Assembly: GCA_964420295.1 (NCBI GenBank)
Contig: CAYQST010000004.1
Location: 100,804 to 164,803 of the forward strand
From: an uncultured Chromatiales bacterium
Lineage (GTDB): Bacteria; Bacteroidota; Ignavibacteria; SZUA-365; CAYQST01
Length of the DNA stretch: 64,000 nucleotides
Direction of reading: 5' to 3'
Part shown: piece by piece, positions 1 through 64,000 of the stretch
Layout of the letters: every line of letters begins with the position of its first letter
How positions within the stretch are numbered: the stretch's first letter is position 1
The notes under the pieces: generated by a model
Told to the model about the DNA's origin: nothing
What the model saw: the letters and a program-made list of their open reading frames with translations, nothing else
Databases searched by the model: none
Made by a program: the position numbers and the translations under genes

Positions 1-1096
1 TCTGTAAATGGAGTCCGGTGTAAGCAAGACCGCCACTTCACCGGTTCGAAGATCGAGACGTGTGGCAGCAGTGACGGAATCCCAGCGAAATGGGAGTGAG
101 GGGGGTACCGTCATCGGAGATCCTTTGTACAGATACGACCCAACCACACGTGTTGCATCCATCCCCTGATCCCCGAATTGTGGATATCTCTTCGCGATAT
201 CAATAGGTGTAGACCAGCGATCCAAGGCGGGAAGGTAGTACAGCAATACGGGTTTCTGTTGAATCATGAGCGCAGTGTCACCAGAAGCTCTTCTCATGAG
301 GATGTAATACGAAAGCATCCCGGTGATGGCGACGCTATCTGGCCCGGAAAACCACGCTCCCGTCAGCTGGATGGGCTTGGCATACCTTTCGGCTGGAGAT
401 CCGGAAATGGAATGTTCGCCCTCATGAAGTACGGATGAAAAGTGGCTTTCCGTTAGCATGGGAGACCGAGTGATTTCATTTCGCTGGACGTCTACAATAT
501 GAATCCCCATCATTTCAGGGTCCGCGAGTGCGAAGAGGGAATCTCCCTGTGCGTTTCCGAACACGGTGCTTGTGACAGGGAGATCTCGATTTTCCCTGAT
601 GGTATCAGTGCGGAGATGGATGAAGCGAGACTTGTGAGTTCTCCCTCTCATCTGGATACAAGCGGCATGAATGATCGCAAAGTCCGAAGTATCGGAATGC
701 AAGTCACCTCGCGCACAGATGGAATCACGCTCGTCCGTTAACACCCAACCTGAAAAAAACGGCCGGGAAAGAAACTGCGACGCCGTCTCCTCATCGATCG
801 TGATCGACGAAGAGGACGTATCCGCATTGATGAGCTGCGCATTGCGTGGCAAACGTCGGTACACATCGACAAGGAAACAGCGAATCCCATAGCGGGCCCG
901 TACCTGAGCCGCGATGCCATCCGCAATCACCTTGCATCGTGCACAATGACTGACGTGAGATGCAAGGATGAGAGCGGGTTGCCCGTCCTGTCCCTTGAGA
1001 CGGAGCAACGTGGAGATTACCGACTCCGATTGTGACCATAGCGTCGATGGGAGTGAGAAAATGAGGGTAATGAGCCCCACATGAAAGTAATTCATT
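1..1096 (-). CDS. secreted hypothetical protein, 3' end truncated by window edge (contains HCARC CxxC motif)
   Basis: Hand translation of minus strand from ATG (complement of 1094-1096): MNYFHVGLITLIFSLPSTLWSQ... signal peptide, uninterrupted ORF to position 1 (not in ORF track because no stop in window); SHVSHCARC motif suggests thiol-disulfide chemistry. Confidence 0.45.
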
Positions 1097-1185
1097 CTCG
1101 TCACCAAGAGAGGAACCAATTATGAGATGCCACCCCAACCCGAAGTATCGTGCTGAATTGGGATGGCATCCATCGTAAAAGAAAA

Positions 1186-1590
1186 TCAGTCAAGGTATTC
1201 GAGGTAATACTCATGAACCGTATGACCTTCATCGTCTTCATATGACGAGTTTAATGTGGGTCCATTAATACAGATCGAAAGTTTGATTCTTCCTACACCG
1301 TGATTTCCCGGGTCGACAACAACTTTCCCATTCCCATCAGCTTCGATGCATGTAATGGTCGGATTGTGCTCACACCCAACAAAGAGTGATTTCCCCTCAG
1401 ACGTCACACCGATGGACACATACGTCGCACGACCCGCGACAACGATCGCAATTGGCGCGAGGTTTGACTGCATGTCGTGATGCAAGATGACAGCTGGGAT
1501 GAGTTCGATCGGTGACGTTGCATACAACGTCGGACTGAATTGCCCTATAAGAAGGAATAGGGCGATGACAATTGGCAGAGTCCTCATCAT
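1186..1590 (-). CDS. small secreted hypothetical protein
   Basis: ORF 1186..1623(-); internal start MMRTLPIVIALFLLIGQFSPTLYA is a signal peptide; no recognisable family. Confidence 0.35.
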   Translation of the reverse strand: MMRTLPIVIALFLLIGQFSPTLYATSPIELIPAVILHHDMQSNLAPIAIVVAGRATYVSIGVTSEGKSLFVGCEHNPTITCIEADGNGKVVVDPGNHGVGRIKLSICINGPTLNSSYEDDEGHTVHEYYLEYLD

Positions 1591-1671
1591 AGCACCTGGA
1601 AATGTGAATAATGACGACGCCAATTTGATAAAAAAAAAAAGAATAAATACAAGTCATTATTCTAGTACCAT

Positions 1672-2940
1672 CTACCACCCCGCCTCCACTACCAGTCCGA
1701 TCTGGTGGATGTGATAGTCGTGATACTCATTGTTGCTTTCGTTGCGCCAATAGGTGTAGGTGCCGCCGACGGACAAATGGAAGCCGCGCCCAGCGGGAAG
1801 GATCGGATACATCACCTGTGCGGAGACACTCCAGCGACGATCCTTCCGCTTCGGATCTCCCGGAAGGGTGAGGCCGTCCATATCGGTGGCGACGCGGGGA
1901 TAGCGCTTCCAATAGGCGAGAGCCGACACCGTGGCGGTGAGGGGACCGAAGAGGGGACCAGTCGCTGTGAGGTCGAGTTCATCGGATTCATATCCATAGC
2001 GATCGTCGAACACGTCGTCCTCGTTGCCGTAATCCAAATCCTCGCGATCGAGATAGCGCGCCTTCGATTCGGGATTGATCCGCTTCGTCCAGGCCAGACT
2101 CCCCGTCCAGGATCCGCCGGGTTGAAGCGACAGTCCCGCGACGAGCGAGAGCTGCTGCGTGGCAGGGGCCTCCCAGGTGGTGATCACTTCCTGCCAGTAC
2201 ACACGCCGCCCTTCCCGTACTTCCACCCAGGTGGTGTCGGTTTTGGATTCCGTGTATTCCTTGTACCCAAACATTCCTCCGGCAAACACCTCCACGGGCT
2301 CCGCCACCCGGGCGCTCAGCACCAGTCCCCCGTTGAACTCCCAATGCGTGAACAGATTCAGAAACGGATACGCCTTGTATTCCGCGTCCGCCACGAGCCG
2401 CGCCATCACGGGACCCGCGACGTGCCGACGAAGGGTCGCTCCCACGCCCCCCATCCGATAATCATAGAACATCCATCGGCTCCGATCGTACCGCGCGCCC
2501 ACATAGGGCTTCACCACCAGATAGGTAAGAAGACTGTCCGCCGCGATTCCCGCATCCCTCTTCACCCCTTCACTCTTTACTCCTTCACGCTCCTCTTCTT
2601 CCTCATCCTCATCCTCGTGTTCTTCCTCGTCCTCCTTCCCGTCCAGCTGCATCTGCAAGAAAGCGCCCGCCAGATGCTGATGATAGGTGCGGTCGGCCAC
2701 CCGTTGGAATTGCACCCAGGCCCCGTAGTAGAAGAGCTGCGTGAAGCTGTAGTCCGTTTCGATGTCGTAGGACAGGGATCCGAAGATCTGATGATACACA
2801 TCGGGCTTCTTGACACGATAGGCGAAGGAATTGTCGTCGTACACACTCAGAGTCTGCACTCCTCCCGCCCATTGCGCGTGAAGAGGTGAGCACAGGAGCA
2901 GGATCATCACGGACCAACGAGGAATGAAGGACAGGCGCAT
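1672..2940 (-). CDS. outer-membrane beta-barrel protein (putative EPS export porin) with acidic low-complexity insert
   Basis: Start MRLSFIPRWSVMILLLCSPLHAQ (signal peptide) overlaps GT stop by 1 nt (TAATG); alternating amphipathic strands, C-terminal ...VVEAGW aromatic terminus typical of OMP barrels; DGKEDEEEHEDEDEEEEERE acidic run. Confidence 0.6.
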   Translation of the reverse strand: MRLSFIPRWSVMILLLCSPLHAQWAGGVQTLSVYDDNSFAYRVKKPDVYHQIFGSLSYDIETDYSFTQLFYYGAWVQFQRVADRTYHQHLAGAFLQMQLDGKEDEEEHEDEDEEEEEREGVKSEGVKRDAGIAADSLLTYLVVKPYVGARYDRSRWMFYDYRMGGVGATLRRHVAGPVMARLVADAEYKAYPFLNLFTHWEFNGGLVLSARVAEPVEVFAGGMFGYKEYTESKTDTTWVEVREGRRVYWQEVITTWEAPATQQLSLVAGLSLQPGGSWTGSLAWTKRINPESKARYLDREDLDYGNEDDVFDDRYGYESDELDLTATGPLFGPLTATVSALAYWKRYPRVATDMDGLTLPGDPKRKDRRWSVSAQVMYPILPAGRGFHLSVGGTYTYWRNESNNEYHDYHIHQIGLVVEAGW

Positions 2941-4217
2941 TATTGCGGACTCCCGTGCGTAGGGGTGAAGCGAACCGTTTTGGCCCAGGTCTGTTTTTCC
3001 TTCTTGATGTTGTCCAGCCAGAATGCGCGGGCCACTACGAAGATCCAAAGCTGACAATAGGTGAGGTACATCAGGGCAATAAGCGCGAGAGCGGAGAAGG
3101 AGTCCTCGCGATCGTAGGAGAGCGCGAGAAAGATCTCCGCGAAGAATAAGAGAATGGCAAACACCCAGACAAGAGTGTAGGGACCGGGCAGCGCGATGGA
3201 TACGAGGTTCATCGCGGAGACGAGGAAGAGCAGGTCGCTGATGAGGATGGCAACAAAGAAAATGTAATACAGAGCCAAACTGTAGGCCACTTCGAATCGA
3301 AGCTTGAAGCCGGGGATCTGCTTCATCATGCGGAAGAACTTGCGTGAGACATAGTTATTTCCCCGTACCCAACGGGTGCGCTGTTTCAGCCACACCGCCC
3401 AGGTCTCCGGCTCCTGTTCCCACGTCACCGCGTAGGGAATGGTTTTGATCTTCCAGCCATGAATGTACATGCGGATGCTAAACTCCGAATCCTCGGTGAT
3501 CGCCTCCTCATCCCAGCCTCCCAGATCCGCGATGATGGATTTGCGGATCACATAATTCGTCCCCGGCAGGGTGGCGATGCTCAGCAGCTTCCAGCGTCCC
3601 GCCTGAAGGATGGATTGAAAACTCAGGGTCTCGATGTTGATGAAGCGGGTCAGCAGGGTCCGCCGCTTGTTGATCGTACGGAACTTACCCAGCACCGCGC
3701 CCAGCTCCGGATGCAGCAGAAGCTGCGCCACGAGATAACGCAGGGCTGCGGGCTCGGGGGTGTTGTCCGCATCGTAGATCGCCAGAATCTCGTGACGGGC
3801 GATGCCGATGCCAAGATTGAGGGCGCGGGACTTCCCCTTCCCGCCCTGTCCCGCAGGCACATCGTACAGGATCACGCGGGGATCCCGGGCGGCCCGCTCG
3901 AGAATGATCTCGCGGGTGCGATCGGTGCTGCCGTCGTTGATGACGATGATCTCGAGCCGATCGTGGGGATAGTCCAGCGCACACATCGCGTCGATGGTGT
4001 CGCCAATCACCACATCCTCGTTATGCGCGGGAATGAGAATCGATACGGGTGGAAAATCAAGATCCATGCCATCCACCGCTCGTTGTTCCTTCCGCGAGGA
4101 TTGATAATGGAAAAATCCCGCCACCGTGAGGATGAGCTGCCAGCCGATCATGAACCAGATGAGGATGACGGCGATGACGAAGAGAATGCTGAGATCGAGT
4201 TCAAGAAACGGGGACAC
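2940..4217 (-). CDS. family-2 processive beta-glycosyltransferase (PgaC/IcaA/cellulose-synthase-like polysaccharide synthase)
   Basis: ILIPAHNED..., YDADN (DxD), TEDSEF, QRTRWVRG (QxxRW) motifs plus N- and C-terminal TM helices; start uncertain (GTG at 4217 preceded by GGAGG; ORF-track ATG at 4307 would overlap upstream gene by 107 nt; ATG at 4151 also possible). Confidence 0.85.
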   Translation of the reverse strand: MSPFLELDLSILFVIAVILIWFMIGWQLILTVAGFFHYQSSRKEQRAVDGMDLDFPPVSILIPAHNEDVVIGDTIDAMCALDYPHDRLEIIVINDGSTDRTREIILERAARDPRVILYDVPAGQGGKGKSRALNLGIGIARHEILAIYDADNTPEPAALRYLVAQLLLHPELGAVLGKFRTINKRRTLLTRFINIETLSFQSILQAGRWKLLSIATLPGTNYVIRKSIIADLGGWDEEAITEDSEFSIRMYIHGWKIKTIPYAVTWEQEPETWAVWLKQRTRWVRGNNYVSRKFFRMMKQIPGFKLRFEVAYSLALYYIFFVAILISDLLFLVSAMNLVSIALPGPYTLVWVFAILLFFAEIFLALSYDREDSFSALALIALMYLTYCQLWIFVVARAFWLDNIKKEKQTWAKTVRFTPTHGSPQ

Positions 4218-7200
4218 GGGAGCCTCCACTCGCACGAAGAGCCGGGCGACGCTGAATGCGAATGATGATATAAAACACCAGGAGCGCGATGCAGGCCAGG
4301 AGGCCAAAAAGCACGATGGCGGTGGAAGACCAGAGACTGGTCAGGTTGATGCCGTACCAGACGGCGCCCTGGGTCACCAAATGAACATGATGCCGACCGG
4401 GAGGCAACATCAGACTGTATCGCCCCGAGCCCTTCATCGGCACACAGGCCTGCTCCCGTCCATCAATATACAGGGCTTCGGGCCGCTTGTTCAGCGTGAT
4501 CAGACAGCGCGTGTCGCTCTCGTAGCCGAAGTCCACACTCCGCACGCTGCCACGCTCATACAGCAGATTGCCGCTGATCGACAACAGGGTGGCGCGCAGC
4601 TCATCGGCGGAAAACACGCCGCTGATGTCGGGATGGGTGTTGATGGTGTGGGATCCCGCCGGAATCAGAAAACGCCCGTCCCCGGCGGACATGAAAATCT
4701 CCCCATCCACCGTCACGGCGCGATGATCACTGTCGAGCGTGAGCGTGAAGGACGTGGGCGAGGACACGGACATGCGGGTACCGGAGCGGGTGACCTGCAC
4801 GGGACTCGCCGACGCATAGCTCATCAGACTCAGGTCCTGGGGATTGATGCTCGATTCCGCATACGTGATCACGCGCGGTGCCACCCGGCTGGTGACGGCC
4901 TGGAGCATGAAGGCCTCGGTGCCGGTCTGTACCAGGGTCGGGAAGAGCGTGGGCTTCTCGGGTGTACGGAAGGAGAGGATGTTGACGTCGAGAGCCAGGT
5001 CCTTGCCCAACAAGGCCGCGTAGCGGGTCGCGATGGACTCGTAGCGGCGGGGATCCTCGCTCCAGCGGGACAGGGGATCTTCGACGTTCAGCACAAAGGG
5101 ACGAAGAGCACGCAACGAGAGAACCGCTTCGATGTCAATACCGTGATTGCGGCGCAGTTCGGGACTGTGCAGGTTGTCCAACGCCGTCACGACAAGATCG
5201 AAACCGGGGCGCTTCTTCGAGAAGGGCAACAGCATACGCAGAAGGCGTTCATGCATGTGCGTCATGAACTCGACGCGGTAGTCCTCAAATTTCTTCCATG
5301 CCGCGACATCCCGCTTCCAGAAGAGGGGTGAGGAGGGATCGAGCAGGGACACAGGATCAAAGCCAGCCCTCCGCTTCATATCCGCCCGAGCGGACGGGTG
5401 CATGGGCGTGAGGAGGTTCGGTTCGTCGGGCCCTCCCACGCCGCTTTCGAAGTAGACTTCTCCGATATTCACTCCATCGAAGTCGTGCTTCTCGAACAGG
5501 TCGCGGTACTTGTCCACCATCGCGTTCACGCAGGCCGGATCCGTCATCGCCATGGGGTAGCGCCACGAGGGACGCACGTCCTGCCCGAGTCTGTTCTTCT
5601 CCCTCCATTCCGGATGCTCGATCCAGAATTTTTGGGACACCTGTGGCGGCTCGATCCACCCATACACGAGGATGCCATTGGCATGGCAGAGCTCGATCAG
5701 CTTGTCGTAGTCGTAGGTGTACTTGGGATACTCGTGCCAGGTGGCCACGTGGATGGCGCGAATGCCCACCGAGGTCCACATCTTCACCAAGTCCTCGACA
5801 CTGATGGTATTGCGATATCCAGGATCGAAGTACAGTTCGAGATTGTCTCGTCGAACGACGGGAAACACCTTGAAGTACTTGGTCATGTAATGCGCGAGAT
5901 AGGGAAAGCGACTGTATCCGGCGTCGGAGACGGGATCGAAGCGGCAGCCGAAGTAGAGAATCTTTCCCTTCTCGAAGGTACGCCCCACCACCACGGGGGC
6001 GCCAGATTCTTCGTCCGTGGCAAAGATCTCGTCGTCGTCCTGGGCCTCGAATTTGATGAGGGGTTCAGGAATCCGCCAGGCGATCATTTCATCTGGAAAG
6101 AGACGATCCCGCAGTCGGGACACCGGTGTCGTGGTGCCGGTCGAGACGACGCCGAATTCCTTCGAAAGTTCCGTCTTCGCGTCGAGAATGCAGTTCCCGC
6201 CGTTTCGCACCCATTCCACCAGACGACTCATCATCAGATCATTCATCACTTCGACAGAGCCATACGGAGCGACGATCAGGTTGTAGGAGCCGCAGGAAAA
6301 AGAGGAGCGGGCGGGCAGGGTATCCACCGGAATGTTTAGCCAGCGGAAGGCATTCAAAAAGCTGCGTTGATCCAGCATCGCTCCCCCGTGGGCCTTTTCG
6401 TCCCAGAGCAGCCCTACCCGGGCCTCGGCGCGGAGGGTTCGCTTCTCCGTCATCGACGAAAAGGCCGTGGAGATATCCTTCCACAAATTCTCGAAGAAAC
6501 CGGTGGAGTGCTCGCGCAGCTCCGTGGGCTGGGCCACATACAGACTTCCGTCGGAAAGCTGCACCTTTCGCGTGATGCTCCCTCGAATGCGCTCGGGGAG
6601 GATCTGCGTGTGTCCCACACTTCCGTCTCGCTGAATCCAGGATTCCTGAAGAAACTGATCCGCGAGGGAAAGGGTGACCTCTCCCTTGCCCGTTACGATC
6701 GCGCGGTTCGGGAGTCTCACGATGTTGATATCGTTCTTCACATCCACATAGGTGAAGCCCCGCTCCTTGATGCCGCGCACCAGTCGTTTCAGGTTCTCCA
6801 GCGGCACGAAGGAATGATAGAAGCAGCTCGCCCATCCGTCGCGGGTCTGCACCACCGTGCTCGCATATTTCAGGATGTTGGTCACCTGATCGACGGAGAT
6901 CTGGGGATCGTCGGGATCGAAGGGAATGTAGCCGAGGTTTTCGGGATAGATCTTCTGTCCGAAATTGTCGCGGTAAATGAGGTACGGGAAATACTGACTG
7001 TAATCGGCGTTGTCGATGGCCAGGCGCTGTTCCATCGCGGTGGAGAAGATCGAGGCCGCCGCAGCATAGGCGGTTTGCGAGCCCGTGTAGTGCGGGGTCT
7101 CCCAGAGCACGGGATAGATGCCGTTCCGCATGCACTCCTCCACGCCGGCCAGAATTTTGTCGCGATCTCCGCCCAGGGTTTCCTCCTTGATCGGTCCGCT

Positions 7201-8151
7201 TCGACTCACATCCCAAAATTCAAAGTCCGCCGCCGTCACGCCCTTGTATTGATGGGTGCTGCCATGCATGGCCACCGTCCCGCCTTTGCTCACCATGTAA
7301 TGAATGGCATCGACCAGATCCGGCTTGTCCGACAGACTGATACGCTCGTTCCGTGTGGGATCGACATAGAAAGGAATGAGGGTGATGATGAAGGGCACGC
7401 CTTCGTCATACAGCACGTCGGCCACATCACGCAGACGATCGGGGTCCTCGAGGGGATGCACGTCCTCGATGCGAAGGAGAGCCTTGTGCGACACGGGATG
7501 GTATTCTCCCAGCACGTCGTGCAGCAGATCCGCGAAGAGCAGGTAGCGATCGCTTTCTGTCGCATAGGCAAAGGGATTGTCGGCCACGTACCAGAAGTTA
7601 CCTGAGCGCAGAACATAGGGCGAGGAAGCGCGCTTTGCCTGGGCCGTGGCGATCACCGCGCATCGGGAGGGATCGGTCACCTTCATCAGCACGAGGTTGG
7701 TCTCTTCCTTCGTGAATACCGCCGAACCTCGTCGAACGGTGTTCCAAGCCGTCACGGTGTCGATACTCAGGGGCAACATCCCGAGCCGGGCGCCCATGGG
7801 AAAGGAGCGCGCCAGGGGCTGAATACCCGTGTACATCCAGAGCAGCGTGGCAGTGCGCTTTCCGACATCCGCCATCAAAGCGGCGGGTGGCTGGAAGTGC
7901 AGGGAATGGCCAATGACACAGGCGACATCGAACTTCTCCATCTGTCCCGCTCGATACTCTTCCGCAGACAGCACCGTGACCGTCGTGCGAAAATGTCCCA
8001 GCAGGGCGGCCATTTGCCGACCGTCACCCCGTGCGGGACTCAGCGCCTGCGGCTTTCCCTCATACACCACCAGCACAGAGCGTGTGGGCTGGGACCAGGC
8101 TGAGCCGATCACCAGCAGAAATAAAAGCGGGAGAGAACGAATCCCGGTCAT
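4201..8151 (-). CDS. secreted multidomain polysaccharide-modifying enzyme: DUF2334/NodB-like deacetylase + GATase1-like + TIM-barrel glycoside-hydrolase-like (GHL) domains, C-terminal TM anchor
   Basis: Signal peptide MTGIRSLPLLFLLVIGSAWSQ; HGSTHQYKG..FEFWD deacetylase-like block; LIVAPYGSVEVMNDLM...NGGNCILD GATase1-like; IRAIHVATWHEYPKY...GILVYGWIEPP..FWIEHPEW GHL TIM-barrel block; C-terminal hydrophobic helix IVLFGLLACIALLVFYIII followed by RRP..; ATGA overlap with upstream gene. Confidence 0.7.
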   Translation of the reverse strand: MTGIRSLPLLFLLVIGSAWSQPTRSVLVVYEGKPQALSPARGDGRQMAALLGHFRTTVTVLSAEEYRAGQMEKFDVACVIGHSLHFQPPAALMADVGKRTATLLWMYTGIQPLARSFPMGARLGMLPLSIDTVTAWNTVRRGSAVFTKEETNLVLMKVTDPSRCAVIATAQAKRASSPYVLRSGNFWYVADNPFAYATESDRYLLFADLLHDVLGEYHPVSHKALLRIEDVHPLEDPDRLRDVADVLYDEGVPFIITLIPFYVDPTRNERISLSDKPDLVDAIHYMVSKGGTVAMHGSTHQYKGVTAADFEFWDVSRSGPIKEETLGGDRDKILAGVEECMRNGIYPVLWETPHYTGSQTAYAAAASIFSTAMEQRLAIDNADYSQYFPYLIYRDNFGQKIYPENLGYIPFDPDDPQISVDQVTNILKYASTVVQTRDGWASCFYHSFVPLENLKRLVRGIKERGFTYVDVKNDINIVRLPNRAIVTGKGEVTLSLADQFLQESWIQRDGSVGHTQILPERIRGSITRKVQLSDGSLYVAQPTELREHSTGFFENLWKDISTAFSSMTEKRTLRAEARVGLLWDEKAHGGAMLDQRSFLNAFRWLNIPVDTLPARSSFSCGSYNLIVAPYGSVEVMNDLMMSRLVEWVRNGGNCILDAKTELSKEFGVVSTGTTTPVSRLRDRLFPDEMIAWRIPEPLIKFEAQDDDEIFATDEESGAPVVVGRTFEKGKILYFGCRFDPVSDAGYSRFPYLAHYMTKYFKVFPVVRRDNLELYFDPGYRNTISVEDLVKMWTSVGIRAIHVATWHEYPKYTYDYDKLIELCHANGILVYGWIEPPQVSQKFWIEHPEWREKNRLGQDVRPSWRYPMAMTDPACVNAMVDKYRDLFEKHDFDGVNIGEVYFESGVGGPDEPNLLTPMHPSARADMKRRAGFDPVSLLDPSSPLFWKRDVAAWKKFEDYRVEFMTHMHERLLRMLLPFSKKRPGFDLVVTALDNLHSPELRRNHGIDIEAVLSLRALRPFVLNVEDPLSRWSEDPRRYESIATRYAALLGKDLALDVNILSFRTPEKPTLFPTLVQTGTEAFMLQAVTSRVAPRVITYAESSINPQDLSLMSYASASPVQVTRSGTRMSVSSPTSFTLTLDSDHRAVTVDGEIFMSAGDGRFLIPAGSHTINTHPDISGVFSADELRATLLSISGNLLYERGSVRSVDFGYESDTRCLITLNKRPEALYIDGREQACVPMKGSGRYSLMLPPGRHHVHLVTQGAVWYGINLTSLWSSTAIVLFGLLACIALLVFYIIIRIQRRPALRASGGSRVPVS

Positions 8152-10550
8152 TGCACGATCACCATTTTCGTGATGCGATGAGATCCTGTCTGAAGGTGCA
8201 GAAAGTAGGTGCCCGAAGATGGAAAAACCGTGCGGGGCAGCGCAAGCCAGCCTTCACGATCGGAGGCAGCGAGAAGGGTCGAAAGATCGGCCAGACGAAT
8301 GCCGCGAAGGTCATGCAGAAACAGGTGAACGGCCTCGCGATCCTCCTCACTCCATCGCACGCGAAGCATCACATCTCCGTGACTGGGATTGGGTGTCACG
8401 TCGAGTGAAGACGGCTGGAAAGGAAGGCTGGCGTCGGAAAGAACGAGAAGGGGAGAGAGGGTTTCCGTGCCATCATAGTCTCGCTGGATGAGACGGTAGG
8501 TGAGCTCGCGGCGGGACGCATCCTCGCGCGTATCAGAAAATGCGTAATGGCGTGGCTCGACGCTGGTGCCCGCACCAGGCAGGAACCCGCGCTCTCTCCA
8601 TTCGTCCCCGTCCAGACGCTGAATCCTGAATCCGGCGTTCCCGGTCTCCGAGGCGGTGGACCAGCGCAGGTGTACGACGCGGCCATCGATCTGTCCGGAA
8701 AAGGCCTGTAGTTCCACCGGCGTGGGATAGGACTGGGAACTGAGCGTCATTCCAAAGTCCCCCACCGCCACCACGCGACCGGCGCTGCTCGACACCCCGT
8801 ACAGCGCGTACTGCGCATAGCTCAGCTCCTTCGTCCAGGTATATCCCCAGTCGTCGCTTCGAAGAATGCTGCCATTGTCCCCCACCGCACAGAGGGTGCC
8901 GGGGATCGTGGCGGTCATATTGTACAGCGCCGATGAGGTGGGTGGCGTCTGCGTGTCCCAGGTGACTCCGTAATCGGTGGAGATGAGCACCGCACCCGCG
9001 TCTCCCACGATCGTACCCATGGCACCTGCCGTGAATACACCAAAGAGCGCGTCCTGGGTGTAACTCTGCTGGGGATACCAGTTCTGACCGCCGTTCACGG
9101 TAATGATGATCGTGCCGTTCGCACCCACCACGGTTCCGACCTGAGGATCCTCGAAATGCATGGCGTAGAGGGATTGCGAGGTTCCGGTGGCGCAGGCGAT
9201 CCATGAGCCGCCTCCGTTCGTGGTGCGGAGCACCGTGCCTCCCACGCCCGCAGCGAATCCGACGAGAGGAGAGATGAAGCGAATCGTGTTGAGGGTCATC
9301 GTCGTGCCACTGGGCTGGGCGCTCCAGTTCATGCCTCCGTTGGCACTGTACAGAATCGTACCGCCCGCGCCGCATACCCACACGTTGTTCGCGTCCGTGG
9401 CCGAGGCCCCGTAGAGATTCTGCGTCGTACCCGACACCTGGGGCGACCAGGATGCTCCACCATTGGCGCTGGCGAGAATGTCCCCATTGTCCCCCACCGC
9501 CCAGATCATGCCAGCGCCAAAGTTTGTCACCCCGTTCAGCGTCGTGCGGGATCCCGTGGTGATAGCGGTAAATGTGCCCGGCAGTGCAGCGGTATAAATT
9601 CCTCCAAATACCCCGACGGCCACGACGGTGGTTCCGGACGAGGCCAGCCCTTCGAGTCCATTCGTCGCGCCGGACGCGAAGGGGACCCAGATTTGGCCTC
9701 CATTCGTGGTGAAGAGCACGGTGCCCAATTCGCCCACGGTCACGCCGGTATTGAGGTCGAGAAAGCGAACCTTGTTGAGATCCGTGGTGGTATTGGTGGT
9801 TTGCCGCGTCCACTGAGCGCCGCCATTGGTGGTGCACAGAATGGTGCCGTTCGTGCCCGCCGCCCAGCCGTTCTGCGCATCCACGAAGAACACCCCGATC
9901 AGATCGAAGAGACCCGGACCCGGGATCGTGATGCTTGTCCACGTCTGCCCACCATTGGTGGTTTTTCGGATTGTTTTGGATGCACCCACGGCCCAGCCAT
10001 TCTGGGCGTCGACAAAGAAGATATCGTTCAGATTGTTGGTCGTGTTGCTGGTCTGCGCCGACCACAGGGCTCCCCCGTTGGTCGTGTGTCGAACCATCCC
10101 CGCATCGCCCACCACCCAGGCTTCGGAAGACGAAATGGCGAAGATCTCGTTGATCCCCAATGTCACGCCGGAGGGCTGAGGAGTCCAGGAGAACCCTCCA
10201 TCCTGGGTGAAGAGAATCGTACCATCGTCGCCCACGACCCAGGCGTCCATCGTCGTGGGGGCCGCCAATCCCCGCAGAAAACTCATCGTGCCGCTTGGTC
10301 GATGGCTCCAGGTTTGTCCGCCATTGCCGGACACCAGAATCATGCCTCCCCCTCCCACGGCCCAGCAGGTCGAGGATGCGGGAGAGAACTCTGCGCACCA
10401 CAGGTCGTTGCCCTGGGGCGTGGGATTGTTCCATTGCCACTGTGCGACGGCGAGAGGACCCGAGGCCAGGACCAGAAGGGGCAGGAGGACGAGGAGGAAA
10501 GAGAACGGGCGAAGGGACATGGCTGAGCTGGGGTTGTGGCTTTGCTTCAT
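8148..10550 (-). CDS. BNR/Asp-box (Ycf48-like) beta-propeller protein with T9SS C-terminal sorting domain
   Basis: Signal peptide MKQSHNPSSAMSLRPFSFLLVLLPLLVLA; >12 repeats of TTNGGxxW / S-x-D-x-G-x-T-W; C-terminal ~80 aa match Por_Secre_tail pattern (...GTYFLHLQTGSHRITKMVIVQ); stop overlaps start of 4201..8151 gene (ATGA). Confidence 0.75.
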   Translation of the reverse strand: MKQSHNPSSAMSLRPFSFLLVLLPLLVLASGPLAVAQWQWNNPTPQGNDLWCAEFSPASSTCWAVGGGGMILVSGNGGQTWSHRPSGTMSFLRGLAAPTTMDAWVVGDDGTILFTQDGGFSWTPQPSGVTLGINEIFAISSSEAWVVGDAGMVRHTTNGGALWSAQTSNTTNNLNDIFFVDAQNGWAVGASKTIRKTTNGGQTWTSITIPGPGLFDLIGVFFVDAQNGWAAGTNGTILCTTNGGAQWTRQTTNTTTDLNKVRFLDLNTGVTVGELGTVLFTTNGGQIWVPFASGATNGLEGLASSGTTVVAVGVFGGIYTAALPGTFTAITTGSRTTLNGVTNFGAGMIWAVGDNGDILASANGGASWSPQVSGTTQNLYGASATDANNVWVCGAGGTILYSANGGMNWSAQPSGTTMTLNTIRFISPLVGFAAGVGGTVLRTTNGGGSWIACATGTSQSLYAMHFEDPQVGTVVGANGTIIITVNGGQNWYPQQSYTQDALFGVFTAGAMGTIVGDAGAVLISTDYGVTWDTQTPPTSSALYNMTATIPGTLCAVGDNGSILRSDDWGYTWTKELSYAQYALYGVSSSAGRVVAVGDFGMTLSSQSYPTPVELQAFSGQIDGRVVHLRWSTASETGNAGFRIQRLDGDEWRERGFLPGAGTSVEPRHYAFSDTREDASRRELTYRLIQRDYDGTETLSPLLVLSDASLPFQPSSLDVTPNPSHGDVMLRVRWSEEDREAVHLFLHDLRGIRLADLSTLLAASDREGWLALPRTVFPSSGTYFLHLQTGSHRITKMVIVQ

Positions 10551-10753
10551 GAATGCACGATGGATGAGGGACGATGTAAAGGTACGATCCCAAAGAATGA
10601 GATGCAGATGACCCTTCGTCGGGATGCGGTTCTCGGCGACCGTGTCACAGAAAGGTACGGGGAAAGGAATGGATCGATCCACCGTCAGCGGTACGCGGCG
10701 GACCTTGAGAAGACCACGGGGAGGGGAGGATTGTTACAGAGGAGGGAAGACGA

Positions 10754-13306
10754 TCAGAATTCGATTTCCAAACCCGCAATGGGGAAAAACGCCCATTGGT
10801 ACACGGTGTCCCGTGTGCCGTCGTCGTTGTACCGAATGCCCGCGACATTCTTCGTGTTGAGCACGTTTTGCACGGACAGATACAGTGCGAGATTCCAGGA
10901 GGACAGGTTCCAGCGGGACAGCCATGTCAGATCGAGGCGCTGGTAATCCGGATGTCGGGCTCCATTGATATCGCGGGTCCGAACCCAGGTTCCCGTGCCC
11001 CAGGCCAACCCCCCTTCGCGATGCTGTTCGGTGCTCAGATAGGTGCGCGGGGTGTAGGGCGTGCCCGAGGAAAACCGATAGCGGAGTCCGAATTCCATGT
11101 TGTCGGCGAAGGGCAGGAGATAGGAAGGATATCGAACAAACCAGGGCTGGGAGTCAAGAGAGGTTCGCAGTCCATGGACCACGGTGCCGAGCACCACGGT
11201 CAGGATTTGGGGATAGTCGTACGGCGCGGTGTAGTACTCGGATCGTGGGTGGACCCGTGGATCCTTCCATCGCGTCTCGCTGATGCTGTAACTGATCGTA
11301 CCGAAGAAGTCGTCCACCAGTTTTTTCTGTAGAAAAAACTCCACGCCTCGACTCGTGCCTTCTCCGATGCTCAGCGTGCGATCGGATCGGAAGGTGGGAT
11401 CGTCGTCATGCAGAAATTCTTCTGAAACGGGAAGATCGCGAAAGGATTTTTCATAGACCTCCACCGTCGCCTTGAGGCCTCCGTCCATGATGTGCTCGAT
11501 CCCCGCCACGATATGGCGTGCATGGCTGTTGTCGAGATGACGATTCACCCCGGTGTTCCGGCGATCCATGTAGAGTGGATAGGCGAGGGTCTGCGAGTAT
11601 TCTCCATAGGAAATATTCAGGGACGTGGAGGGCAGCACGCGCAGTGAGCCGCTCATGCGGGGACTCACCACGCTCTTTCCTGAATACGTGAAGTGATCGG
11701 CACGGAGGCCGAGCGTGACATGGAGGGCGTCGAACAGGCGGATCCGATCGGACAGGTAGGCACTCAGTTTCTGTTCGTCAAAGGTGGGCAGGGCGAGATC
11801 GATATATCCACCTCTGGTCACGACCTCGCGCTCAAAGTCTCCATTGCCATCGAGATCATAGCGGGCAGTATCGTTGTCCCAGGACGTGGTGGCAAGAAAG
11901 GGCAGATTGAACTTCACCTGGGCTCCGAACGCGATTTCATGTGCGGGATGGGGTGTGGTCACTCCATCGAGCTTGAAGATCCCTTCGGATTGATTGGAGG
12001 CCTCGTCGAATACATGCCGCGCATTCAAGACCTGTGTGTCCGAAACACGGCCATCAGCCGTGAACCGGCGTGCCGTATAGTCCATACGCACATCGGACCA
12101 ATAGCTGTTGCCGATCCCCGCCAACGTCAGCACCGTGTACGTATGCTCGCTCCATAGACTGCGCAGACTCAGCCCTGCCGCATACTGGCGACTGTGAAAA
12201 TCTACCGTGGCCACTCCCACGCTATCCTGCATCCCCGCCTTCTCCATCCGAGTCTCGTCGCTTTCTCCCGCGAAGAGGATGCGATCATCTCCGTAAATGC
12301 CGGAGAACTGGATGCGGTGCACATTCGAGAGATCGTACACCACCTTCCACTGGGCATCCCAATATCGAGGGATTGAGGTGAGCCCGATCGACGAGAGTCC
12401 CACGATCTCGTCGGCCACCTCGAGAAAACTCTTTCGTACCGACACCAGCCAGGATCCACGCTCCTGGGCGAATCCTCCTTCCAGCACCGCCGAAAATCCC
12501 GCCATGTTGAATCCCACGTTGGTGGCGAGCGCTCGGCGTCGATCGCCTTCACGGATGGTAATGTCCATCGCCGAGGACAGCTTGTCTCCATATTGCGCGC
12601 CAAAGCCGCCCGTCGAAAAGGTGATGTCCTCGATGAGGTCCACGTTCACCATGTTGATGGGTCCGCCGGAGTTGAACTCGTTCGGATAGTGATTCGTGGA
12701 GGGGATTTCCACATGATCCATCACGGTGAGGTTTTCGTTTGGCGAGCCACCCCGCACCAGCAATTCGTTGTTGTAGTCGTTGGAACTGGCGACCCCGGGC
12801 AGGATATGCATGATCCGCATCATGTCCATCGCCGATCCCGGAGATCGCTTGATCTCCTCGGCCTGGAGTCCGATGGAACTCACCACGTTGGTGTTTTTTC
12901 CCGAAGAGAAATAATCCGCCTGCACGACGACTCCATTCATGGACACCGCTTCCTCACGAAGAGTGATGGTGACCTGAGCCGGACGTCCCGTGCTGACCAC
13001 GATATCGGTGGTGACCACCGTAGTGTATCCCACGTACGTCGTGCGCAGACTGTATTCCCCAACCGGCACGGAGAATCGAAACCGACCGTCTCCATCCGCC
13101 GTCGTTCCCATTCCTTCTCTCCCCACCACCTGGATCGTGGCGCCTGCCAGAGGGCGACGCGTGGACGCATCGATCACGACGCCGTGAATCAGTCCGGTAT
13201 GAGACTGCGCTTCCGCGACGCACGAAAGCAGAACCAGAATGATGAAACAGAGACCGACAATTCGAACCGAACGGAACTGCGTCGAAGGAAGGAATGAGAT
13301 GCGCAT
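10754..13306 (-). CDS. TonB-dependent receptor (carboxypeptidase-regulatory-like N-domain + plug + beta-barrel)
   Basis: Signal peptide; GVVIDASTRRPLAGATIQVVG...TTADGDGRFRF CarbopepD_reg-like; plug region; long barrel ending ...AGLEIEF (C-terminal Phe). Confidence 0.85.
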   Translation of the reverse strand: MRISFLPSTQFRSVRIVGLCFIILVLLSCVAEAQSHTGLIHGVVIDASTRRPLAGATIQVVGREGMGTTADGDGRFRFSVPVGEYSLRTTYVGYTTVVTTDIVVSTGRPAQVTITLREEAVSMNGVVVQADYFSSGKNTNVVSSIGLQAEEIKRSPGSAMDMMRIMHILPGVASSNDYNNELLVRGGSPNENLTVMDHVEIPSTNHYPNEFNSGGPINMVNVDLIEDITFSTGGFGAQYGDKLSSAMDITIREGDRRRALATNVGFNMAGFSAVLEGGFAQERGSWLVSVRKSFLEVADEIVGLSSIGLTSIPRYWDAQWKVVYDLSNVHRIQFSGIYGDDRILFAGESDETRMEKAGMQDSVGVATVDFHSRQYAAGLSLRSLWSEHTYTVLTLAGIGNSYWSDVRMDYTARRFTADGRVSDTQVLNARHVFDEASNQSEGIFKLDGVTTPHPAHEIAFGAQVKFNLPFLATTSWDNDTARYDLDGNGDFEREVVTRGGYIDLALPTFDEQKLSAYLSDRIRLFDALHVTLGLRADHFTYSGKSVVSPRMSGSLRVLPSTSLNISYGEYSQTLAYPLYMDRRNTGVNRHLDNSHARHIVAGIEHIMDGGLKATVEVYEKSFRDLPVSEEFLHDDDPTFRSDRTLSIGEGTSRGVEFFLQKKLVDDFFGTISYSISETRWKDPRVHPRSEYYTAPYDYPQILTVVLGTVVHGLRTSLDSQPWFVRYPSYLLPFADNMEFGLRYRFSSGTPYTPRTYLSTEQHREGGLAWGTGTWVRTRDINGARHPDYQRLDLTWLSRWNLSSWNLALYLSVQNVLNTKNVAGIRYNDDGTRDTVYQWAFFPIAGLEIEF

Positions 13307-13469
13307 GAAGAAGGGGGGAAGAATGGAATGAAGGGAGGCGATCCTCCGGGGAAGGATGCCATACGACCTTCCCGGGGCAAAGTTACGAGCGGATCAGCAC
13401 GCCCCTCCATCACTCGTGTCGAGCGATACCAAGCGGTGGAGCTGGCCCTGGGTGCCGGCCCGTCACAGA

Positions 13470-16400
13470 CTAGAATGTGGTAAGACCGGGGATGACGATT
13501 TCGTTGGTGGTGGGATTCACCACGGGTTTGCGGGTCCAGCCGGTAGGCAGATTTTGCGAGCCGAAGATTTTAGATTCCGTGCCCACCACGTCGGCGTCCG
13601 TATACCGCAGCGTCACGGTGCAGGAGAAGGCGCTGATGCCACTCTGTCCCAGGGTCCAGTATCTCGTGAGATAATTCGTGAGCGCGGGATTGGAGGGGTG
13701 CTTCTGGTCGGCGAGCCGCAGTCCTGCCTTTGCGGACGAAAAAGTGCCGCTCGCGAAATTCATGGTCACGGGTGTGTACTCGGAGGTGCCATCCTCGTCT
13801 CCCACTGGAAAGGTGAAACTCGCGGGACCAGTGAACGCACGGGTCAGGAAGCCCGAACCCGTCGGGACGATCATAGCCGAGGCCGATGAGGTCGCGGGAA
13901 GAATGATCCCGGCGCCCAGCGCGCAGTCATACGGTCCGAGGCGGAGATTGCCACTCGTAAGTCTCAGGGTATCATTGACGGTGAGTTCTCCGGAGAGCGT
14001 GATTCCGGAGGCGCGGTTGAGAGAGAGACTGCGCAGGGTCACGGTCGGAAGCGTCAGGGCCGTTCCCGTTCCCGCGACAATGAGACGAGCGCTGCTTCCT
14101 CCCACCAGAAGGCCGCTCGTGGCTTCCAGGGTTCCATGCAGGGTGAGGGCGCGGGTCCCCAATGAAAGCGATCCCCCGAGGAGACGCAGTGCCGACGCGA
14201 TGCCCACATCTCCACCGAGAGAGGCGGTGATGCCCACGCTGTTGACAGTGATGCTGTCGTAGCCCATGAAGCCCGGCAGTGTGCCCGAGCTAGTGAGAGT
14301 GCGACTCAGGGTGAATTCATCCGCTCCCATGTCGGGCGCACTCGCGTCCCGGCTCTGCCCATCCGGATCGGGAAGGGTTTCCGGCAGCGGCTGCCCTGCC
14401 CGCGAGCCCTGCGGAACGGGATCGTACCCGCTCCCGGTGGCGATATGCACATCGGTGGAGGACGAAACCAAGGGATCGACATTCAGGGAAAGCCCGTCGG
14501 CACTGCTCGCCGTGCGCCATTGGCTCAGGGTACTGCGAGCCGCGCTATTGATGTACCCAAGGGAGGCGGAAGCCGATCCGGCAGCGACACTGCGCAGGAT
14601 ATTGCTGTTGACGATGTCCGTGGCATAGGAGGTCGCACGGGAATAGTGGGCATAGAATTTGGCCGCGGCAGAGGCGGTGCCGTTCACCTGGAGAATGGAA
14701 TTCCGAAAATCCAGACTATCGGAAAACGTGGTCACAAGGGGATTGCCGTTCGTGAAGGCCGCGACCACGCCCGTGCCCGCACCTAACGTGCCCGTCAGGT
14801 GCACCGTGTTGTGCCAGTACCGATCCTTGTATCCGCCGTTGGCGTTTATCCCCGACAGGAGCATGCTCGTGCTCGTCCCGCTGGACGTCAGATCAGCAAT
14901 GCGCGTCCCCGCCACCAGATTCGACGAGGGAAGAGACGAGGTGGAAAACTGCGTGGTGGAGAGGGTGAGCCCATACACTGGTGTGGTGGACGATCCGGTG
15001 TACGAAATTCCGTGGATGAAGGTATTGAGCACGCGGCAGGCCCGGGCTTCCTGCAGGGACAGTCCGAACACCGATCCTGATCCCGCGCCACGGACTTCCT
15101 GGATCTCGTTTCCGTCCACCAACGCGGTGCGCGGAAAGCGCAGAAGAAGGCCTCCCACTCCAAGTCCGTACCCCCCGGTCGCGCCAATGGCACAGGATCG
15201 GACGATGAGACTATCGTCGGGAAAGGCGGGTGAGCGTCCATGCCAGACCATCCCATGCTGTGCGCTCTGAAACAGCACATTGTCCACCGTCGTGTGACTG
15301 TGCGCGCTCAGCGCCGTGTCCGTCGTCGATACCCCGCTTCCGCCGCCATAGAGAGCCGCAAAGGTGCCCGACACCCCACTGCCGCGCAGGACCAGATTTC
15401 GAATCGTGTTGTGCGTGGCGCCATCGGATGCGGTGGGACTCTGCACGCGAAGCACCGTCGAGGTCGGTGTGGCGGACGTATTCACGAGAGTCAGGTGACG
15501 ACCCGAGAGCCCTGTGGCACTTCCATCGAGATCCACATAGTCGGCGCCCGACAGTCGAAGGATTGCGGTATCGCTGGATGCGGAGAGTGTGATGGTGGTG
15601 GCCGAGTCCGGAGCGATGCGCAGTCGGGCATCGGCTCCCGCACCGGCGAGGGCGGAAATGGTAACGGGCAGAGCATCTTCCTCGGTCACCGAATAGCTGG
15701 ACGTAAGGAGTAGGGACGTGGGGCCCTGGAGTTCCTTGGTGGCGAGATCGGCCAGGGCCGCCGTGAGATCCACAAACTGACATCCGGCGCTCGGAGTGGT
15801 GCCGGTTCCACCAATGCGATAATTGCCTGCGGCAAAAGTCGGAACCGCAGCCACGAGCAGAGGGCGCAGGCGAAGGTCGTTGGCATAGGACGCCCATGAC
15901 GCACCGGATTTGGTGTTGGAACGACCATCGGGGCTCCCATTATCCACGCTGAACGAGGTCGTCGACCCCGCAGTGAAATAGGCCACCAGATGATACACCG
16001 TTCCCGAAGCGAGAGTGAGCCCCGTTCCGGTGAGGGACACGGCATTCCAACTGAAGGGAAGAACGTCGGCACGGGCGATGGACACGCTCGACCCCAGTTT
16101 GGCCAGGGGCTTGCCGCTCCCATTGTCGGACCAGATCTCGAAGATCAGAGAGCCGGTGAATCCCACCGTGCTGCCGAGATGGAAATAGGCGGTGGCGGGT
16201 CTTGCGGTCCAGGTGGGTGTGAAGCGAACCGCGATCAGGGTCCCCGCACTCACGGACAGTGTATTGTCGGATTTCCACTGATCCACCGCGTGGAGGGCCG
16301 TGCTTGAGGGAAGGGAAATTCCGGTGAGGACCCGCATGGCGCGATAGACATTGAGTTTGCCGTAACCCCAGTGGTTCGAAGGAAGAGAGGCGCGGGTCAT

Positions 16401-18230
16401 GGTATCCGTCGTGGCGGTGGCTTGCAGCAGGTCCCGGATGTCGGTGCCCGAGAGAAGGGGATTGCGCTGCAGGAGCAATGCGGCGGCTCCGCAGGTGACG
16501 GGACTGGCCATGCTCGTGCCCTGGGTCAGGCGTTGCTTCCCATTCCCCATTAATTCACTCGCGGACACACCGATGGTGGAGGAACTGGTCGAGACGATCC
16601 CTTGTCCCGGTGCGGCCAGATCGGGCTTGATCGCGCCGGTGCGCGTGGGACCCTTGCTACTGAAGGACGAGAGGGAGTCGGAATTGTCGGACGTGGTGCT
16701 GTAGAGCCAATTGCTTCCGTTGCTCGAGGTCCATCGCCACCGGCTCACCCAGGACCCCGCCACCACGGCCGTGGCGGCCGTGTTGTTGACCGTGGACGTT
16801 TGATCTCCTCCGGACAGCGTAATGGTTTTCGCGGGATTGCCGATGCTCCAGTCCCAGAGCCAGCAATGCCAGGTGGAGGCGCTGCCCGAGGCGTTGGAAA
16901 GGAACACCTTCCACACTCCTGCCGCGGGTGGTTTCGCGGTGGTGGAATCGTACCAGTACGCATAGTGCTGGACGTCCCCATTCCCGGGGTCCGTGCCGTT
17001 GTACAAATAGAGCGTCCCGCTGTTGTTGGTTGTCGACAGATCGAAGTTCGCACGGCATCGCACCGTATCATTCAGAGGGGACACCACGGAAAAGGAGAGG
17101 TTCCCCGACCCGTCGTGCCAGAGATCGATGCCGAAGGCATCATTGCCCGCACCGCTCAACGGGGTGTAGGCAGGCACGGTGATCAGCAGGGAATCGGTTC
17201 CTCCCGTGGGAAGAGTGCGGGACAGGTGGATGGGACTCCCTCCGCTGTTGCCCGCCGCCATGGCTACCACGCGTCCTGTTCCGGAAAAGGCATCCACTCC
17301 CACGCTCATCGCATCGGTACCGTCGTGGGGTCCGTCGTTCGAGCCCAGACTGATGTTGACGGCGATGGGGCGACCCAGGGCCGTGGCCTTGGCGCGCAGC
17401 CAGGTCAGGCCATCCACGATGTCGCTGGTGTACATGCTGGTCTTCACGAACAGGATGTCCGCTTCCGGCGCCATGCCCTGGTAGCGGCGATTCGGGAGGG
17501 ATTGTCCGTTCCCGGCCGCGATACCGGCCACGTGCGTACCATGCCCGTTGACGTCGTTGCTGCGCACGAATCCCGCGGGACTTCCATCCAGCTCGTTGTT
17601 CAGGTGCGTCTGCGAATACTCCACGCCATAGGCGAATCCGGAAGGAGAGGATTCTCCGCTCCCCGGCGTCAGGGTCTGATCCCAGATCGCCACCACGCGG
17701 CTTTTCGTGGAATCGGACAAGGACCGGAAATCCAGATGCTTCCAGTCGATCCCCGAATCGATGACACCCACCAATACTCCTTTCCCTTTGTACTCAGTGC
17801 GATTGATCATCCCTGCGTGGAGCAGATCTGCGCCGGTGAGGGATCTCGCGAGGTCGTTGAGATAGTCCATGCGTCCCGACGCCTTCACCATGCGGATGCC
17901 TGGTACCGCGATCACGTCCAGGAGCTGGCGCGAGGTGAGACGGGCCGTGCAGAAGCCGGGGAGGATGGAGTGAATGGCCCAGTCCAGTGATGGAAGCGCC
18001 TCGGGATGATCGCAATACACGATCACCGCGTACATCGGTTCTCCGTTGGCATCGAGGCCCGCGATCTCGGGGAGGGGAGCACCGGAGCGAATCCCTCGGT
18101 CAGGAAGGTCACGAGCCACTGCGGCACGCAAACGCGGATCGAGGTGGGAGAGCGCCTCGCGTGGATCAGGATTCTGCGCATGCAGAATCGAGACGACGAG
18201 GAACGGAAGCAGAAGGATCAGGCGTTTCAT
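13470..18230 (-). CDS. giant secreted subtilisin-family (S8) serine peptidase
   Basis: Signal peptide MKRLILLLPFLVVSILHAQ; catalytic triad contexts GVIDSGID, HGTHVAGIAAG, GTSMASPVTCGAAALL; ~1300 aa of C-terminal beta-rich repeats. Confidence 0.85.
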   Translation of the reverse strand: MKRLILLLPFLVVSILHAQNPDPREALSHLDPRLRAAVARDLPDRGIRSGAPLPEIAGLDANGEPMYAVIVYCDHPEALPSLDWAIHSILPGFCTARLTSRQLLDVIAVPGIRMVKASGRMDYLNDLARSLTGADLLHAGMINRTEYKGKGVLVGVIDSGIDWKHLDFRSLSDSTKSRVVAIWDQTLTPGSGESSPSGFAYGVEYSQTHLNNELDGSPAGFVRSNDVNGHGTHVAGIAAGNGQSLPNRRYQGMAPEADILFVKTSMYTSDIVDGLTWLRAKATALGRPIAVNISLGSNDGPHDGTDAMSVGVDAFSGTGRVVAMAAGNSGGSPIHLSRTLPTGGTDSLLITVPAYTPLSGAGNDAFGIDLWHDGSGNLSFSVVSPLNDTVRCRANFDLSTTNNSGTLYLYNGTDPGNGDVQHYAYWYDSTTAKPPAAGVWKVFLSNASGSASTWHCWLWDWSIGNPAKTITLSGGDQTSTVNNTAATAVVAGSWVSRWRWTSSNGSNWLYSTTSDNSDSLSSFSSKGPTRTGAIKPDLAAPGQGIVSTSSSTIGVSASELMGNGKQRLTQGTSMASPVTCGAAALLLQRNPLLSGTDIRDLLQATATTDTMTRASLPSNHWGYGKLNVYRAMRVLTGISLPSSTALHAVDQWKSDNTLSVSAGTLIAVRFTPTWTARPATAYFHLGSTVGFTGSLIFEIWSDNGSGKPLAKLGSSVSIARADVLPFSWNAVSLTGTGLTLASGTVYHLVAYFTAGSTTSFSVDNGSPDGRSNTKSGASWASYANDLRLRPLLVAAVPTFAAGNYRIGGTGTTPSAGCQFVDLTAALADLATKELQGPTSLLLTSSYSVTEEDALPVTISALAGAGADARLRIAPDSATTITLSASSDTAILRLSGADYVDLDGSATGLSGRHLTLVNTSATPTSTVLRVQSPTASDGATHNTIRNLVLRGSGVSGTFAALYGGGSGVSTTDTALSAHSHTTVDNVLFQSAQHGMVWHGRSPAFPDDSLIVRSCAIGATGGYGLGVGGLLLRFPRTALVDGNEIQEVRGAGSGSVFGLSLQEARACRVLNTFIHGISYTGSSTTPVYGLTLSTTQFSTSSLPSSNLVAGTRIADLTSSGTSTSMLLSGINANGGYKDRYWHNTVHLTGTLGAGTGVVAAFTNGNPLVTTFSDSLDFRNSILQVNGTASAAAKFYAHYSRATSYATDIVNSNILRSVAAGSASASLGYINSAARSTLSQWRTASSADGLSLNVDPLVSSSTDVHIATGSGYDPVPQGSRAGQPLPETLPDPDGQSRDASAPDMGADEFTLSRTLTSSGTLPGFMGYDSITVNSVGITASLGGDVGIASALRLLGGSLSLGTRALTLHGTLEATSGLLVGGSSARLIVAGTGTALTLPTVTLRSLSLNRASGITLSGELTVNDTLRLTSGNLRLGPYDCALGAGIILPATSSASAMIVPTGSGFLTRAFTGPASFTFPVGDEDGTSEYTPVTMNFASGTFSSAKAGLRLADQKHPSNPALTNYLTRYWTLGQSGISAFSCTVTLRYTDADVVGTESKIFGSQNLPTGWTRKPVVNPTTNEIVIPGLTTF

Positions 18231-18369
18231 GACTGAAAGTATTCCGAGCGTGCGGGAGATGCAAGACGAGAGCGAATCTTCCGTGCACACTTTTCCACTC
18301 TCGAGCAGGAATTCCGTCTTCGCGGATTCCTGTGTATTTTTTCACTCACCCCACAACTTCGGAGACGCC

Positions 18370-19041
18370 ATGGAATTCACGATCAACCATCAGCCCTCCT
18401 TTTCCACCCTCCGCATCGGCTTTCATCGTGGCGAGACTTTTCGGGCCGAAGCAGGGGCCATGCTCGCGATGACGCCCTCGATCGAACTCGAGGCGAAATC
18501 TGCTGGAAAAGGATTTCTCGGGACGCTCAAAGCCGCCGTAGGCGGAGAGAGTTTCTTCGCATCGCTGTTCACCGCCAAGGACGAAGGCGAAGTGCTTTTA
18601 GCTCCCGCCACGCAGGGCGACATCATCCAACTCGAAATGCGGGGCAACGTCATCCTCTGCGAAGGAGGCGCCTATCTGGCGGGACATCCCGATCTTGAAA
18701 TCAGTACACAGGGCTCCTTCCGCGCCATGATCGCGGGCGAAGGACTCTTCCTTCAAAGGATCACGGGGCAGGGTCCCGTGTTTCTGAGCGCCTATGGGGC
18801 GATCATCAAGAAAACGCTGGGAGAAGGAGAGCGGTACATTGTGGACACCGGTCACATGGTCGCGTTCGACGGCACCATGCATCATCAGATTCGCAAGGTG
18901 TCGCGCGGGCTGTTCTCCACCCTCGCCTCAGGAGAGGGTTTGGTTGTGGAATTTACCGGACCCGGAACCGTGTGGATGCAGACCCGCAATATCAGCGCGT
19001 TTGCCAAACTTCTGGAACGACTCCTTCCCAATCGATCCTAA
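18370..19041 (+). CDS. AIM24/DUF124 (TIGR00266) family protein
   Basis: MEFTINHQPSFSTLRIGF...start at 18370 within longer ORF 18046..19041; family-typical length (~224 aa) and composition. Confidence 0.65.
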   Translation: MEFTINHQPSFSTLRIGFHRGETFRAEAGAMLAMTPSIELEAKSAGKGFLGTLKAAVGGESFFASLFTAKDEGEVLLAPATQGDIIQLEMRGNVILCEGGAYLAGHPDLEISTQGSFRAMIAGEGLFLQRITGQGPVFLSAYGAIIKKTLGEGERYIVDTGHMVAFDGTMHHQIRKVSRGLFSTLASGEGLVVEFTGPGTVWMQTRNISAFAKLLERLLPNRS

Positions 19042-19049
19042 AAATGACA

Positions 19050-19075
19050 AAGGGCCGCCGAAGCGGCCCTTTTCT
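19050..19075. terminator. bidirectional rho-independent terminator between convergent AIM24-like gene and ferredoxin
   Basis: agggccgc-cgaa-gcggccct hairpin followed by TTTT on plus strand and by T-rich run on minus strand. Confidence 0.6.
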
Positions 19076-19093
19076 CTATCCAGGAGAGGCTCG

Positions 19094-19321
19094 TTATTCC
19101 TCGATCACAGCGCCAGTGGGACAGGCTTCCATGCAGGAGGGAGAGTCGGCATAGCCTTCACACTTCGTGCAGATATCCTTCACAATGAAGGTGTAGTCGT
19201 CGGAAAGCGGGGCATGAGTTTCACCGTTCAGGGTATATTCTTCGCCAGACGCGAAGATGGCATTGCTCGGGCACTCGTCGATACACGCGTTGCAGTTGAT
19301 GCATTCGTCCGTGATGTACAT
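19094..19321 (-). CDS. fdx: 2x[4Fe-4S]/7Fe-type ferredoxin
   Basis: MYITDECINCNACIDECP ... CTKCEGYADSPSCMEACP: two Cys clusters; start taken at internal Met of ORF 19094..19519. Confidence 0.8.
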   Translation of the reverse strand: MYITDECINCNACIDECPSNAIFASGEEYTLNGETHAPLSDDYTFIVKDICTKCEGYADSPSCMEACPTGAVIEE

Positions 19322-19528
19322 GACAGACAACCTGTGATAGTGAAGGAATGAGTGAAGCAACCTGCTTCGAGTACCAAAATACACAGAATGTCTGAATTCC
19401 AAAATCGGCGAAACTTTTCCCCATGAAAAAAAGTTCCCACTCCCTGGAAAAAGGTCATGATATGGTAATGCCCCGGTAACACTCCGGTAAAACCGGAAGG
19501 GCATATTGCGTACGCCCACCTCAACGAG

Positions 19529-19600
19529 CGAAAAGAGAGGCGGTCATCAGCATCCCACCTCCCCTCGGCGGCTTCCCCAGCCGCCGCCTCTCTTTTTCGG
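19529..19600 (+). promoter_or_regulatory. structured leader element upstream of 19667 gene: terminator-like hairpin nested in a 15-bp long-range inverted repeat
   Basis: cggcggct-tcccc-agccgccg followed by cctctcttttt; upstream arm cgaaaagagaggcgg is reverse complement of ccgcctctcttttcg that overlaps the hairpin 3' half and U-tract. Confidence 0.3.
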
Positions 19601-19666
19601 CGTGGTCACTTTCCGTACTTTTCTTGGGTTCCAGACCCACCCGTCTCCCTCTCGCCACCGACACGA

Positions 19667-20701
19667 ATGCCGATGCTCTCACCCCGAACCCTGTCGATTC
19701 TGAAGACGACCGCCACTGCTCTCATTGTCGGGTTGTCCATTTATTTCTCCGTGTGGAAAGTGGACTTCGTGGAACTGGGAAAGAGCTTCGAGCGCGTGAA
19801 TTACGGACTCGCCGCTCTGATTTTTCCCTTGACCATCCTTTCGCATTGGATTCGAGCGGTTCGGTGGAAGGTGATGGTGCGAGGGCGGTATCCCACTCTG
19901 GGCCTTGGGCCTCTGTTTGCGGGCGTCATGGTGGGCTATTTCATGAACAACCTGATACCCCGATCCGGGGAGCTGGCCCGGCCCTGGGTCACAAGCCAGG
20001 AAGTGAAGGACGTGCCCTACAGCGGATTGCTGGGTACCATTATCATCGAGCGCTTTCTCGACGTCCTTGCGCTTCTCGCGTTTGTCTTTACGTTGCTTCT
20101 GCTGGACGGAAGTATGTTGAAGGGGTTCGAGGGATATGGACTCAGCATGTCCACCATTCAGAATCTCTTCTATCCTGCCTTTGCGCTGGGGCTGCTGATC
20201 CTCATTATTGCTCCCAGCCAGCTCGGGATGACCCTTGCCCGGTGGGCCGTTCGTCCTGTGCCCGCCCGTGTGGCGGAAAAAATCCTGTCCCTCTTTTCGA
20301 ATCTGCAGGACGGTTTTCGCTCCTTGCGCACCGTGTCACAAATCCTTCAGGCCATTGGGTACACGGTGGTGATGTATCTGCTCTATCTGCTTCCGATGTA
20401 TCTCATGCTGTTTGCCTTTCCCGACGAGATCGCTCCCACCTCGGCCCTTCTCGACGCGGGAAAGATTCTGGCATTGACCTCCCTCGCCTTCGCCGTTGCC
20501 CCCACTCCCGGGGCCTTCGGGGTATTTCATGTGACGGCCCGCGTGGCCGTGATGAACATCAGCGGATTCACCTACGCGAATGCTGTCGCCTATGCCGCCA
20601 TCACGCATTTCGTGAATTATGTCTCCGTGATGATGGTGGGAGGCTGGTATCTGGCGAAGATGAATGGATCGGTGTGGGAGATGGTGCAGAGAAAAAGGTG
20701 A
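19667..20701 (+). CDS. UPF0104/YbhN-like (lysylphosphatidylglycerol synthase TM-region-like) membrane protein
   Basis: 8+ predicted TM helices, family-typical ~340 aa. Confidence 0.6.
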   Translation: MPMLSPRTLSILKTTATALIVGLSIYFSVWKVDFVELGKSFERVNYGLAALIFPLTILSHWIRAVRWKVMVRGRYPTLGLGPLFAGVMVGYFMNNLIPRSGELARPWVTSQEVKDVPYSGLLGTIIIERFLDVLALLAFVFTLLLLDGSMLKGFEGYGLSMSTIQNLFYPAFALGLLILIIAPSQLGMTLARWAVRPVPARVAEKILSLFSNLQDGFRSLRTVSQILQAIGYTVVMYLLYLLPMYLMLFAFPDEIAPTSALLDAGKILALTSLAFAVAPTPGAFGVFHVTARVAVMNISGFTYANAVAYAAITHFVNYVSVMMVGGWYLAKMNGSVWEMVQRKR

Positions 20702-20716
20702 AGGGGAGAGGCGAAG

Positions 20717-21253
20717 CTATCGCCGATTCGGATACTGAGCTGGATTATTCTGAATGTAGCGCCGAAATATTTCAAGGGTGTGGACGTCTTCGATGATGAT
20801 GTCCCAAAACCGTGTCTGCCACAGGGCACACCCGGGACATTTTCGAAGAACATTGATTTTTCGCGCAGAAAATGATTTGAACGCACGCACCACCTCTGAC
20901 AGGGAAACCGGTGCGCACGTATGCGATGGACATGCCGTGACGGATCGTCGTTTGCCGCCCCCGCGTTCATCGCCGCCGCATACGCCGTTGATGCCGAAAA
21001 TCGCATGGACATGGTCTGGCATCACGACATGGCGATCGATCGTAACGGTTGGATAATGATTCGGGATGTCGAGAAGGCAATGTTCGGCGATCTTTCCACA
21101 TTCCGAAAGATGCATCTGTCCCTGGATTACCCGACCAAACACGGGGCGACGCCAATGTGTGACGGTGGTGACGAAATACCATCCTGGGGTGGAATAGTCC
21201 CACCCAGGATACCGCGCGGATTCAACCCGATACCTGTTTTTGTACAAGGTCAT
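20717..21253 (-). CDS. REP-associated tyrosine transposase (IS200/IS605 Y1 HUH family)
   Basis: Hand-checked start MTLYKNRYRV...; GWYFVTTVT, HuH motif PDHVHAIF, WQTRFWDIII...IFRRYIQNNP tyrosine region. Confidence 0.85.
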   Translation of the reverse strand: MTLYKNRYRVESARYPGWDYSTPGWYFVTTVTHWRRPVFGRVIQGQMHLSECGKIAEHCLLDIPNHYPTVTIDRHVVMPDHVHAIFGINGVCGGDERGGGKRRSVTACPSHTCAPVSLSEVVRAFKSFSARKINVLRKCPGCALWQTRFWDIIIEDVHTLEIFRRYIQNNPAQYPNRR

Positions 21254-21423
21254 GATATGCTCCCCTTCGAACAATACAATTGACGATCGCAAAGTGGGAT
21301 GAAATTCCTCCACGATCCAGTCCATTCCTACTCTCCAAAGAAAGTTGCAGACGTCTCGAATTGACTCTTCCCTCCCACCTCTCTAACTTGCCTCGTTGGA
21401 ACGCCATAATACCGGAGGTCCCC

Positions 21424-24400
21424 ATGCGTCGTGCTGCGACACTTTCCTTCCTCTCTCTTTCCGTGACCTGGATCCTGATTCTGTTCGGTATCGCGGGCGG
21501 AGACCTGTATTCCCAGATTGCGACACCGGATCAGGACGCGGTCACCATGCCTCGTGTGGAAAAGGTTCGTGCCCGCTTCGAGTATTTCTGGAATCGTGTC
21601 TCCTATCCTGGTGGCCAGGTGCCCTCAGGCGCGCGGACCCAGGCCTTCTGGCAGTCTCAGAAACTCCCTGCCTTCGCCCCTTCCGTGCGTCATGCGGGGA
21701 TGGATCTGACTTGGGTGAACAAGGGCCCCGACAATATCGGCGGCCGGATTCTCGCCATCGCGGTGAACCCAAAGAATCCCCGCACCATCTTTATCGGCGC
21801 GGCCAATGGGGGCGTGTGGCGGACCTTTGACGAAGGTGCGTCATGGCATTCCGTATCCGATGATTTTCCCACCCAGGCCATGGGCGCCATCGTCATCAAT
21901 CCCGTGGACACCAACATCGTCTATGCGGGAACGGGGGAGGCCAGTTTCGGTCAGCACACCTTCGATGGGGCGGGCCTGATGAAAAGCACGGACGGCGGTA
22001 CGACCTGGTTTCAGATCGGTCAGTCCACCCTGCCCGATTTTGCGCGATTCAGTGACTTCGCAATTAATCCCATCGACCCCAATATCCTCTATGCGGCCCT
22101 GCCCGATGGCATGCGGTCCGATACCCTCGCGGGCATCTGGCGGAGTAAGGATGGAGGACTCACCTGGGCACTCGTACTCACGGGGGTGATGACCGACATC
22201 GTCATCAACCCTATTGACCCGAGCATCCTGTACACCGTCTCGAGCGTGGTGTTTGGAGGAGGTTCGGCGGCGCGCTTCGGCATGTATAAAACCACCGACG
22301 GGGGAGAGAGCTGGTTTCCGGTGGATATGGGACTTCCTTCCACTCAGATGGGAAGAACGAGTCTGGCAATCTGTGCGACACAACCAGATATCCTTTTGGC
22401 AGGCGTGTCGGAGATCACCGGAAATGAACGCACATGGCTGAAGGCCCTGGTGAAATCCACAAATGGCGGAACCACGTGGACTCCCCTGACCGTGCCCTTC
22501 GATTATATGGTCTCTCAGGGTTGGTACGATAACATCGTGGGGATCCATCCCACCAATCCCAGCATTCTCTACGCCGGGGGCGTGAAGCTGATTCGGAGCG
22601 GGGACGGGGGCACGACATGGGAACGGATTCCGGATCAGGGGTTCGGTGGTATCCTCCATGTGGATCAGCATGCCATCGAATTCAATCCCCTCGATCCCGA
22701 TCGCGTGTACATTGGCAATGATGGCGGATTCTACATCGGAACGCAGGAAGGGAAGAACTGGATCAAGAGCGATCTGGGTCTTTCCATTACCCAGTTCATC
22801 GGAGGCGCCATGCATCCCACCGACGAGCGGTTCCTGTTTGGAGGAACCCAGGACAACGGTTCCATGCTCTCGACGGGAGCGCCTCGCTTCGATCCGGTTC
22901 TGTATGGCGACGGAGGCAACGGCGCGGTGAATCCCGCGAAACCGAACGTCCTCTACACCACCCAGGAGAACCTCTCCCTGCATCGGTCCGATGACTTCGG
23001 TCGCACCTGGATCCGTGCCCTTGGCGACATCGCGGTGCAGAGCAGTCTGTTCTACATCTCCTATGCGATGGACGAGAAAAATCCCGAAACCCTGCACCTC
23101 GGCACCTATCGCATGTTCAAGACGACGAATGAAGGACGCAACTGGACCCTCGCCAAGGATTGCCTGTTTCCAACCGGCACCTCCTGCTATTACATCAGCG
23201 CGGTGAGCGTGGCCCCCTACAACAGTAACCTGGTGATGGCGGGCGCAACGGGAGGAATGGTTGCCCTGTCGCAGGATGCCGGCACCACCTGGAACGTGCT
23301 CCCCACGACAGATCTCCCAGCAGCCTACTGCAGCGCGGTGCGGAGTTTTCGCGCCAACGAAATTTATGCGACCTATTCCCGCTACGGGGTGTCGAAGGTG
23401 TGGCATTCCACGGATCTGGGCGTGACCTGGACGGACCGGAACGGGGATCTGCCCGATATTCCGGTCAACGACATTCTCGTGCTGGACAATACGATCCTTC
23501 TCGGTACGGACCTCGGTTGCTTCGCCAGCACCGATCAGGGGACGCACTGGACCCGCTTCGGCAGCGGAATGCCCGCTCTCTCGGTTCAGAAACTGATCTG
23601 GCATTCAGAGACCGGCATCATTCGCGCCATCACGCACGGCCGCGGAATGTATGATCTCGTGTGGAACGCTCCTTCGGCCAAGGCACCAGTGTTCCTGTCT
23701 CAGGCTCCCGCTTCCACGCTCGAACCGGGACAGCCGTTCACCTACGTCCCCGTTGTGTCCGCCCGGCCTGCTCCTCGCTTCCGCCTGCTCGAGGGCCCCT
23801 CCGACGCTACCTGCGATCCCGTGCATGGCATCGTGAGATGGAATGGGAACGCTGCCTCCGCTCGCTTCCGGCTCGAAGCCAGCAATAGCGAAGGGACCGC
23901 CGAGCAGACCTTCACCCTCGGTACTCACGCCGCGCCGACAGGAGCGTGGAAGGTCACCACACAACACTTCCCCGAAGAGGTGCAGTGTCTTTCGAATGTG
24001 GGTCGCAGCATTCTGTGGGTGGGACAGGATTCGGCAAAGGTTTCGATCTCCCAAGATCGCGGTCTCACCTGGTCTCACGTCTCCATTCCCGGCACCCGGG
24101 CAGCGGTATTTACCATCGTGCCCTTCGATGCACGCTTCGCCTATGCCGGAACCCGTGATGGACGGGTGGTGAAGACCGAGGACGGGGGACTGACCTGGAC
24201 GACCCTGTTGTATCGTACGAACAGTGGATTCGGGAATCTCCACTTCTGGTCTCGCACCGAGGGCATTGCCGTCACTGTGGGAGACAAGGATTCCGCTGAT
24301 GTGTTTCTGACGCAGGATGGAGGCGCAACCTGGACGCGGCAATTCCCTCGCCCCTTTGCCCGGGCGCCCATCAACCGCACGATGACCTTCCTCGATCGCG

Positions 24401-25161
24401 ACAACGGATGGTTCGCGTCGTCCAATATCGGGCGCTCTCCAGCGGGAGATGCGTTTGTGCTCCGCACGACCAACGGGGGAAGGAACTGGACTGCGTATTC
24501 GAGCATCACACCCGCCGTTGGTGGCGTGGGATTCCTCTCGAAAACCGCAGGATTCCTGGTGGACAACGTGACGGGAGGAACCCGCCGGACCACCAATGGA
24601 GGCGTGGCCTGGCGCACCACCACCTATCCCATGAATCGTTCCCGTTGCGCGGGCATCTGGGCCGACTCGGCCAGCCGCATCACGGCGGTGGCGACCGACA
24701 GTGCCGTGTGGTTCAGCAGAGATCTCGGCACGACCTGGACGAGAACCGCGCTCGTTCTCAGCGGGTTTGTGCAGGACATGGCCTTTGCCGATTCCACCCT
24801 TGGTTGGGTGATCACGAAGAACGGGGTCTTGCAGGAACTCCTCGCCAATCCCCTGGTGGGCATTGCCGCAGGTCCCGACGCGTTGCCCCGTGAGAACACC
24901 CTCGGCCAGGCCTGGCCGAATCCCTCCACGATTCGGGATGCCTCGATCCTCATTCCGTTCCGCCTCTCCCGTCCCTCGCCTACCCTGCTTCGCGTGTTCA
25001 ACAGCGGGGGCAAGCAGGTGGCCGTGATTGTGGATCGCGATATGCCGGCCGGAGACCACACTGCGGTCTTCGATGCCAGCGCATTGCCTGCTGGCATGTA
25101 CTTCTATACCCTCGATCTGCCGGGCTTCCGCATGACGGGGAGGATGGCGGTGATGCGGTAG
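21424..25161 (+). CDS. large BNR/Asp-box repeat beta-propeller protein with T9SS C-terminal sorting domain
   Basis: Signal peptide MRRAATLSFLSLSVTWILILFG; ~14 S/T-x-D-x-G-x-T-W repeats (STDGGTTW, SKDGGLTW, TTDGGESW...); C-terminus LGQAWPNPS...LRVFNSGGKQVAVIV...LPAGMYFYTL...MAVMR = Por_Secre_tail pattern. Confidence 0.8.
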   Translation: MRRAATLSFLSLSVTWILILFGIAGGDLYSQIATPDQDAVTMPRVEKVRARFEYFWNRVSYPGGQVPSGARTQAFWQSQKLPAFAPSVRHAGMDLTWVNKGPDNIGGRILAIAVNPKNPRTIFIGAANGGVWRTFDEGASWHSVSDDFPTQAMGAIVINPVDTNIVYAGTGEASFGQHTFDGAGLMKSTDGGTTWFQIGQSTLPDFARFSDFAINPIDPNILYAALPDGMRSDTLAGIWRSKDGGLTWALVLTGVMTDIVINPIDPSILYTVSSVVFGGGSAARFGMYKTTDGGESWFPVDMGLPSTQMGRTSLAICATQPDILLAGVSEITGNERTWLKALVKSTNGGTTWTPLTVPFDYMVSQGWYDNIVGIHPTNPSILYAGGVKLIRSGDGGTTWERIPDQGFGGILHVDQHAIEFNPLDPDRVYIGNDGGFYIGTQEGKNWIKSDLGLSITQFIGGAMHPTDERFLFGGTQDNGSMLSTGAPRFDPVLYGDGGNGAVNPAKPNVLYTTQENLSLHRSDDFGRTWIRALGDIAVQSSLFYISYAMDEKNPETLHLGTYRMFKTTNEGRNWTLAKDCLFPTGTSCYYISAVSVAPYNSNLVMAGATGGMVALSQDAGTTWNVLPTTDLPAAYCSAVRSFRANEIYATYSRYGVSKVWHSTDLGVTWTDRNGDLPDIPVNDILVLDNTILLGTDLGCFASTDQGTHWTRFGSGMPALSVQKLIWHSETGIIRAITHGRGMYDLVWNAPSAKAPVFLSQAPASTLEPGQPFTYVPVVSARPAPRFRLLEGPSDATCDPVHGIVRWNGNAASARFRLEASNSEGTAEQTFTLGTHAAPTGAWKVTTQHFPEEVQCLSNVGRSILWVGQDSAKVSISQDRGLTWSHVSIPGTRAAVFTIVPFDARFAYAGTRDGRVVKTEDGGLTWTTLLYRTNSGFGNLHFWSRTEGIAVTVGDKDSADVFLTQDGGATWTRQFPRPFARAPINRTMTFLDRDNGWFASSNIGRSPAGDAFVLRTTNGGRNWTAYSSITPAVGGVGFLSKTAGFLVDNVTGGTRRTTNGGVAWRTTTYPMNRSRCAGIWADSASRITAVATDSAVWFSRDLGTTWTRTALVLSGFVQDMAFADSTLGWVITKNGVLQELLANPLVGIAAGPDALPRENTLGQAWPNPSTIRDASILIPFRLSRPSPTLLRVFNSGGKQVAVIVDRDMPAGDHTAVFDASALPAGMYFYTLDLPGFRMTGRMAVMR

Positions 25162-25370
25162 AGAGGGCCTCGAGCCGGTCCACGAAGTCCCAGATGGTAC
25201 ACCTGTGCTGTGCATCATCGTGTTGCGGTTTGTGACCGTGCCTCCCCACGGGTTCCTTCCGGGACAAGGTCCAACAGCACCTCGGATTCCCTCCCCTGTC
25301 AAGGAGGTAATTTCCGTCTTGTTCATAGCCCTCGTGGTCAATAGCTTGCAGGCACTTTCAAGGTGGAGGT

Positions 25371-25556
25371 GTGATGCGCAAAGTGTATCGCTGCGCATGG
25401 TGCCTGGAGCTCAATGAGCTCCTCGTCGACCTCTCTGCGGGCACGAATCAGATGTACACCGAGGACTGCGAAGTCTGTTGCCGTCCCAACCTCATCCGTG
25501 TCCATATTGACGAGGAAAACCGGCGGGTGGAAGTCACCAGCGAGCAGGAAGGATAG
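25371..25556 (+). CDS. CPXCG-type cysteine-rich zinc-finger protein
   Basis: MRKVYRCAWC....CEVCCRPN; GGAGG SD upstream; small size typical of family. Confidence 0.5.
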   Translation: MMRKVYRCAWCLELNELLVDLSAGTNQMYTEDCEVCCRPNLIRVHIDEENRRVEVTSEQEG

Positions 25557-25695
25557 ACCCAGTCCAGTGGTACGAGAAGTGACCCACCCGTGAGGGGATA
25601 CTGGCTCGGTTCTTGCGAGGCGATACGAAGCGAGTGCGCCGAAGGGGAAGAGTGTGCTTCGCCGAGGCGGGGAATCTGCGTGATCTGAACAGGAA

Positions 25696-26241
25696 TTAGG
25701 TGAGATCGGCGGGCGGAGATTGCCCCTTGGCCGCGAGGACGAGGTCGAGCATCTCGCGCACCGCTCCCTGTCCCCCATTCTGCCGTGAGACACAGTGCAC
25801 CGCGATGCGCACTGAAGGATGGGCATTGCGTGGACAGCTCGCGAACCCGACATGCTTGATGACGGGCAGGTCGAGCACATCGTCGCCCATGTAGCCGATT
25901 TCGTCATCGGTCAGACCGTACAGGGATTTGAAATCCTCGTAGGCAGCGATCTTGTTCAGTGCACCCTGATAGAGATCCACGATATGGAGTTCCCTGGCGC
26001 GAAGGGCGACCACATCGGAGGCGCGGCCCGTGATGATACCGATGCGGATGCCCGCATCCTGGGCAGCGCGGATCCCATGGCCGTCCCGCACGTGGAAGGT
26101 TTTCGATTCGATACCCGAGGCGGAGTAGGTGATGCCTCCGTCGGTCAGGACCCCGTCCACATCGAGCAGGAAGGCACGCAGGCGTTCCAAGCGATGGCGA
26201 TGACGGGAAAGGATGCGATCGGTAAACGAGGGGAAGGTCAT
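25696..26241 (-). CDS. kdsC: 3-deoxy-D-manno-octulosonate 8-phosphate phosphatase (HAD family)
   Basis: FLLDVDGVLTDG (HAD motif I), GIITGR, YMGDDVLD; 4-nt overlap with kdsA. Confidence 0.8.
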   Translation of the reverse strand: MTFPSFTDRILSRHRHRLERLRAFLLDVDGVLTDGGITYSASGIESKTFHVRDGHGIRAAQDAGIRIGIITGRASDVVALRARELHIVDLYQGALNKIAAYEDFKSLYGLTDDEIGYMGDDVLDLPVIKHVGFASCPRNAHPSVRIAVHCVSRQNGGQGAVREMLDLVLAAKGQSPPADLT

Positions 26242-27071
26242 AAAGCACCATCCAGGGTACGACGAACCCGGTCGAGAGCCAGGACGGCATCGAGCAGAAC
26301 GGGAAGGCGATCGAGGGCGAGCTGACTCCCCGCGTCGCTGAGAGCCTGGCTGGGATCGGGGTGAGTTTCGAGAAAGAGCGCGTCGATGCCCACGGCCACG
26401 GCGGCCCTGGTCAGGGCGGGCACGAAGGCGGGACGGCCGCCGGAGACGCCGCCCTGGCTGGGAATCTGCACCGCATGGGTGGCATCCATCACCACGGGAT
26501 ATCCCAGGCCGCGCATGATGACCAGGGAGCGCATGTCCACGACGAGGTCGTGATATCCGAACGTCGTGCCCCGTTCAGTGAGAAGCACCCGGGGATTGCC
26601 GGTGGATTCCACTTTTTCGGCAGCATGGGCCATATCCTCAGGCGCGAGGAACTGTCCCTTCTTGATGTTCACCGCCCGTCCCGTCTCGCCGGCCGCTACC
26701 AAGAGGTCGGTTTGGCGGCAGAGAAAGGCGGGGATTTGGAGCAGATCCGCGACCTCAGACGCAGGGCCGGCCTCTTCGGGAGCATGAATATCGGTAACGA
26801 TGGGAAGGTGGAATTGCGCCTTCACCTCGGCCAGAATGCCCAGCGCTTCGTCGATGCCAAGGGTGGAAAATCCCGTCCTACTGGTGCGGTTGGCCTTTTT
26901 GTAGGAAGATTTGAACACCAGGGGCATCGATCGTTCTTCGCAGACACGAGCCAGCGTTTCCGCCACACGGAAGACAAGATCCCGACTCTCGACAACACAG
27001 GGTCCGGCGAGCAGAACCAGGGGAAGCTCTCCTCCAATCGTCAGAGATCCGACGGGAACGGCACGTGTCAT
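26238..27071 (-). CDS. kdsA: 2-dehydro-3-deoxyphosphooctonate aldolase (KDO8P synthase)
   Basis: [35 protein letters not shown] family signatures. Confidence 0.9.
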
Positions 27072-28150
27072 CCTGCCTTGCCCTCGATTTCCTGTTGCAG
27101 TCTTTCCGTACGGTCGGCAATCTTCAGGGCCTCGAACACATCATCGAGATTCCCTTCCATGATGTCCGACAGATTATACAACGTCAGGCCAATGCGATGA
27201 TCGGTCATGCGGTTTTGAGGGAAGTTGTATGTCCGAATCTTGTCCGATCGGTCGCCACTCCCCACCATCGAACGTCGGGCTGCGGTGATTTCGGCCGTCT
27301 GTTCCGAGAGTTTTTTCTCATAGAGTCGGGCCCGGAGCACCTTCATGGCCTTCTGCCGATTCTTGAGCTGGGATCGCTCCTCCTGACACGAGACCACGAT
27401 TCCGGTGGGAATATGCACGAGACGCACGGCGGTTTCCACCTTGTTGACATTTTGCCCGCCCTTTCCTCCGGATCGAAAAATGTCGATGCGAATCTCGGCT
27501 TCGTCGATGTGCACGTCGATGTCCTCGGCCTCGGGCAACACCGCCACGCTTGCCGCTGAGGTGTGGATGCGTCCGCTGGCCTCGGTGGCGGGTACCCGCT
27601 GCACACGGTGCACCCCGCTTTCGAATTTCATCGTGCCGAAGACATCCTGCCCGGAGAGCCCAAAGGTCACCTCCTTCATTCCGCCAATTCCGGACTCGTT
27701 CAGAGAGATCAATTCCTGGATCCAACCCTTCTGTTCAGCATAGCGGGAATACATGCGGTACAAATCGGCAGCGAACAACGCGGCTTCATCCCCTCCCGTG
27801 CCGGCGCGGACCTCAACGATCACGTTCTTGCTGTCGTCTGGGTCTCGAGGGAGGAGAAGAACCTTCAGCTCCTGTTCGGCCCGATCGGCTGCTTCTCGGA
27901 GGTCCTTGAGTTCCTCGCGTGCCATCTGGACAAGTTCAGCGTCTGATTCCTCGTTCAGAATTTCCTCATGCCCCGCGATATCCTGGACAAGGGAGCGATA
28001 GCGAAGAAACTCCTGCACGATGGGTTCGAGTTGACTGCGCTCCTTGGCCAGTCGCATATAGGCGTCGGGATCCGACACGACTTCGGGATCTCCCATGCGG
28101 GCGTTGAGTTCCTCGAAGCGTGTGACGGCGGCATCCAGTTTATCGAACAT
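27068..28150 (-). CDS. prfA: peptide chain release factor 1
   Basis: GGQ motif [18 protein letters not shown]; RF-1 N-terminal and PxT-region context; 4-nt overlap with kdsA. Confidence 0.95.
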
Positions 28151-28336
28151 GAGAACCTGAGAAATGACGGACTTTATTCATCTCCCAAATATACGAGGAA
28201 AGGCTGCGGGAAGCGATATAAAACCATGGAAGTGAAGGAGATGGGAGAAACTTTTCACGTCGTGTAACAAAATGTTCTTTCATTTCATCTCATTATTGAG
28301 CAACTTGGAATCCAGTCATTATCTCGAGGATTCTTC

Positions 28337-29089
28337 ATGAAATATATCCGTACTCTGTGTTTGTCCCTGATCGCCATCGTGCTGGTGGGCACCGCGCATC
28401 TGACGCCTCTTCATGCCCAGAGCTTCGAAGTCAGCACCACGACGGTGGATCTTACCGGTCCCGCCTCCGATCCCTTCACCCCGCATGTGGACTTGAAGAA
28501 TCTGACGAGTCGGAAACTGGACATCCGCATTCTGATTACAAAATACCAGATCCCGACGGGCTGGTTCTATTCGATGTGTCTGCACGAATGTTGGGGTGAA
28601 GGCAATTACGATGTGTATGACTGGCTGGAAGGGAACGAGACCGCGTCCTTCAAGCCCTCCTTCGATCCCTCCGGGATTCCAGGCGAAGCGCTCGTGGAAT
28701 TGCGGATCTCCCTGGCGGACGATCCGGGCGAATTCTACGAGGTTACCATCAGGGTGAAGGCCACCTCCACCACTTCCGTGGTAAAAACGTCCGTTGCCCG
28801 CTCCCTGGCTCTTGCCCAGAACTATCCCAACCCGTTCTCCCTGGGCAGCACTCCGTCTACTACCATCACCTATTCCCTCCCCAGAACGGGTGCCGTGTCG
28901 CTCAAAGTGTATAGTCTGCTGGGAACCGAAGTCCGCACGCTCGTGCAGGGTCTCCAGGAACTTGGACCACACGCCATCCAGTGGGACGGACGGGACAACA
29001 ATGGATCGATGCTCCCTCCGGGCGTCTATCTCTACAAACTCTCTGCGGGACGTGAAAGTCAAACTCGTCGCGTGCAACTCACTCGCTAG
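28337..29089 (+). CDS. secreted protein with T9SS C-terminal sorting domain
   Basis: Signal peptide MKYIRTLCLSLIAIVLVGTAHL; C-terminus LAQNYPNPFS..TTITYSLP..VSLKVYSLLGTEVRTLV...WDGRDNNGSMLPPGVYLYKL...RRVQLTR is textbook Por_Secre_tail. Confidence 0.8.
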   Translation: MKYIRTLCLSLIAIVLVGTAHLTPLHAQSFEVSTTTVDLTGPASDPFTPHVDLKNLTSRKLDIRILITKYQIPTGWFYSMCLHECWGEGNYDVYDWLEGNETASFKPSFDPSGIPGEALVELRISLADDPGEFYEVTIRVKATSTTSVVKTSVARSLALAQNYPNPFSLGSTPSTTITYSLPRTGAVSLKVYSLLGTEVRTLVQGLQELGPHAIQWDGRDNNGSMLPPGVYLYKLSAGRESQTRRVQLTR

Positions 29090-29107
29090 TCGAAGTGAAG
29101 ATTCACC

Positions 29108-29138
29108 AAGGCAGTCCTTCGCGACTGCCTTTTTTTTA
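29108..29138 (+). terminator. rho-independent terminator
   Basis: ggcagtc-cttcgc-gactgcc followed by TTTTTTTT. Confidence 0.7.
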
Positions 29139-29179
29139 TCCCTGAGTTTGCGGATTTTTGGCATCCACTGCCTGGAGTC

Positions 29180-29590
29180 ATGCATCCCATGCCCCGTCGC
29201 CGTTTCTTGTCTCTGATGTTCCTCGTTCTACTCGTGAGTCTGCTCGACTCCCTATCCGGGCGAGCTCAGGATGCCCCTTCCGTGCAGGTGTCCGATCAGG
29301 GAGAAGCCGTCCTGCGGATCACCACTACGGATCAGGGGACCTTGCGCTTCAGGGAATCGGACTGGGATCTGACCGTCGAGGGCATACGGGGCCATGCTCG
29401 GGTAGAACCAGCCGTGGGACCCGCCTACGACGCGGACACCGTGCTCTCCTACTTTTCGGTCGCCGCAGCGGCCTCCGATGGTCGCGCGACGTCCCTGAAG
29501 CAATACCTCCTGACAGTTCTCGGTATCATCCTCGTGATCGGCCTCGCCGCCATCGTCCTCTACGCAGCTTTTCTCGCAACGGATCGCTGA
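29180..29590 (+). CDS. small exported/membrane-anchored hypothetical protein
   Basis: N-terminal signal (FLSLMFLVLLVSLL) and C-terminal TM (TVLGIILVIGLAAIVLYAAFLA); abuts mntP. Confidence 0.4.
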   Translation: MHPMPRRRFLSLMFLVLLVSLLDSLSGRAQDAPSVQVSDQGEAVLRITTTDQGTLRFRESDWDLTVEGIRGHARVEPAVGPAYDADTVLSYFSVAAAASDGRATSLKQYLLTVLGIILVIGLAAIVLYAAFLATDR

Positions 29591-29599
29591 TTCTCCTTC

Positions 29600-30166
29600 A
29601 TGGATTTTCTTACCGTTGTCATGATCGCCTTCGCGCTCGCGGTGGACGCCTTTGCCGTGGCCCTGTCGGCAGGGGCGGCCCTGGGTCGCGCCGACAGGCG
29701 GCAGACCTTTCGGCTTTCCTTCCATTTCGGTCTCTTTCAATTCATGATGCCGATTCTCGGCTGGTTGGCCGGAATTCAGGTGGAACACATCATTGCGGCG
29801 TACGATCATTGGGTGGCTTTCACGCTCCTGGCGATTCTGGGCGGGAAGATGGTCATTTCCGGCATCCGGGGTGATGCCGATCGGGTGACGGCCGACGTGA
29901 CCCGCGGGTGGACGCTCATCGGACTCTCGGTGGCCACGAGCATTGATGCCCTTGCGATTGGCTTCAGTGTCGCCGTGATGCAGGTCGATATCCTCTGGCC
30001 CAGCATCGTCATTGGCATCGTGGCGGGGGCTATGACCTTTCTCGGCATACGACTGGGAGAGAAGGTGGGGGCGGCGGTGGGTCCCCGCATGGAGCTCGTC
30101 GGCGGTCTGGTGCTGATCGGAATCGGAAGCAAGATCGTGATCGAACATCTTGGACTGTTCCTATAA
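29600..30166 (+). CDS. mntP: manganese efflux pump MntP
   Basis: Two DUF204 repeats, AVDAFAVAL and SIDALAIGFSV acidic motifs, ~188 aa. Confidence 0.85.
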   Translation: MDFLTVVMIAFALAVDAFAVALSAGAALGRADRRQTFRLSFHFGLFQFMMPILGWLAGIQVEHIIAAYDHWVAFTLLAILGGKMVISGIRGDADRVTADVTRGWTLIGLSVATSIDALAIGFSVAVMQVDILWPSIVIGIVAGAMTFLGIRLGEKVGAAVGPRMELVGGLVLIGIGSKIVIEHLGLFL

Positions 30167-30168
30167 AA

Positions 30169-30200
30169 CGACGCCCCGCCGAAGGAGGCGGGGCGCAAAA
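30169..30200. terminator. bidirectional hairpin terminator between convergent mntP and hutH
   Basis: gccccgcc-gaaggag-gcggggcg GC-rich hairpin, T-rich tail on minus strand. Confidence 0.5.
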
Positions 30201-30223
30201 CGTTCGACAGTACATACGAGGTG

Positions 30224-31747
30224 CTATTCGAGGGGACCGACTGCGGCCTCGACGGTGTCGAGGATCTCGCCCGAGCGAACCACCTGCATCATCGTGTTGT
30301 GATCGGGGTAGAGAGGCCGATCGACTTCGAGGTGCTCCACGTGGCGACGAACGACTTCGCGGGCCGTGCGCACGCCAAGCCCCGGCGTGAAGTCGCGGAA
30401 GTCGAGTGCCTGGGCGGCCGCGATGAATTCAATGCCGAGCACGCCGTAGGCATTGGCCAGAATCTGAGCGTTCTTGATCGCAGTGTTCATGCCCATGGAG
30501 ACGAAGTCCTCCTGGTCGGCGGCGGCCGGTATGGACTGGATGCTGGCCGGTGCCGAGAGAATACGTTGCTCCACGATGAGATGATCGGCGGTGTACTGGC
30601 TGAGCATGAGTCCCGAATAGAATCCGGGGCTGTGCGCGAGGAAGTCCGGCAGTCCCTGGCTCAGGGCGGGATTGGTGAGTCGATTCAGGCGTCGTTCGCT
30701 GAGCACGCACACCATGGTGATGGCTGTTCCCGCCAAATCCATAGGAAGGGATACCGGGCTCCCCTGGAAATTTGCGCCGGTCAGCGTGAGATTGAGTTCG
30801 GGCACGAAAATGGGATTGTCACCGACTCCATTGAGTTCGATTTCCACCTGAGAGCGGGCGTAGGCGATGGCGTCGCGGGCGGCTCCGATCACCTGCGGCG
30901 TCGAGCGCATGGAGTAGGCGTCCTGCACCTTCGTTTTCATCTTGCCCGAGGCCAGGTCCGACCCTTCGATGCACTTCATCAGGTTGCGCGCCGACACGAT
31001 GGCGCCCGAAAAGCCGCGGAGTTCGTGCAACTTCGTGTTGTAGGGCTTCAAATTGGCCAGCAGGGCCTCGAGGGACATGGAGGCGGCGATTTCGGCCTGA
31101 CGCAGAAAGCGTACCATATCGTAAATGTGGATGGCACTCATCGCGGTGAGGAGGTTGGATCCGTTGATGGCGGCCAGTCCGTCTCGTGCCTGCAGCCCGG
31201 GAATGGGAATGCCCGCGCGTTCCATCGCTACCCGACCCGGCAGGCGCTCGCCCTCGTACCAGGCTTCGCCTTCGCCCATGAGCAGGAGGGCGATCTGAGA
31301 CATGGGAGCGAGATCGCCGCAGGCCCCTACCGAGCCCTTCTGACAGACGACGGGAGTGACCCCGGCGTTCAACATCGCCACGAGGGTTTGGGTGATTTCG
31401 GGCCGACAGCCGGAATTGCCGTGCGCATGCACGTTGATGCGGGCGGCCATGGCTCCCCGCACGTATTCGATGGGCGCGGGCTCGCCGATGCCGGCGGCAT
31501 GATTGTAGATGAGGTAGCGCTGAAATTCCTTTACCTGCTCGTCGTCGAGAATCCGCTCGGAGAATTCCCCGATGCCGGTGTTCGTGCCGTACATGATTTC
31601 CCTGGCCTCCAGCTTGGCCTCGAGCATGGCGCGGCAGGTGATGATGCGCTGAAGCGCGTCGGGATGGAGTTCCACCGGTTCGTGAAAACGGGCAATACGA
31701 ACCAGCGTTTCGATCGTCAGGTTGGATCCGTCAAGAACGAGAGACAT
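30224..31747 (-). CDS. hutH: histidine ammonia-lyase (MIO-dependent lyase family)
   Basis: Start MSLVLDGSNLTIETL verified by hand; GSVGACGDLAPM (MIO region, Cys in place of Ser), family-wide similarity over ~507 aa. Confidence 0.9.
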   Translation of the reverse strand: MSLVLDGSNLTIETLVRIARFHEPVELHPDALQRIITCRAMLEAKLEAREIMYGTNTGIGEFSERILDDEQVKEFQRYLIYNHAAGIGEPAPIEYVRGAMAARINVHAHGNSGCRPEITQTLVAMLNAGVTPVVCQKGSVGACGDLAPMSQIALLLMGEGEAWYEGERLPGRVAMERAGIPIPGLQARDGLAAINGSNLLTAMSAIHIYDMVRFLRQAEIAASMSLEALLANLKPYNTKLHELRGFSGAIVSARNLMKCIEGSDLASGKMKTKVQDAYSMRSTPQVIGAARDAIAYARSQVEIELNGVGDNPIFVPELNLTLTGANFQGSPVSLPMDLAGTAITMVCVLSERRLNRLTNPALSQGLPDFLAHSPGFYSGLMLSQYTADHLIVEQRILSAPASIQSIPAAADQEDFVSMGMNTAIKNAQILANAYGVLGIEFIAAAQALDFRDFTPGLGVRTAREVVRRHVEHLEVDRPLYPDHNTMMQVVRSGEILDTVEAAVGPLE

Positions 31748-31791
31748 GATACACCGCGATATTGAAAAAAAAGAGGAAGTAATCCGAAATA

Positions 31792-33795
31792 TCAGAATCC
31801 GGCAGAGGCAAGGGTACGCGCGATGAGCGCGTCGTCGGCCAGATGGGGCACCGTGATGTGGCCCTGGCCGGCATGGACGGCGTTCCAGGTGCGCACGGTG
31901 TCCATCGCGGGCTCGTTGCGGGCCCAGCTCCGCCGAGCGACTCCGCCCATGACGTCCCAGGATAGTCCCGACATCACAATCTCGTCGGCCAGTGGGCTTC
32001 CGTCGAGCACGATGCCATTCCCGCCGTTGAATGAGCGTCCGATGCCCACGCCGCCCCCGTTCGATAGAACGACGAGCGTCATGCCCCGCGCCACATTGCC
32101 GGCGAAGCACTGCACGGCCATGTCGGCGGTGAGATTGCTGCCGTCGGTGATGTTCGCGGTTTCGCGGAAGGGAGAATCGGTGCCGCTCACGTCATGATGA
32201 TCGCGGCCGAGGATGACGGGACCGATGACCCCGCGCCGAACCATGTCATTGAACTTCAGCGCGATCGTCACCCGTCCCACCTCGTCGGCATACAGAATCC
32301 GGGCCTTGGTCCCCACCACGAGACGATTCTCCTCGGCGGAAGCGATCCAGTGGTGGTTGTCCCGATGCATGGCGCTCTGGGTGGGATCGATGCATTCCAT
32401 CGCCGCGTGATCGGTCTTTCGCAGATCCTCGTCGGAGCCGGAGAGACACACCCAACGGAAGGGACCGAAACCCTTGTCGAAGCACATGGGACCCATGATG
32501 TCTTCCACATACGAGGGCCAGATGAAGCCCTCCGTCGTGTCCCGTCCATTTCGTGCGATGGAGATTTCTCCTGCGTCGAACACGGAGGCCATGAAGCTGT
32601 TGCCGTAGTCCCAGAACCGGGCTCCACGCTCGGTGAGGGAGCGGATGTGACGGTAATGTATGCGCAGGGACTCATCCACCGCTGCGCGGAATCGCGCTGG
32701 ATCGGACTTCATCAACTCTCGTCCCTCTTCGAAGGTGTACCCGACGGGCGTGTATCCACCTTCGTAGACGACGTGACAGGAGGTCTGGTCGGACAGGAGT
32801 TCGATGGGAACGTTGCGTTCGACGAAGAAGGCGAGGAGATCCACCACATTGCCGTGGTAGGCGATGGACACGGACTTCCCATCTCTGCGGTATTCCTCCA
32901 TCCACGAAAGAATCTGATCGAGGTCCGAGGAGACGAGTTTCACCCAGCCCTGGCGATGTCGAGTCTCGATGCGACTCATGTCCACCTCGGCGATGATGCC
33001 GATTCCCCCGGCGATTTCCACGGCCTTGGCCTGAGCCCCCGACATGCCTCCCAGACCGGAAGTGACATAGTATACCCCGCGAAGGTCTTTATCCTCGGGA
33101 ATGCCCAGGTACTTCCGGCCCGCGTTGAGCAGGGTAATGTAGGTGCCGTGCACGATGCCCTGGGGACCGATATACATCCATCCCCCCGCGGTCATCTGCC
33201 CGTAGTTTGTAACGCCCAGAGCTGCCAGACGGCGAAAATCGTCCGGTGTATCCCATTTGCCGATCAGGAGACCGTTGGTTGAGATTACCCGAGGCGCGTG
33301 AGGATGGCTGGGAAAAAGTCCCACCGGATGCCCTGAACTCACGACGAGAGTCTGATCCATCGTCATCTGTTCGAGGTACATCGTCAGAAGACGATACTGC
33401 ATCCAGTTCTGGCACACCTGTCCCGTTTCTCCGTAGGTCACCAGCTCGTAGGGATAGAGGGCGATGTCGAAATCCAGATTGTTGTCGATGTTCACCTGGA
33501 GCGCTCGTGCCTGGAGAATGCCCTTGTAGCTATCCACGGGTCTTCCCGTGATTTTACCCTCGGGACGATAGCGATACCCGTAGATGCGTCCCATGGTGCG
33601 CAGTTCCTCGAGGAATTCCGGAGCGAGAACCTCGTGAAGGGAAGGCGGAATGTAGCGTAGGGCGTTTCGGAGAGCGAGCGCAATTTCCGTAGGAGTAAGC
33701 GATAAGCCCCGATTTGGCGCCCGGCGGATTCCGGGTTCAAACTGCGGGGCTGGCGGAAGCGTGTCCGGAAGGGAGAAAACGGAAGGAAGGGACAT
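31792..33795 (-). CDS. hutU: urocanate hydratase (long form)
   Basis: RAPNRGLSLTP near N-terminus, HPVGLFPSHPHAPRV, GQMTAGGWMYIGPQGIVHGTY, GFGPFRWVCLSG family blocks. Confidence 0.9.
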   Translation of the reverse strand: MSLPSVFSLPDTLPPAPQFEPGIRRAPNRGLSLTPTEIALALRNALRYIPPSLHEVLAPEFLEELRTMGRIYGYRYRPEGKITGRPVDSYKGILQARALQVNIDNNLDFDIALYPYELVTYGETGQVCQNWMQYRLLTMYLEQMTMDQTLVVSSGHPVGLFPSHPHAPRVISTNGLLIGKWDTPDDFRRLAALGVTNYGQMTAGGWMYIGPQGIVHGTYITLLNAGRKYLGIPEDKDLRGVYYVTSGLGGMSGAQAKAVEIAGGIGIIAEVDMSRIETRHRQGWVKLVSSDLDQILSWMEEYRRDGKSVSIAYHGNVVDLLAFFVERNVPIELLSDQTSCHVVYEGGYTPVGYTFEEGRELMKSDPARFRAAVDESLRIHYRHIRSLTERGARFWDYGNSFMASVFDAGEISIARNGRDTTEGFIWPSYVEDIMGPMCFDKGFGPFRWVCLSGSDEDLRKTDHAAMECIDPTQSAMHRDNHHWIASAEENRLVVGTKARILYADEVGRVTIALKFNDMVRRGVIGPVILGRDHHDVSGTDSPFRETANITDGSNLTADMAVQCFAGNVARGMTLVVLSNGGGVGIGRSFNGGNGIVLDGSPLADEIVMSGLSWDVMGGVARRSWARNEPAMDTVRTWNAVHAGQGHITVPHLADDALIARTLASAGF

Positions 33796-33894
33796 GGAGC
33801 GTGAGGATGGGATGAAACAAGAAAAAGGAAACGCGGGAGACGATCCCGCATCCTCCAAATTAGCACATTTTTCCCGATTGGCGAAGGTGGTTGG

Positions 33895-34446
33895 TCAGAC
33901 GCGCCACTTGATGCTGCAGCCCATGGATGGTATGGGCTGGAAGCTCAGAGCGCGATGCGCGAGCAGGTCGTCGATTGCGGTACGCAGGTCCTGACGCGTG
34001 ACGCGTGTCGGATCCTGCCAATGGTCGTCGATGCGTCCGGCGTAGAACAGATGACGAGTCTGATCGAACAGGAAGATATCGGGTGTGCAGGCCGCGTCGT
34101 AGGCGCGGGCGGTGTTCTGGCTCTCGTCATACAGATAGGGGAACGGGAAGCGCTTGTCTCGTGCCCGTTCGATCATGCGGTCGAAGGAATCCTCCTCGTA
34201 CCGGCTCGCGTCGTTGGGATTGATGAGCACGAATCGGACCCCTCGGTCCTGATATGCGATCTGCAATTCGATGAGTCGATCCTCGGCCGCAATGGCGTAG
34301 GGGCAGTGATTACAGGTGAAAACCACCACGAGCGCGGTGGCGTCGCCAAAGGACGAAAGGGTCCATACCTGGCCATCGATGCCGGGCAGAGAGAAATCGG
34401 GAGCGGGAGATCCGAGGGGAAGTCCGGTGGAATGGGTGAGGGACAT
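33895..34446 (-). CDS. thioredoxin-fold thiol peroxidase/oxidoreductase (AhpC/TSA-like)
   Basis: APDFSLPGIDGQVWTLSSF...VVVFTCNHCPY CxxC redox motif. Confidence 0.7.
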   Translation of the reverse strand: MSLTHSTGLPLGSPAPDFSLPGIDGQVWTLSSFGDATALVVVFTCNHCPYAIAAEDRLIELQIAYQDRGVRFVLINPNDASRYEEDSFDRMIERARDKRFPFPYLYDESQNTARAYDAACTPDIFLFDQTRHLFYAGRIDDHWQDPTRVTRQDLRTAIDDLLAHRALSFQPIPSMGCSIKWRV

Positions 34447-34457
34447 GGGGGAAGAAG

Positions 34458-34521
34458 GGAATGAGTGAATGGGGGAATGAGTGAATGGGGGAATGAGTGA
34501 ATGGGGGAATGAGTGAATGGG
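34458..34521. repeat. perfect 16-bp tandem repeat x4 (gggaatgagtgaatgg) with degenerate flanking copies, in divergent promoter region
   Basis: Read directly from sequence 34447-34530. Confidence 0.9.
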
Positions 34522-34565
34522 GGAAGATTTCGTATACTTACGGCACCAAAGTACGAAAGGAATCT

Positions 34566-36455
34566 ATGGTGCGAAGATCTCTCCCCGAGGTGCATCGCTC
34601 GGTACCCTTACCCAGAGGCATCAGCATCTGGAAGAGGATGTTTGCGTTTCTTGGGCCGGCCTATCTCATCAGTGTGGGGTACATGGATCCGGGCAACTGG
34701 GCCACCGATCTGGAAGGTGGGGCGAGATTCGGATTTTCCCTGCTCTGGGTTCTGTTGATGTCGAACCTGATGGCTATCGTGCTCCAGGTGCTCTCCGCCC
34801 GTCTCGGGATCGTGACGGGAAAGGATCTGGCCCAAGCCTGTCGCGAGCGCTATCCGCGCTATCTGTCCCGCAGTCTCTGGGTGCTGACCGAAATTGCCAT
34901 CGCTGCGACGGACCTCGCCGAATTGCTCGGGACGGCGATCGGGTTGAATCTACTGTTCGGACTCCCCCTGATTCCGGGGGTGCTGCTCACCGCCTTCGAT
35001 ACGTTTCTCTTTCTCGGCATCCAGCATCTCGGCATGCGCCGATTCGAGGCGTTTATCATGACCATCATCACGGTGATCGGCGTGTGCTTCATCTTCGAAT
35101 TGTTTCTGAGCGGTCCGAACTGGGGTGCCGTTGCCACGGGATTTCTACCACGACTGCCTGATGGAGCCCTGTATGTCGCGATCGGCATTATCGGGGCCAC
35201 CGTGATGCCCCATAATCTGTATCTCCATTCAGCCCTGGTGCAGTCCCGTTCCTTCGACCCCACGCCTGATGGAAAGCGACAGGCGTGCCGATACAATCTC
35301 GTCGATGCCGCAGTCGCACTCAACGGTGCCTTCTTCGTCAATGCCGCCATCCTTATTCTCGCGGCAACGGTCTTTCACCAGAGGGGAATCGTGGTGACCG
35401 AACTCCAGCAAGCCCACCACATGATCTCGCCTCTGCTCGGAACCTCCCTGGCCGGCATCGCCTTCGCGCTCGCCCTCGTCCTGGCGGGACAGGCGTCAAC
35501 CCTCACTGGAACTCTGGCGGGCCAGATCGTGATGGAGGGATTTCTCCACTTCAAGATCCGACCTGTTCTTCGTCGCTTCATCACCCGCGCACTTGCCATC
35601 ATCCCGGCCCTGGCCGTGCTCCTCACCATGGGTGAACAGGGCACCTATCGACTCCTGCTTTTCAGTCAGGTCGTCCTCAGTTTGCAGCTGTCCTTTGCGG
35701 TGCTTCCGCTCATTCAACTCACGAGCGACCGCACGGTGATGGGGGAATTCACCACACCGCGTTGGGGACAGGGGGGCGCATGGATCATCGCCGCCCTGCT
35801 GCTTAGCCTGAATGCCTATCTGGTCATTCAAACGATCGGGGAATGGATGCATGCCATGGCCGATCCCGTGCTGTTCTGGGGACTCATCGTGCCCGGCCTC
35901 GGGGCCCTGGCCGGACTCCTGCTTCGTATCCTGCTCGATCCTGTGCTCCGCGGAAGGGCCGTGGGTCCCCTCGTTCGGGACCGTCTCCGCCATTTCATGC
36001 ATGGAGAGGATGGTGGATTCGAAGCGGATCCCGTATCGTGGAGACGCGTGGGAGTCGCACTGACGCATGAGCCGCAGGATCATGTGGTGCTGAGCCATGC
36101 CGTTTCCCTGGCTCGAACCCATGATGCCCGGCTCGTTCTGCTTCACGTGGTGGAAGGTGCCACCGGGGATGTGTACGGACAGGCCGCCTACGATCGCGAA
36201 ACCCGTGAGGATGAGGAGTACCTGACCACGGTGGCCTCGTCCCTCGAAACGCGGGGCTTTGACGTGGACACTGTTTTAGGTTACGGAGCCGCGCCGCGAG
36301 AGCTGATCCGCCTTGTGGAAGAGAGTGCCGTCGATGTGCTCGTGATGGCGGGACATGGGCATCGAGGGATGGGGGATCTGTTTTTCGGATCCACCATCAC
36401 AGCGGTTCGGCACGAGGTAAGGATCCCGATTTTGGTGGTGAGGAGAAGAGAGTAA
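34566..36455 (+). CDS. mntH: Nramp divalent-metal (Mn2+/Fe2+) transporter fused to C-terminal universal stress protein (UspA) domain
   Basis: GPAYLISVGYMDPGNWATDLEGG Nramp signature, 11 TM; C-terminal ~140 aa VVLSHAVSLARTHDARLVLLHVVE...VLVMAGHGHRGMGDLFFGSTITAVRHEVRIPILVV = Usp fold. Confidence 0.85.
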   Translation: MVRRSLPEVHRSVPLPRGISIWKRMFAFLGPAYLISVGYMDPGNWATDLEGGARFGFSLLWVLLMSNLMAIVLQVLSARLGIVTGKDLAQACRERYPRYLSRSLWVLTEIAIAATDLAELLGTAIGLNLLFGLPLIPGVLLTAFDTFLFLGIQHLGMRRFEAFIMTIITVIGVCFIFELFLSGPNWGAVATGFLPRLPDGALYVAIGIIGATVMPHNLYLHSALVQSRSFDPTPDGKRQACRYNLVDAAVALNGAFFVNAAILILAATVFHQRGIVVTELQQAHHMISPLLGTSLAGIAFALALVLAGQASTLTGTLAGQIVMEGFLHFKIRPVLRRFITRALAIIPALAVLLTMGEQGTYRLLLFSQVVLSLQLSFAVLPLIQLTSDRTVMGEFTTPRWGQGGAWIIAALLLSLNAYLVIQTIGEWMHAMADPVLFWGLIVPGLGALAGLLLRILLDPVLRGRAVGPLVRDRLRHFMHGEDGGFEADPVSWRRVGVALTHEPQDHVVLSHAVSLARTHDARLVLLHVVEGATGDVYGQAAYDRETREDEEYLTTVASSLETRGFDVDTVLGYGAAPRELIRLVEESAVDVLVMAGHGHRGMGDLFFGSTITAVRHEVRIPILVVRRRE

Positions 36456-36478
36456 AGAGTAAAGAGTGAAGTGAAAAG

Positions 36479-36506
36479 GAACGGGCGACCCTGGGGTCGC
36501 CCGTTG
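36479..36506. terminator. bidirectional hairpin terminator between convergent mntH-usp and hemB
   Basis: aacgggcgacc-ctgg-ggtcgcccgtt; T-rich tail on minus strand. Confidence 0.55.
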
Positions 36507-36528
36507 GTTGTCGAGGCCTACGCAAGAG

Positions 36529-37527
36529 TCAGCGCAGAAGTTTGGAGGCTTCCTTGGCGAAGTAGGTGAGGATCATATCGGCGCCAGCCCGCTTGATGCC
36601 CATGAGGGATTCCATCATCACACGGTCGTGATCGATCCAGTTATTGGCGGCGGCGGCTTTGATCATGCTGTATTCACCGCTCACCTGGTAGGCGGCCGTC
36701 GGCATGCCGAAGGTGTCCTTGACGCGACGGATGATGTCGAGGTAGGGACCGGCGGGCTTCACCATCACGATGTCGGCTCCTTCTTCGATATCGATGGCGA
36801 CCTCACGAATGGCTTCGTCGCCATTGGCGGGATCCATTTGATGAGAGCGGCGATCCCCGAATTTCGGAGTGCTCTCGGCGGCGTCACGGAAGGGACCATA
36901 GTATCCGGACGCATATTTGGCAGCGTAGGACATGATGGGCAGATTGACGAATCCGTGTTCATCGAGGATCTGTCGAATCGCCGCAACCCGTCCATCCATC
37001 ATGTCGGAGGGAGCCACCATGTCCGCTCCCGCCTCGGCGTGGGAGAGGGCTTCGCGGGTGAGCAGTTCCAACGTTTCGTCGTTGACGATTTCTTCGCCCC
37101 GCACGATGCCGCAATGTCCATGCGAGGTGTATTCGCACATGCACACATCGGTGATCACCACCAGACCGGGCACGGCCTTCTTGATGGCGCGCACCGCCTT
37201 TTGCACCATGCCATCCTCGGCCCAGGCTTCGGAGCCGATCTCGTCCTTGTGCTCGGGAATGCCAAAGAGAATCATCGCGGGAATGCCAAGCTTGAACACT
37301 TCGCGGGCTTCTTTCACGATTTCGTCGACGGAGAGCTGAAAGACGCCCGGCATCGATCCGACCGGCTTGCGCAGGCCCTTCCCCGGAGCGACGAATACGG
37401 GATAGATGAAGTCGTGCGGCGTGAGAATGGTTTCCCGCACCATGTTGCGGAGGCCCGGAGTCATACGGGTGCGACGGGTGCGGGCGAACCCGAATTGTTC
37501 GGAAAAAGGCAGGTTGTCGTAATCCAT
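36529..37527 (-). CDS. hemB: porphobilinogen synthase (delta-aminolevulinate dehydratase), Zn-type
   Basis: [14 protein letters not shown] cysteine-rich zinc site, active-site Lys contexts; start [10 protein letters not shown]. Confidence 0.9.
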
Positions 37528-37538
37528 GAGTGCGTTTC

Positions 37539-38946
37539 CTATATGGTTCCGTTGAATGAACGATCGAACAAGGCAGAAAGGCGTTCCACCGTGGCATGGG
37601 CGCTTTTCACGCAATCTCCCACGGAAATCCCGCCACGATAATTGGCGCAGAACGCCAGTCCGGGATGTGCGGTCTCGAGATCCTCGAGCATGCGCATCCG
37701 ATCGAGATGGCCTCGCATGTATTGGGGAATGGCGCGATCCCAGGTGGTGACAGCCGCGAATACGGGGTGCGGAGGCGTGCCCAGCAGTCGAGTCTGTTCC
37801 TCTTCCACCATCTGGAGAATTTCGTCCTTCGAAATCCTCGCATGATCGGGCTGCCGCATCCCACCGACAAAGGAGGTTAGGACGACATGGTGCGCAGGAC
37901 CCCGATCTCCGAAAATCGTGCTCGTGAAGATGGTGCCGAGAATATCCCGATGCTCCACTTCGGGTATCAGGAATCCGAATCCGTCGAGAGGATGCATCTC
38001 GGGGGTGGGCCGATAGGCGGTTTGTACCACGGCCACCGGGGGATACACGATGCCTTCGAGGGCGGGCACCGCAGCGGGCAGGCTCTCACGGAGCAGGTCC
38101 ACCACGGCATGGGAAGGCATCGACAACACCAGGGCGGGCGCGGAGAGGCGAAAACCTCCGTCGGCATTGGTGCCCTCGACCTCGAACCCGCCGTGCGCCA
38201 ATGGCGTGAGGGCACGGACCCGATGTCCGGTGCGCACCCGGGGAAGGGTCTTCGCCAGGGCATCGGTGAGGGTTTGCATGCCATCGCGAAACGAGAACAT
38301 GCGGGCACTTTGCTTGGATTCTTCGGCTCTCTTCTTCCGCTCCTTCGCGCCCTTCACCAGGCCTTTCAGCAAACTGCCGTACGTGCGCTCGAGCGTGTGG
38401 AGTTTCGGAAAGGCGGCTTCGACACTGAGGCGGGTGGGATCTCCGGCGTACACTCCTGCGACAAAGGGATTGATGGCGTAGTCCAGAAATTCGTTCCCGA
38501 GTCGGCGTACGACAAATTCCGACAGCATTTCCTCCACCTCGTCGGGCGCGGGCGGGATGAAGGGCTCACGAAACAGGCCGAGCTTCGTGCGCAGAGAGAA
38601 CAGAGGCGTGCGCACGAACCCTGCGGGCCCCGTGGGCAGGGCAACCAGCCGTCCCCGTTTCAGGATATACCGATTTGAAGCCGCGTCGGCGGCGTAGCGT
38701 TTTTCCGCTTCCACTCCAGCGTCGCGGATCAGCGCGGTGAGCAGAGGCGTGGTTTCGAGTGTGCTGTTGGGCCCCGCCTCCACCAGAAATCCTTCTCTCC
38801 GCTCGCTTCGAATCGCACCGCCCACGCGATCCGTCGCTTCGAGCACGCACACCGATCTTCCCGTACGGGCCAGGAGAAAGGCTGTGGTCAGACCGCTGAT
38901 TCCTGCGCCCAGGACGAGGACATCCACATCGTACGTCGTGTTCATG
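37539..38946 (-). CDS. hemY: protoporphyrinogen oxidase (FAD-dependent, HemY type)
   Basis: [20 protein letters not shown] dinucleotide-binding motif; family similarity throughout. Confidence 0.85.
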
Positions 38947-39949
38947 CGGACCTCCGATTCCATACCCGCTCCATTCGCGTGGTGACCAGATGCGCGAGTG
39001 ATGCAATGTAGGTGGGAGAATCGTTCAATCCCGTGGTCACCTCGAATTGCGTGATCCCCGCGTGGAGCGCGACCTCCCGTACTTCGATGTCGAGCTCGTG
39101 CAGGGTTTCGATATGGTCGCTCACGAAGGCGATGGGAACGACGAGAAGATCGCGTACTCCCTGGCTCGCGAGCGACTTCACCATGTCGACGGTATTGGGC
39201 TCCAGCCACCGTGTCGGTCCCACCTTGCTCTGAAAACTGAGTTCGTGCCGCAGGTCACCGCTCCGACGAGCCATGACGGCGTCCACGGTGGCGCGAATCT
39301 GATGGGAGTAGGGATCGCCCTGGGACACCAACGTGACGGGCGTCCCGTGGGCACTGAAGAGCAGGGTGACGGCGGAGCGTCGATTCTCGGGAAATCGGAG
39401 GAGGGCCTCCGAAATGCGTTCGTTCAGTGCGTCGAGATACTGCGGGTCCACAGGATAGGCCTTGATGCTCTGTACGCGCAATCGGGCGCCCGGCCTGGTG
39501 CGATGCAGATCCCGCCATGTTTTGAAACAGGACCCCGTGGTCGTTTTGGAATACTGAGGATACAGCGGGAGCAGAAAGATCTCGGAGAATCCGTCTGCAT
39601 CGAGGTCCCGCATCGCTTCGTGTATGAAGGGATGCCAATAGCTGAAGCCTGTCACGACCCGTACACGGACCTCTCCTCCCCAGTGCGCGGTAAGTCGTGT
39701 CTCGAGAGCGGAGGCCTGCGCCGCACTCAGCGCGGCGATGGGACTCTTGCCCCCGATCATCGCATAGTTCTTCTTGACGATCTCGGCGCGCTTCTTCGCG
39801 ATGAAGCGGGCGAGGGGTCCCCGAAAGACATTCATGGGACCGAAGGAAATGATTTCCTTGTCGAGAAAGAGGTTTTCCAAAAAGGGGCGGACACTGTCGA
39901 GTGAGGTGGGGCCGCCCATGTTCAACAGAATGATGCCGAGGTTCTTCAT
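38942..39949 (-). CDS. hemH: ferrochelatase
   Basis: LLNMGGP N-terminus, FSAHGTP, conserved His/Glu contexts; ATGA overlap with hemY. Confidence 0.9.
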   Translation of the reverse strand: MKNLGIILLNMGGPTSLDSVRPFLENLFLDKEIISFGPMNVFRGPLARFIAKKRAEIVKKNYAMIGGKSPIAALSAAQASALETRLTAHWGGEVRVRVVTGFSYWHPFIHEAMRDLDADGFSEIFLLPLYPQYSKTTTGSCFKTWRDLHRTRPGARLRVQSIKAYPVDPQYLDALNERISEALLRFPENRRSAVTLLFSAHGTPVTLVSQGDPYSHQIRATVDAVMARRSGDLRHELSFQSKVGPTRWLEPNTVDMVKSLASQGVRDLLVVPIAFVSDHIETLHELDIEVREVALHAGITQFEVTTGLNDSPTYIASLAHLVTTRMERVWNRRSA

Positions 39950-39981
39950 GCAGGAGTGCGTTCGGTAGGGAGGTGGTGGAA

Positions 39982-41370
39982 CTAGACGGTCTTCGAGAAC
40001 AGCGGTTTGGATTGCATCTGCGTAGGGAGGTAGGCGTCGAACGCCATGGCGATGTTGCGGATGACGAGCTGACCGAGCGGGGAGACACGAATCCAATCCC
40101 CTTCGGTAGTCAGGCAGTCGTCCTCCACCAACTCGTGCAGACGAGGCCAGGCTTCCGCGAAATAGGAATCGAAGGCGATGCCATACTGCTGTTCGATGCG
40201 TGGTTTATACAGGGAGAAATCACACATCAGGGTCATGATCACATCTCGTCGCAACAAATCATCGTCGCTGAGGAGGGTGCCCACGTGGGTGCTGGGTCGA
40301 CCGTCGGCGAGGGCGGCATAATACTCACCCAGGGTACGGGCGTTCTGCGCATAGAGACGACGGAACTGACTGATGGCCGTGATCCCAAAGCCGTAGAGGT
40401 CGGCTCCGGCATGGGTGGTGTATCCCTGGAAGTTGCGATACAGGGTGTGCGTGCGTTTCGCGATGGCGAGCTCATTCTCAGGCAGGGCGAAATGATCCAT
40501 GCCGATATAATCGTATCCGGCCTCGACCAGCTTGGCGATCGTGTGCAGCTGGATGCGGAGCTTCGTTTCGGGATCGGGGAGATCTTCGGGATGAATGAGA
40601 GACATGTGCTTCTTGATCCACGGCACATGGGCGTAGTTGAACACGGCAATGCGATCCGGCCGAATCGAGAGCACCGTATCGAGAGTGGTATCGAACGATG
40701 CGAAGGTTTGATGTGGGAGTCCGTACATCAGATCCAAATTCAGACTCGTGAATCCGATTTCTCGCGCCCACCCGATCACCTCGCGGGTCATGTCCTCGGG
40801 TTGGACACGGTTGACGGCGTCCTGCACTGCGGGGGCGAAATCCTGCACGCCCATCGAGACTCGTGTGAATCCCCCTTCCCAGAGCGCGAGCAAATGATCC
40901 CGGGTCATGCCCCGGGGATCGATCTCTACGCCGGCCTCGATGTCACCAGCGAAGGGAAAGAGGCGGCGCGTGGCATCGGACAGGAGACGAATTTCTTCGG
41001 GATCGAGATAGGTGGGGGTGCCTCCGCCCCAGGCGATCTGAGTAACGGGACGGTCCTCGCGGATGCGGGGACGAAGCAATTCCATTTCCGCGATGAGGGC
41101 ATCCACGTAACTCCGAATCTTCGCGCGATCGCGGGTCACCATCATGTTGCATCCGCAGAAGTAACACAGCGTGTCGCAGAAGGGAATGTGGAAGTAGAGC
41201 GAGAGCGGAGGGGAGGAGGGATCGGTATTGGTGCGATCGATCTCCCGCAGATAATCCTCATGCGTGAAGGATGGAGAAAACACCGGAGCCGTGGGATAGC
41301 TGGTATATCGGGGTCCCGGTCTCGAGTATTTCTTGAGCAAGGCCAGTTGGGCGGGATCGACCTCAGGCAT
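39982..41370 (-). CDS. hemN: oxygen-independent coproporphyrinogen III oxidase (radical SAM)
   Basis: YFHIPFCDTLCYFCGC (CxxxCxxCxC), HemN C-terminal domain. Confidence 0.9.
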   Translation of the reverse strand: MPEVDPAQLALLKKYSRPGPRYTSYPTAPVFSPSFTHEDYLREIDRTNTDPSSPPLSLYFHIPFCDTLCYFCGCNMMVTRDRAKIRSYVDALIAEMELLRPRIREDRPVTQIAWGGGTPTYLDPEEIRLLSDATRRLFPFAGDIEAGVEIDPRGMTRDHLLALWEGGFTRVSMGVQDFAPAVQDAVNRVQPEDMTREVIGWAREIGFTSLNLDLMYGLPHQTFASFDTTLDTVLSIRPDRIAVFNYAHVPWIKKHMSLIHPEDLPDPETKLRIQLHTIAKLVEAGYDYIGMDHFALPENELAIAKRTHTLYRNFQGYTTHAGADLYGFGITAISQFRRLYAQNARTLGEYYAALADGRPSTHVGTLLSDDDLLRRDVIMTLMCDFSLYKPRIEQQYGIAFDSYFAEAWPRLHELVEDDCLTTEGDWIRVSPLGQLVIRNIAMAFDAYLPTQMQSKPLFSKTV

Positions 41371-42418
41371 GCGCGGCTCCTTCGTGACGGTAGTTCTTGA
41401 CTGTGTCGATCATCGCCCGGGCATGGTCGACAGGTGTGTCGGGATGGATCCCATGACCGAGGTTGAAGATGTGGCCGGGTGTGGGTCCGTGGAACGCGAG
41501 AATGCTGCGGGTCTCTTCTTCGATGACTTCGGGAGGGGCGTAGAGCACCACGGGATCGAGGTTGCCTTGCAACGCGATCGACGGTCCCAGCAGCGTGCGT
41601 GCCTCTCCGATGTCCACCGTCCAATCGAGTCCCACCACGTCGCAGCCCGTGGCGGCGATTTCGGCTAGGGCGGTGGAGGCCCCACGCGCGAAGACGATCA
41701 CGGGCACGGAGGACGAGGACTTGACCCGTTCCACCATGCGCATGATGTAGGGAAGGGAGAATTCCAGGAAGGTCTCCTTGCTCAGCAGTCCCGCCCAGGT
41801 GTCGAAAATCTGCACGATGTCGGCTCCGGCCCGAGTTTGTTCCACTAAATAGTCTCCCGCCGTTTCCGTCAGTTGGTCGAGCAGGGTGTGCAGGAGATCG
41901 GGCTCCGCGTACATCATGCGTTTGACGGTGTCGAAGGACTTGGTGCCTCCTCCTTCCACGGCGTAGCAGGCGAGGGTCCAGGGAGCCCCCGCGAACCCGA
42001 TGAGAGGAACCCGATCGGCGAGTTCTTTTTTTGTGAGCGCGAGAGCGTCATACACATAGCGAAGGCGTTCCACGGCTCCCTCGGGACGCAGGGCGGCCAC
42101 ATCTTCTCGCCGACGCAGGGGGTGCGGAAAGCGCGGTCCGCCCTTCCCTTCCTCCACCACGAGTTCCATTCCCAGAGCCTCGGGAACAACGAGAATATCC
42201 GAAAAAATGATGGCCGCGTCGACGCCTACCAAATCCACAGGCTGGATGGTGACTTCGGCGGCCAGTTCCGGAGTTTTGCATAGATCCAGAAAGGTGGTTT
42301 TTGCACGCACGGCTCGGTATTCGGGCAAATAGCGCCCTGCCTGACGCATCATCCACACGGGGGTGCGTTCGGTGGGCATGTGTCGGGCGGCGCGAAGGAG
42401 GAGATCGTTCTGCAACAT
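41363..42418 (-). CDS. hemE: uroporphyrinogen decarboxylase
   Basis: PVWMMRQAGRYLPEY signature; overlaps hemN by 8 nt. Confidence 0.9.
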   Translation of the reverse strand: MLQNDLLLRAARHMPTERTPVWMMRQAGRYLPEYRAVRAKTTFLDLCKTPELAAEVTIQPVDLVGVDAAIIFSDILVVPEALGMELVVEEGKGGPRFPHPLRRREDVAALRPEGAVERLRYVYDALALTKKELADRVPLIGFAGAPWTLACYAVEGGGTKSFDTVKRMMYAEPDLLHTLLDQLTETAGDYLVEQTRAGADIVQIFDTWAGLLSKETFLEFSLPYIMRMVERVKSSSSVPVIVFARGASTALAEIAATGCDVVGLDWTVDIGEARTLLGPSIALQGNLDPVVLYAPPEVIEEETRSILAFHGPTPGHIFNLGHGIHPDTPVDHARAMIDTVKNYRHEGAAHA

Positions 42419-42573
42419 GGAGTCCAGGAAAAATTGAATAAGGAACCGAACGAGGGATATTCCCGTCTTCCGGTGTAGAGAAAACACCGGTGCAAGGTAT
42501 TTGGTTTACCTGTGAGCACGCAATCTTTTTTTTCATTACCATCCCGTCATCACGATCCTCGAAAGGACCTCTC

Positions 42574-43218
42574 ATGAAACACACTTCCCCCCTTGGCTGG
42601 CACCGCATCGTTTCCCTCCTGTCGGTCGCCGTTCTCTCCGGTATTTTGTTCTCCTGCTCCGCGCTCAAGGACCTCGAATCGGCCATGACCAATCTTTCCC
42701 GCTGTCAATTCAAGCTGGACAACGTGAACGGTTTTGAGTTGATGGGCGTCTCCTTGTCCAATAAAAAAGGCCTTTCTGATTTCTCCACGATGGATGGCCT
42801 GAAGCTGACCCGGGGCTTCCTGAAGGGCGAGTTCCCTGCCGCTTTCACCCTCAATGTTGCTGCGCGCAATCCCAATGACGGCTCTGGTGGATCGCCTTCG
42901 GCCACGGCCACGATGACAAAGTTCGCCTGGCGCCTGTTTATCGATGACGTGGAAACGGTCAATGGGCTGGTGACCGACCCCATCACCATTCCAGGGACGG
43001 GCCAAACCTCCATCATTCCCCTCAAGCTCCAGTTGGATCTCGGAAAGTTTTTCAAGGATCGCGGCTACGAAAAAGTAGTGGATCTCGCGCTCGCCATTGG
43101 TGGCGTCAATGGCAGTCCTTCTCGCCTGACCCTGCGGGCCAAACCCGAGATTCAAACGAAATTCGGGGCCATTCAATATCCTGGTGAAATCGATATCGTG
43201 GATCGCGAATTTCGCTGA
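42574..43218 (+). CDS. lipoprotein, LEA14/WHy (LEA_2)-like domain
   Basis: Lipobox LFSC after signal; LNVAARNPN motif typical of LEA_2; otherwise weak. Confidence 0.45.
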   Translation: MKHTSPLGWHRIVSLLSVAVLSGILFSCSALKDLESAMTNLSRCQFKLDNVNGFELMGVSLSNKKGLSDFSTMDGLKLTRGFLKGEFPAAFTLNVAARNPNDGSGGSPSATATMTKFAWRLFIDDVETVNGLVTDPITIPGTGQTSIIPLKLQLDLGKFFKDRGYEKVVDLALAIGGVNGSPSRLTLRAKPEIQTKFGAIQYPGEIDIVDREFR

Positions 43219-43262
43219 TACCCACTCGATTGCCTGCGATCGTCAACGGGTCCTTCGATTTC

Positions 43263-44075
43263 CTAGGGTGCGTCCTTCAGCACCCGACGCGCTCCGACAA
43301 AGGTACGCGCATAATACCCGGTGAGCGGGGAGATGATCACACCTCGCTTGGAGCTGGCATGCGCAAAGCACTGGGCTCCGACATAAATGCCCACGTGGGA
43401 CACGGGACTGCCGAAATTCGGGCGTGTTTTAAAAAATACCAGATCCCCCACCTTGAGCTGCCCCTTCTTCACGGGCATGGCATCATCGAAATAATACTGG
43501 GTGGTGGAAGTTCTCGGAATCCACAATCCGGCGAAGCGGGAATACACGGTGCTGGTAAAGGCCGAGCAGTCGAGCCCTCGCACGGCGTCCATCCCACCCC
43601 ATTTGTACTTCGTCGACAGGATGGTGATGATTTCCTTCATCAGAATGCCGCGATCGATGGCCGGGTGCTCCTCTTCGACGCGCAAATGTGCCGACTCTGC
43701 GGGTGCCGCTTCATCGGCCGCTTCTTCCTCCGCCATGGAAGACGACTCTTCTTCGTCGGATTCCTGAATGTCGTGCAGATCGAGTCCTGGCGTGTCCCGT
43801 TTCATCGCGGGCACGGTGCTGGTGTTGACCACGAGCGTGCGCAGTTCCCGCACATCGGCGGGAGGCAGATAGCGCGGCGCATATTTCGCCCTGAGTTCTG
43901 AATACGAGAGTTCTTCGTCGCTCCTCGAATCGGCACTCGCGCGACGCAGAGTATCAGGATTCGTGGTTCCGCGTTCCGCCGTCTTCGCCACACCGATCCC
44001 GGCCTGGCAGGACACGGTCGCGATCCCGGCGAGGAGGAGACAGATGCTGATACGGATAACACGGGCTGAGGGCAT
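43263..44075 (-). CDS. NlpC/P60 (C40) family cell-wall peptidase lipoprotein
   Basis: Lipobox ...AGIATVSC; C-terminal YKWGG...GLDCSAFTSTVY...HVGIYVG catalytic Cys/His context; acidic linker. Confidence 0.75.
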   Translation of the reverse strand: MPSARVIRISICLLLAGIATVSCQAGIGVAKTAERGTTNPDTLRRASADSRSDEELSYSELRAKYAPRYLPPADVRELRTLVVNTSTVPAMKRDTPGLDLHDIQESDEEESSSMAEEEAADEAAPAESAHLRVEEEHPAIDRGILMKEIITILSTKYKWGGMDAVRGLDCSAFTSTVYSRFAGLWIPRTSTTQYYFDDAMPVKKGQLKVGDLVFFKTRPNFGSPVSHVGIYVGAQCFAHASSKRGVIISPLTGYYARTFVGARRVLKDAP

Positions 44076-44104
44076 GATCACGACACTCCACACGACGAAG
44101 AAAA

Positions 44105-45826
44105 CTAGGTGCTTTCTTCGTGATTCGCAATGCGTGCATTCGGTACCGGGAAAAACACGGTGATCGTCGTTCCCACCCCCTTCTTGCTCTGAATCTCGAT
44201 TCGTCCTCCGTTCAATTCTGCATAATGACGCACTAGAGCCATGCCGAGTCCCAGACCTTCGTAGGGACGGGAATAGCCGACCCGTTCCTGCGTAAAGGGA
44301 GCCATGAGATAGGGCAGGTACTCCTCGGCGATCCCGATACCCGTGTCACGCACCGAGAGTGCCCATTCCTGATCCTGCCGCGAACCCGTTACCAGGATCG
44401 ACCCGCGTTCGGTAAACTTGATGGCGTTGTCGAGGATATTGTCCATCATGTGGCGAAGAGAATAGCGATCGGCCACAACCAGAATGGGAGTATCGGGGAG
44501 CTCGATGCGCAGCGCGAGTCCTTTCAGCTTTGCCATCGCGGTGAAGGGCTGGAGGACATGATGCAGTTCATTGCGCACATCGAGTTTCTCGTGGGCAAGG
44601 ACGAAGGACCCGGTGCGAATACTGCTCACGTTCATGATGTGCTCAACAGTTCGGGAGAGTCGGTTGGCGGCATGGATCATGCTGTCGAGAATACGGCTCT
44701 GATCCGGAAGAATCGCATCGGGCAGAAGCTCGTGCAGGAGTTGGGAATACCCCGAGATGATATTCAGCGGGGTGCGAATCTCATGAGAGATGCTGGTGAT
44801 GAAGGCATCCTTGAGCTGGTCGGCCTTCTCGGCCCGAGACATGGCCTTCGTGAGATCGTCGATCATCTGCTTCTTCTCGGTCACGTCTTCCTTTACCGCG
44901 ATGAATCCTGTAATGCTGCCCTCTTCACCGTGGATGGGACCGATGGAGGCCTGCTCCCAGTAGAGCTCTCCGTTCTTGCGGCGATTGTGGAATTCTCCAT
45001 GCCAGATGGATCCGGAAAGGATGGTGGACCAGAGGTCGGCATAAGACTCCCGGGATCGATCTCCGCAATGGAACAGTCGCGGATTACGACCGAGGAGTTC
45101 GCTCGCGAGGTAGCCTGAGCTTCGTTCAACGGCGGGATTGACGTAGGTGATGGTTCCCGCGATATCCGTGATGATGATGGCTGCGGGACTCCGTTCGACG
45201 GCATGCGCAAGCTGCCGATGTACCTCCTCGGTCCGACGCCGTGCAAAGATCGTCCACAGATCCCTCGCCATCACCTGCAGGTGTAACACGTCGTCCGTAT
45301 CGTAGGGATGCTCCTTGTTCGCGACTCCCGCGAGGGCCACGATCGTTCCTTTATCCAGCACGGGTACGCACAAGTGGCGACCGATGGGGAGATGACCTTC
45401 GGGCAGGTGGAGCGGTTGTTCGTGAGAAGGATGATTCTGGAGAACGGGCGCCTGGGTTCGAAGGCACTCGGTCCAGATCTCCAGCTTCGACACGGTCAGG
45501 ATACCATCGAAGGCAACCGCGCAGGATTCCCGCACGGAACGTGACCAGGTGAGTTCCGAAAAATGCTCTTCATCCTTGGCGAGAAGATGCACATACCCCA
45601 ACTGGCTTCCGCTGAGTCGAATGACTTCCTCGAGCATGAACTCAGCCAGTTCCGCATTTGTGGCATGCTCCATCGTCGTGAGACGATGGAGGGCATCCAG
45701 TCGCGCGCGCGCAAGGCGATGACGATCGTCTTCGGTCGTGCAATCCGCGGGAGTAGCGACGAAGGAGGGATCGGAGGCTCCTGGGAGTTCCGTTGGATGA
45801 AAACGGACCAATACGGTAGGCATCAT
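44105..45826 (-). CDS. cytoplasmic GAF/PAS sensor histidine kinase
   Basis: ISHEIRTPLNIISGY H-box; HATPase N/G boxes (DNAIKFT, DTGIGI, GLGLGMALV). Confidence 0.8.
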   Translation of the reverse strand: MMPTVLVRFHPTELPGASDPSFVATPADCTTEDDRHRLARARLDALHRLTTMEHATNAELAEFMLEEVIRLSGSQLGYVHLLAKDEEHFSELTWSRSVRESCAVAFDGILTVSKLEIWTECLRTQAPVLQNHPSHEQPLHLPEGHLPIGRHLCVPVLDKGTIVALAGVANKEHPYDTDDVLHLQVMARDLWTIFARRRTEEVHRQLAHAVERSPAAIIITDIAGTITYVNPAVERSSGYLASELLGRNPRLFHCGDRSRESYADLWSTILSGSIWHGEFHNRRKNGELYWEQASIGPIHGEEGSITGFIAVKEDVTEKKQMIDDLTKAMSRAEKADQLKDAFITSISHEIRTPLNIISGYSQLLHELLPDAILPDQSRILDSMIHAANRLSRTVEHIMNVSSIRTGSFVLAHEKLDVRNELHHVLQPFTAMAKLKGLALRIELPDTPILVVADRYSLRHMMDNILDNAIKFTERGSILVTGSRQDQEWALSVRDTGIGIAEEYLPYLMAPFTQERVGYSRPYEGLGLGMALVRHYAELNGGRIEIQSKKGVGTTITVFFPVPNARIANHEEST

Positions 45827-45844
45827 GCGTCGAAGGAACAGGGG

Positions 45845-46291
45845 TCAGGTTTTTGGAAGCGTCACGATGGTCAGCCAGAAGTCCTCGATGGATCGAATGA
45901 CCACCATGAATTTATCGATATCCAGTGGCTTCGTGATATAGCAGTTGGCATGCAGATCATAGGATCGGAGAATGTCCTCGTCGGATTCCGACATGGTCAT
46001 GATCACCACGGGAATACGGCGCAAGGATTGATCTTCCTTGATGATGGCAAGCACTTCGCGACCATCGCGGCGGGGGAGGTTCAGATCGAGAAGGATGAGG
46101 TCGGGACGGACCGCGTTTTCGTGCTTGCCTCGACGGAACAGAAAGTCCAGCGCGTCCTCTCCGTCATCCACATGGTGGAGCGTGTTGCGGAATTTGCTTT
46201 CCTTTAGGGCTTCGATGGCCAGACGGGCATCGCCGGGATTGTCTTCGATGAGGAGAATTTCGACGGGTTGAGTGGTGTCGTGCGGTGTCAT
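45845..46291 (-). CDS. single-domain response regulator (REC)
   Basis: ILLIEDNPGD...LILLDLNLPRRDG...K. Confidence 0.85.
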   Translation of the reverse strand: MTPHDTTQPVEILLIEDNPGDARLAIEALKESKFRNTLHHVDDGEDALDFLFRRGKHENAVRPDLILLDLNLPRRDGREVLAIIKEDQSLRRIPVVIMTMSESDEDILRSYDLHANCYITKPLDIDKFMVVIRSIEDFWLTIVTLPKT

Positions 46292-46303
46292 ACGGAACCT
46301 GTG

Positions 46304-47935
46304 CTATTCGGAAAACTCCTCGAGGAAGGGTGAGGAGTGAGAGGAATCGGGTTGATAATCCTTGGGGAACACAATGGTGAAGGTACTTCCTGATCCGGGG
46401 CGACTGTCGGCGTGGATCTGGCCACCGTGGCGCTCGACGATGCGTTTGCAGATCGCGAGACCGATGCCCGTGCCTGGATAGTCCTTGCGCGAATGAAGGC
46501 GCTTGAAAATGACAAAGATGCGCTCTTTGTATGCGGGATCAAACCCAATTCCGTTGTCACGGACCCGGATGATCCAATCGCATTCTGTGTCTTCGGCGTC
46601 GATGGTGATGTGGGGCCTGGCATCTCCGGCGAATTTCAGGGCGTTTTCAACGAGGTTCTGGAAGAGACGGGTAAGTTGCGAGCGGTCCCCTGAAAGAACC
46701 GGCAGGTGCGACACCTCCAGCTCCGCCTGCTTTTCGAGTAATAAAATCTGGAGGTTGGTGCGGACATCCTCCAGCACCTGGTGCAGTTCCACGGACTGGA
46801 AGGGGAGCCCCTTGGTGGATATTCGGGAGAAGGATAGAAGATCCGAGATGAGTCTCTGCATCCGCGTGGCGCCTTCGACGGCGAAGTCGATAAAATCTCG
46901 CGCATCGTCGTCGAGATGATCGCGATATCGGCGTGCCAGGAGCTGCGTGTAACTCGATACCATGCGCAGAGGCTCCTGCAGATCGTGAGAGGCGACATAG
47001 GCGAATTGTTCGAGTTCGCGATTCGAGGTCTCGAGGCGGCGGAGAGTGCGATGGAGTTGCTCCTGGGCGAGCTTGGCAGAGGTGATGTCCCGTCCCACGC
47101 CCATGACTCCCGTGACGGTTCCGTCGGAAGCCTTGAACGGAACGAGCTGGACATTGAGCCAGAGAACGGCGTGCGGAAACGGAAGGCGGATTTCGTGCAC
47201 GGTGGTGGCACCCGAGGCGAGAATGGCATCGATGGGACGGAGGTAGCCCGATTGCGCACCTCCCGGGAGGAGCTCGGGCAGGGTCCGCTGCACGAGCTCA
47301 TGGGCGGGGAGGCCCAGGGCTCTTTCGAGCGCGGGGTTGATGTAGTCCACCCCGTAATCCCGGTTCACGATAAAAATGAAATCCGGGATCGCTTCGGCCA
47401 GGGTTCGATACCGTTCCTCGGACGCTCGCAGGGAAGCTTCCGCAGACTTTCGGGCTGTGATGTCCTCGTAGGTTCCCATGATCCCGATGATGTCCCCCTT
47501 TTCGTTTCGCAGGGGAATCTTGCTCGTGCGAAGCCAGAGAACCGATCCGTCGGGCCGAACCTGGGGCTCTTCGTAATTGATCTTGGACTTCCCGGTTTCC
47601 ATGACTTCCCGATCATCGGCCTGATAGCGGGGAGCGCTGGCTCTCCAGGACAGCACGTCGTCCCGCTTTCCGATGATCTCTTCGGGAGACGTACAGCCGG
47701 CATCCACCGCGAAAGGAATATTGCATCCAAGATATCGGTAATGGAGATCCTTCCAGAACACACGCTGGGGAATGAAATCCAGCACCAACCGCAACATATC
47801 GGTGGCTTCGGCGATGGCTTGCTCCGACCCCTGCCAGATCAGGCGACGGGTGTGCCGTCGTCGTCGCCTCAGTTCGAGAAGACTCAAAATCAAGGCCACG
47901 CCTACGCCCAATCCGATCAGGAAGCCGGTCAGCAT
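46304..47935 (-). CDS. membrane-anchored dual-PAS sensor histidine kinase
   Basis: N-terminal TM, two PAS-like segments, VASHDLQEPLRMV H-box, HATPase G-boxes DNGIGF, GTGIGLAI. Confidence 0.85.
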   Translation of the reverse strand: MLTGFLIGLGVGVALILSLLELRRRRRHTRRLIWQGSEQAIAEATDMLRLVLDFIPQRVFWKDLHYRYLGCNIPFAVDAGCTSPEEIIGKRDDVLSWRASAPRYQADDREVMETGKSKINYEEPQVRPDGSVLWLRTSKIPLRNEKGDIIGIMGTYEDITARKSAEASLRASEERYRTLAEAIPDFIFIVNRDYGVDYINPALERALGLPAHELVQRTLPELLPGGAQSGYLRPIDAILASGATTVHEIRLPFPHAVLWLNVQLVPFKASDGTVTGVMGVGRDITSAKLAQEQLHRTLRRLETSNRELEQFAYVASHDLQEPLRMVSSYTQLLARRYRDHLDDDARDFIDFAVEGATRMQRLISDLLSFSRISTKGLPFQSVELHQVLEDVRTNLQILLLEKQAELEVSHLPVLSGDRSQLTRLFQNLVENALKFAGDARPHITIDAEDTECDWIIRVRDNGIGFDPAYKERIFVIFKRLHSRKDYPGTGIGLAICKRIVERHGGQIHADSRPGSGSTFTIVFPKDYQPDSSHSSPFLEEFSE

Positions 47936-48145
47936 TTCACCCTCTGGGCGTGCAAGATCGTCTGGAGCCGGATAGCCGCAGCGCGATCAGGATCACGTGA
48001 GGATGCGCGATCCTTCGTGGGGAGAGATCGGGGTGACGACGCATGTGGAGAGGCGGACTTTCGTCCATGGACTCGTCCCTTCGTGAGCAGAGGTACCGTC
48101 CATTGTACGGGTTCTTCCCGTGCGAGTCAAGCCTCCGACATCTGA

Positions 48146-48410
48146 TTATGGGAGCACCACCAGCCGTTGCAGGAGAAAGGTGCCGGCTACCTCGGCCCGG
48201 AGAAACCACGTGCCAGGAGACGGAATCAGGGCTGCCAGGGGCTGCTGTATCGTCGACCCCGCCGTCAAACGTCCCGTCCAAATCGTGGCCACTTCCTGGC
48301 CCAACACCGTGAGCAAGGTGATGCGTGCCAGTCCGTCTTTCGGGGAGAACACTTCCACGTGTGTGGACGCTCCCATCCGAAAGGGCAGGGCACCGATGAG
48401 GGACAGGCGC
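48146..48410 (-). pseudogene. orphan T9SS C-terminal sorting domain fragment (remnant of a cargo gene)
   Basis: Minus-strand translation ...LPFRMGASTHVEVFSPKDGLARITLLTVLGQEVATIWTGRLTAG..PGTWFLRAEVAGTFLLQRLVVLP* matches Por_Secre_tail pattern; upstream in-frame sequence runs antisense into the 48530 gene and has no cargo-domain features. Confidence 0.45.
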
Positions 48411-48529
48411 GGAAGCGCGGTTTCGGAGATGGCATTACCAGCCCCGAGTACTACGTGCCGAACCCATTTTTGCCGTATTTTACGCAGTCCCTTTCGGGAT
48501 CGAGTCTCACCCACAACGCCAACGCTGTC

Positions 48530-50539
48530 ATGGAACTGAAAAACCTCCTGTTTCTTCTCGTCCTTCTTCTGGCATTCGGCTTCTTCGGATATACCGTGAA
48601 GAAGATGCTGGGTCGCCTCCGTCTGGGAAAGCCCGAGAATCGCTTCGACCATTTCGACAAACGGGTCGGAAATGTGCTCTCGATTGCCTTCGGGCAAACG
48701 AAGATCTTGCGGGATCCTCTCGCGGGTCCCATCCATTTCGGCATTTTCTGGGGCTTTGTCGTCCTGTTGTCGGCGGTGGGCGAATCGATCGGGGAGGGAC
48801 TGTTTCATGGTTTTTCCCTTTCCTTTCTCGGGCCGCTGTATCCCGTGCTGGCCTGGGCGGCGGATCTGATGTGCGTACTCGTGCTTTTGGCGGTGCTGTT
48901 GTCTCTGCTCCGCCGCCATGTGCTGGGTCCGGCTCGGGTTCGGGATATCGATCCGCACTCTCAAAAAGATGCGACGCTGATCCTGTCGGCAATCGCCATC
49001 ATCATGATCACTATGCTCGTACAGAACGCCACGCGTATTTCCCTGGGCGAGGGGTTGCGGTATGCGCAGGACTGGAGGCCGGTGAGTCTCTGGCTTTCAG
49101 GCATGTTCGGTTCGGGTGGAGGCACCCGCGTCGTCTTCGAGGTGAGTTGGTGGATTCACATTCTCGTCGTGTTGGGCTTTCTCAACGCCCTGCCGTACTC
49201 GAAGCATTTTCATGTCCTCACCTCCATCCCCAACGTGTATTTCAGCAATCGGAGCATCCGTCCCGAGGGCGACGGTGCCCTGAAGCCTCTGGATCTGGAA
49301 GATGAGAACGCGGAAAAGTTCGGTGCCTCCGACGTACAGGATCTGACCTGGAAACAGCTCTTCGATAGTTATACCTGCACGGAATGCGGGCGCTGCACCT
49401 CGGTGTGTCCCGCCCATCACACCGGGAAACTGCTCTCTCCGAAAAAGATCATCACCGATACCCGCGCACGACTGACCGAGAAGGCGTTGGCGATCGAGAA
49501 GGGCGAGAGCGAGGGACCGGTGTTTGATCGGTCTCTGCTCCATACCTTCATCACTCCCCAGGAACTCTGGGCCTGCACCACCTGTCGCGCCTGCGTGCAG
49601 GAATGTCCGGTTATGATCGAGCATGTGGACGAAATCGTGGATCTGAGGCGGGAACTGGTTCTCACCGAAGGGGAATTTCCTGAACCGCTCCAGGTGCTCT
49701 ATCGCAACCTCGAGAATAATTTCGCACCCTGGCAGTTCAGTCCCGAAGACCGCGCCAAATGGGCCGATGGACTCGACATCCCTCTGCTTTCGGATCTCGG
49801 ATCGGCGGAGCAGGTGGACTTTCTTTTTTGGGTGGGATGCTCGGGTAGCTTCGATGCGCGCTATACGAAGGTGAGCGTGGCCCTGGCCACCATCCTGAAA
49901 AAAGCGGGGATTCGGTTCGCCATTCTCGGGCCCGAGGAAAAATGCAACGGCGATGCCGCCCGACGAACCGGAAACGAGTACCTGGCGCAGATGCTCATGC
50001 GCGAAAACATCGACACGCTCAACAATTACCATGTGACCCGAATCGTCACGGCCTGTCCCCATTGCTTCCATACACTCAAGCACGAATACCCCCAGTTTGG
50101 CGGCAAATATGAGGTCATTCATCACAGCGACCTCATTGCGCACTTGATCGAAGCGGGTGTGCTCCGTCCCGAGAATCCCGTGCCCGCCACCGTCACCTAT
50201 CATGATTCCTGTTATCTCGGTCGGTACAACGACGTGTACAACGCCCCGAGAACAGCCATCCAGCACATTCCCGGACTTTCCCTCATCGAGATGGCGCGAA
50301 ACAGGGATCGTGGATTCTGTTGTGGCGCCGGAGGAGGACAGATGTTCATGGAGGAAACCGAGGGCAAACGCGTCAATCTCGAACGGAGCGAAGAAGCCCT
50401 CGCCACCGGCGCCGAGGTGATCGCCTCCGCCTGTCCGTTCTGCATGACGATGATGGTGGACGGGGTGAAGGCCTGCGAAAAGCAGGATGAGGTGGTGGTG
50501 AAGGATATCGCCGAACTGGTGGTCGAGTCCCTGCGCTGA
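48530..50539 (+). CDS. membrane-bound HdrD/GlpC/DsrK-like Fe-S oxidoreductase fused to NarI-like di-heme b membrane domain
   Basis: Start MELKNLLFLL at 48530; 5-6 TM helices with His pairs (KHFHVLT); CTECGRCTSVCP and CTTCRACVQECP ferredoxin motifs; two CCG domains (VGCSGSFD..., DSCYLG...GFCCGAGGG). Confidence 0.8.
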   Translation: MELKNLLFLLVLLLAFGFFGYTVKKMLGRLRLGKPENRFDHFDKRVGNVLSIAFGQTKILRDPLAGPIHFGIFWGFVVLLSAVGESIGEGLFHGFSLSFLGPLYPVLAWAADLMCVLVLLAVLLSLLRRHVLGPARVRDIDPHSQKDATLILSAIAIIMITMLVQNATRISLGEGLRYAQDWRPVSLWLSGMFGSGGGTRVVFEVSWWIHILVVLGFLNALPYSKHFHVLTSIPNVYFSNRSIRPEGDGALKPLDLEDENAEKFGASDVQDLTWKQLFDSYTCTECGRCTSVCPAHHTGKLLSPKKIITDTRARLTEKALAIEKGESEGPVFDRSLLHTFITPQELWACTTCRACVQECPVMIEHVDEIVDLRRELVLTEGEFPEPLQVLYRNLENNFAPWQFSPEDRAKWADGLDIPLLSDLGSAEQVDFLFWVGCSGSFDARYTKVSVALATILKKAGIRFAILGPEEKCNGDAARRTGNEYLAQMLMRENIDTLNNYHVTRIVTACPHCFHTLKHEYPQFGGKYEVIHHSDLIAHLIEAGVLRPENPVPATVTYHDSCYLGRYNDVYNAPRTAIQHIPGLSLIEMARNRDRGFCCGAGGGQMFMEETEGKRVNLERSEEALATGAEVIASACPFCMTMMVDGVKACEKQDEVVVKDIAELVVESLR

Positions 50540-50684
50540 GAAGCGCGGGGTCCGCGCTCTGACCCGCGGAGGCGGGGCTCGAGGTCCTCACGTCACGATT
50601 CGGCATGGCGGGGATGGCGTACGGGCTTGCCAGGACCTCAGCGGTCCCGTATTTTCCCTCCAACACGAACAACGAGGTGCGCTG

Positions 50685-51080
50685 ATGGATCAGGAATTGA
50701 ACAAGCTCTTCGATGAGTACGATCTTCTCGAAACCGATGATGAGAAGAAGTACCACGACAATGCGCGCATCGTGTCCGAGCAGTTCGAGCGCAAGCTCTC
50801 GGCCTCCGGTCGCAAGGTGCGTTTCGCCCAGGATCTGATCGCCTTGTTTCGATATTTTCTCGATGCGCGCATCCCCTGGCAGAAGAAGACGCTGGTGGTT
50901 GCCGCATTACTGTACTTCATCCTTCCCCTCGACGCTTTTCCCGATCTGACCCCCATTCTCGGATATCTCGATGATTTTGGAGTCGTGATGGCGGTTACCT
51001 CCTTCATGGCGCGGGAACTGGCAGCCTATTATCCCGATGGGGAACCCGAACCCACCCCGGTACCCGCGACCGAAGAATGA
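50685..51080 (+). CDS. DUF1232/YkvA-family membrane protein
   Basis: ARIPWQKKTLVVAALLYFILPLDAFPDLTPILGYLDDFGVVMAV family motif. Confidence 0.6.
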   Translation: MDQELNKLFDEYDLLETDDEKKYHDNARIVSEQFERKLSASGRKVRFAQDLIALFRYFLDARIPWQKKTLVVAALLYFILPLDAFPDLTPILGYLDDFGVVMAVTSFMARELAAYYPDGEPEPTPVPATEE

Positions 51081-51142
51081 TCGCGCGGATGCCCTGAGTC
51101 GGGAAACACCCGCCGGGGCTGAGTCCGAACCAGGATAGCACC

Positions 51143-53857
51143 ATGATCGAAAGGGAGACCACCGCTTCGGCACCGACGCTTGAAGATGCCCGAGGCATTT
51201 TGCGCACGTTTTTTTCCTATGAGGATTTTCGTCCCGGCCAGGGAGAAATCATCGCCTCCATCCTGGCTGGTAGGGACACGGTGGCCGTCATGCCCACCGG
51301 GGGAGGGAAGTCCCTCTGTTACCAGGTGCCCGCCCTCATGCTCGAGGGACTCACCGTGGTGGTGTCTCCCCTGATCGCGCTCATGCAGGATCAGGTGGAC
51401 GCCCTGTCGCGGAGAGGCATCCCCGCCACGTATATCAACTCCCATTTGACCCATCGCGATGTGACGATTCGCATGGAACGCACTCGCTTCGGGGCCTATC
51501 GAATGCTCTATGTGGCGCCTGAGCGCTTCGAAAGCAGTCGGTTTGTGGATGCCCTCAAAGGCATTCCCATTTCCCTGCTGGCGGTGGATGAGGCGCACTG
51601 CGTCAGCGAGTGGGGACATGATTTTCGGCCCAGCTATCTGCGCCTCGCGGAAGCCCGGGAACAGCTCGGGCGGCCCGTGGTGGCGGCCCTGACCGCCACC
51701 GCAACCCCCGAAGTCCGACGCGATATCGTGCAGCAACTCGCGCTCACCGATCCCGTCGTGCTGGTGCGCGGGTTCGACCGCCCCAACCTGCGCTTTCGCG
51801 TGCTCACGGGTGTGAACAAAAAACAGGTGATTCTCGATCGCTGCGCACGGGGAGACAGTGGTGTGGTGTATGCCGGTTCCCGTGCCACGGTAGAGGAGCT
51901 GGCACGACTCACCCGCGAGGCGGGAATCGCATCGGCACCCTATCACGCCGGCCTCGGCGCCGACCAGAGGCGGGAGACGCAGGAACAGTTTCTTTCCGGC
52001 ACCCTTCCGGTGATCGTCGCTACCACGGCCTTCGGAATGGGCATCGACAAACCCAACGTGCGATTCGTGATCCATCACGATATGCCGCTGTCGATCGAGC
52101 AGTATTACCAGGAGGCTGGACGTGCGGGGCGGGATGGAGAACCTGCTGAGTGCATCGTGCTGTATCACGAGGCCGATCGGGGCTTTCCGGAACTGCTCAT
52201 TCGATCCACCTATCCCGACCGAGCCCTCGTGCAACAGGTGTATTCCTTCCTGCACAACGAGGCGGGTACCGTGGTCGGAAATTACACCGACCTCCTTCTT
52301 CCCCTGACGGCATCGAGCATCGCAAACCGCCTCCGTTCGGCCTCCGAAACCTCGGTGCGCAATGCCCTCGGCCTGCTCGAACATCATGGCTATCTGCGCC
52401 AGATCTCCACGGTGTATGCCCGTACCACCCTGCGCTTTCTCCTGCCTCCCGAACGCATGCGGGAATGGGTCACTGAAAGCACACGTCCTCTCCTGACACC
52501 CGTGGTCTTTGCCCTTTTACGAACAGTGGGAGGAGAAGCTTTTTTTTCGGAGGTCGACGTGGACATCGCGGACATCGCGGCCAAGTCCTTTCTCGATGAG
52601 GAAAGAATTCTCGATGGACTTCGCGAACTGGCCAAGGAACAGGTTGTCGCACTCCATCTCGAGCGTCCGAAAAGTGGCATCGTCCTTTCCGGCGTTCGCA
52701 TCCCTGCGGGCGATCTGGATATCGATTTTCGGGCGCAGGACAAACGACGCAAACGGCAGTTCCTCAAGCTCGATGCGCTGGAGCACTATCTCACGGCGTC
52801 GGAATGCCGACGGAATCTCCTTCTCGCGTATTTCAGCGAAGACGACATCAAGGGAACCTGCGGGATCTGCGATGTCTGTACGGGAGAATCTCATCCCACG
52901 AGGATGCGGGAGCAGCCCCTGCCCACGCGGGAGGATCGTCTCGTCATCCTCCATGCGGTGGCCGAGGTCAATGGGAAATTCGGACGGAGTCTCGTCGTGG
53001 ATATTCTGCGAGGAGCGAAGACGCGCCGTATCGTCGACTATGGCCTCACCGAATGCGCGATGTATGGACGGCTGGCTTCGCACTCAGGGGATCAGGTGAA
53101 ATCCTGGCTCGATGTGCTCGTGGTCGAGGGACTTTTACGTCGCTCCGATGGCGTGCATCCGACTCTGTTCGTGACTCAGGAGGGAGAGCAATTCCTGGGC
53201 CGCCCCGTGCTCCCACGATCCCTGCCCGCACGGGGCGCGGCACCCGAGGAGGCAGGGGTGGATGCCGTACTCCTCGAAGCCCTGCGCGCGGTGCGCCGCC
53301 GCGTGGCCCAGCACGGGGGACTCCCATCGTACGCGGTGATGACCGATGAGGTGCTGCGGGCACTCTGCCTGGCGAAACCACGGGATCGGGGGGCCTTTCT
53401 CGCCATCGAGGGTGTGGGTCCTGCGACCTTCCAAAAATGTGGTCGCGAGATGCTGGCCGCTATCACCGACCACGAAACCCAACGCCATCTCACCGTCGCG
53501 CTGGAGAAAGCCGGGGCCATCCTCGAGGAGATCAGTCCCACCGTGCGCGAAACCCTGGCCCTGGCCGAAGCGGGACTCGACCTCGCCTCGCTGGCCGAGC
53601 GGAGAGGGTTGTCCATCGGCACCGTGTCTCAGCATCTGGTGGATCTCATCGAACATGGCATTGCTCTGCCCCTCGACTCTCTCGTCCCTCCCGTTCATCA
53701 GCAGGAGATCCGCCGCGCGTCTCGGTCCCTGCACAGTCGAGACCTGAAGCGCATCAAGTCCGTCGTCGACCCCGCCATCACCTTTGCCGAGATCCGCCTC
53801 CTTCTGGCATGGATCGCGAAGGAATCCGCGAAGGGCGAACCGTCCGGCACGGAATGA
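51143..53857 (+). CDS. recQ: RecQ-family ATP-dependent DNA helicase (long form with insertion, Zn/RQC, HRDC and extra C-terminal HTH-like domain)
   Basis: FRPGQGEII, MPTGGGKSLCYQVPAL (motif I), DEAHCVSEWGHDFRPSY (DEAH), ATTAFGMGIDKPNVRFVIH, QEAGRAGRDG; CRRNLLLAYF...CGICDVC zinc module; HRDC-like SYAVMTDEVLRAL..IEGVGPATFQK. Confidence 0.85.
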   Translation: MIERETTASAPTLEDARGILRTFFSYEDFRPGQGEIIASILAGRDTVAVMPTGGGKSLCYQVPALMLEGLTVVVSPLIALMQDQVDALSRRGIPATYINSHLTHRDVTIRMERTRFGAYRMLYVAPERFESSRFVDALKGIPISLLAVDEAHCVSEWGHDFRPSYLRLAEAREQLGRPVVAALTATATPEVRRDIVQQLALTDPVVLVRGFDRPNLRFRVLTGVNKKQVILDRCARGDSGVVYAGSRATVEELARLTREAGIASAPYHAGLGADQRRETQEQFLSGTLPVIVATTAFGMGIDKPNVRFVIHHDMPLSIEQYYQEAGRAGRDGEPAECIVLYHEADRGFPELLIRSTYPDRALVQQVYSFLHNEAGTVVGNYTDLLLPLTASSIANRLRSASETSVRNALGLLEHHGYLRQISTVYARTTLRFLLPPERMREWVTESTRPLLTPVVFALLRTVGGEAFFSEVDVDIADIAAKSFLDEERILDGLRELAKEQVVALHLERPKSGIVLSGVRIPAGDLDIDFRAQDKRRKRQFLKLDALEHYLTASECRRNLLLAYFSEDDIKGTCGICDVCTGESHPTRMREQPLPTREDRLVILHAVAEVNGKFGRSLVVDILRGAKTRRIVDYGLTECAMYGRLASHSGDQVKSWLDVLVVEGLLRRSDGVHPTLFVTQEGEQFLGRPVLPRSLPARGAAPEEAGVDAVLLEALRAVRRRVAQHGGLPSYAVMTDEVLRALCLAKPRDRGAFLAIEGVGPATFQKCGREMLAAITDHETQRHLTVALEKAGAILEEISPTVRETLALAEAGLDLASLAERRGLSIGTVSQHLVDLIEHGIALPLDSLVPPVHQQEIRRASRSLHSRDLKRIKSVVDPAITFAEIRLLLAWIAKESAKGEPSGTE

Positions 53858-53934
53858 AATCCGTGCTTGCGTGTTGCCGTCCCGTACATGAAATTGTGGC
53901 ATTCATTTCCATCACTGCATCAGGAGCTCACCCC

Positions 53935-54285
53935 ATGCAAGACACCGTTACGATTCGTCGCATCCCACAGGGCGAGGCGATGATTCTGGTTGTGGAAGAG
54001 ACTCGTCTCGACGATCTCATCGCCCTGCCATTCAAGGAAGCGGTGGTGCGCGTTCTCGAGGACGGGCACGTGCGAATCGTCATGGATCTCGGCGCGGTGG
54101 AATTCATCGATAGTTCCGGACTCGGCGCGCTGGTCACCTGTCGAAAGATCCTGGGCGCTCGCGGTGAAATCGTTCTCACCGGAATTGCATCATCCGTCAC
54201 TCCCATTCTGACCATCACCAGAATGGATAAAGTGTTCCGCACGTTTCCCACCATCGAAGCCGCAGTCGCGGCGCTTCAGTCCTGA
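53935..54285 (+). CDS. STAS-domain anti-sigma-factor antagonist (SpoIIAA/RsbV-like)
   Basis: MDLGAVEFIDSSGLGALV phospho-Ser region motif; 116 aa. Confidence 0.8.
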   Translation: MQDTVTIRRIPQGEAMILVVEETRLDDLIALPFKEAVVRVLEDGHVRIVMDLGAVEFIDSSGLGALVTCRKILGARGEIVLTGIASSVTPILTITRMDKVFRTFPTIEAAVAALQS

Positions 54286-54297
54286 TAAGGAGGGAAT

Positions 54298-55491
54298 GTG
54301 AAAATTCTCGTTGCCGACGATGAAGAAATCAGCCGCCGCCTGCTGACTCGAATGCTGGAGTCGTGGGGACATGAGGTGGTCACGGCTGACGACGGGGAAG
54401 ATGCATGGCAACGCCTGCAGTCAGACGATATCCATTTCGTGGTCAGCGATTGGATCATGCCGAAAATCTCGGGTCCCGAGCTCTGCCGTCGTATTCGATC
54501 CATGGACATCGATCGCTACATCTACGTTATCCTCATCACGGGAAAGGGCGAGGAGGACGCGATGATTGAAGGACTCGACGCGGGAGCTGACGACTTCATG
54601 GCCAAGCCCCTGCGTCGAGCGGAGCTGAAGGTCCGACTACGTGCGGGAGAACGGGTTCTTGAACTCGAATCCCGGTTGCAGGCGCACAATCAGGAATTGA
54701 CCGCGATCAACGGACGTCTCTCCAAGGCCTATGCCGTGATTCGGAAGGATCTCGACGCCGCCGCCGCTCTCCAACGGAGCCTTCTGCCAGCCTCGGAGGG
54801 CCGTATCGGCACCCTGGCCTTCGACTGGATGTTCCTGCCCACGAGTTTTATCGCGGGCGATATCTTCAGCTTCTTTCGCATCGACACCCGTCATGTGGGC
54901 GTGTACATCCTCGATGTCGCCGGGCATGGACTCCCCGCCGCCCTTCTCTCGGTGTCCCTGAATCGCGTGCTCTCATCCCGCCTTTCCACCGCGATGCTCG
55001 GCGGATCCACGGACCTTCTCGATCCGGTGCGTCTTCTTTCCGAACTCAACCGTCAGTTCGTGCAGTCCGAAGACGCCATGCGCTACTTTACCATGGTGTA
55101 TGGAGTGATGGACATCGATAGTGGGCATCTGCGTCTCAGTTGCGCGGGTCACCCTTCTCCGCTTCTCATCCACGCCGATGGCTCCACGCATCAGTTTTCC
55201 GTGTCCGGGGTACCCGTGGGCATGATCGAGGATCCGCGTTACGAAGAAGAAGACGTTGTCGTTCCGCATGGCTCGCGTCTCGTGCTGTACTCGGATGGCA
55301 TTCCGGAAACCGAAGCCCCCGATGGTAGCTCCTTCTCGATCGACCGCCTTCGGGATCACTTTGTCGCCAATAGCCATCGACCCGTGAAATTCACGCTCGA
55401 CCATCTTCAGACGGCCCTTCATGCGTGGAGACAGGCGGACGACTTTGCCGACGACCTCTCCCTGATGGTCATGGAGCGACAGAAATACTAG
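54298..55491 (+). CDS. response-regulator receiver fused to PP2C (SpoIIE/RsbU-type) phosphatase
   Basis: GTG start after AAGGAGGG SD; MKILVADDEEISRRLL..VVSDWIMPKISG REC; C-terminal ILDVAGHGLPAAL...YSDG PP2C metal-binding motifs. Confidence 0.85.
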   Translation: MKILVADDEEISRRLLTRMLESWGHEVVTADDGEDAWQRLQSDDIHFVVSDWIMPKISGPELCRRIRSMDIDRYIYVILITGKGEEDAMIEGLDAGADDFMAKPLRRAELKVRLRAGERVLELESRLQAHNQELTAINGRLSKAYAVIRKDLDAAAALQRSLLPASEGRIGTLAFDWMFLPTSFIAGDIFSFFRIDTRHVGVYILDVAGHGLPAALLSVSLNRVLSSRLSTAMLGGSTDLLDPVRLLSELNRQFVQSEDAMRYFTMVYGVMDIDSGHLRLSCAGHPSPLLIHADGSTHQFSVSGVPVGMIEDPRYEEEDVVVPHGSRLVLYSDGIPETEAPDGSSFSIDRLRDHFVANSHRPVKFTLDHLQTALHAWRQADDFADDLSLMVMERQKY

Positions 55492-55519
55492 TCCCACCCG
55501 ATGATCTGCGGCCGCACTC

Positions 55520-56170
55520 CTAGCGAAAGGTGCGAGGGGCCTGACGGGCGCGTACTTCGAATGATGTACGGAATACAGCATCCCAGAGAGGCGAGCTGAC
55601 GCCAAAACCGTGATCCGGATCCTGAAAATGGTGACGGAGATGATGCTCGCGCAACCGCCCGAATATCGCGCCCTTGATGGGAAAGTGGTGCACGGCATAA
55701 TGCGTAATGTCGTAAAAGAGATAGCCCGTGAGGAATCCCGACATGAAGGCCAGAACAGGTGGAAAGCCGAGAGGGAGGGAAAACAGGAGGGTGAAGAGAA
55801 ACGCGAGAGGAAGGGAAACAGCAGGCACCATCACCAGACGCAGGGGATCACTGGGGTAATCGTGGTGTACCCCGTGAAAAGTCCAGTGGATCTTCTTCCC
55901 CCAATCCGATCGAGGGTGGTAGTGGAATACAAAGCGATGCAGAAGATACTCGGTGAGAGTCCAGGTGGCCACCCCTGCCAGAAAATACCCCAGCACCGAT
56001 TCGAAACGCATTCCGAGTCGATAGGCCTTCAGGATAAGAAGCGCGTTGAGCGGCAGGAATATCCAGAGAGGCACGGTCCAGTGCACGCGGGAAAAAAACT
56101 CGAGGAAGGCGGAATCGAACATCCGCGGGGTTTCTTTCTTGTTGGAAACGTAGTGCTTCATGTGACGCAT
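55520..56170 (-). CDS. fatty-acid hydroxylase superfamily di-iron membrane enzyme (CrtZ/sterol-desaturase-like)
   Basis: Histidine boxes HRFVFH, HGVHH, HYAVHHF, HHLRHHF; 4 TM. Confidence 0.7.
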   Translation of the reverse strand: MRHMKHYVSNKKETPRMFDSAFLEFFSRVHWTVPLWIFLPLNALLILKAYRLGMRFESVLGYFLAGVATWTLTEYLLHRFVFHYHPRSDWGKKIHWTFHGVHHDYPSDPLRLVMVPAVSLPLAFLFTLLFSLPLGFPPVLAFMSGFLTGYLFYDITHYAVHHFPIKGAIFGRLREHHLRHHFQDPDHGFGVSSPLWDAVFRTSFEVRARQAPRTFR

Positions 56171-56291
56171 CCTGATCTAACTGACTTCTGGTACTACACG
56201 AATCAGGGGTAAATGATTCCACCCGTCCTCCCGCCTCGATGGGATGGATGAATCCTGGAACGGTATATTGCACGGCATTTGGAGCCATCCC

Positions 56292-57095
56292 ATGACGATC
56301 CATCCCGTCTCTCGCCTCGACCTTCCCGAATTGGAACCCTACACCACGTTACGGGAAAACACCCGCCACTGGAGATCGGGCTTCTTTGTCGCCGAAGGGG
56401 AGAAAGTGGTGCTGCGCCTGCTGGAGAGCACGCTTCCCATCTTGTCGATGCTCCTGACTCCGGAGTGGCTCGCGGCGCTCGAACCCCAACTCCAACACGA
56501 ACGATACCACGAGACAGTGGTGTATCTCGCACCCCCGGACCTGATCGATACGATCGTCGGCGTGCGTATGCACAAGCGCCTGATGGCCATCGCTCCCCTG
56601 CCTCCCCATGCCGATCCCTGGAACGCTCCCCAGGGACCGCCTCCTCGCCTGCATGTGGTGGTCGAAGGCATCGCCGATGCCGAAAACATGGGCACCATCA
56701 TTCGAAACTGCGCGGCCTTCGGGGCCTCTACCCTCGTCGTGGGCCCGGATTCCTCCCCTCCCTTCCTGCGTCGCTCGGTACGAGTGTCCATGGGGACCAT
56801 CTTCTCTTTGCCAGTCCACGAATGCGATGATGTGGTGCGCTTTCTTCTTCATGCCCGGTCCCAGCCGGGATGGAAGGTGGTGGCTACCACTCCGCGAGGC
56901 GGAGACACCTCCATTCCGATGGATGGAGTGTCGGACCTCTGTCTCGTGTGTGGGAGTGAAGGGGAAGGGCTCACCGAGGAGGCCATGCAGGCCTGTCCGG
57001 AACGATTCTCGATCCCAATGCACCTGGGTGTCGACTCGCTGAATGTGGCCACCGCTCTCGCCGTCAGTCTTTACGAAATACGCCGTCACCTTTGA
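56292..57095 (+). CDS. TrmH/SpoU-family RNA 2'-O-methyltransferase
   Basis: VVEGIADAENMGTIIRNCAAFG, LVCGSEGEGL, NVATALAVSLYE SPOUT motifs. Confidence 0.75.
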   Translation: MTIHPVSRLDLPELEPYTTLRENTRHWRSGFFVAEGEKVVLRLLESTLPILSMLLTPEWLAALEPQLQHERYHETVVYLAPPDLIDTIVGVRMHKRLMAIAPLPPHADPWNAPQGPPPRLHVVVEGIADAENMGTIIRNCAAFGASTLVVGPDSSPPFLRRSVRVSMGTIFSLPVHECDDVVRFLLHARSQPGWKVVATTPRGGDTSIPMDGVSDLCLVCGSEGEGLTEEAMQACPERFSIPMHLGVDSLNVATALAVSLYEIRRHL

Positions 57096-57122
57096 GCGAC
57101 CATCCGAGGTCCGGTGTGGCGT

Positions 57123-57971
57123 TCACCGTTGCCCGAGAGGCAGGGTCGCCACTCGGCTCGCGTGGTTCATGGCGATCTCCACCGCCGATGGGATCTCATG
57201 GCCCTGCTCCATAAGGGAGGCCAACGCTCCCGACATGGCGTCTCCCGCGCCGATCGGGTTGACCACACGCAACGTGGGGGGATGCAGATGCAGGGACTCG
57301 GAGAAGGGGCCCGCGCCCCGCACCGGTCCCGGACCCGACGTGGTGACGATCCATCCTCCCATCTGTCGAGCCAGGTGTGCGAGGACGGGGGACAGAGCCT
57401 CTCCCGCATCGAAGGAAGCGCGCAATTCCTCCTCGGTGATCTTCAGCAGCGTGGGTCCCGACTCCACCACCCGGACCAGGGACAGGCCGTGACAGTCCAC
57501 CACCGAGGGAATGCCCCGGCGTTTTGCACGCAGCACCAGGGTGGCGTAGAGATCCTCGGGCAGTCCCGGAGGAAGACTCCCCGCGCAGATCAGCAGGGAG
57601 GCGGTCTCCACCGCTGTCAGACAGGCATCGATATACGAAGCGGCCTCTGCATCCGAAAGGGGAAAAGGTTCTTCCACCAATTCCGTGGCGATTCCCTCGT
57701 TGTCGAGAATGGTGATGCAGGAGCGAAGGGGTCCCGCAATGGGAACCGCGGTCCAGATCAATCGGTCGCTCTGTTCCGGATCCGGAACGAAGGGAAGTGG
57801 GAGAATGCACTGAACCGTGCTTCCCAGCGCGGCGGCAGCGCGCGCGGCATTGACGCCCTTCCCCGACAGACGGGTCTCGGTGTTCCTCGCACGAATCACG
57901 GATCCGGGTGTCCAGGGTCCGACGTGATAGATCCGCTTGGCGTCGGGTGATGGCGCGATGCAGGCGATCAT
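57123..57971 (-). CDS. PfkB-family sugar(-phosphate) kinase (1-phosphofructokinase/tagatose-6-P kinase-like)
   Basis: GKGVNAARAAAALG N-terminal motif; NPIGAGDAMSGALA C-terminal ATP motif; start at internal Met to avoid overlap. Confidence 0.7.
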   Translation of the reverse strand: MIACIAPSPDAKRIYHVGPWTPGSVIRARNTETRLSGKGVNAARAAAALGSTVQCILPLPFVPDPEQSDRLIWTAVPIAGPLRSCITILDNEGIATELVEEPFPLSDAEAASYIDACLTAVETASLLICAGSLPPGLPEDLYATLVLRAKRRGIPSVVDCHGLSLVRVVESGPTLLKITEEELRASFDAGEALSPVLAHLARQMGGWIVTTSGPGPVRGAGPFSESLHLHPPTLRVVNPIGAGDAMSGALASLMEQGHEIPSAVEIAMNHASRVATLPLGQR

Positions 57972-57972
57972 G

Positions 57973-58863
57973 TTATCCCAGAAACAACAGGGCAACACCC
58001 CCCACGGCGACGGCCGCTCCGAGAAGCGCGATCCAGGAATGCCGCTCCCCGTGCATCCAGCGGGTCATGGGCAGAAGCATGATGGGCGTGGTGGACATGA
58101 GGGTGGAGGCGATCCCGAGGGGGGCATGCTGCACCGAGACCAGACTCAGAGTGATGCCGAGATAGGGACCGATGATGGATCCTCCGATCGTGAAGCCGAA
58201 GGCACGAGAGTCGCGGCGGAACGCCGTGAGGGGATTTTTGATGCGTTTGACGAAGAGGAGCCAGGGCAGAAGCACTACCACGGCCGACACGATGCGCACG
58301 AGGGTGGCCAGAAGACTGGGGACCTCATGCTCCATGAACGCCATCTTGACGAAGATCAGGCCCACGCCCTGGCCAAGGGCACCGAAGAACGCGTAGAGCA
58401 ACCCCAGGGGCGAGATCCGATCCTGCCCGGTACTTTCTCCGCGTTTCTCGGTCACCACCATCGCGATTCCCGCAACGGTCACCACGATCCCGACGATCCC
58501 GATGGCCGAAAGACGCTCCCCCAGCACGATATAGGCGAGCACTGCGGCGATGGCGGGGGAGAGGGACATGACCAGCATGCTCAAGCGCGGGCCGATGCGT
58601 TCGAAAGCCAGAAACAGAAAACCATCTCCGAAGATCAGTCCGATCCAGCCACTCACGGCGAAGAGTAGAATCTGGGTGGGACTCAGGGTCCAGGGGATAC
58701 CCATGATTCCTACCGTGAGTGTGAGATACACCGTGGCGAGCATGAGCCGGGTGAGATTGACGGTGGCGGACCCCACCCGCTGTGAGGCGGCGGAAAAGAA
58801 CAGGGAAGTGCCCGCCCACAGCAGGGCCGTGGTCAGAGCGGCAATTTCGCCAAGGTAGGGCAT
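57973..58863 (-). CDS. EamA/DMT-superfamily transporter
   Basis: 10 TM helices in two 5-TM repeats. Confidence 0.75.
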   Translation of the reverse strand: MPYLGEIAALTTALLWAGTSLFFSAASQRVGSATVNLTRLMLATVYLTLTVGIMGIPWTLSPTQILLFAVSGWIGLIFGDGFLFLAFERIGPRLSMLVMSLSPAIAAVLAYIVLGERLSAIGIVGIVVTVAGIAMVVTEKRGESTGQDRISPLGLLYAFFGALGQGVGLIFVKMAFMEHEVPSLLATLVRIVSAVVVLLPWLLFVKRIKNPLTAFRRDSRAFGFTIGGSIIGPYLGITLSLVSVQHAPLGIASTLMSTTPIMLLPMTRWMHGERHSWIALLGAAVAVGGVALLFLG

Positions 58864-58865
58864 GG

Positions 58866-59324
58866 TTATTGGCGTCCGCTGTGGCCGAAGCCACCCTCAC
58901 CTCGATCGCTCTCGGGAAGGGTGTCGACTTCTTTCCATTCGAGACGAGCGACCCGCGACACCACAAGCTGCGCAATGCGATCACCCCGTCGGATGCGAAA
59001 GGGCTCCTTGCCGAGGTTGGCCATAATGACCTTCACTTCGCCGCGGTAATCGGCGTCGATGGTGCCAGGACTATTGGGGAGCGTGATGCCATGATGCAGA
59101 GCCAGACCGCTGCGGGGACGCACCTGCGCCTCCCACCCAGGAGGGAGAGCGATTGCCAGATTCGTGGGAACAGCCAGAATGGCCCCCGGGTCCAGGATGA
59201 GATCTTCATCGATCGCGGCCCGTAGGTCAACCCCAGCCGATCCTTCTGTGGCATGGGATGGAAGAGGCAAATCTTCGAAGCCTGTGCGAATCCGAATGAC
59301 CGGTACCGTGAGAAGGTCGGACAT
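58866..59324 (-). CDS. dut: dUTP diphosphatase
   Basis: [34 protein letters not shown] dUTPase motifs. Confidence 0.9.
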
Positions 59325-59330
59325 CAGGGG

Positions 59331-60635
59331 TCAGCGCTGCAGAAGCACGCGATGATGCACGATCCGGTCTCCTGCCTGGAGACGAAGAAGGAGCATTCCC
59401 GAAGGGATGGTGAGATCGTGCGGGGGGAACCAGGATACACTGTGAATACCCGCGGTACGAGGGCCCTCGTCCACTGTAGCCCAGGTTCGACCGAGAAGAT
59501 CGACGGCCGTGACGCGCACGGCGGCGTCCTCGGGGAGCTGGTAGCGGAGGGTCAGGGCTCCGCGGCGAGTAAGGGAATAGGGATGGGGATAGGTGTCGAG
59601 GATGGCCAGGGTCGGGTGGGTCGGCGCGGTGACGCGAGCCAGGACGGGACCGAAGGGAGTTCGCGTTCCATCGATATCGATCTGCTGCAGACGATACCAG
59701 AGCAGATCGGATCCTACAAGAAGAGCCCCATCATCCGTCCAGGAATAGGCGTTCGGAAGAACACTCGTGCCTCTTCCCTCCACGAATCCTACCGGGGTGA
59801 ACTCCCCATTCGCCTCCGCCGATCTCTCGATTAGGAACCCGTGATTGTTGCGTTCGGAGGCCGTTTCCCAGTCCAGCACCACCCGAGGTCCATCCATGCG
59901 TGTCCTCAGCGAGGTCAGCTCGACCGGCACCACGGGTGGGGTAATGCAGATGGTGGCCGAGGCATACCAATCCACTGGCTGCCCCACGATGCTCGAGGCC
60001 GACACCCAGGTGGCGGGGGAGGTAAAGCAGACGCTACGCGGATAGCTGCCTCCGTAGATCTGAGGAGTCTTGAATTTCCAGGTTACCGAATGACTGGGAT
60101 CACCCTTGATCCAGGCGCCGATGAAAAAGTCCCGCATGGGATTGACCACCGCCGTGCCCACGGCAGGAGGCGTGTTGAGCGGGACTGGGAAGATCTCGAA
60201 CTGAAACTGGTTGTTCCCGACCCGCGTCAGGTAGTACCCCTCGAACATCGTGTTGTGTGGAGGAGTGGCCTCCTTCATGAACAGGTAGATCGTGTCACGC
60301 TGCGATGGAGTGCTGGAGATGATGTCGAAATCGAGATTGATCGTCCAGACCGTGCACACGCTGGTCGGTGTCACTTTCACCGCGAACCGGGAGCTAGGCA
60401 GATTCTGTGTGAAGGGCATGATGCCCGCACTCGGGTCGAAGTAGTAGTAGATGGGACAGATGCTGCCGACACCGATGTTCGTGGAGGCAGGCTTGCCGAG
60501 ATGATGGAGAGGGGATCCTGCAACGGAGGAGACGAAGGCCGAACCCGCATTCTTCCATCGAACGGTCACGACGGGATCTTGCCCGAGGGCCGAAACGGAA
60601 AAGAGCATTATCAGCAGGAATACGAAGCGGGTCAT
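59331..60635 (-). CDS. secreted protein with conserved pre-CTD module and T9SS C-terminal sorting domain
   Basis: Start MTRFVFLLIMLFSVSALGQ (hand-checked at 60635; longer ORF overlaps hypE in another frame); C-terminus LDTYPHPYS...LTLRYQLPEDAAVRVTAVDLLGRTWATV...LLLRLQAGDRIVHHRVLLQR. Confidence 0.7.
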   Translation of the reverse strand: MTRFVFLLIMLFSVSALGQDPVVTVRWKNAGSAFVSSVAGSPLHHLGKPASTNIGVGSICPIYYYFDPSAGIMPFTQNLPSSRFAVKVTPTSVCTVWTINLDFDIISSTPSQRDTIYLFMKEATPPHNTMFEGYYLTRVGNNQFQFEIFPVPLNTPPAVGTAVVNPMRDFFIGAWIKGDPSHSVTWKFKTPQIYGGSYPRSVCFTSPATWVSASSIVGQPVDWYASATICITPPVVPVELTSLRTRMDGPRVVLDWETASERNNHGFLIERSAEANGEFTPVGFVEGRGTSVLPNAYSWTDDGALLVGSDLLWYRLQQIDIDGTRTPFGPVLARVTAPTHPTLAILDTYPHPYSLTRRGALTLRYQLPEDAAVRVTAVDLLGRTWATVDEGPRTAGIHSVSWFPPHDLTIPSGMLLLRLQAGDRIVHHRVLLQR

Positions 60636-60691
60636 GGCGAAATTCTCCAAGTGCAAACCGAAAATATCGACTCCACGTTGCTTCTGCAATG

Positions 60692-61705
60692 TCAACAGAT
60701 GCGGGGGAGAATTTCTCCCGACAGCATGGGAAGTACTCTGGTGCCCCCGATGCTCGTATGAACGGTCACCATGCCGGGGCGACCCTTGACCACGGTGCCA
60801 ATCCGTACGGCTCGGGGGGCCTCCGGCCGCGCGCGCATCACCCCAAGCAGGTCTTCCACCCGCTCGTCGGGTACCACCGCCACAAGAATGCCTTCGTTGG
60901 TCAGATACAGCGGATCGAATCCCAGCAAGGCACAGGCGCCGCGCACGTCTTCGTCCACGGGCACGGTGTCCTCCTCGATGGCAAGGGCACAGCCCGACTG
61001 TGCGGCCAGCTCGTTGAGGGTCGTGGCGAGACCTCCTCGCGTGGGATCCCTGAGCACGCGCAGATCCGGAGCCACGGAGAGCATGTGCTCGACAAGATGA
61101 TGGAGAGGACGGGTATCGCTGACCACCGGAGTGTGGAAGCCGATACCCTCCCGACACGAGGCGACCGCGATGCCATGGTTGCCGAGCGGACCCGAGAGCA
61201 CAATCGCATCCCCTTCGTGCAGACGATCTCCCGAGAGCTGGCATCCCGTGGACGCCCATCCTATGCCTGCTGTGGTGATGAAGAGCCCATCGGCGGCCTC
61301 GCGTTCCACCACCTTCGTGTCACCCGTGACGATGGGCACTCCTGCCTCCCGCGCGGCGGCTCCCATGTCGTCGACGATACGTTTCAGGTCTTCCAGTCGA
61401 AACCCTTCCTGAATGATGAAAGCCGCCGAGAGCGCAAGGGGCCGGGCTCCCATCATGGCTAGATCGTTGATGGTGCCATGAACGGCAAGGGTACCGATGC
61501 TTCCACCGGGAAAGTGCAGGGGGCGAACCACATGACTGTCGGTGCTGAACACGAGCCGGCCCCCTTCCGCGTCCAACACGGCGCCATCATTGCCCTGGCG
61601 TAGGATGGGATTATCGAAAGCGGGAAGAAACACCGTGCGAAGGAGCTCGTGCATTTGGGAGCCGCCACTCCCATGGGAAAGGAGGATCGAGCCGGGTGTG
61701 GACAT
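60692..61705 (-). CDS. hypE: hydrogenase maturation carbamoyl dehydratase HypE (AIR-synthase-related)
   Basis: PurM-like fold blocks; diagnostic C-terminus ...GEILPRIC (HypE PRIC motif). Confidence 0.7.
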   Translation of the reverse strand: MSTPGSILLSHGSGGSQMHELLRTVFLPAFDNPILRQGNDGAVLDAEGGRLVFSTDSHVVRPLHFPGGSIGTLAVHGTINDLAMMGARPLALSAAFIIQEGFRLEDLKRIVDDMGAAAREAGVPIVTGDTKVVEREAADGLFITTAGIGWASTGCQLSGDRLHEGDAIVLSGPLGNHGIAVASCREGIGFHTPVVSDTRPLHHLVEHMLSVAPDLRVLRDPTRGGLATTLNELAAQSGCALAIEEDTVPVDEDVRGACALLGFDPLYLTNEGILVAVVPDERVEDLLGVMRARPEAPRAVRIGTVVKGRPGMVTVHTSIGGTRVLPMLSGEILPRIC

Positions 61706-61816
61706 GGGGAAGAATCCTACGATGAAGGTCTCAGTTCGTGTGCAACATCCTGGATTCCGCCGGAAAAAGAAAGCGGGATGCCGAGGCATCCCGCACGTCG
61801 CGTGGTCGGACCCGTG

Positions 61817-62215
61817 TCATGCGTCCTTGAGCGGGAGCTTCGACAGGCACCGGTGAATGACCAACAATACCTCATCGAGATCGATCGGCTTGCTGATGAT
61901 ATCCATCGCACCCATGCTGATGGCATCCACGGCACTCTTGATGTCGGCATAGGATGTCATCATGATGGCGCGGGTGGAAGGGTGTCGGGAAATGATGGTC
62001 TCGAGAACATCGAACCCGCTGATCTTCGGCATGCGGATGTCGATCAGCGCGAGATCCACGGAATGCGATTCCAGAAATTCCAGAGCCGCCGTGCCGTTAT
62101 AGGCCGTATGTGCCGAAAATCCTGCCTGCTCGAGATGCCGGGTCACAGCATCACAGACCACGCGTTCATCGTCGATAACGAGAATGGTGTGTCGGGCTTC
62201 GGTCATGGGAATCAA
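61817..62215 (-). CDS. single-domain response regulator (REC)
   Basis: ILVIDDERVV...LALIDIRMPKISG...MMTSYADIKSAVDAISMGAMDIISKP; ATGA overlap with secretin stop. Confidence 0.8.
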   Translation of the reverse strand: MIPMTEARHTILVIDDERVVCDAVTRHLEQAGFSAHTAYNGTAALEFLESHSVDLALIDIRMPKISGFDVLETIISRHPSTRAIMMTSYADIKSAVDAISMGAMDIISKPIDLDEVLLVIHRCLSKLPLKDA

Positions 62216-63696
62216 CGCTTCTCCGTGGCGGCATCGATCTGATCGATGAGACGCTGCCGCTCCTTGTCGGTGTTTTCGATCTGGAATTGCAGGACCTTCT
62301 GGCCCTCCTTGATCTCCTGCATCTTCTCGGCCACGCGCTTTTCGATCGACGGCATGATTCGTGCCTTGAGAATGATGATCAATTCCTTCTTCGTCACCTG
62401 GTTTTCATCGTATCCAAACAGGTAACGGAGACCAAAGATCCACCAGGGCAGATCCTTGAGAAAGGGAATGCCCCGCCGGATCTGCTGGACATCATTCGTG
62501 AAGAGTCCTCCGACAACGGTTTCCTCTTGATCGATCAGAATGACGGAGGTGCTTGCCTGTGTTTTATTGATCACGGTGGAGACGGGATCGGGAAGGGCAC
62601 TGCTCCGTTCGGCGGTGATTTTCAGATGCACGAATTCGATGGTGTCCTTGGACATCACCGTCGGGGTTACGTCGATGATGGTACCTGTGCTGAAAAATTT
62701 GTCGATCGTGTTCCCCGAAAAATCCCGTTGCTTGACCGAGAAATCCGCACCAACCTGAATGCGACCGATCTCTCCGGAGCGCACGGTGATCGAAGGGCGG
62801 GAGATGAGCTCCCCGAGATTGCGGGATTCGAAGGCCCGAAGCGCGGCGATGAAACTCAGATTTTCACCTGCGGTCTTGAAGGTTCCGGTCATCCCGTATC
62901 CGGAGGTTCCTCCACCCGTGGTGGATCCGGTACCACCGGTGGAAGGCACGGCCCCGGTTCCCACCGATCCCTGAGGGAGCAGACCCACGTTGTTGATGCC
63001 CGCGGAAAGAGTGGTACCGGCATTGGTGAAGGTGGTGGACCAGTCGATGCCCATCTGATCCATCATCGTGCGATTGGCTTCGAAGAAGATTGCCGAGATT
63101 TCCACTTCACGAGTCGTGATGGCCTGGGTGGCGTTGGGAGTGCCTGCCGCTTCGAGCGTGGGACTCTCGAGTTCGTACACCCTGGCATAGTCGGGAAACT
63201 CCTGATACCAATGATTGTTGAACTTCAGCACCAGTTCAAAGGCATCCTTCCAGTACATCATGGGAATAGTGATACCAATCGGCTTATTGACGGAGATGCC
63301 TCCTCCCATGGACTTCAGCGCCGCGCCACCAGTGGGCGCCGACCCTCCGAGGGCTCCGGAAAACGCCGAGCCCAGCATTTCCATGGCTTCTCCGAAGCTC
63401 TTCGGCTGACCACCCTCCGCACCGTTCCCCGAAACCGGAGCCGAGCCAGGGGTCGGGGGAGTGCCGGTGGGAGAGGACGTCACCTTCACGGTTTTCCCAT
63501 CAAAGACCAGAGGTTTGTTGGCGAAACGCTTGAAGGCGTTGCCGAAGATCTCCATGGCTTTTCCGAAGGTCGTGGCCGGAGACATGGTGATCATCTCGTC
63601 GGCAGTGGTGTATTCCCGTATCGGAACGCGATTCTGGGCTCCCAGAGCAGAGGTGAGGGCGAGAACGCACACAGCGAAAATCAATCGAAATTTCAT
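62212..63696 (-). CDS. secretin (PilQ/GspD family outer-membrane channel)
   Basis: Signal peptide; C-terminal secretin domain SVILIDQEETVVGGLFTNDVQQIRRGIPFLKDLPWWIFGLRYLFGYDENQVTKKELIIILKARIMP; Gly/Ser/Thr-rich low-complexity linker. Confidence 0.8.
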   Translation of the reverse strand: MKFRLIFAVCVLALTSALGAQNRVPIREYTTADEMITMSPATTFGKAMEIFGNAFKRFANKPLVFDGKTVKVTSSPTGTPPTPGSAPVSGNGAEGGQPKSFGEAMEMLGSAFSGALGGSAPTGGAALKSMGGGISVNKPIGITIPMMYWKDAFELVLKFNNHWYQEFPDYARVYELESPTLEAAGTPNATQAITTREVEISAIFFEANRTMMDQMGIDWSTTFTNAGTTLSAGINNVGLLPQGSVGTGAVPSTGGTGSTTGGGTSGYGMTGTFKTAGENLSFIAALRAFESRNLGELISRPSITVRSGEIGRIQVGADFSVKQRDFSGNTIDKFFSTGTIIDVTPTVMSKDTIEFVHLKITAERSSALPDPVSTVINKTQASTSVILIDQEETVVGGLFTNDVQQIRRGIPFLKDLPWWIFGLRYLFGYDENQVTKKELIIILKARIMPSIEKRVAEKMQEIKEGQKVLQFQIENTDKERQRLIDQIDAATEKR

Positions 63697-63706
63697 GACG
63701 CACCTC

Positions 63707-64000
63707 TCATTTTTGGAAGTCCTCTGGCTTGGTCGTGATCTTCAGCGTCAGAACATAGCGTTCGATGAGCCCGCCCTTGTTGAGCAGGAACTGCACCTGG
63801 CGCCGCTCCGGCATGATCTTCGACACATAGCCGAGATACACTTCATCGCCCTCCTGCAGCATCACAAGCTCATTGAACTGATCGCTGATGAAGGCACGAC
63901 CCTTCATGACCGCCAGCAGGGTAGATTTCTCCACATCCGGCAGATTGTACACGTTGGGTGGGATCTCGGGATTGACCAGAGAGAGGAAGGGATTGTAGCC
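63707..64000 (-). CDS. hypothetical protein, 5' end outside window (possible PilP-like pilus/secretion assembly component preceding secretin)
   Basis: ORF continues in frame to window end (..GYNPFLSLVNPEIPPNVYNLPDVEK..); position immediately upstream of secretin. Confidence 0.3.
   Translation of the reverse strand, partial: GYNPFLSLVNPEIPPNVYNLPDVEKSTLLAVMKGRAFISDQFNELVMLQEGDEVYLGYVSKIMPERRQVQFLLNKGGLIERYVLTLKITTKPEDFQK

What the first reader, a model, noticed from the sequence alone, without database searches (positions are those of the whole stretch)
48146..48410. Orphan T9SS C-terminal-domain gene fragment upstream of the Fe-S oxidoreductase
The minus-strand translation of 48146-48410 is a well-formed T9SS sorting domain (LPFRMGASTHVEVFSPKDGLARITLLTVLGQEV...PGTWFLRAEVAGTFLLQRLVVLP*) ending in a stop codon. 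However, no cargo body precedes it. The in-frame upstream sequence immediately runs antisense into the start of the 48530 gene. This looks like a decayed remnant of a secreted-protein gene, or a CTD cassette. It is evidence of gene loss or rearrangement in the large (~590 bp) intergenic region between the HK gene and the Fe-S protein.
Basis: seen in the sequence. Interest (0 to 1): 0.5.

Follow-up and report, generated by a model that had tools for sequence, protein, structure and literature searches.

The report
Orphan T9SS sorting-domain gene remnant
A stretch of about 260 bases between two genes still encodes a complete secretion "address tag" (a type IX secretion C-terminal sorting domain) with no protein attached to it. 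It is the leftover tail of a gene cut off when a 4.3-kb block of sensor-kinase genes landed between two old neighbours, which is an ordinary genomic scar.

Summary
The minus-strand translation of 48149-48409, with its stop at 48146-48148, is a real type-A-like T9SS C-terminal sorting domain (CTD).

- **Curated models miss it.** Pfam gives no hit and TIGR04183 gives 11.5-12.6 bits against a cut-off of 23. Intact CTDs in this window also score only 14-33 bits.
- **A lineage-specific HMM finds it.** An HMM built without the fragment scores it at 21.7 bits (E 2e-5).
- **phmmer supports it.** Against 1.84 billion proteins, residues 8-93 align to the extreme C-termini of about 30 proteins. All eight that were checked with Pfam and NCBIfam carry Por_Secre_tail exactly there.
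- **The predicted fold fits.** AlphaFold predicts a 7-strand β-sandwich (pLDDT 84).

No cargo or signal peptide precedes it, because the conserved Fe-S oxidoreductase gene starts 120 nt upstream on the other strand.

Synteny explains why. Six related genomes keep an NlpC/P60 gene (-) directly next to the Fe-S gene (+). In this window a ~4.3-kb block (HK2, RR, HK1 and the CTD fragment) sits between those two genes, and the CTD lies at the block's edge. It is therefore most likely the truncated 3' end of the gene that preceded HK1 at the block's former site.

No parent gene was found; the best non-self identity is 41%. Interest is low.

The parts
48146..48409 (-). Orphan T9SS type-A-like C-terminal sorting domain: 87 codons (48149-48409) plus stop codon (48146-48148). 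It is complete from the first beta-strand (RLSLI) to the C-terminus.
   Evidence: Lineage-specific CTD HMM 21.7 bits, i-E 2.4e-5. phmmer hits to C-terminal Por_Secre_tail domains. Alignment with four intact window CTDs, invariant P16/G44/P70/G73. AF2 7-strand sandwich, pLDDT 84.4. Gene-like codon usage.
48146..48376 (-). 76-aa ORF (ATG 48376; MGASTHVEVF...) present in a public protein set as P0001. It lacks the first CTD strand, a signal peptide and any cargo.
   Evidence: 100% self-hit, source NCBI, one contig of 167,656 bp. (singleton cluster, no name). (start-codon survey; no hydrophobic N-terminus).
48410..48529 (.). Junction zone and retained Fe-S gene upstream region. The rearrangement breakpoint is inferred to lie at about 48410-48455. 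The promoter-like motif CCGTATTTTAC at 48473-48483 matches the CCGTAATTT/CCGTACTTT motif found at about the same distance upstream of the Fe-S ATG in relatives.
   Evidence: motif conserved in L001-L014, L027, L047. (CTD homology starts at query residue ~8 = nt 48409).
47936..48145 (-). 210-nt spacer between the CTD stop and the HK1 start. It contains a sigma-70-like promoter match (TTGACT-17-TACAAT, 48130-48102, minus strand). It is presumably the native intergenic region of the former cargo-gene/HK1 pair.
   Evidence: 10 of 12 matches; 1 site found against 0.4 expected. (no coding signal in any minus frame).
44105..47935 (-). Co-inserted two-component block: HK1 (46304-47935; PAS-PAS-HisKA-HATPase), receiver-only response regulator (45845-46291) and HK2 (44105-45826).
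   Evidence: domains. (absent from the NlpC/Fe-S junction in six relatives). (GC same as surroundings).
43263..44093 (-). NlpC/P60 lipoprotein gene, the ancestral divergent neighbour of the Fe-S gene. It now begins 11-29 nt after the HK2 stop.
   Evidence: ORF; PF00877, 85 bits; 48-54% identical orthologues immediately upstream of Fe-S in L008, L009, L015, L016, L052, L057.
48530..50539 (+). Membrane-anchored Fe-S oxidoreductase (4Fe-4S dicluster plus two CCG domains), intact. Its start limits the space available for any cargo body.
   Evidence: CCG 127 bits, Fer4_8/9. (relatives align over residues 1-669, up to 74% identity).

Best explanation
The fragment is the non-functional 3' end of a former T9SS cargo gene.

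That gene once lay directly upstream of HK1 on the same strand. A ~4.3-kb piece of DNA (cargo-gene tail, 210-nt spacer, HK1, RR, HK2) was moved or acquired. It was inserted into the divergent intergenic region between the NlpC/P60 gene and the Fe-S oxidoreductase gene, replacing most of that region. One end of the piece fell at or just upstream of the CTD boundary, so only the sorting domain came along.

With no signal peptide and no cargo, the peptide cannot reach the periplasm and so cannot be a T9SS substrate, even if the 76-aa ORF were translated. The DNA now serves only as spacer between the HK1 operon promoter and the Fe-S gene promoter.

Shown: the CTD homology, the absence of any cargo body, and the presence of the extra block relative to six related genomes.

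Inferred: the direction of the event (insertion here rather than deletion elsewhere), that the tail belonged to HK1's former upstream neighbour, and non-functionality.
For: - CTD identity: with weak support (RemA-CTD 8gl6_D at rank 3 and mirolase CTD 8qb1 at rank 13 among generic Ig-like folds).
- No cargo: the Fe-S start at 48530 is confirmed by full-length alignment in 79 loci, and a conserved promoter-like motif sits at 48473. Only ~120 nt lie upstream of the domain.
- Inserted block: the order lipoprotein(+)/NlpC-P60(-)/Fe-S(+)/small/RecQ is collinear in L009 and partly so in L008, L015, L016, L052 and L057, with nothing between NlpC and Fe-S. The window carries HK2-RR-HK1-CTD there.
- The fragment has the same orientation as HK1 and is separated from it by a non-coding 210-nt spacer with a promoter-like site.
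- No signal peptide or SD-like sequence at the possible starts.
- No homologue above 41% identity anywhere, so there is no evidence that it is conserved as a small gene.
- Flanks on both sides are syntenic with relatives and the block's GC matches, which argues against an assembly chimera.
Against: - The parent gene or donor locus was not found. The best HK1 relatives in metagenomes are only 47% identical (best segments reach 60%), and none has a T9SS gene upstream.
- The domain shows no frameshift or stop and keeps gene-like codon usage. This fits a recent event but would also fit selection on a small ORF.
- A public gene caller did call the 76-aa ORF.
- No repeats, microhomology or mobile-element genes mark the block's ends, so the mechanism of insertion is unknown.
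- The polarity (insertion versus loss in relatives) rests on parsimony across six genomes whose phylogenetic position relative to the source was not determined.
Confidence: 0.8

Rival explanations
1. The fragment is a functional small gene: a stand-alone CTD protein of 76 aa (from ATG 48376) or 122 aa (from GTG 48514). The longer form would have a basic N-terminus (RSRKGLRKIRQKWVR) and a short hydrophobic stretch (VVLGAGNAIS) acting as a weak signal peptide. That would make it a minimal T9SS substrate or a decoy for the translocon.
For: - Intact frame, gene-like codon usage and a confidently predicted fold.
- A public annotation calls the 76-aa ORF.
- The 122-aa version has a positively charged N-terminus followed by a 9-residue stretch with mean Kyte-Doolittle hydropathy of 1.78.
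Against: - No homologue above 41% identity among 1.84e9 representatives and no conserved short relatives. The short CTD hit that was checked, P0004, is a contig-edge fragment.
- The 76-aa form lacks the first CTD strand and any export signal.
- The 122-aa form would start 16 nt from the Fe-S ATG and would need a promoter inside the Fe-S coding region.
- None of the 49 CTD hits in 2.2 Mb of related loci is an internal CTD-only ORF.
Confidence: 0.06
2. The fragment descends from the thioredoxin-like T9SS cargo gene (~700 aa) that lies directly upstream of the Fe-S gene in ten other relatives. A local inversion plus deletion would have flipped its tail.
For: In L001, L002, L003, L005, L006, L007, L012, L014, L027 and L047 a T9SS cargo gene ends just upstream of the Fe-S gene, so a CTD next to Fe-S has a precedent in this lineage.
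Against: - That gene is on the + strand, and keeping only its tail in reverse orientation would need a ~260-bp inversion.
- An HMM dominated by those CTDs (iteration 0) did not detect the fragment at E<10, and tblastn of the fragment against those loci found nothing.
- The window's flanks match the other arrangement, NlpC/P60 next to Fe-S.
Confidence: 0.04
3. Assembly artefact: a chimeric join in a metagenome-assembled contig placed a foreign piece ending inside a T9SS gene next to the Fe-S gene.
For: - The relatives recovered are all MAGs, so the source may be a MAG as well; its record could not be retrieved (two searches found no record).
- The truncation is abrupt and unmarked by repeats.
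Against: - Two precise misjoins would be needed to drop 4.3 kb between genes that are true neighbours in relatives.
- GC and codon usage of the block match the rest of the window.
- HK2 abuts the NlpC start with an 11-nt gap and intact reading frames.
Confidence: 0.05
4. Chance: an open antisense or GC-rich frame that merely resembles a beta-rich CTD.
For: - Curated models are below threshold.
- The frame is open for 316 codons largely because it runs antisense to the Fe-S gene.
- The Foldseek hits are generic Ig-like folds.
Against: - Independent lineage HMM E 2e-5, with end-to-end register at the stop codon.
- About 30 database-wide significant hits, all in C-terminal register with annotated sorting domains.
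- The motif columns P/G/P/G are conserved.
- The codon signal is specific to this frame.
Confidence: 0.02

Closest known systems
T9SS type A C-terminal sorting domain (TIGR04183 / Pfam PF18962 Por_Secre_tail), as in RgpB of Porphyromonas gingivalis, RemA of Flavobacterium johnsoniae and mirolase of Tannerella forsythia
   Same: - About 85 residues placed immediately before the stop codon.
- Seven predicted beta-strands in an Ig-like sandwich.
- Conserved Pro/Gly positions shared with intact CTDs of the same genome.
- Significant pairwise hits to many proteins whose C-termini carry this domain.
   Different: - No Sec signal peptide and no passenger domain.
- Scores below the curated cut-offs (12.6 bits against 23).
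- The N-terminal 'PNPF' motif reads 'ALPF', and the last residues are VVLP rather than ending in the usual Lys/Arg.
- It is therefore a domain relic, not a T9SS substrate.
Truncated gene remnants (unitary pseudogene fragments) at insertion or rearrangement breakpoints in bacterial genomes
   Same: - The 3' part of a gene is retained at the edge of a block that is absent from related genomes.
- The rest of the gene is missing and no conserved orthologue exists.
   Different: No transposase, integrase, tRNA, direct repeat or microhomology marks the breakpoints, so the usual mobile-element signature is lacking.
Small complete T9SS substrates (signal peptide, short body and CTD, ~160 aa), e.g. the ORF at L056:1003-1491
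   Same: A short ORF ending in a type-A CTD.
   Different: Those have a clear N-terminal signal peptide (MKWLIFIILLFLSINLYA) and ~70 residues of body. The window fragment has neither.

Membership tests
T9SS type A sorting domain (TIGR04183 / PF18962) | Score above the curated cut-off of the family HMM | tested here: not met
   TIGR04183 gives 11.5-12.6 bits against a cut-off of 23, and PF18962 gives no hit. Intact CTDs of four cargo genes in the same window score only 14.3, 23.2, 24.5 and 33.0 bits, and Pfam reports none of them at E<=1e-4. The curated models are therefore insensitive in this lineage.
T9SS type A sorting domain (TIGR04183 / PF18962) | Significant sequence homology to bona fide CTDs by other means | tested here: met
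   Lineage HMM (candidate excluded) gives 21.7 bits, i-E 2.4e-5. phmmer gives E 1e-6 to 1e-3 against a library of 1.84e9, to proteins whose aligned C-termini match TIGR04183 (27.8-43.1 bits in all eight checked) and PF18962 (above its cut-off in six of the eight).
T9SS type A sorting domain (TIGR04183 / PF18962) | Position at the extreme C-terminus, followed directly by the stop codon | tested here: met
   The HMM match ends at residue 315 of 316, and the stop is at 48146-48148.
T9SS type A sorting domain (TIGR04183 / PF18962) | Ig-like beta-sandwich of ~7 strands | tested here: met
   AF2 model has pLDDT 84.4, pTM 0.75 and seven strands. Foldseek lists RemA-CTD (8gl6_D) and mirolase CTD (8qb1) among otherwise generic Ig-like hits. 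This is a prediction only.
T9SS substrate (cargo protein) | N-terminal Sec signal peptide and a passenger domain upstream of the CTD | tested here: not met
   Only ~120 nt separate the domain from the conserved Fe-S start on the opposite strand. The candidate starts give MGASTHVE... or VGETRSRKGLRK..., neither with a convincing hydrophobic core.
T9SS substrate (cargo protein) | Host encodes a T9SS | tested here: inconclusive
   Four intact CTD-bearing ORFs in the window imply an active T9SS. No machinery gene (PorV, SprA, PorU, GldKLMN) was looked for or seen in the window.
Gene remnant at a rearrangement breakpoint | Flanking genes are adjacent in related genomes, and the extra DNA carrying the fragment is absent there | tested here: met
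   NlpC/P60(-) is immediately upstream of Fe-S(+) in L008, L009, L015, L016, L052 and L057. The window has HK2-RR-HK1-CTD in between.
Gene remnant at a rearrangement breakpoint | An intact parent or orthologue is identifiable elsewhere | tested here: not met
   Only a self-hit in the 5.8e9-protein search. Best non-self identity is 41%. Nothing in the 159 related loci or in the metagenome scans. The contexts of P0007 and P0004 are unrelated.

The most novel reading that the evidence does not exclude
The CTD-only ORF is expressed from the GTG at 48514 as a 122-aa protein. Its basic N-terminus plus short hydrophobic stretch would work as a signal peptide. The product would be a 'cargo-less' T9SS substrate that is exported and attached to the surface, or that competes for the translocon or PorV. 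It might be co-regulated with the adjacent two-component operon.
Probability: 0.04. Interest if true: 0.5.

Novelty: new member of a known kind. Interest (0 to 1): 0.15.

Why it matters
It matters little beyond annotation. The 76-aa "hypothetical protein" that public gene calling produces here should be flagged as a pseudogene fragment, a T9SS CTD remnant.

The locus also documents a datable rearrangement: a sensor-kinase block inserted into a conserved divergent promoter region. That insertion probably rewired transcription of the NlpC/P60 gene, which now sits 11-29 nt behind HK2.

It is also a useful caution. The curated T9SS CTD models (PF18962, TIGR04183) under-detect CTDs in this Bacteroidota/Ignavibacteria-like lineage.

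Tried and rejected
- **Pfam and NCBIfam scans of the peptide:** sub-threshold.
- **Word-indexed search of 5.8e9 proteins:** self-hit only.
- **Look-up of the source contig via P0001 and the Fe-S protein:** not on record.
- **tblastn of the peptide against 79 syntenic loci from GTDB genomes:** nothing.
- **Metagenome scan with the peptide:** 600 pattern matches, none confirmed.
- **Metagenome scan with HK1 to find the donor locus:** full-length relatives are at most 47% identical (best segments up to 60%), and none has a CTD gene upstream.
- **Contexts of the best CTD hits:** P0007 has a cellulase downstream. P0004 is a contig-edge fragment with an unrelated gene downstream.
- **Search for the relatives' ~700-aa thioredoxin-like T9SS cargo in the window:** only generic CTD-level hits to other cargo genes. 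Descent from that gene was rejected.
- **Repeats, inverted repeats and microhomology at the block ends:** none.
- **Terminator scan:** none.
- **Rfam scan of 47800-48650:** none.
- **Composition anomaly of the block:** none.
- **Foldseek against PDB:** consistent but not discriminating.
- **Literature search for orphan or pseudogenised T9SS CTDs:** nothing specific.

Full report
**1. What is in the sequence**

On the minus strand, 48409 to 48149 reads ...ALPRLSLIGALPFRMGASTHVEVFSPKDGLARITLLTVLGQEVATIWTGRLTAGSTIQQPLAALIPSPGTWFLRAEVAGTFLLQRLVVLP, followed by a stop at 48146-48148.

The frame is mechanically open up to 49096, but only because it runs antisense through the first ~190 codons of the + strand Fe-S oxidoreductase gene. 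That gene is 48530-50539, with CCG and 4Fe-4S dicluster domains. Its start is fixed by full-length alignments (residues 1-669, up to 74% identity) in 79 loci from related genomes.

**2. Is it really a T9SS sorting domain?**

Curated models alone would say no. Pfam reports nothing, and TIGR04183 gives 11.5-12.6 bits (E 0.1-0.2) against a cut-off of 23. These models are weak for this lineage, however. The CTDs of four intact cargo genes in the same window (8148-10733 -, 21256-25161 +, 28268-29089 +, 59331-61319 -) score only 24.5, 23.2, 33.0 and 14.3 bits. Pfam lists PF18962 for none of them at E<=1e-4.

I therefore built an HMM from the CTDs of those genes and of cargo genes in related loci, leaving the candidate out, and iterated it twice over stop-to-stop translations. 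The candidate scores 20.8-21.7 bits (i-E 4.5e-5 to 2.4e-5 among ~2,950 segments) and the match runs to the last residue. It is the only hit in the window that is not the C-terminus of a long ORF.

Independently, phmmer against 1.84 billion cluster representatives gave 41 hits at E<1e-3:
- About 30 of them align query residues ~8-93 to the extreme C-terminus of proteins from 96 to 1,116 aa long.
- All eight of these that I checked carry Por_Secre_tail exactly at the aligned place.
- Two multi-stretch hits that I checked (P0002, and P0003, an RTX protein) show no sorting domain and look like repeat artefacts. Five further multi-stretch hits were not checked.

An alignment with the four window CTDs shows the usual conserved Pro and Gly columns. 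AlphaFold2 on that small alignment gives a seven-strand sandwich with pLDDT 84.4 and pTM 0.75. Foldseek against the PDB returns generic Ig-like folds, with RemA-CTD at rank 3 and mirolase CTD at rank 13. This is consistent but not specific.

The frame has gene-like codon usage: log-likelihood 0.277 per codon against a gene mean of 0.274, with all five other frames lower. The 210 nt between its stop and HK1 show no coding signal.

**3. Is a cargo body present?**

No. Homology begins at about nt 48409, and the Fe-S ATG is at 48530 on the other strand. Upstream of the Fe-S gene, relatives share a promoter-like motif (TTG ... CCGTAATTT/CCGTACTTT) roughly 55-70 nt before the ATG. The window keeps CCGTATTTTAC at 48473-48483. 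The DNA from about 48455 to 48529 therefore belongs to the Fe-S gene's own upstream region, and at most ~15 codons of unassigned sequence precede the domain.

Only two in-frame starts lie upstream of or near the start of the domain:
- ATG 48376 gives 76 aa. This is the ORF present in a public protein set as P0001. It would lack the first strand of the domain and has no export signal.
- GTG 48514 gives 122 aa. It lies 16 nt from the Fe-S ATG. Its N-terminus is basic, with only a 9-residue weakly hydrophobic stretch.

**4. Why is it there? Synteny**

Relatives show two arrangements upstream of the Fe-S gene.
- **Ten genomes** have TraB/GumN, then a ~700-aa thioredoxin-like T9SS cargo gene, then Fe-S, all on the + strand.
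- **Six genomes** (L008, L009, L015, L016, L052, L057) have an NlpC/P60 gene on the minus strand diverging from Fe-S across roughly 400-550 nt or more. Four of these are preceded by a lipoprotein gene on the + strand. L009 and L016 (like L010 and L058) continue downstream of Fe-S into a small gene and RecQ.

The window has exactly the second set:
- lipoprotein 42490-43218 (+)
- NlpC/P60 43263-44093 (-; PF00877)
- Fe-S 48530-50539 (+)
- small gene 50685-51080
- RecQ 51143-53857

Between the NlpC start and the Fe-S start there are 4,436 nt instead of ~500. They hold HK2 (44105-45826), a receiver-only response regulator (45845-46291), HK1 (46304-47935), a 210-nt spacer with a sigma-70-like site (48130-48102), and the CTD fragment, all on the minus strand.

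The CTD fragment is thus the outermost element of a ~4.3-kb block that the six relatives lack. The simplest account is that the block was cut out of, or copied from, a locus where a T9SS cargo gene preceded HK1. One end of the block fell at the cargo/CTD boundary. The block then replaced most of the NlpC/Fe-S intergenic region: HK2's stop is now 11 nt from the NlpC GTG and 29 nt from the first in-frame ATG.

The block's GC content (56-62%) and codon usage match the surroundings. This points to an intragenomic move or an old acquisition. Together with synteny on both flanks, it also argues against an assembly chimera.

**5. What I could not find**

- **The parent gene.** The 5.8-billion-protein search returned only the fragment's own ORF. 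The best non-self identity in the exhaustive search is 41%. The peptide is absent from the 79 syntenic loci and from JGI metagenome contigs.
- **The donor locus.** The best full-length HK1 relative in metagenomes is 47% identical, and none has a CTD gene upstream. The genomic contexts of two of the best CTD hits are unrelated.
- **The mechanism.** No repeats, microhomology, mobile-element genes, terminators or Rfam families mark the region.

The fragment is not specifically related to the thioredoxin-like cargo that neighbours Fe-S in the other ten relatives. The HMM dominated by those CTDs did not detect it (iteration 0), and that gene is on the opposite strand.

**6. How unusual is it?**

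In 2.2 Mb of related loci the same HMM finds 49 CTDs. Every short hit is either cut by a contig end or is a short stop-to-stop segment that still has 70-85 residues upstream of the CTD; one of these (L056:1003-1491) has a clear signal peptide. None is an internal CTD-only piece. Orphan CTDs are therefore not common, but a gene tail left at a rearrangement breakpoint is an ordinary kind of genomic scar.

**7. Verdict**

The words 'decayed' and 'cassette' are not supported. The domain looks intact, which suggests a fairly recent event, and there is no sign of cassette-like reuse.

I put ~0.8 on the relic-at-a-breakpoint model. The remainder is split among a functional mini-ORF, descent from the syntenic cargo gene by inversion, an assembly artefact, and chance. 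Interest is low (0.15). The practical value lies in correcting annotation and in noting the poor sensitivity of curated CTD models in this lineage.

Noticed in passing
window 8148-10733 (-), 21256-25161 (+), 28268-29089 (+), 59331-61319 (-): Four intact ORFs end in T9SS type-A-like CTDs. Two are BNR/sortilin-repeat proteins. One is a small protein whose tail Pfam calls FlgD_ig. One is a ~440-aa protein with no Pfam hit. Their CTDs score only 14-33 bits on TIGR04183 and are not reported by PF18962 at E<=1e-4, so curated models under-call T9SS cargo in this lineage.
   Followed up: partly
L001, L002, L003, L005, L006, L007, L012, L014, L027, L047 (upstream of the Fe-S match): In ten related genomes the Fe-S gene is preceded on the same strand by TraB/GumN and a ~700-aa thioredoxin-like (FEHFTNASCGPCA) T9SS cargo gene. 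In six others it is preceded by a divergent NlpC/P60 gene. The upstream border of the Fe-S gene is thus a recurrent rearrangement point in this group.
   Followed up: partly
window 48473-48483 and the equivalent position in L001-L014, L027, L047: A conserved promoter-like motif (TTG ... about 19 nt ... CCGTAATTT/CCGTACTTT) lies ~55-70 nt upstream of the Fe-S ATG across relatives. It resembles the Bacteroidota -33/-7 promoter type. The window keeps the -7-like part (CCGTATTTTAC), but no clear TTG at -33.
   Followed up: partly
window 44095-44121: A perfect 9-bp inverted repeat (ACGAAGAAA / TTTCTTCGT on the minus strand) has a 9-nt loop containing the HK2 stop codon and sits 1 nt before the NlpC/P60 GTG. 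It may be an attenuator or processing hairpin at the left edge of the inserted block. NlpC/P60 has lost its ancestral upstream region and may now be read through from the HK operon.
   Followed up: no
window 59331-61259 (-): The mechanical ORF (642 aa) begins with ~200 Arg/Gly/Ala-rich residues that look like a spurious 5' extension. The likely true start is MTRFVFLLIMLFSVSALGQ (a signal peptide), giving a protein of ~440 aa.
   Followed up: no
L008 6500-8700: All six frames translate to long poly-Gly/Pro/Arg runs, i.e. a ~2-kb G/C homopolymer-like low-complexity stretch between the lipoprotein and NlpC/P60 genes of this MAG. It is probably an assembly or polishing artefact.
   Followed up: no
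window 48146-50539 (+): The Fe-S gene's reading frame is open for a further 384 nt upstream of its real ATG (mechanical TTG start at 48167, 790 aa), straight through the CTD fragment on the opposite strand. A naive longest-ORF caller would over-extend the Fe-S protein by 121 residues.
   Followed up: yes
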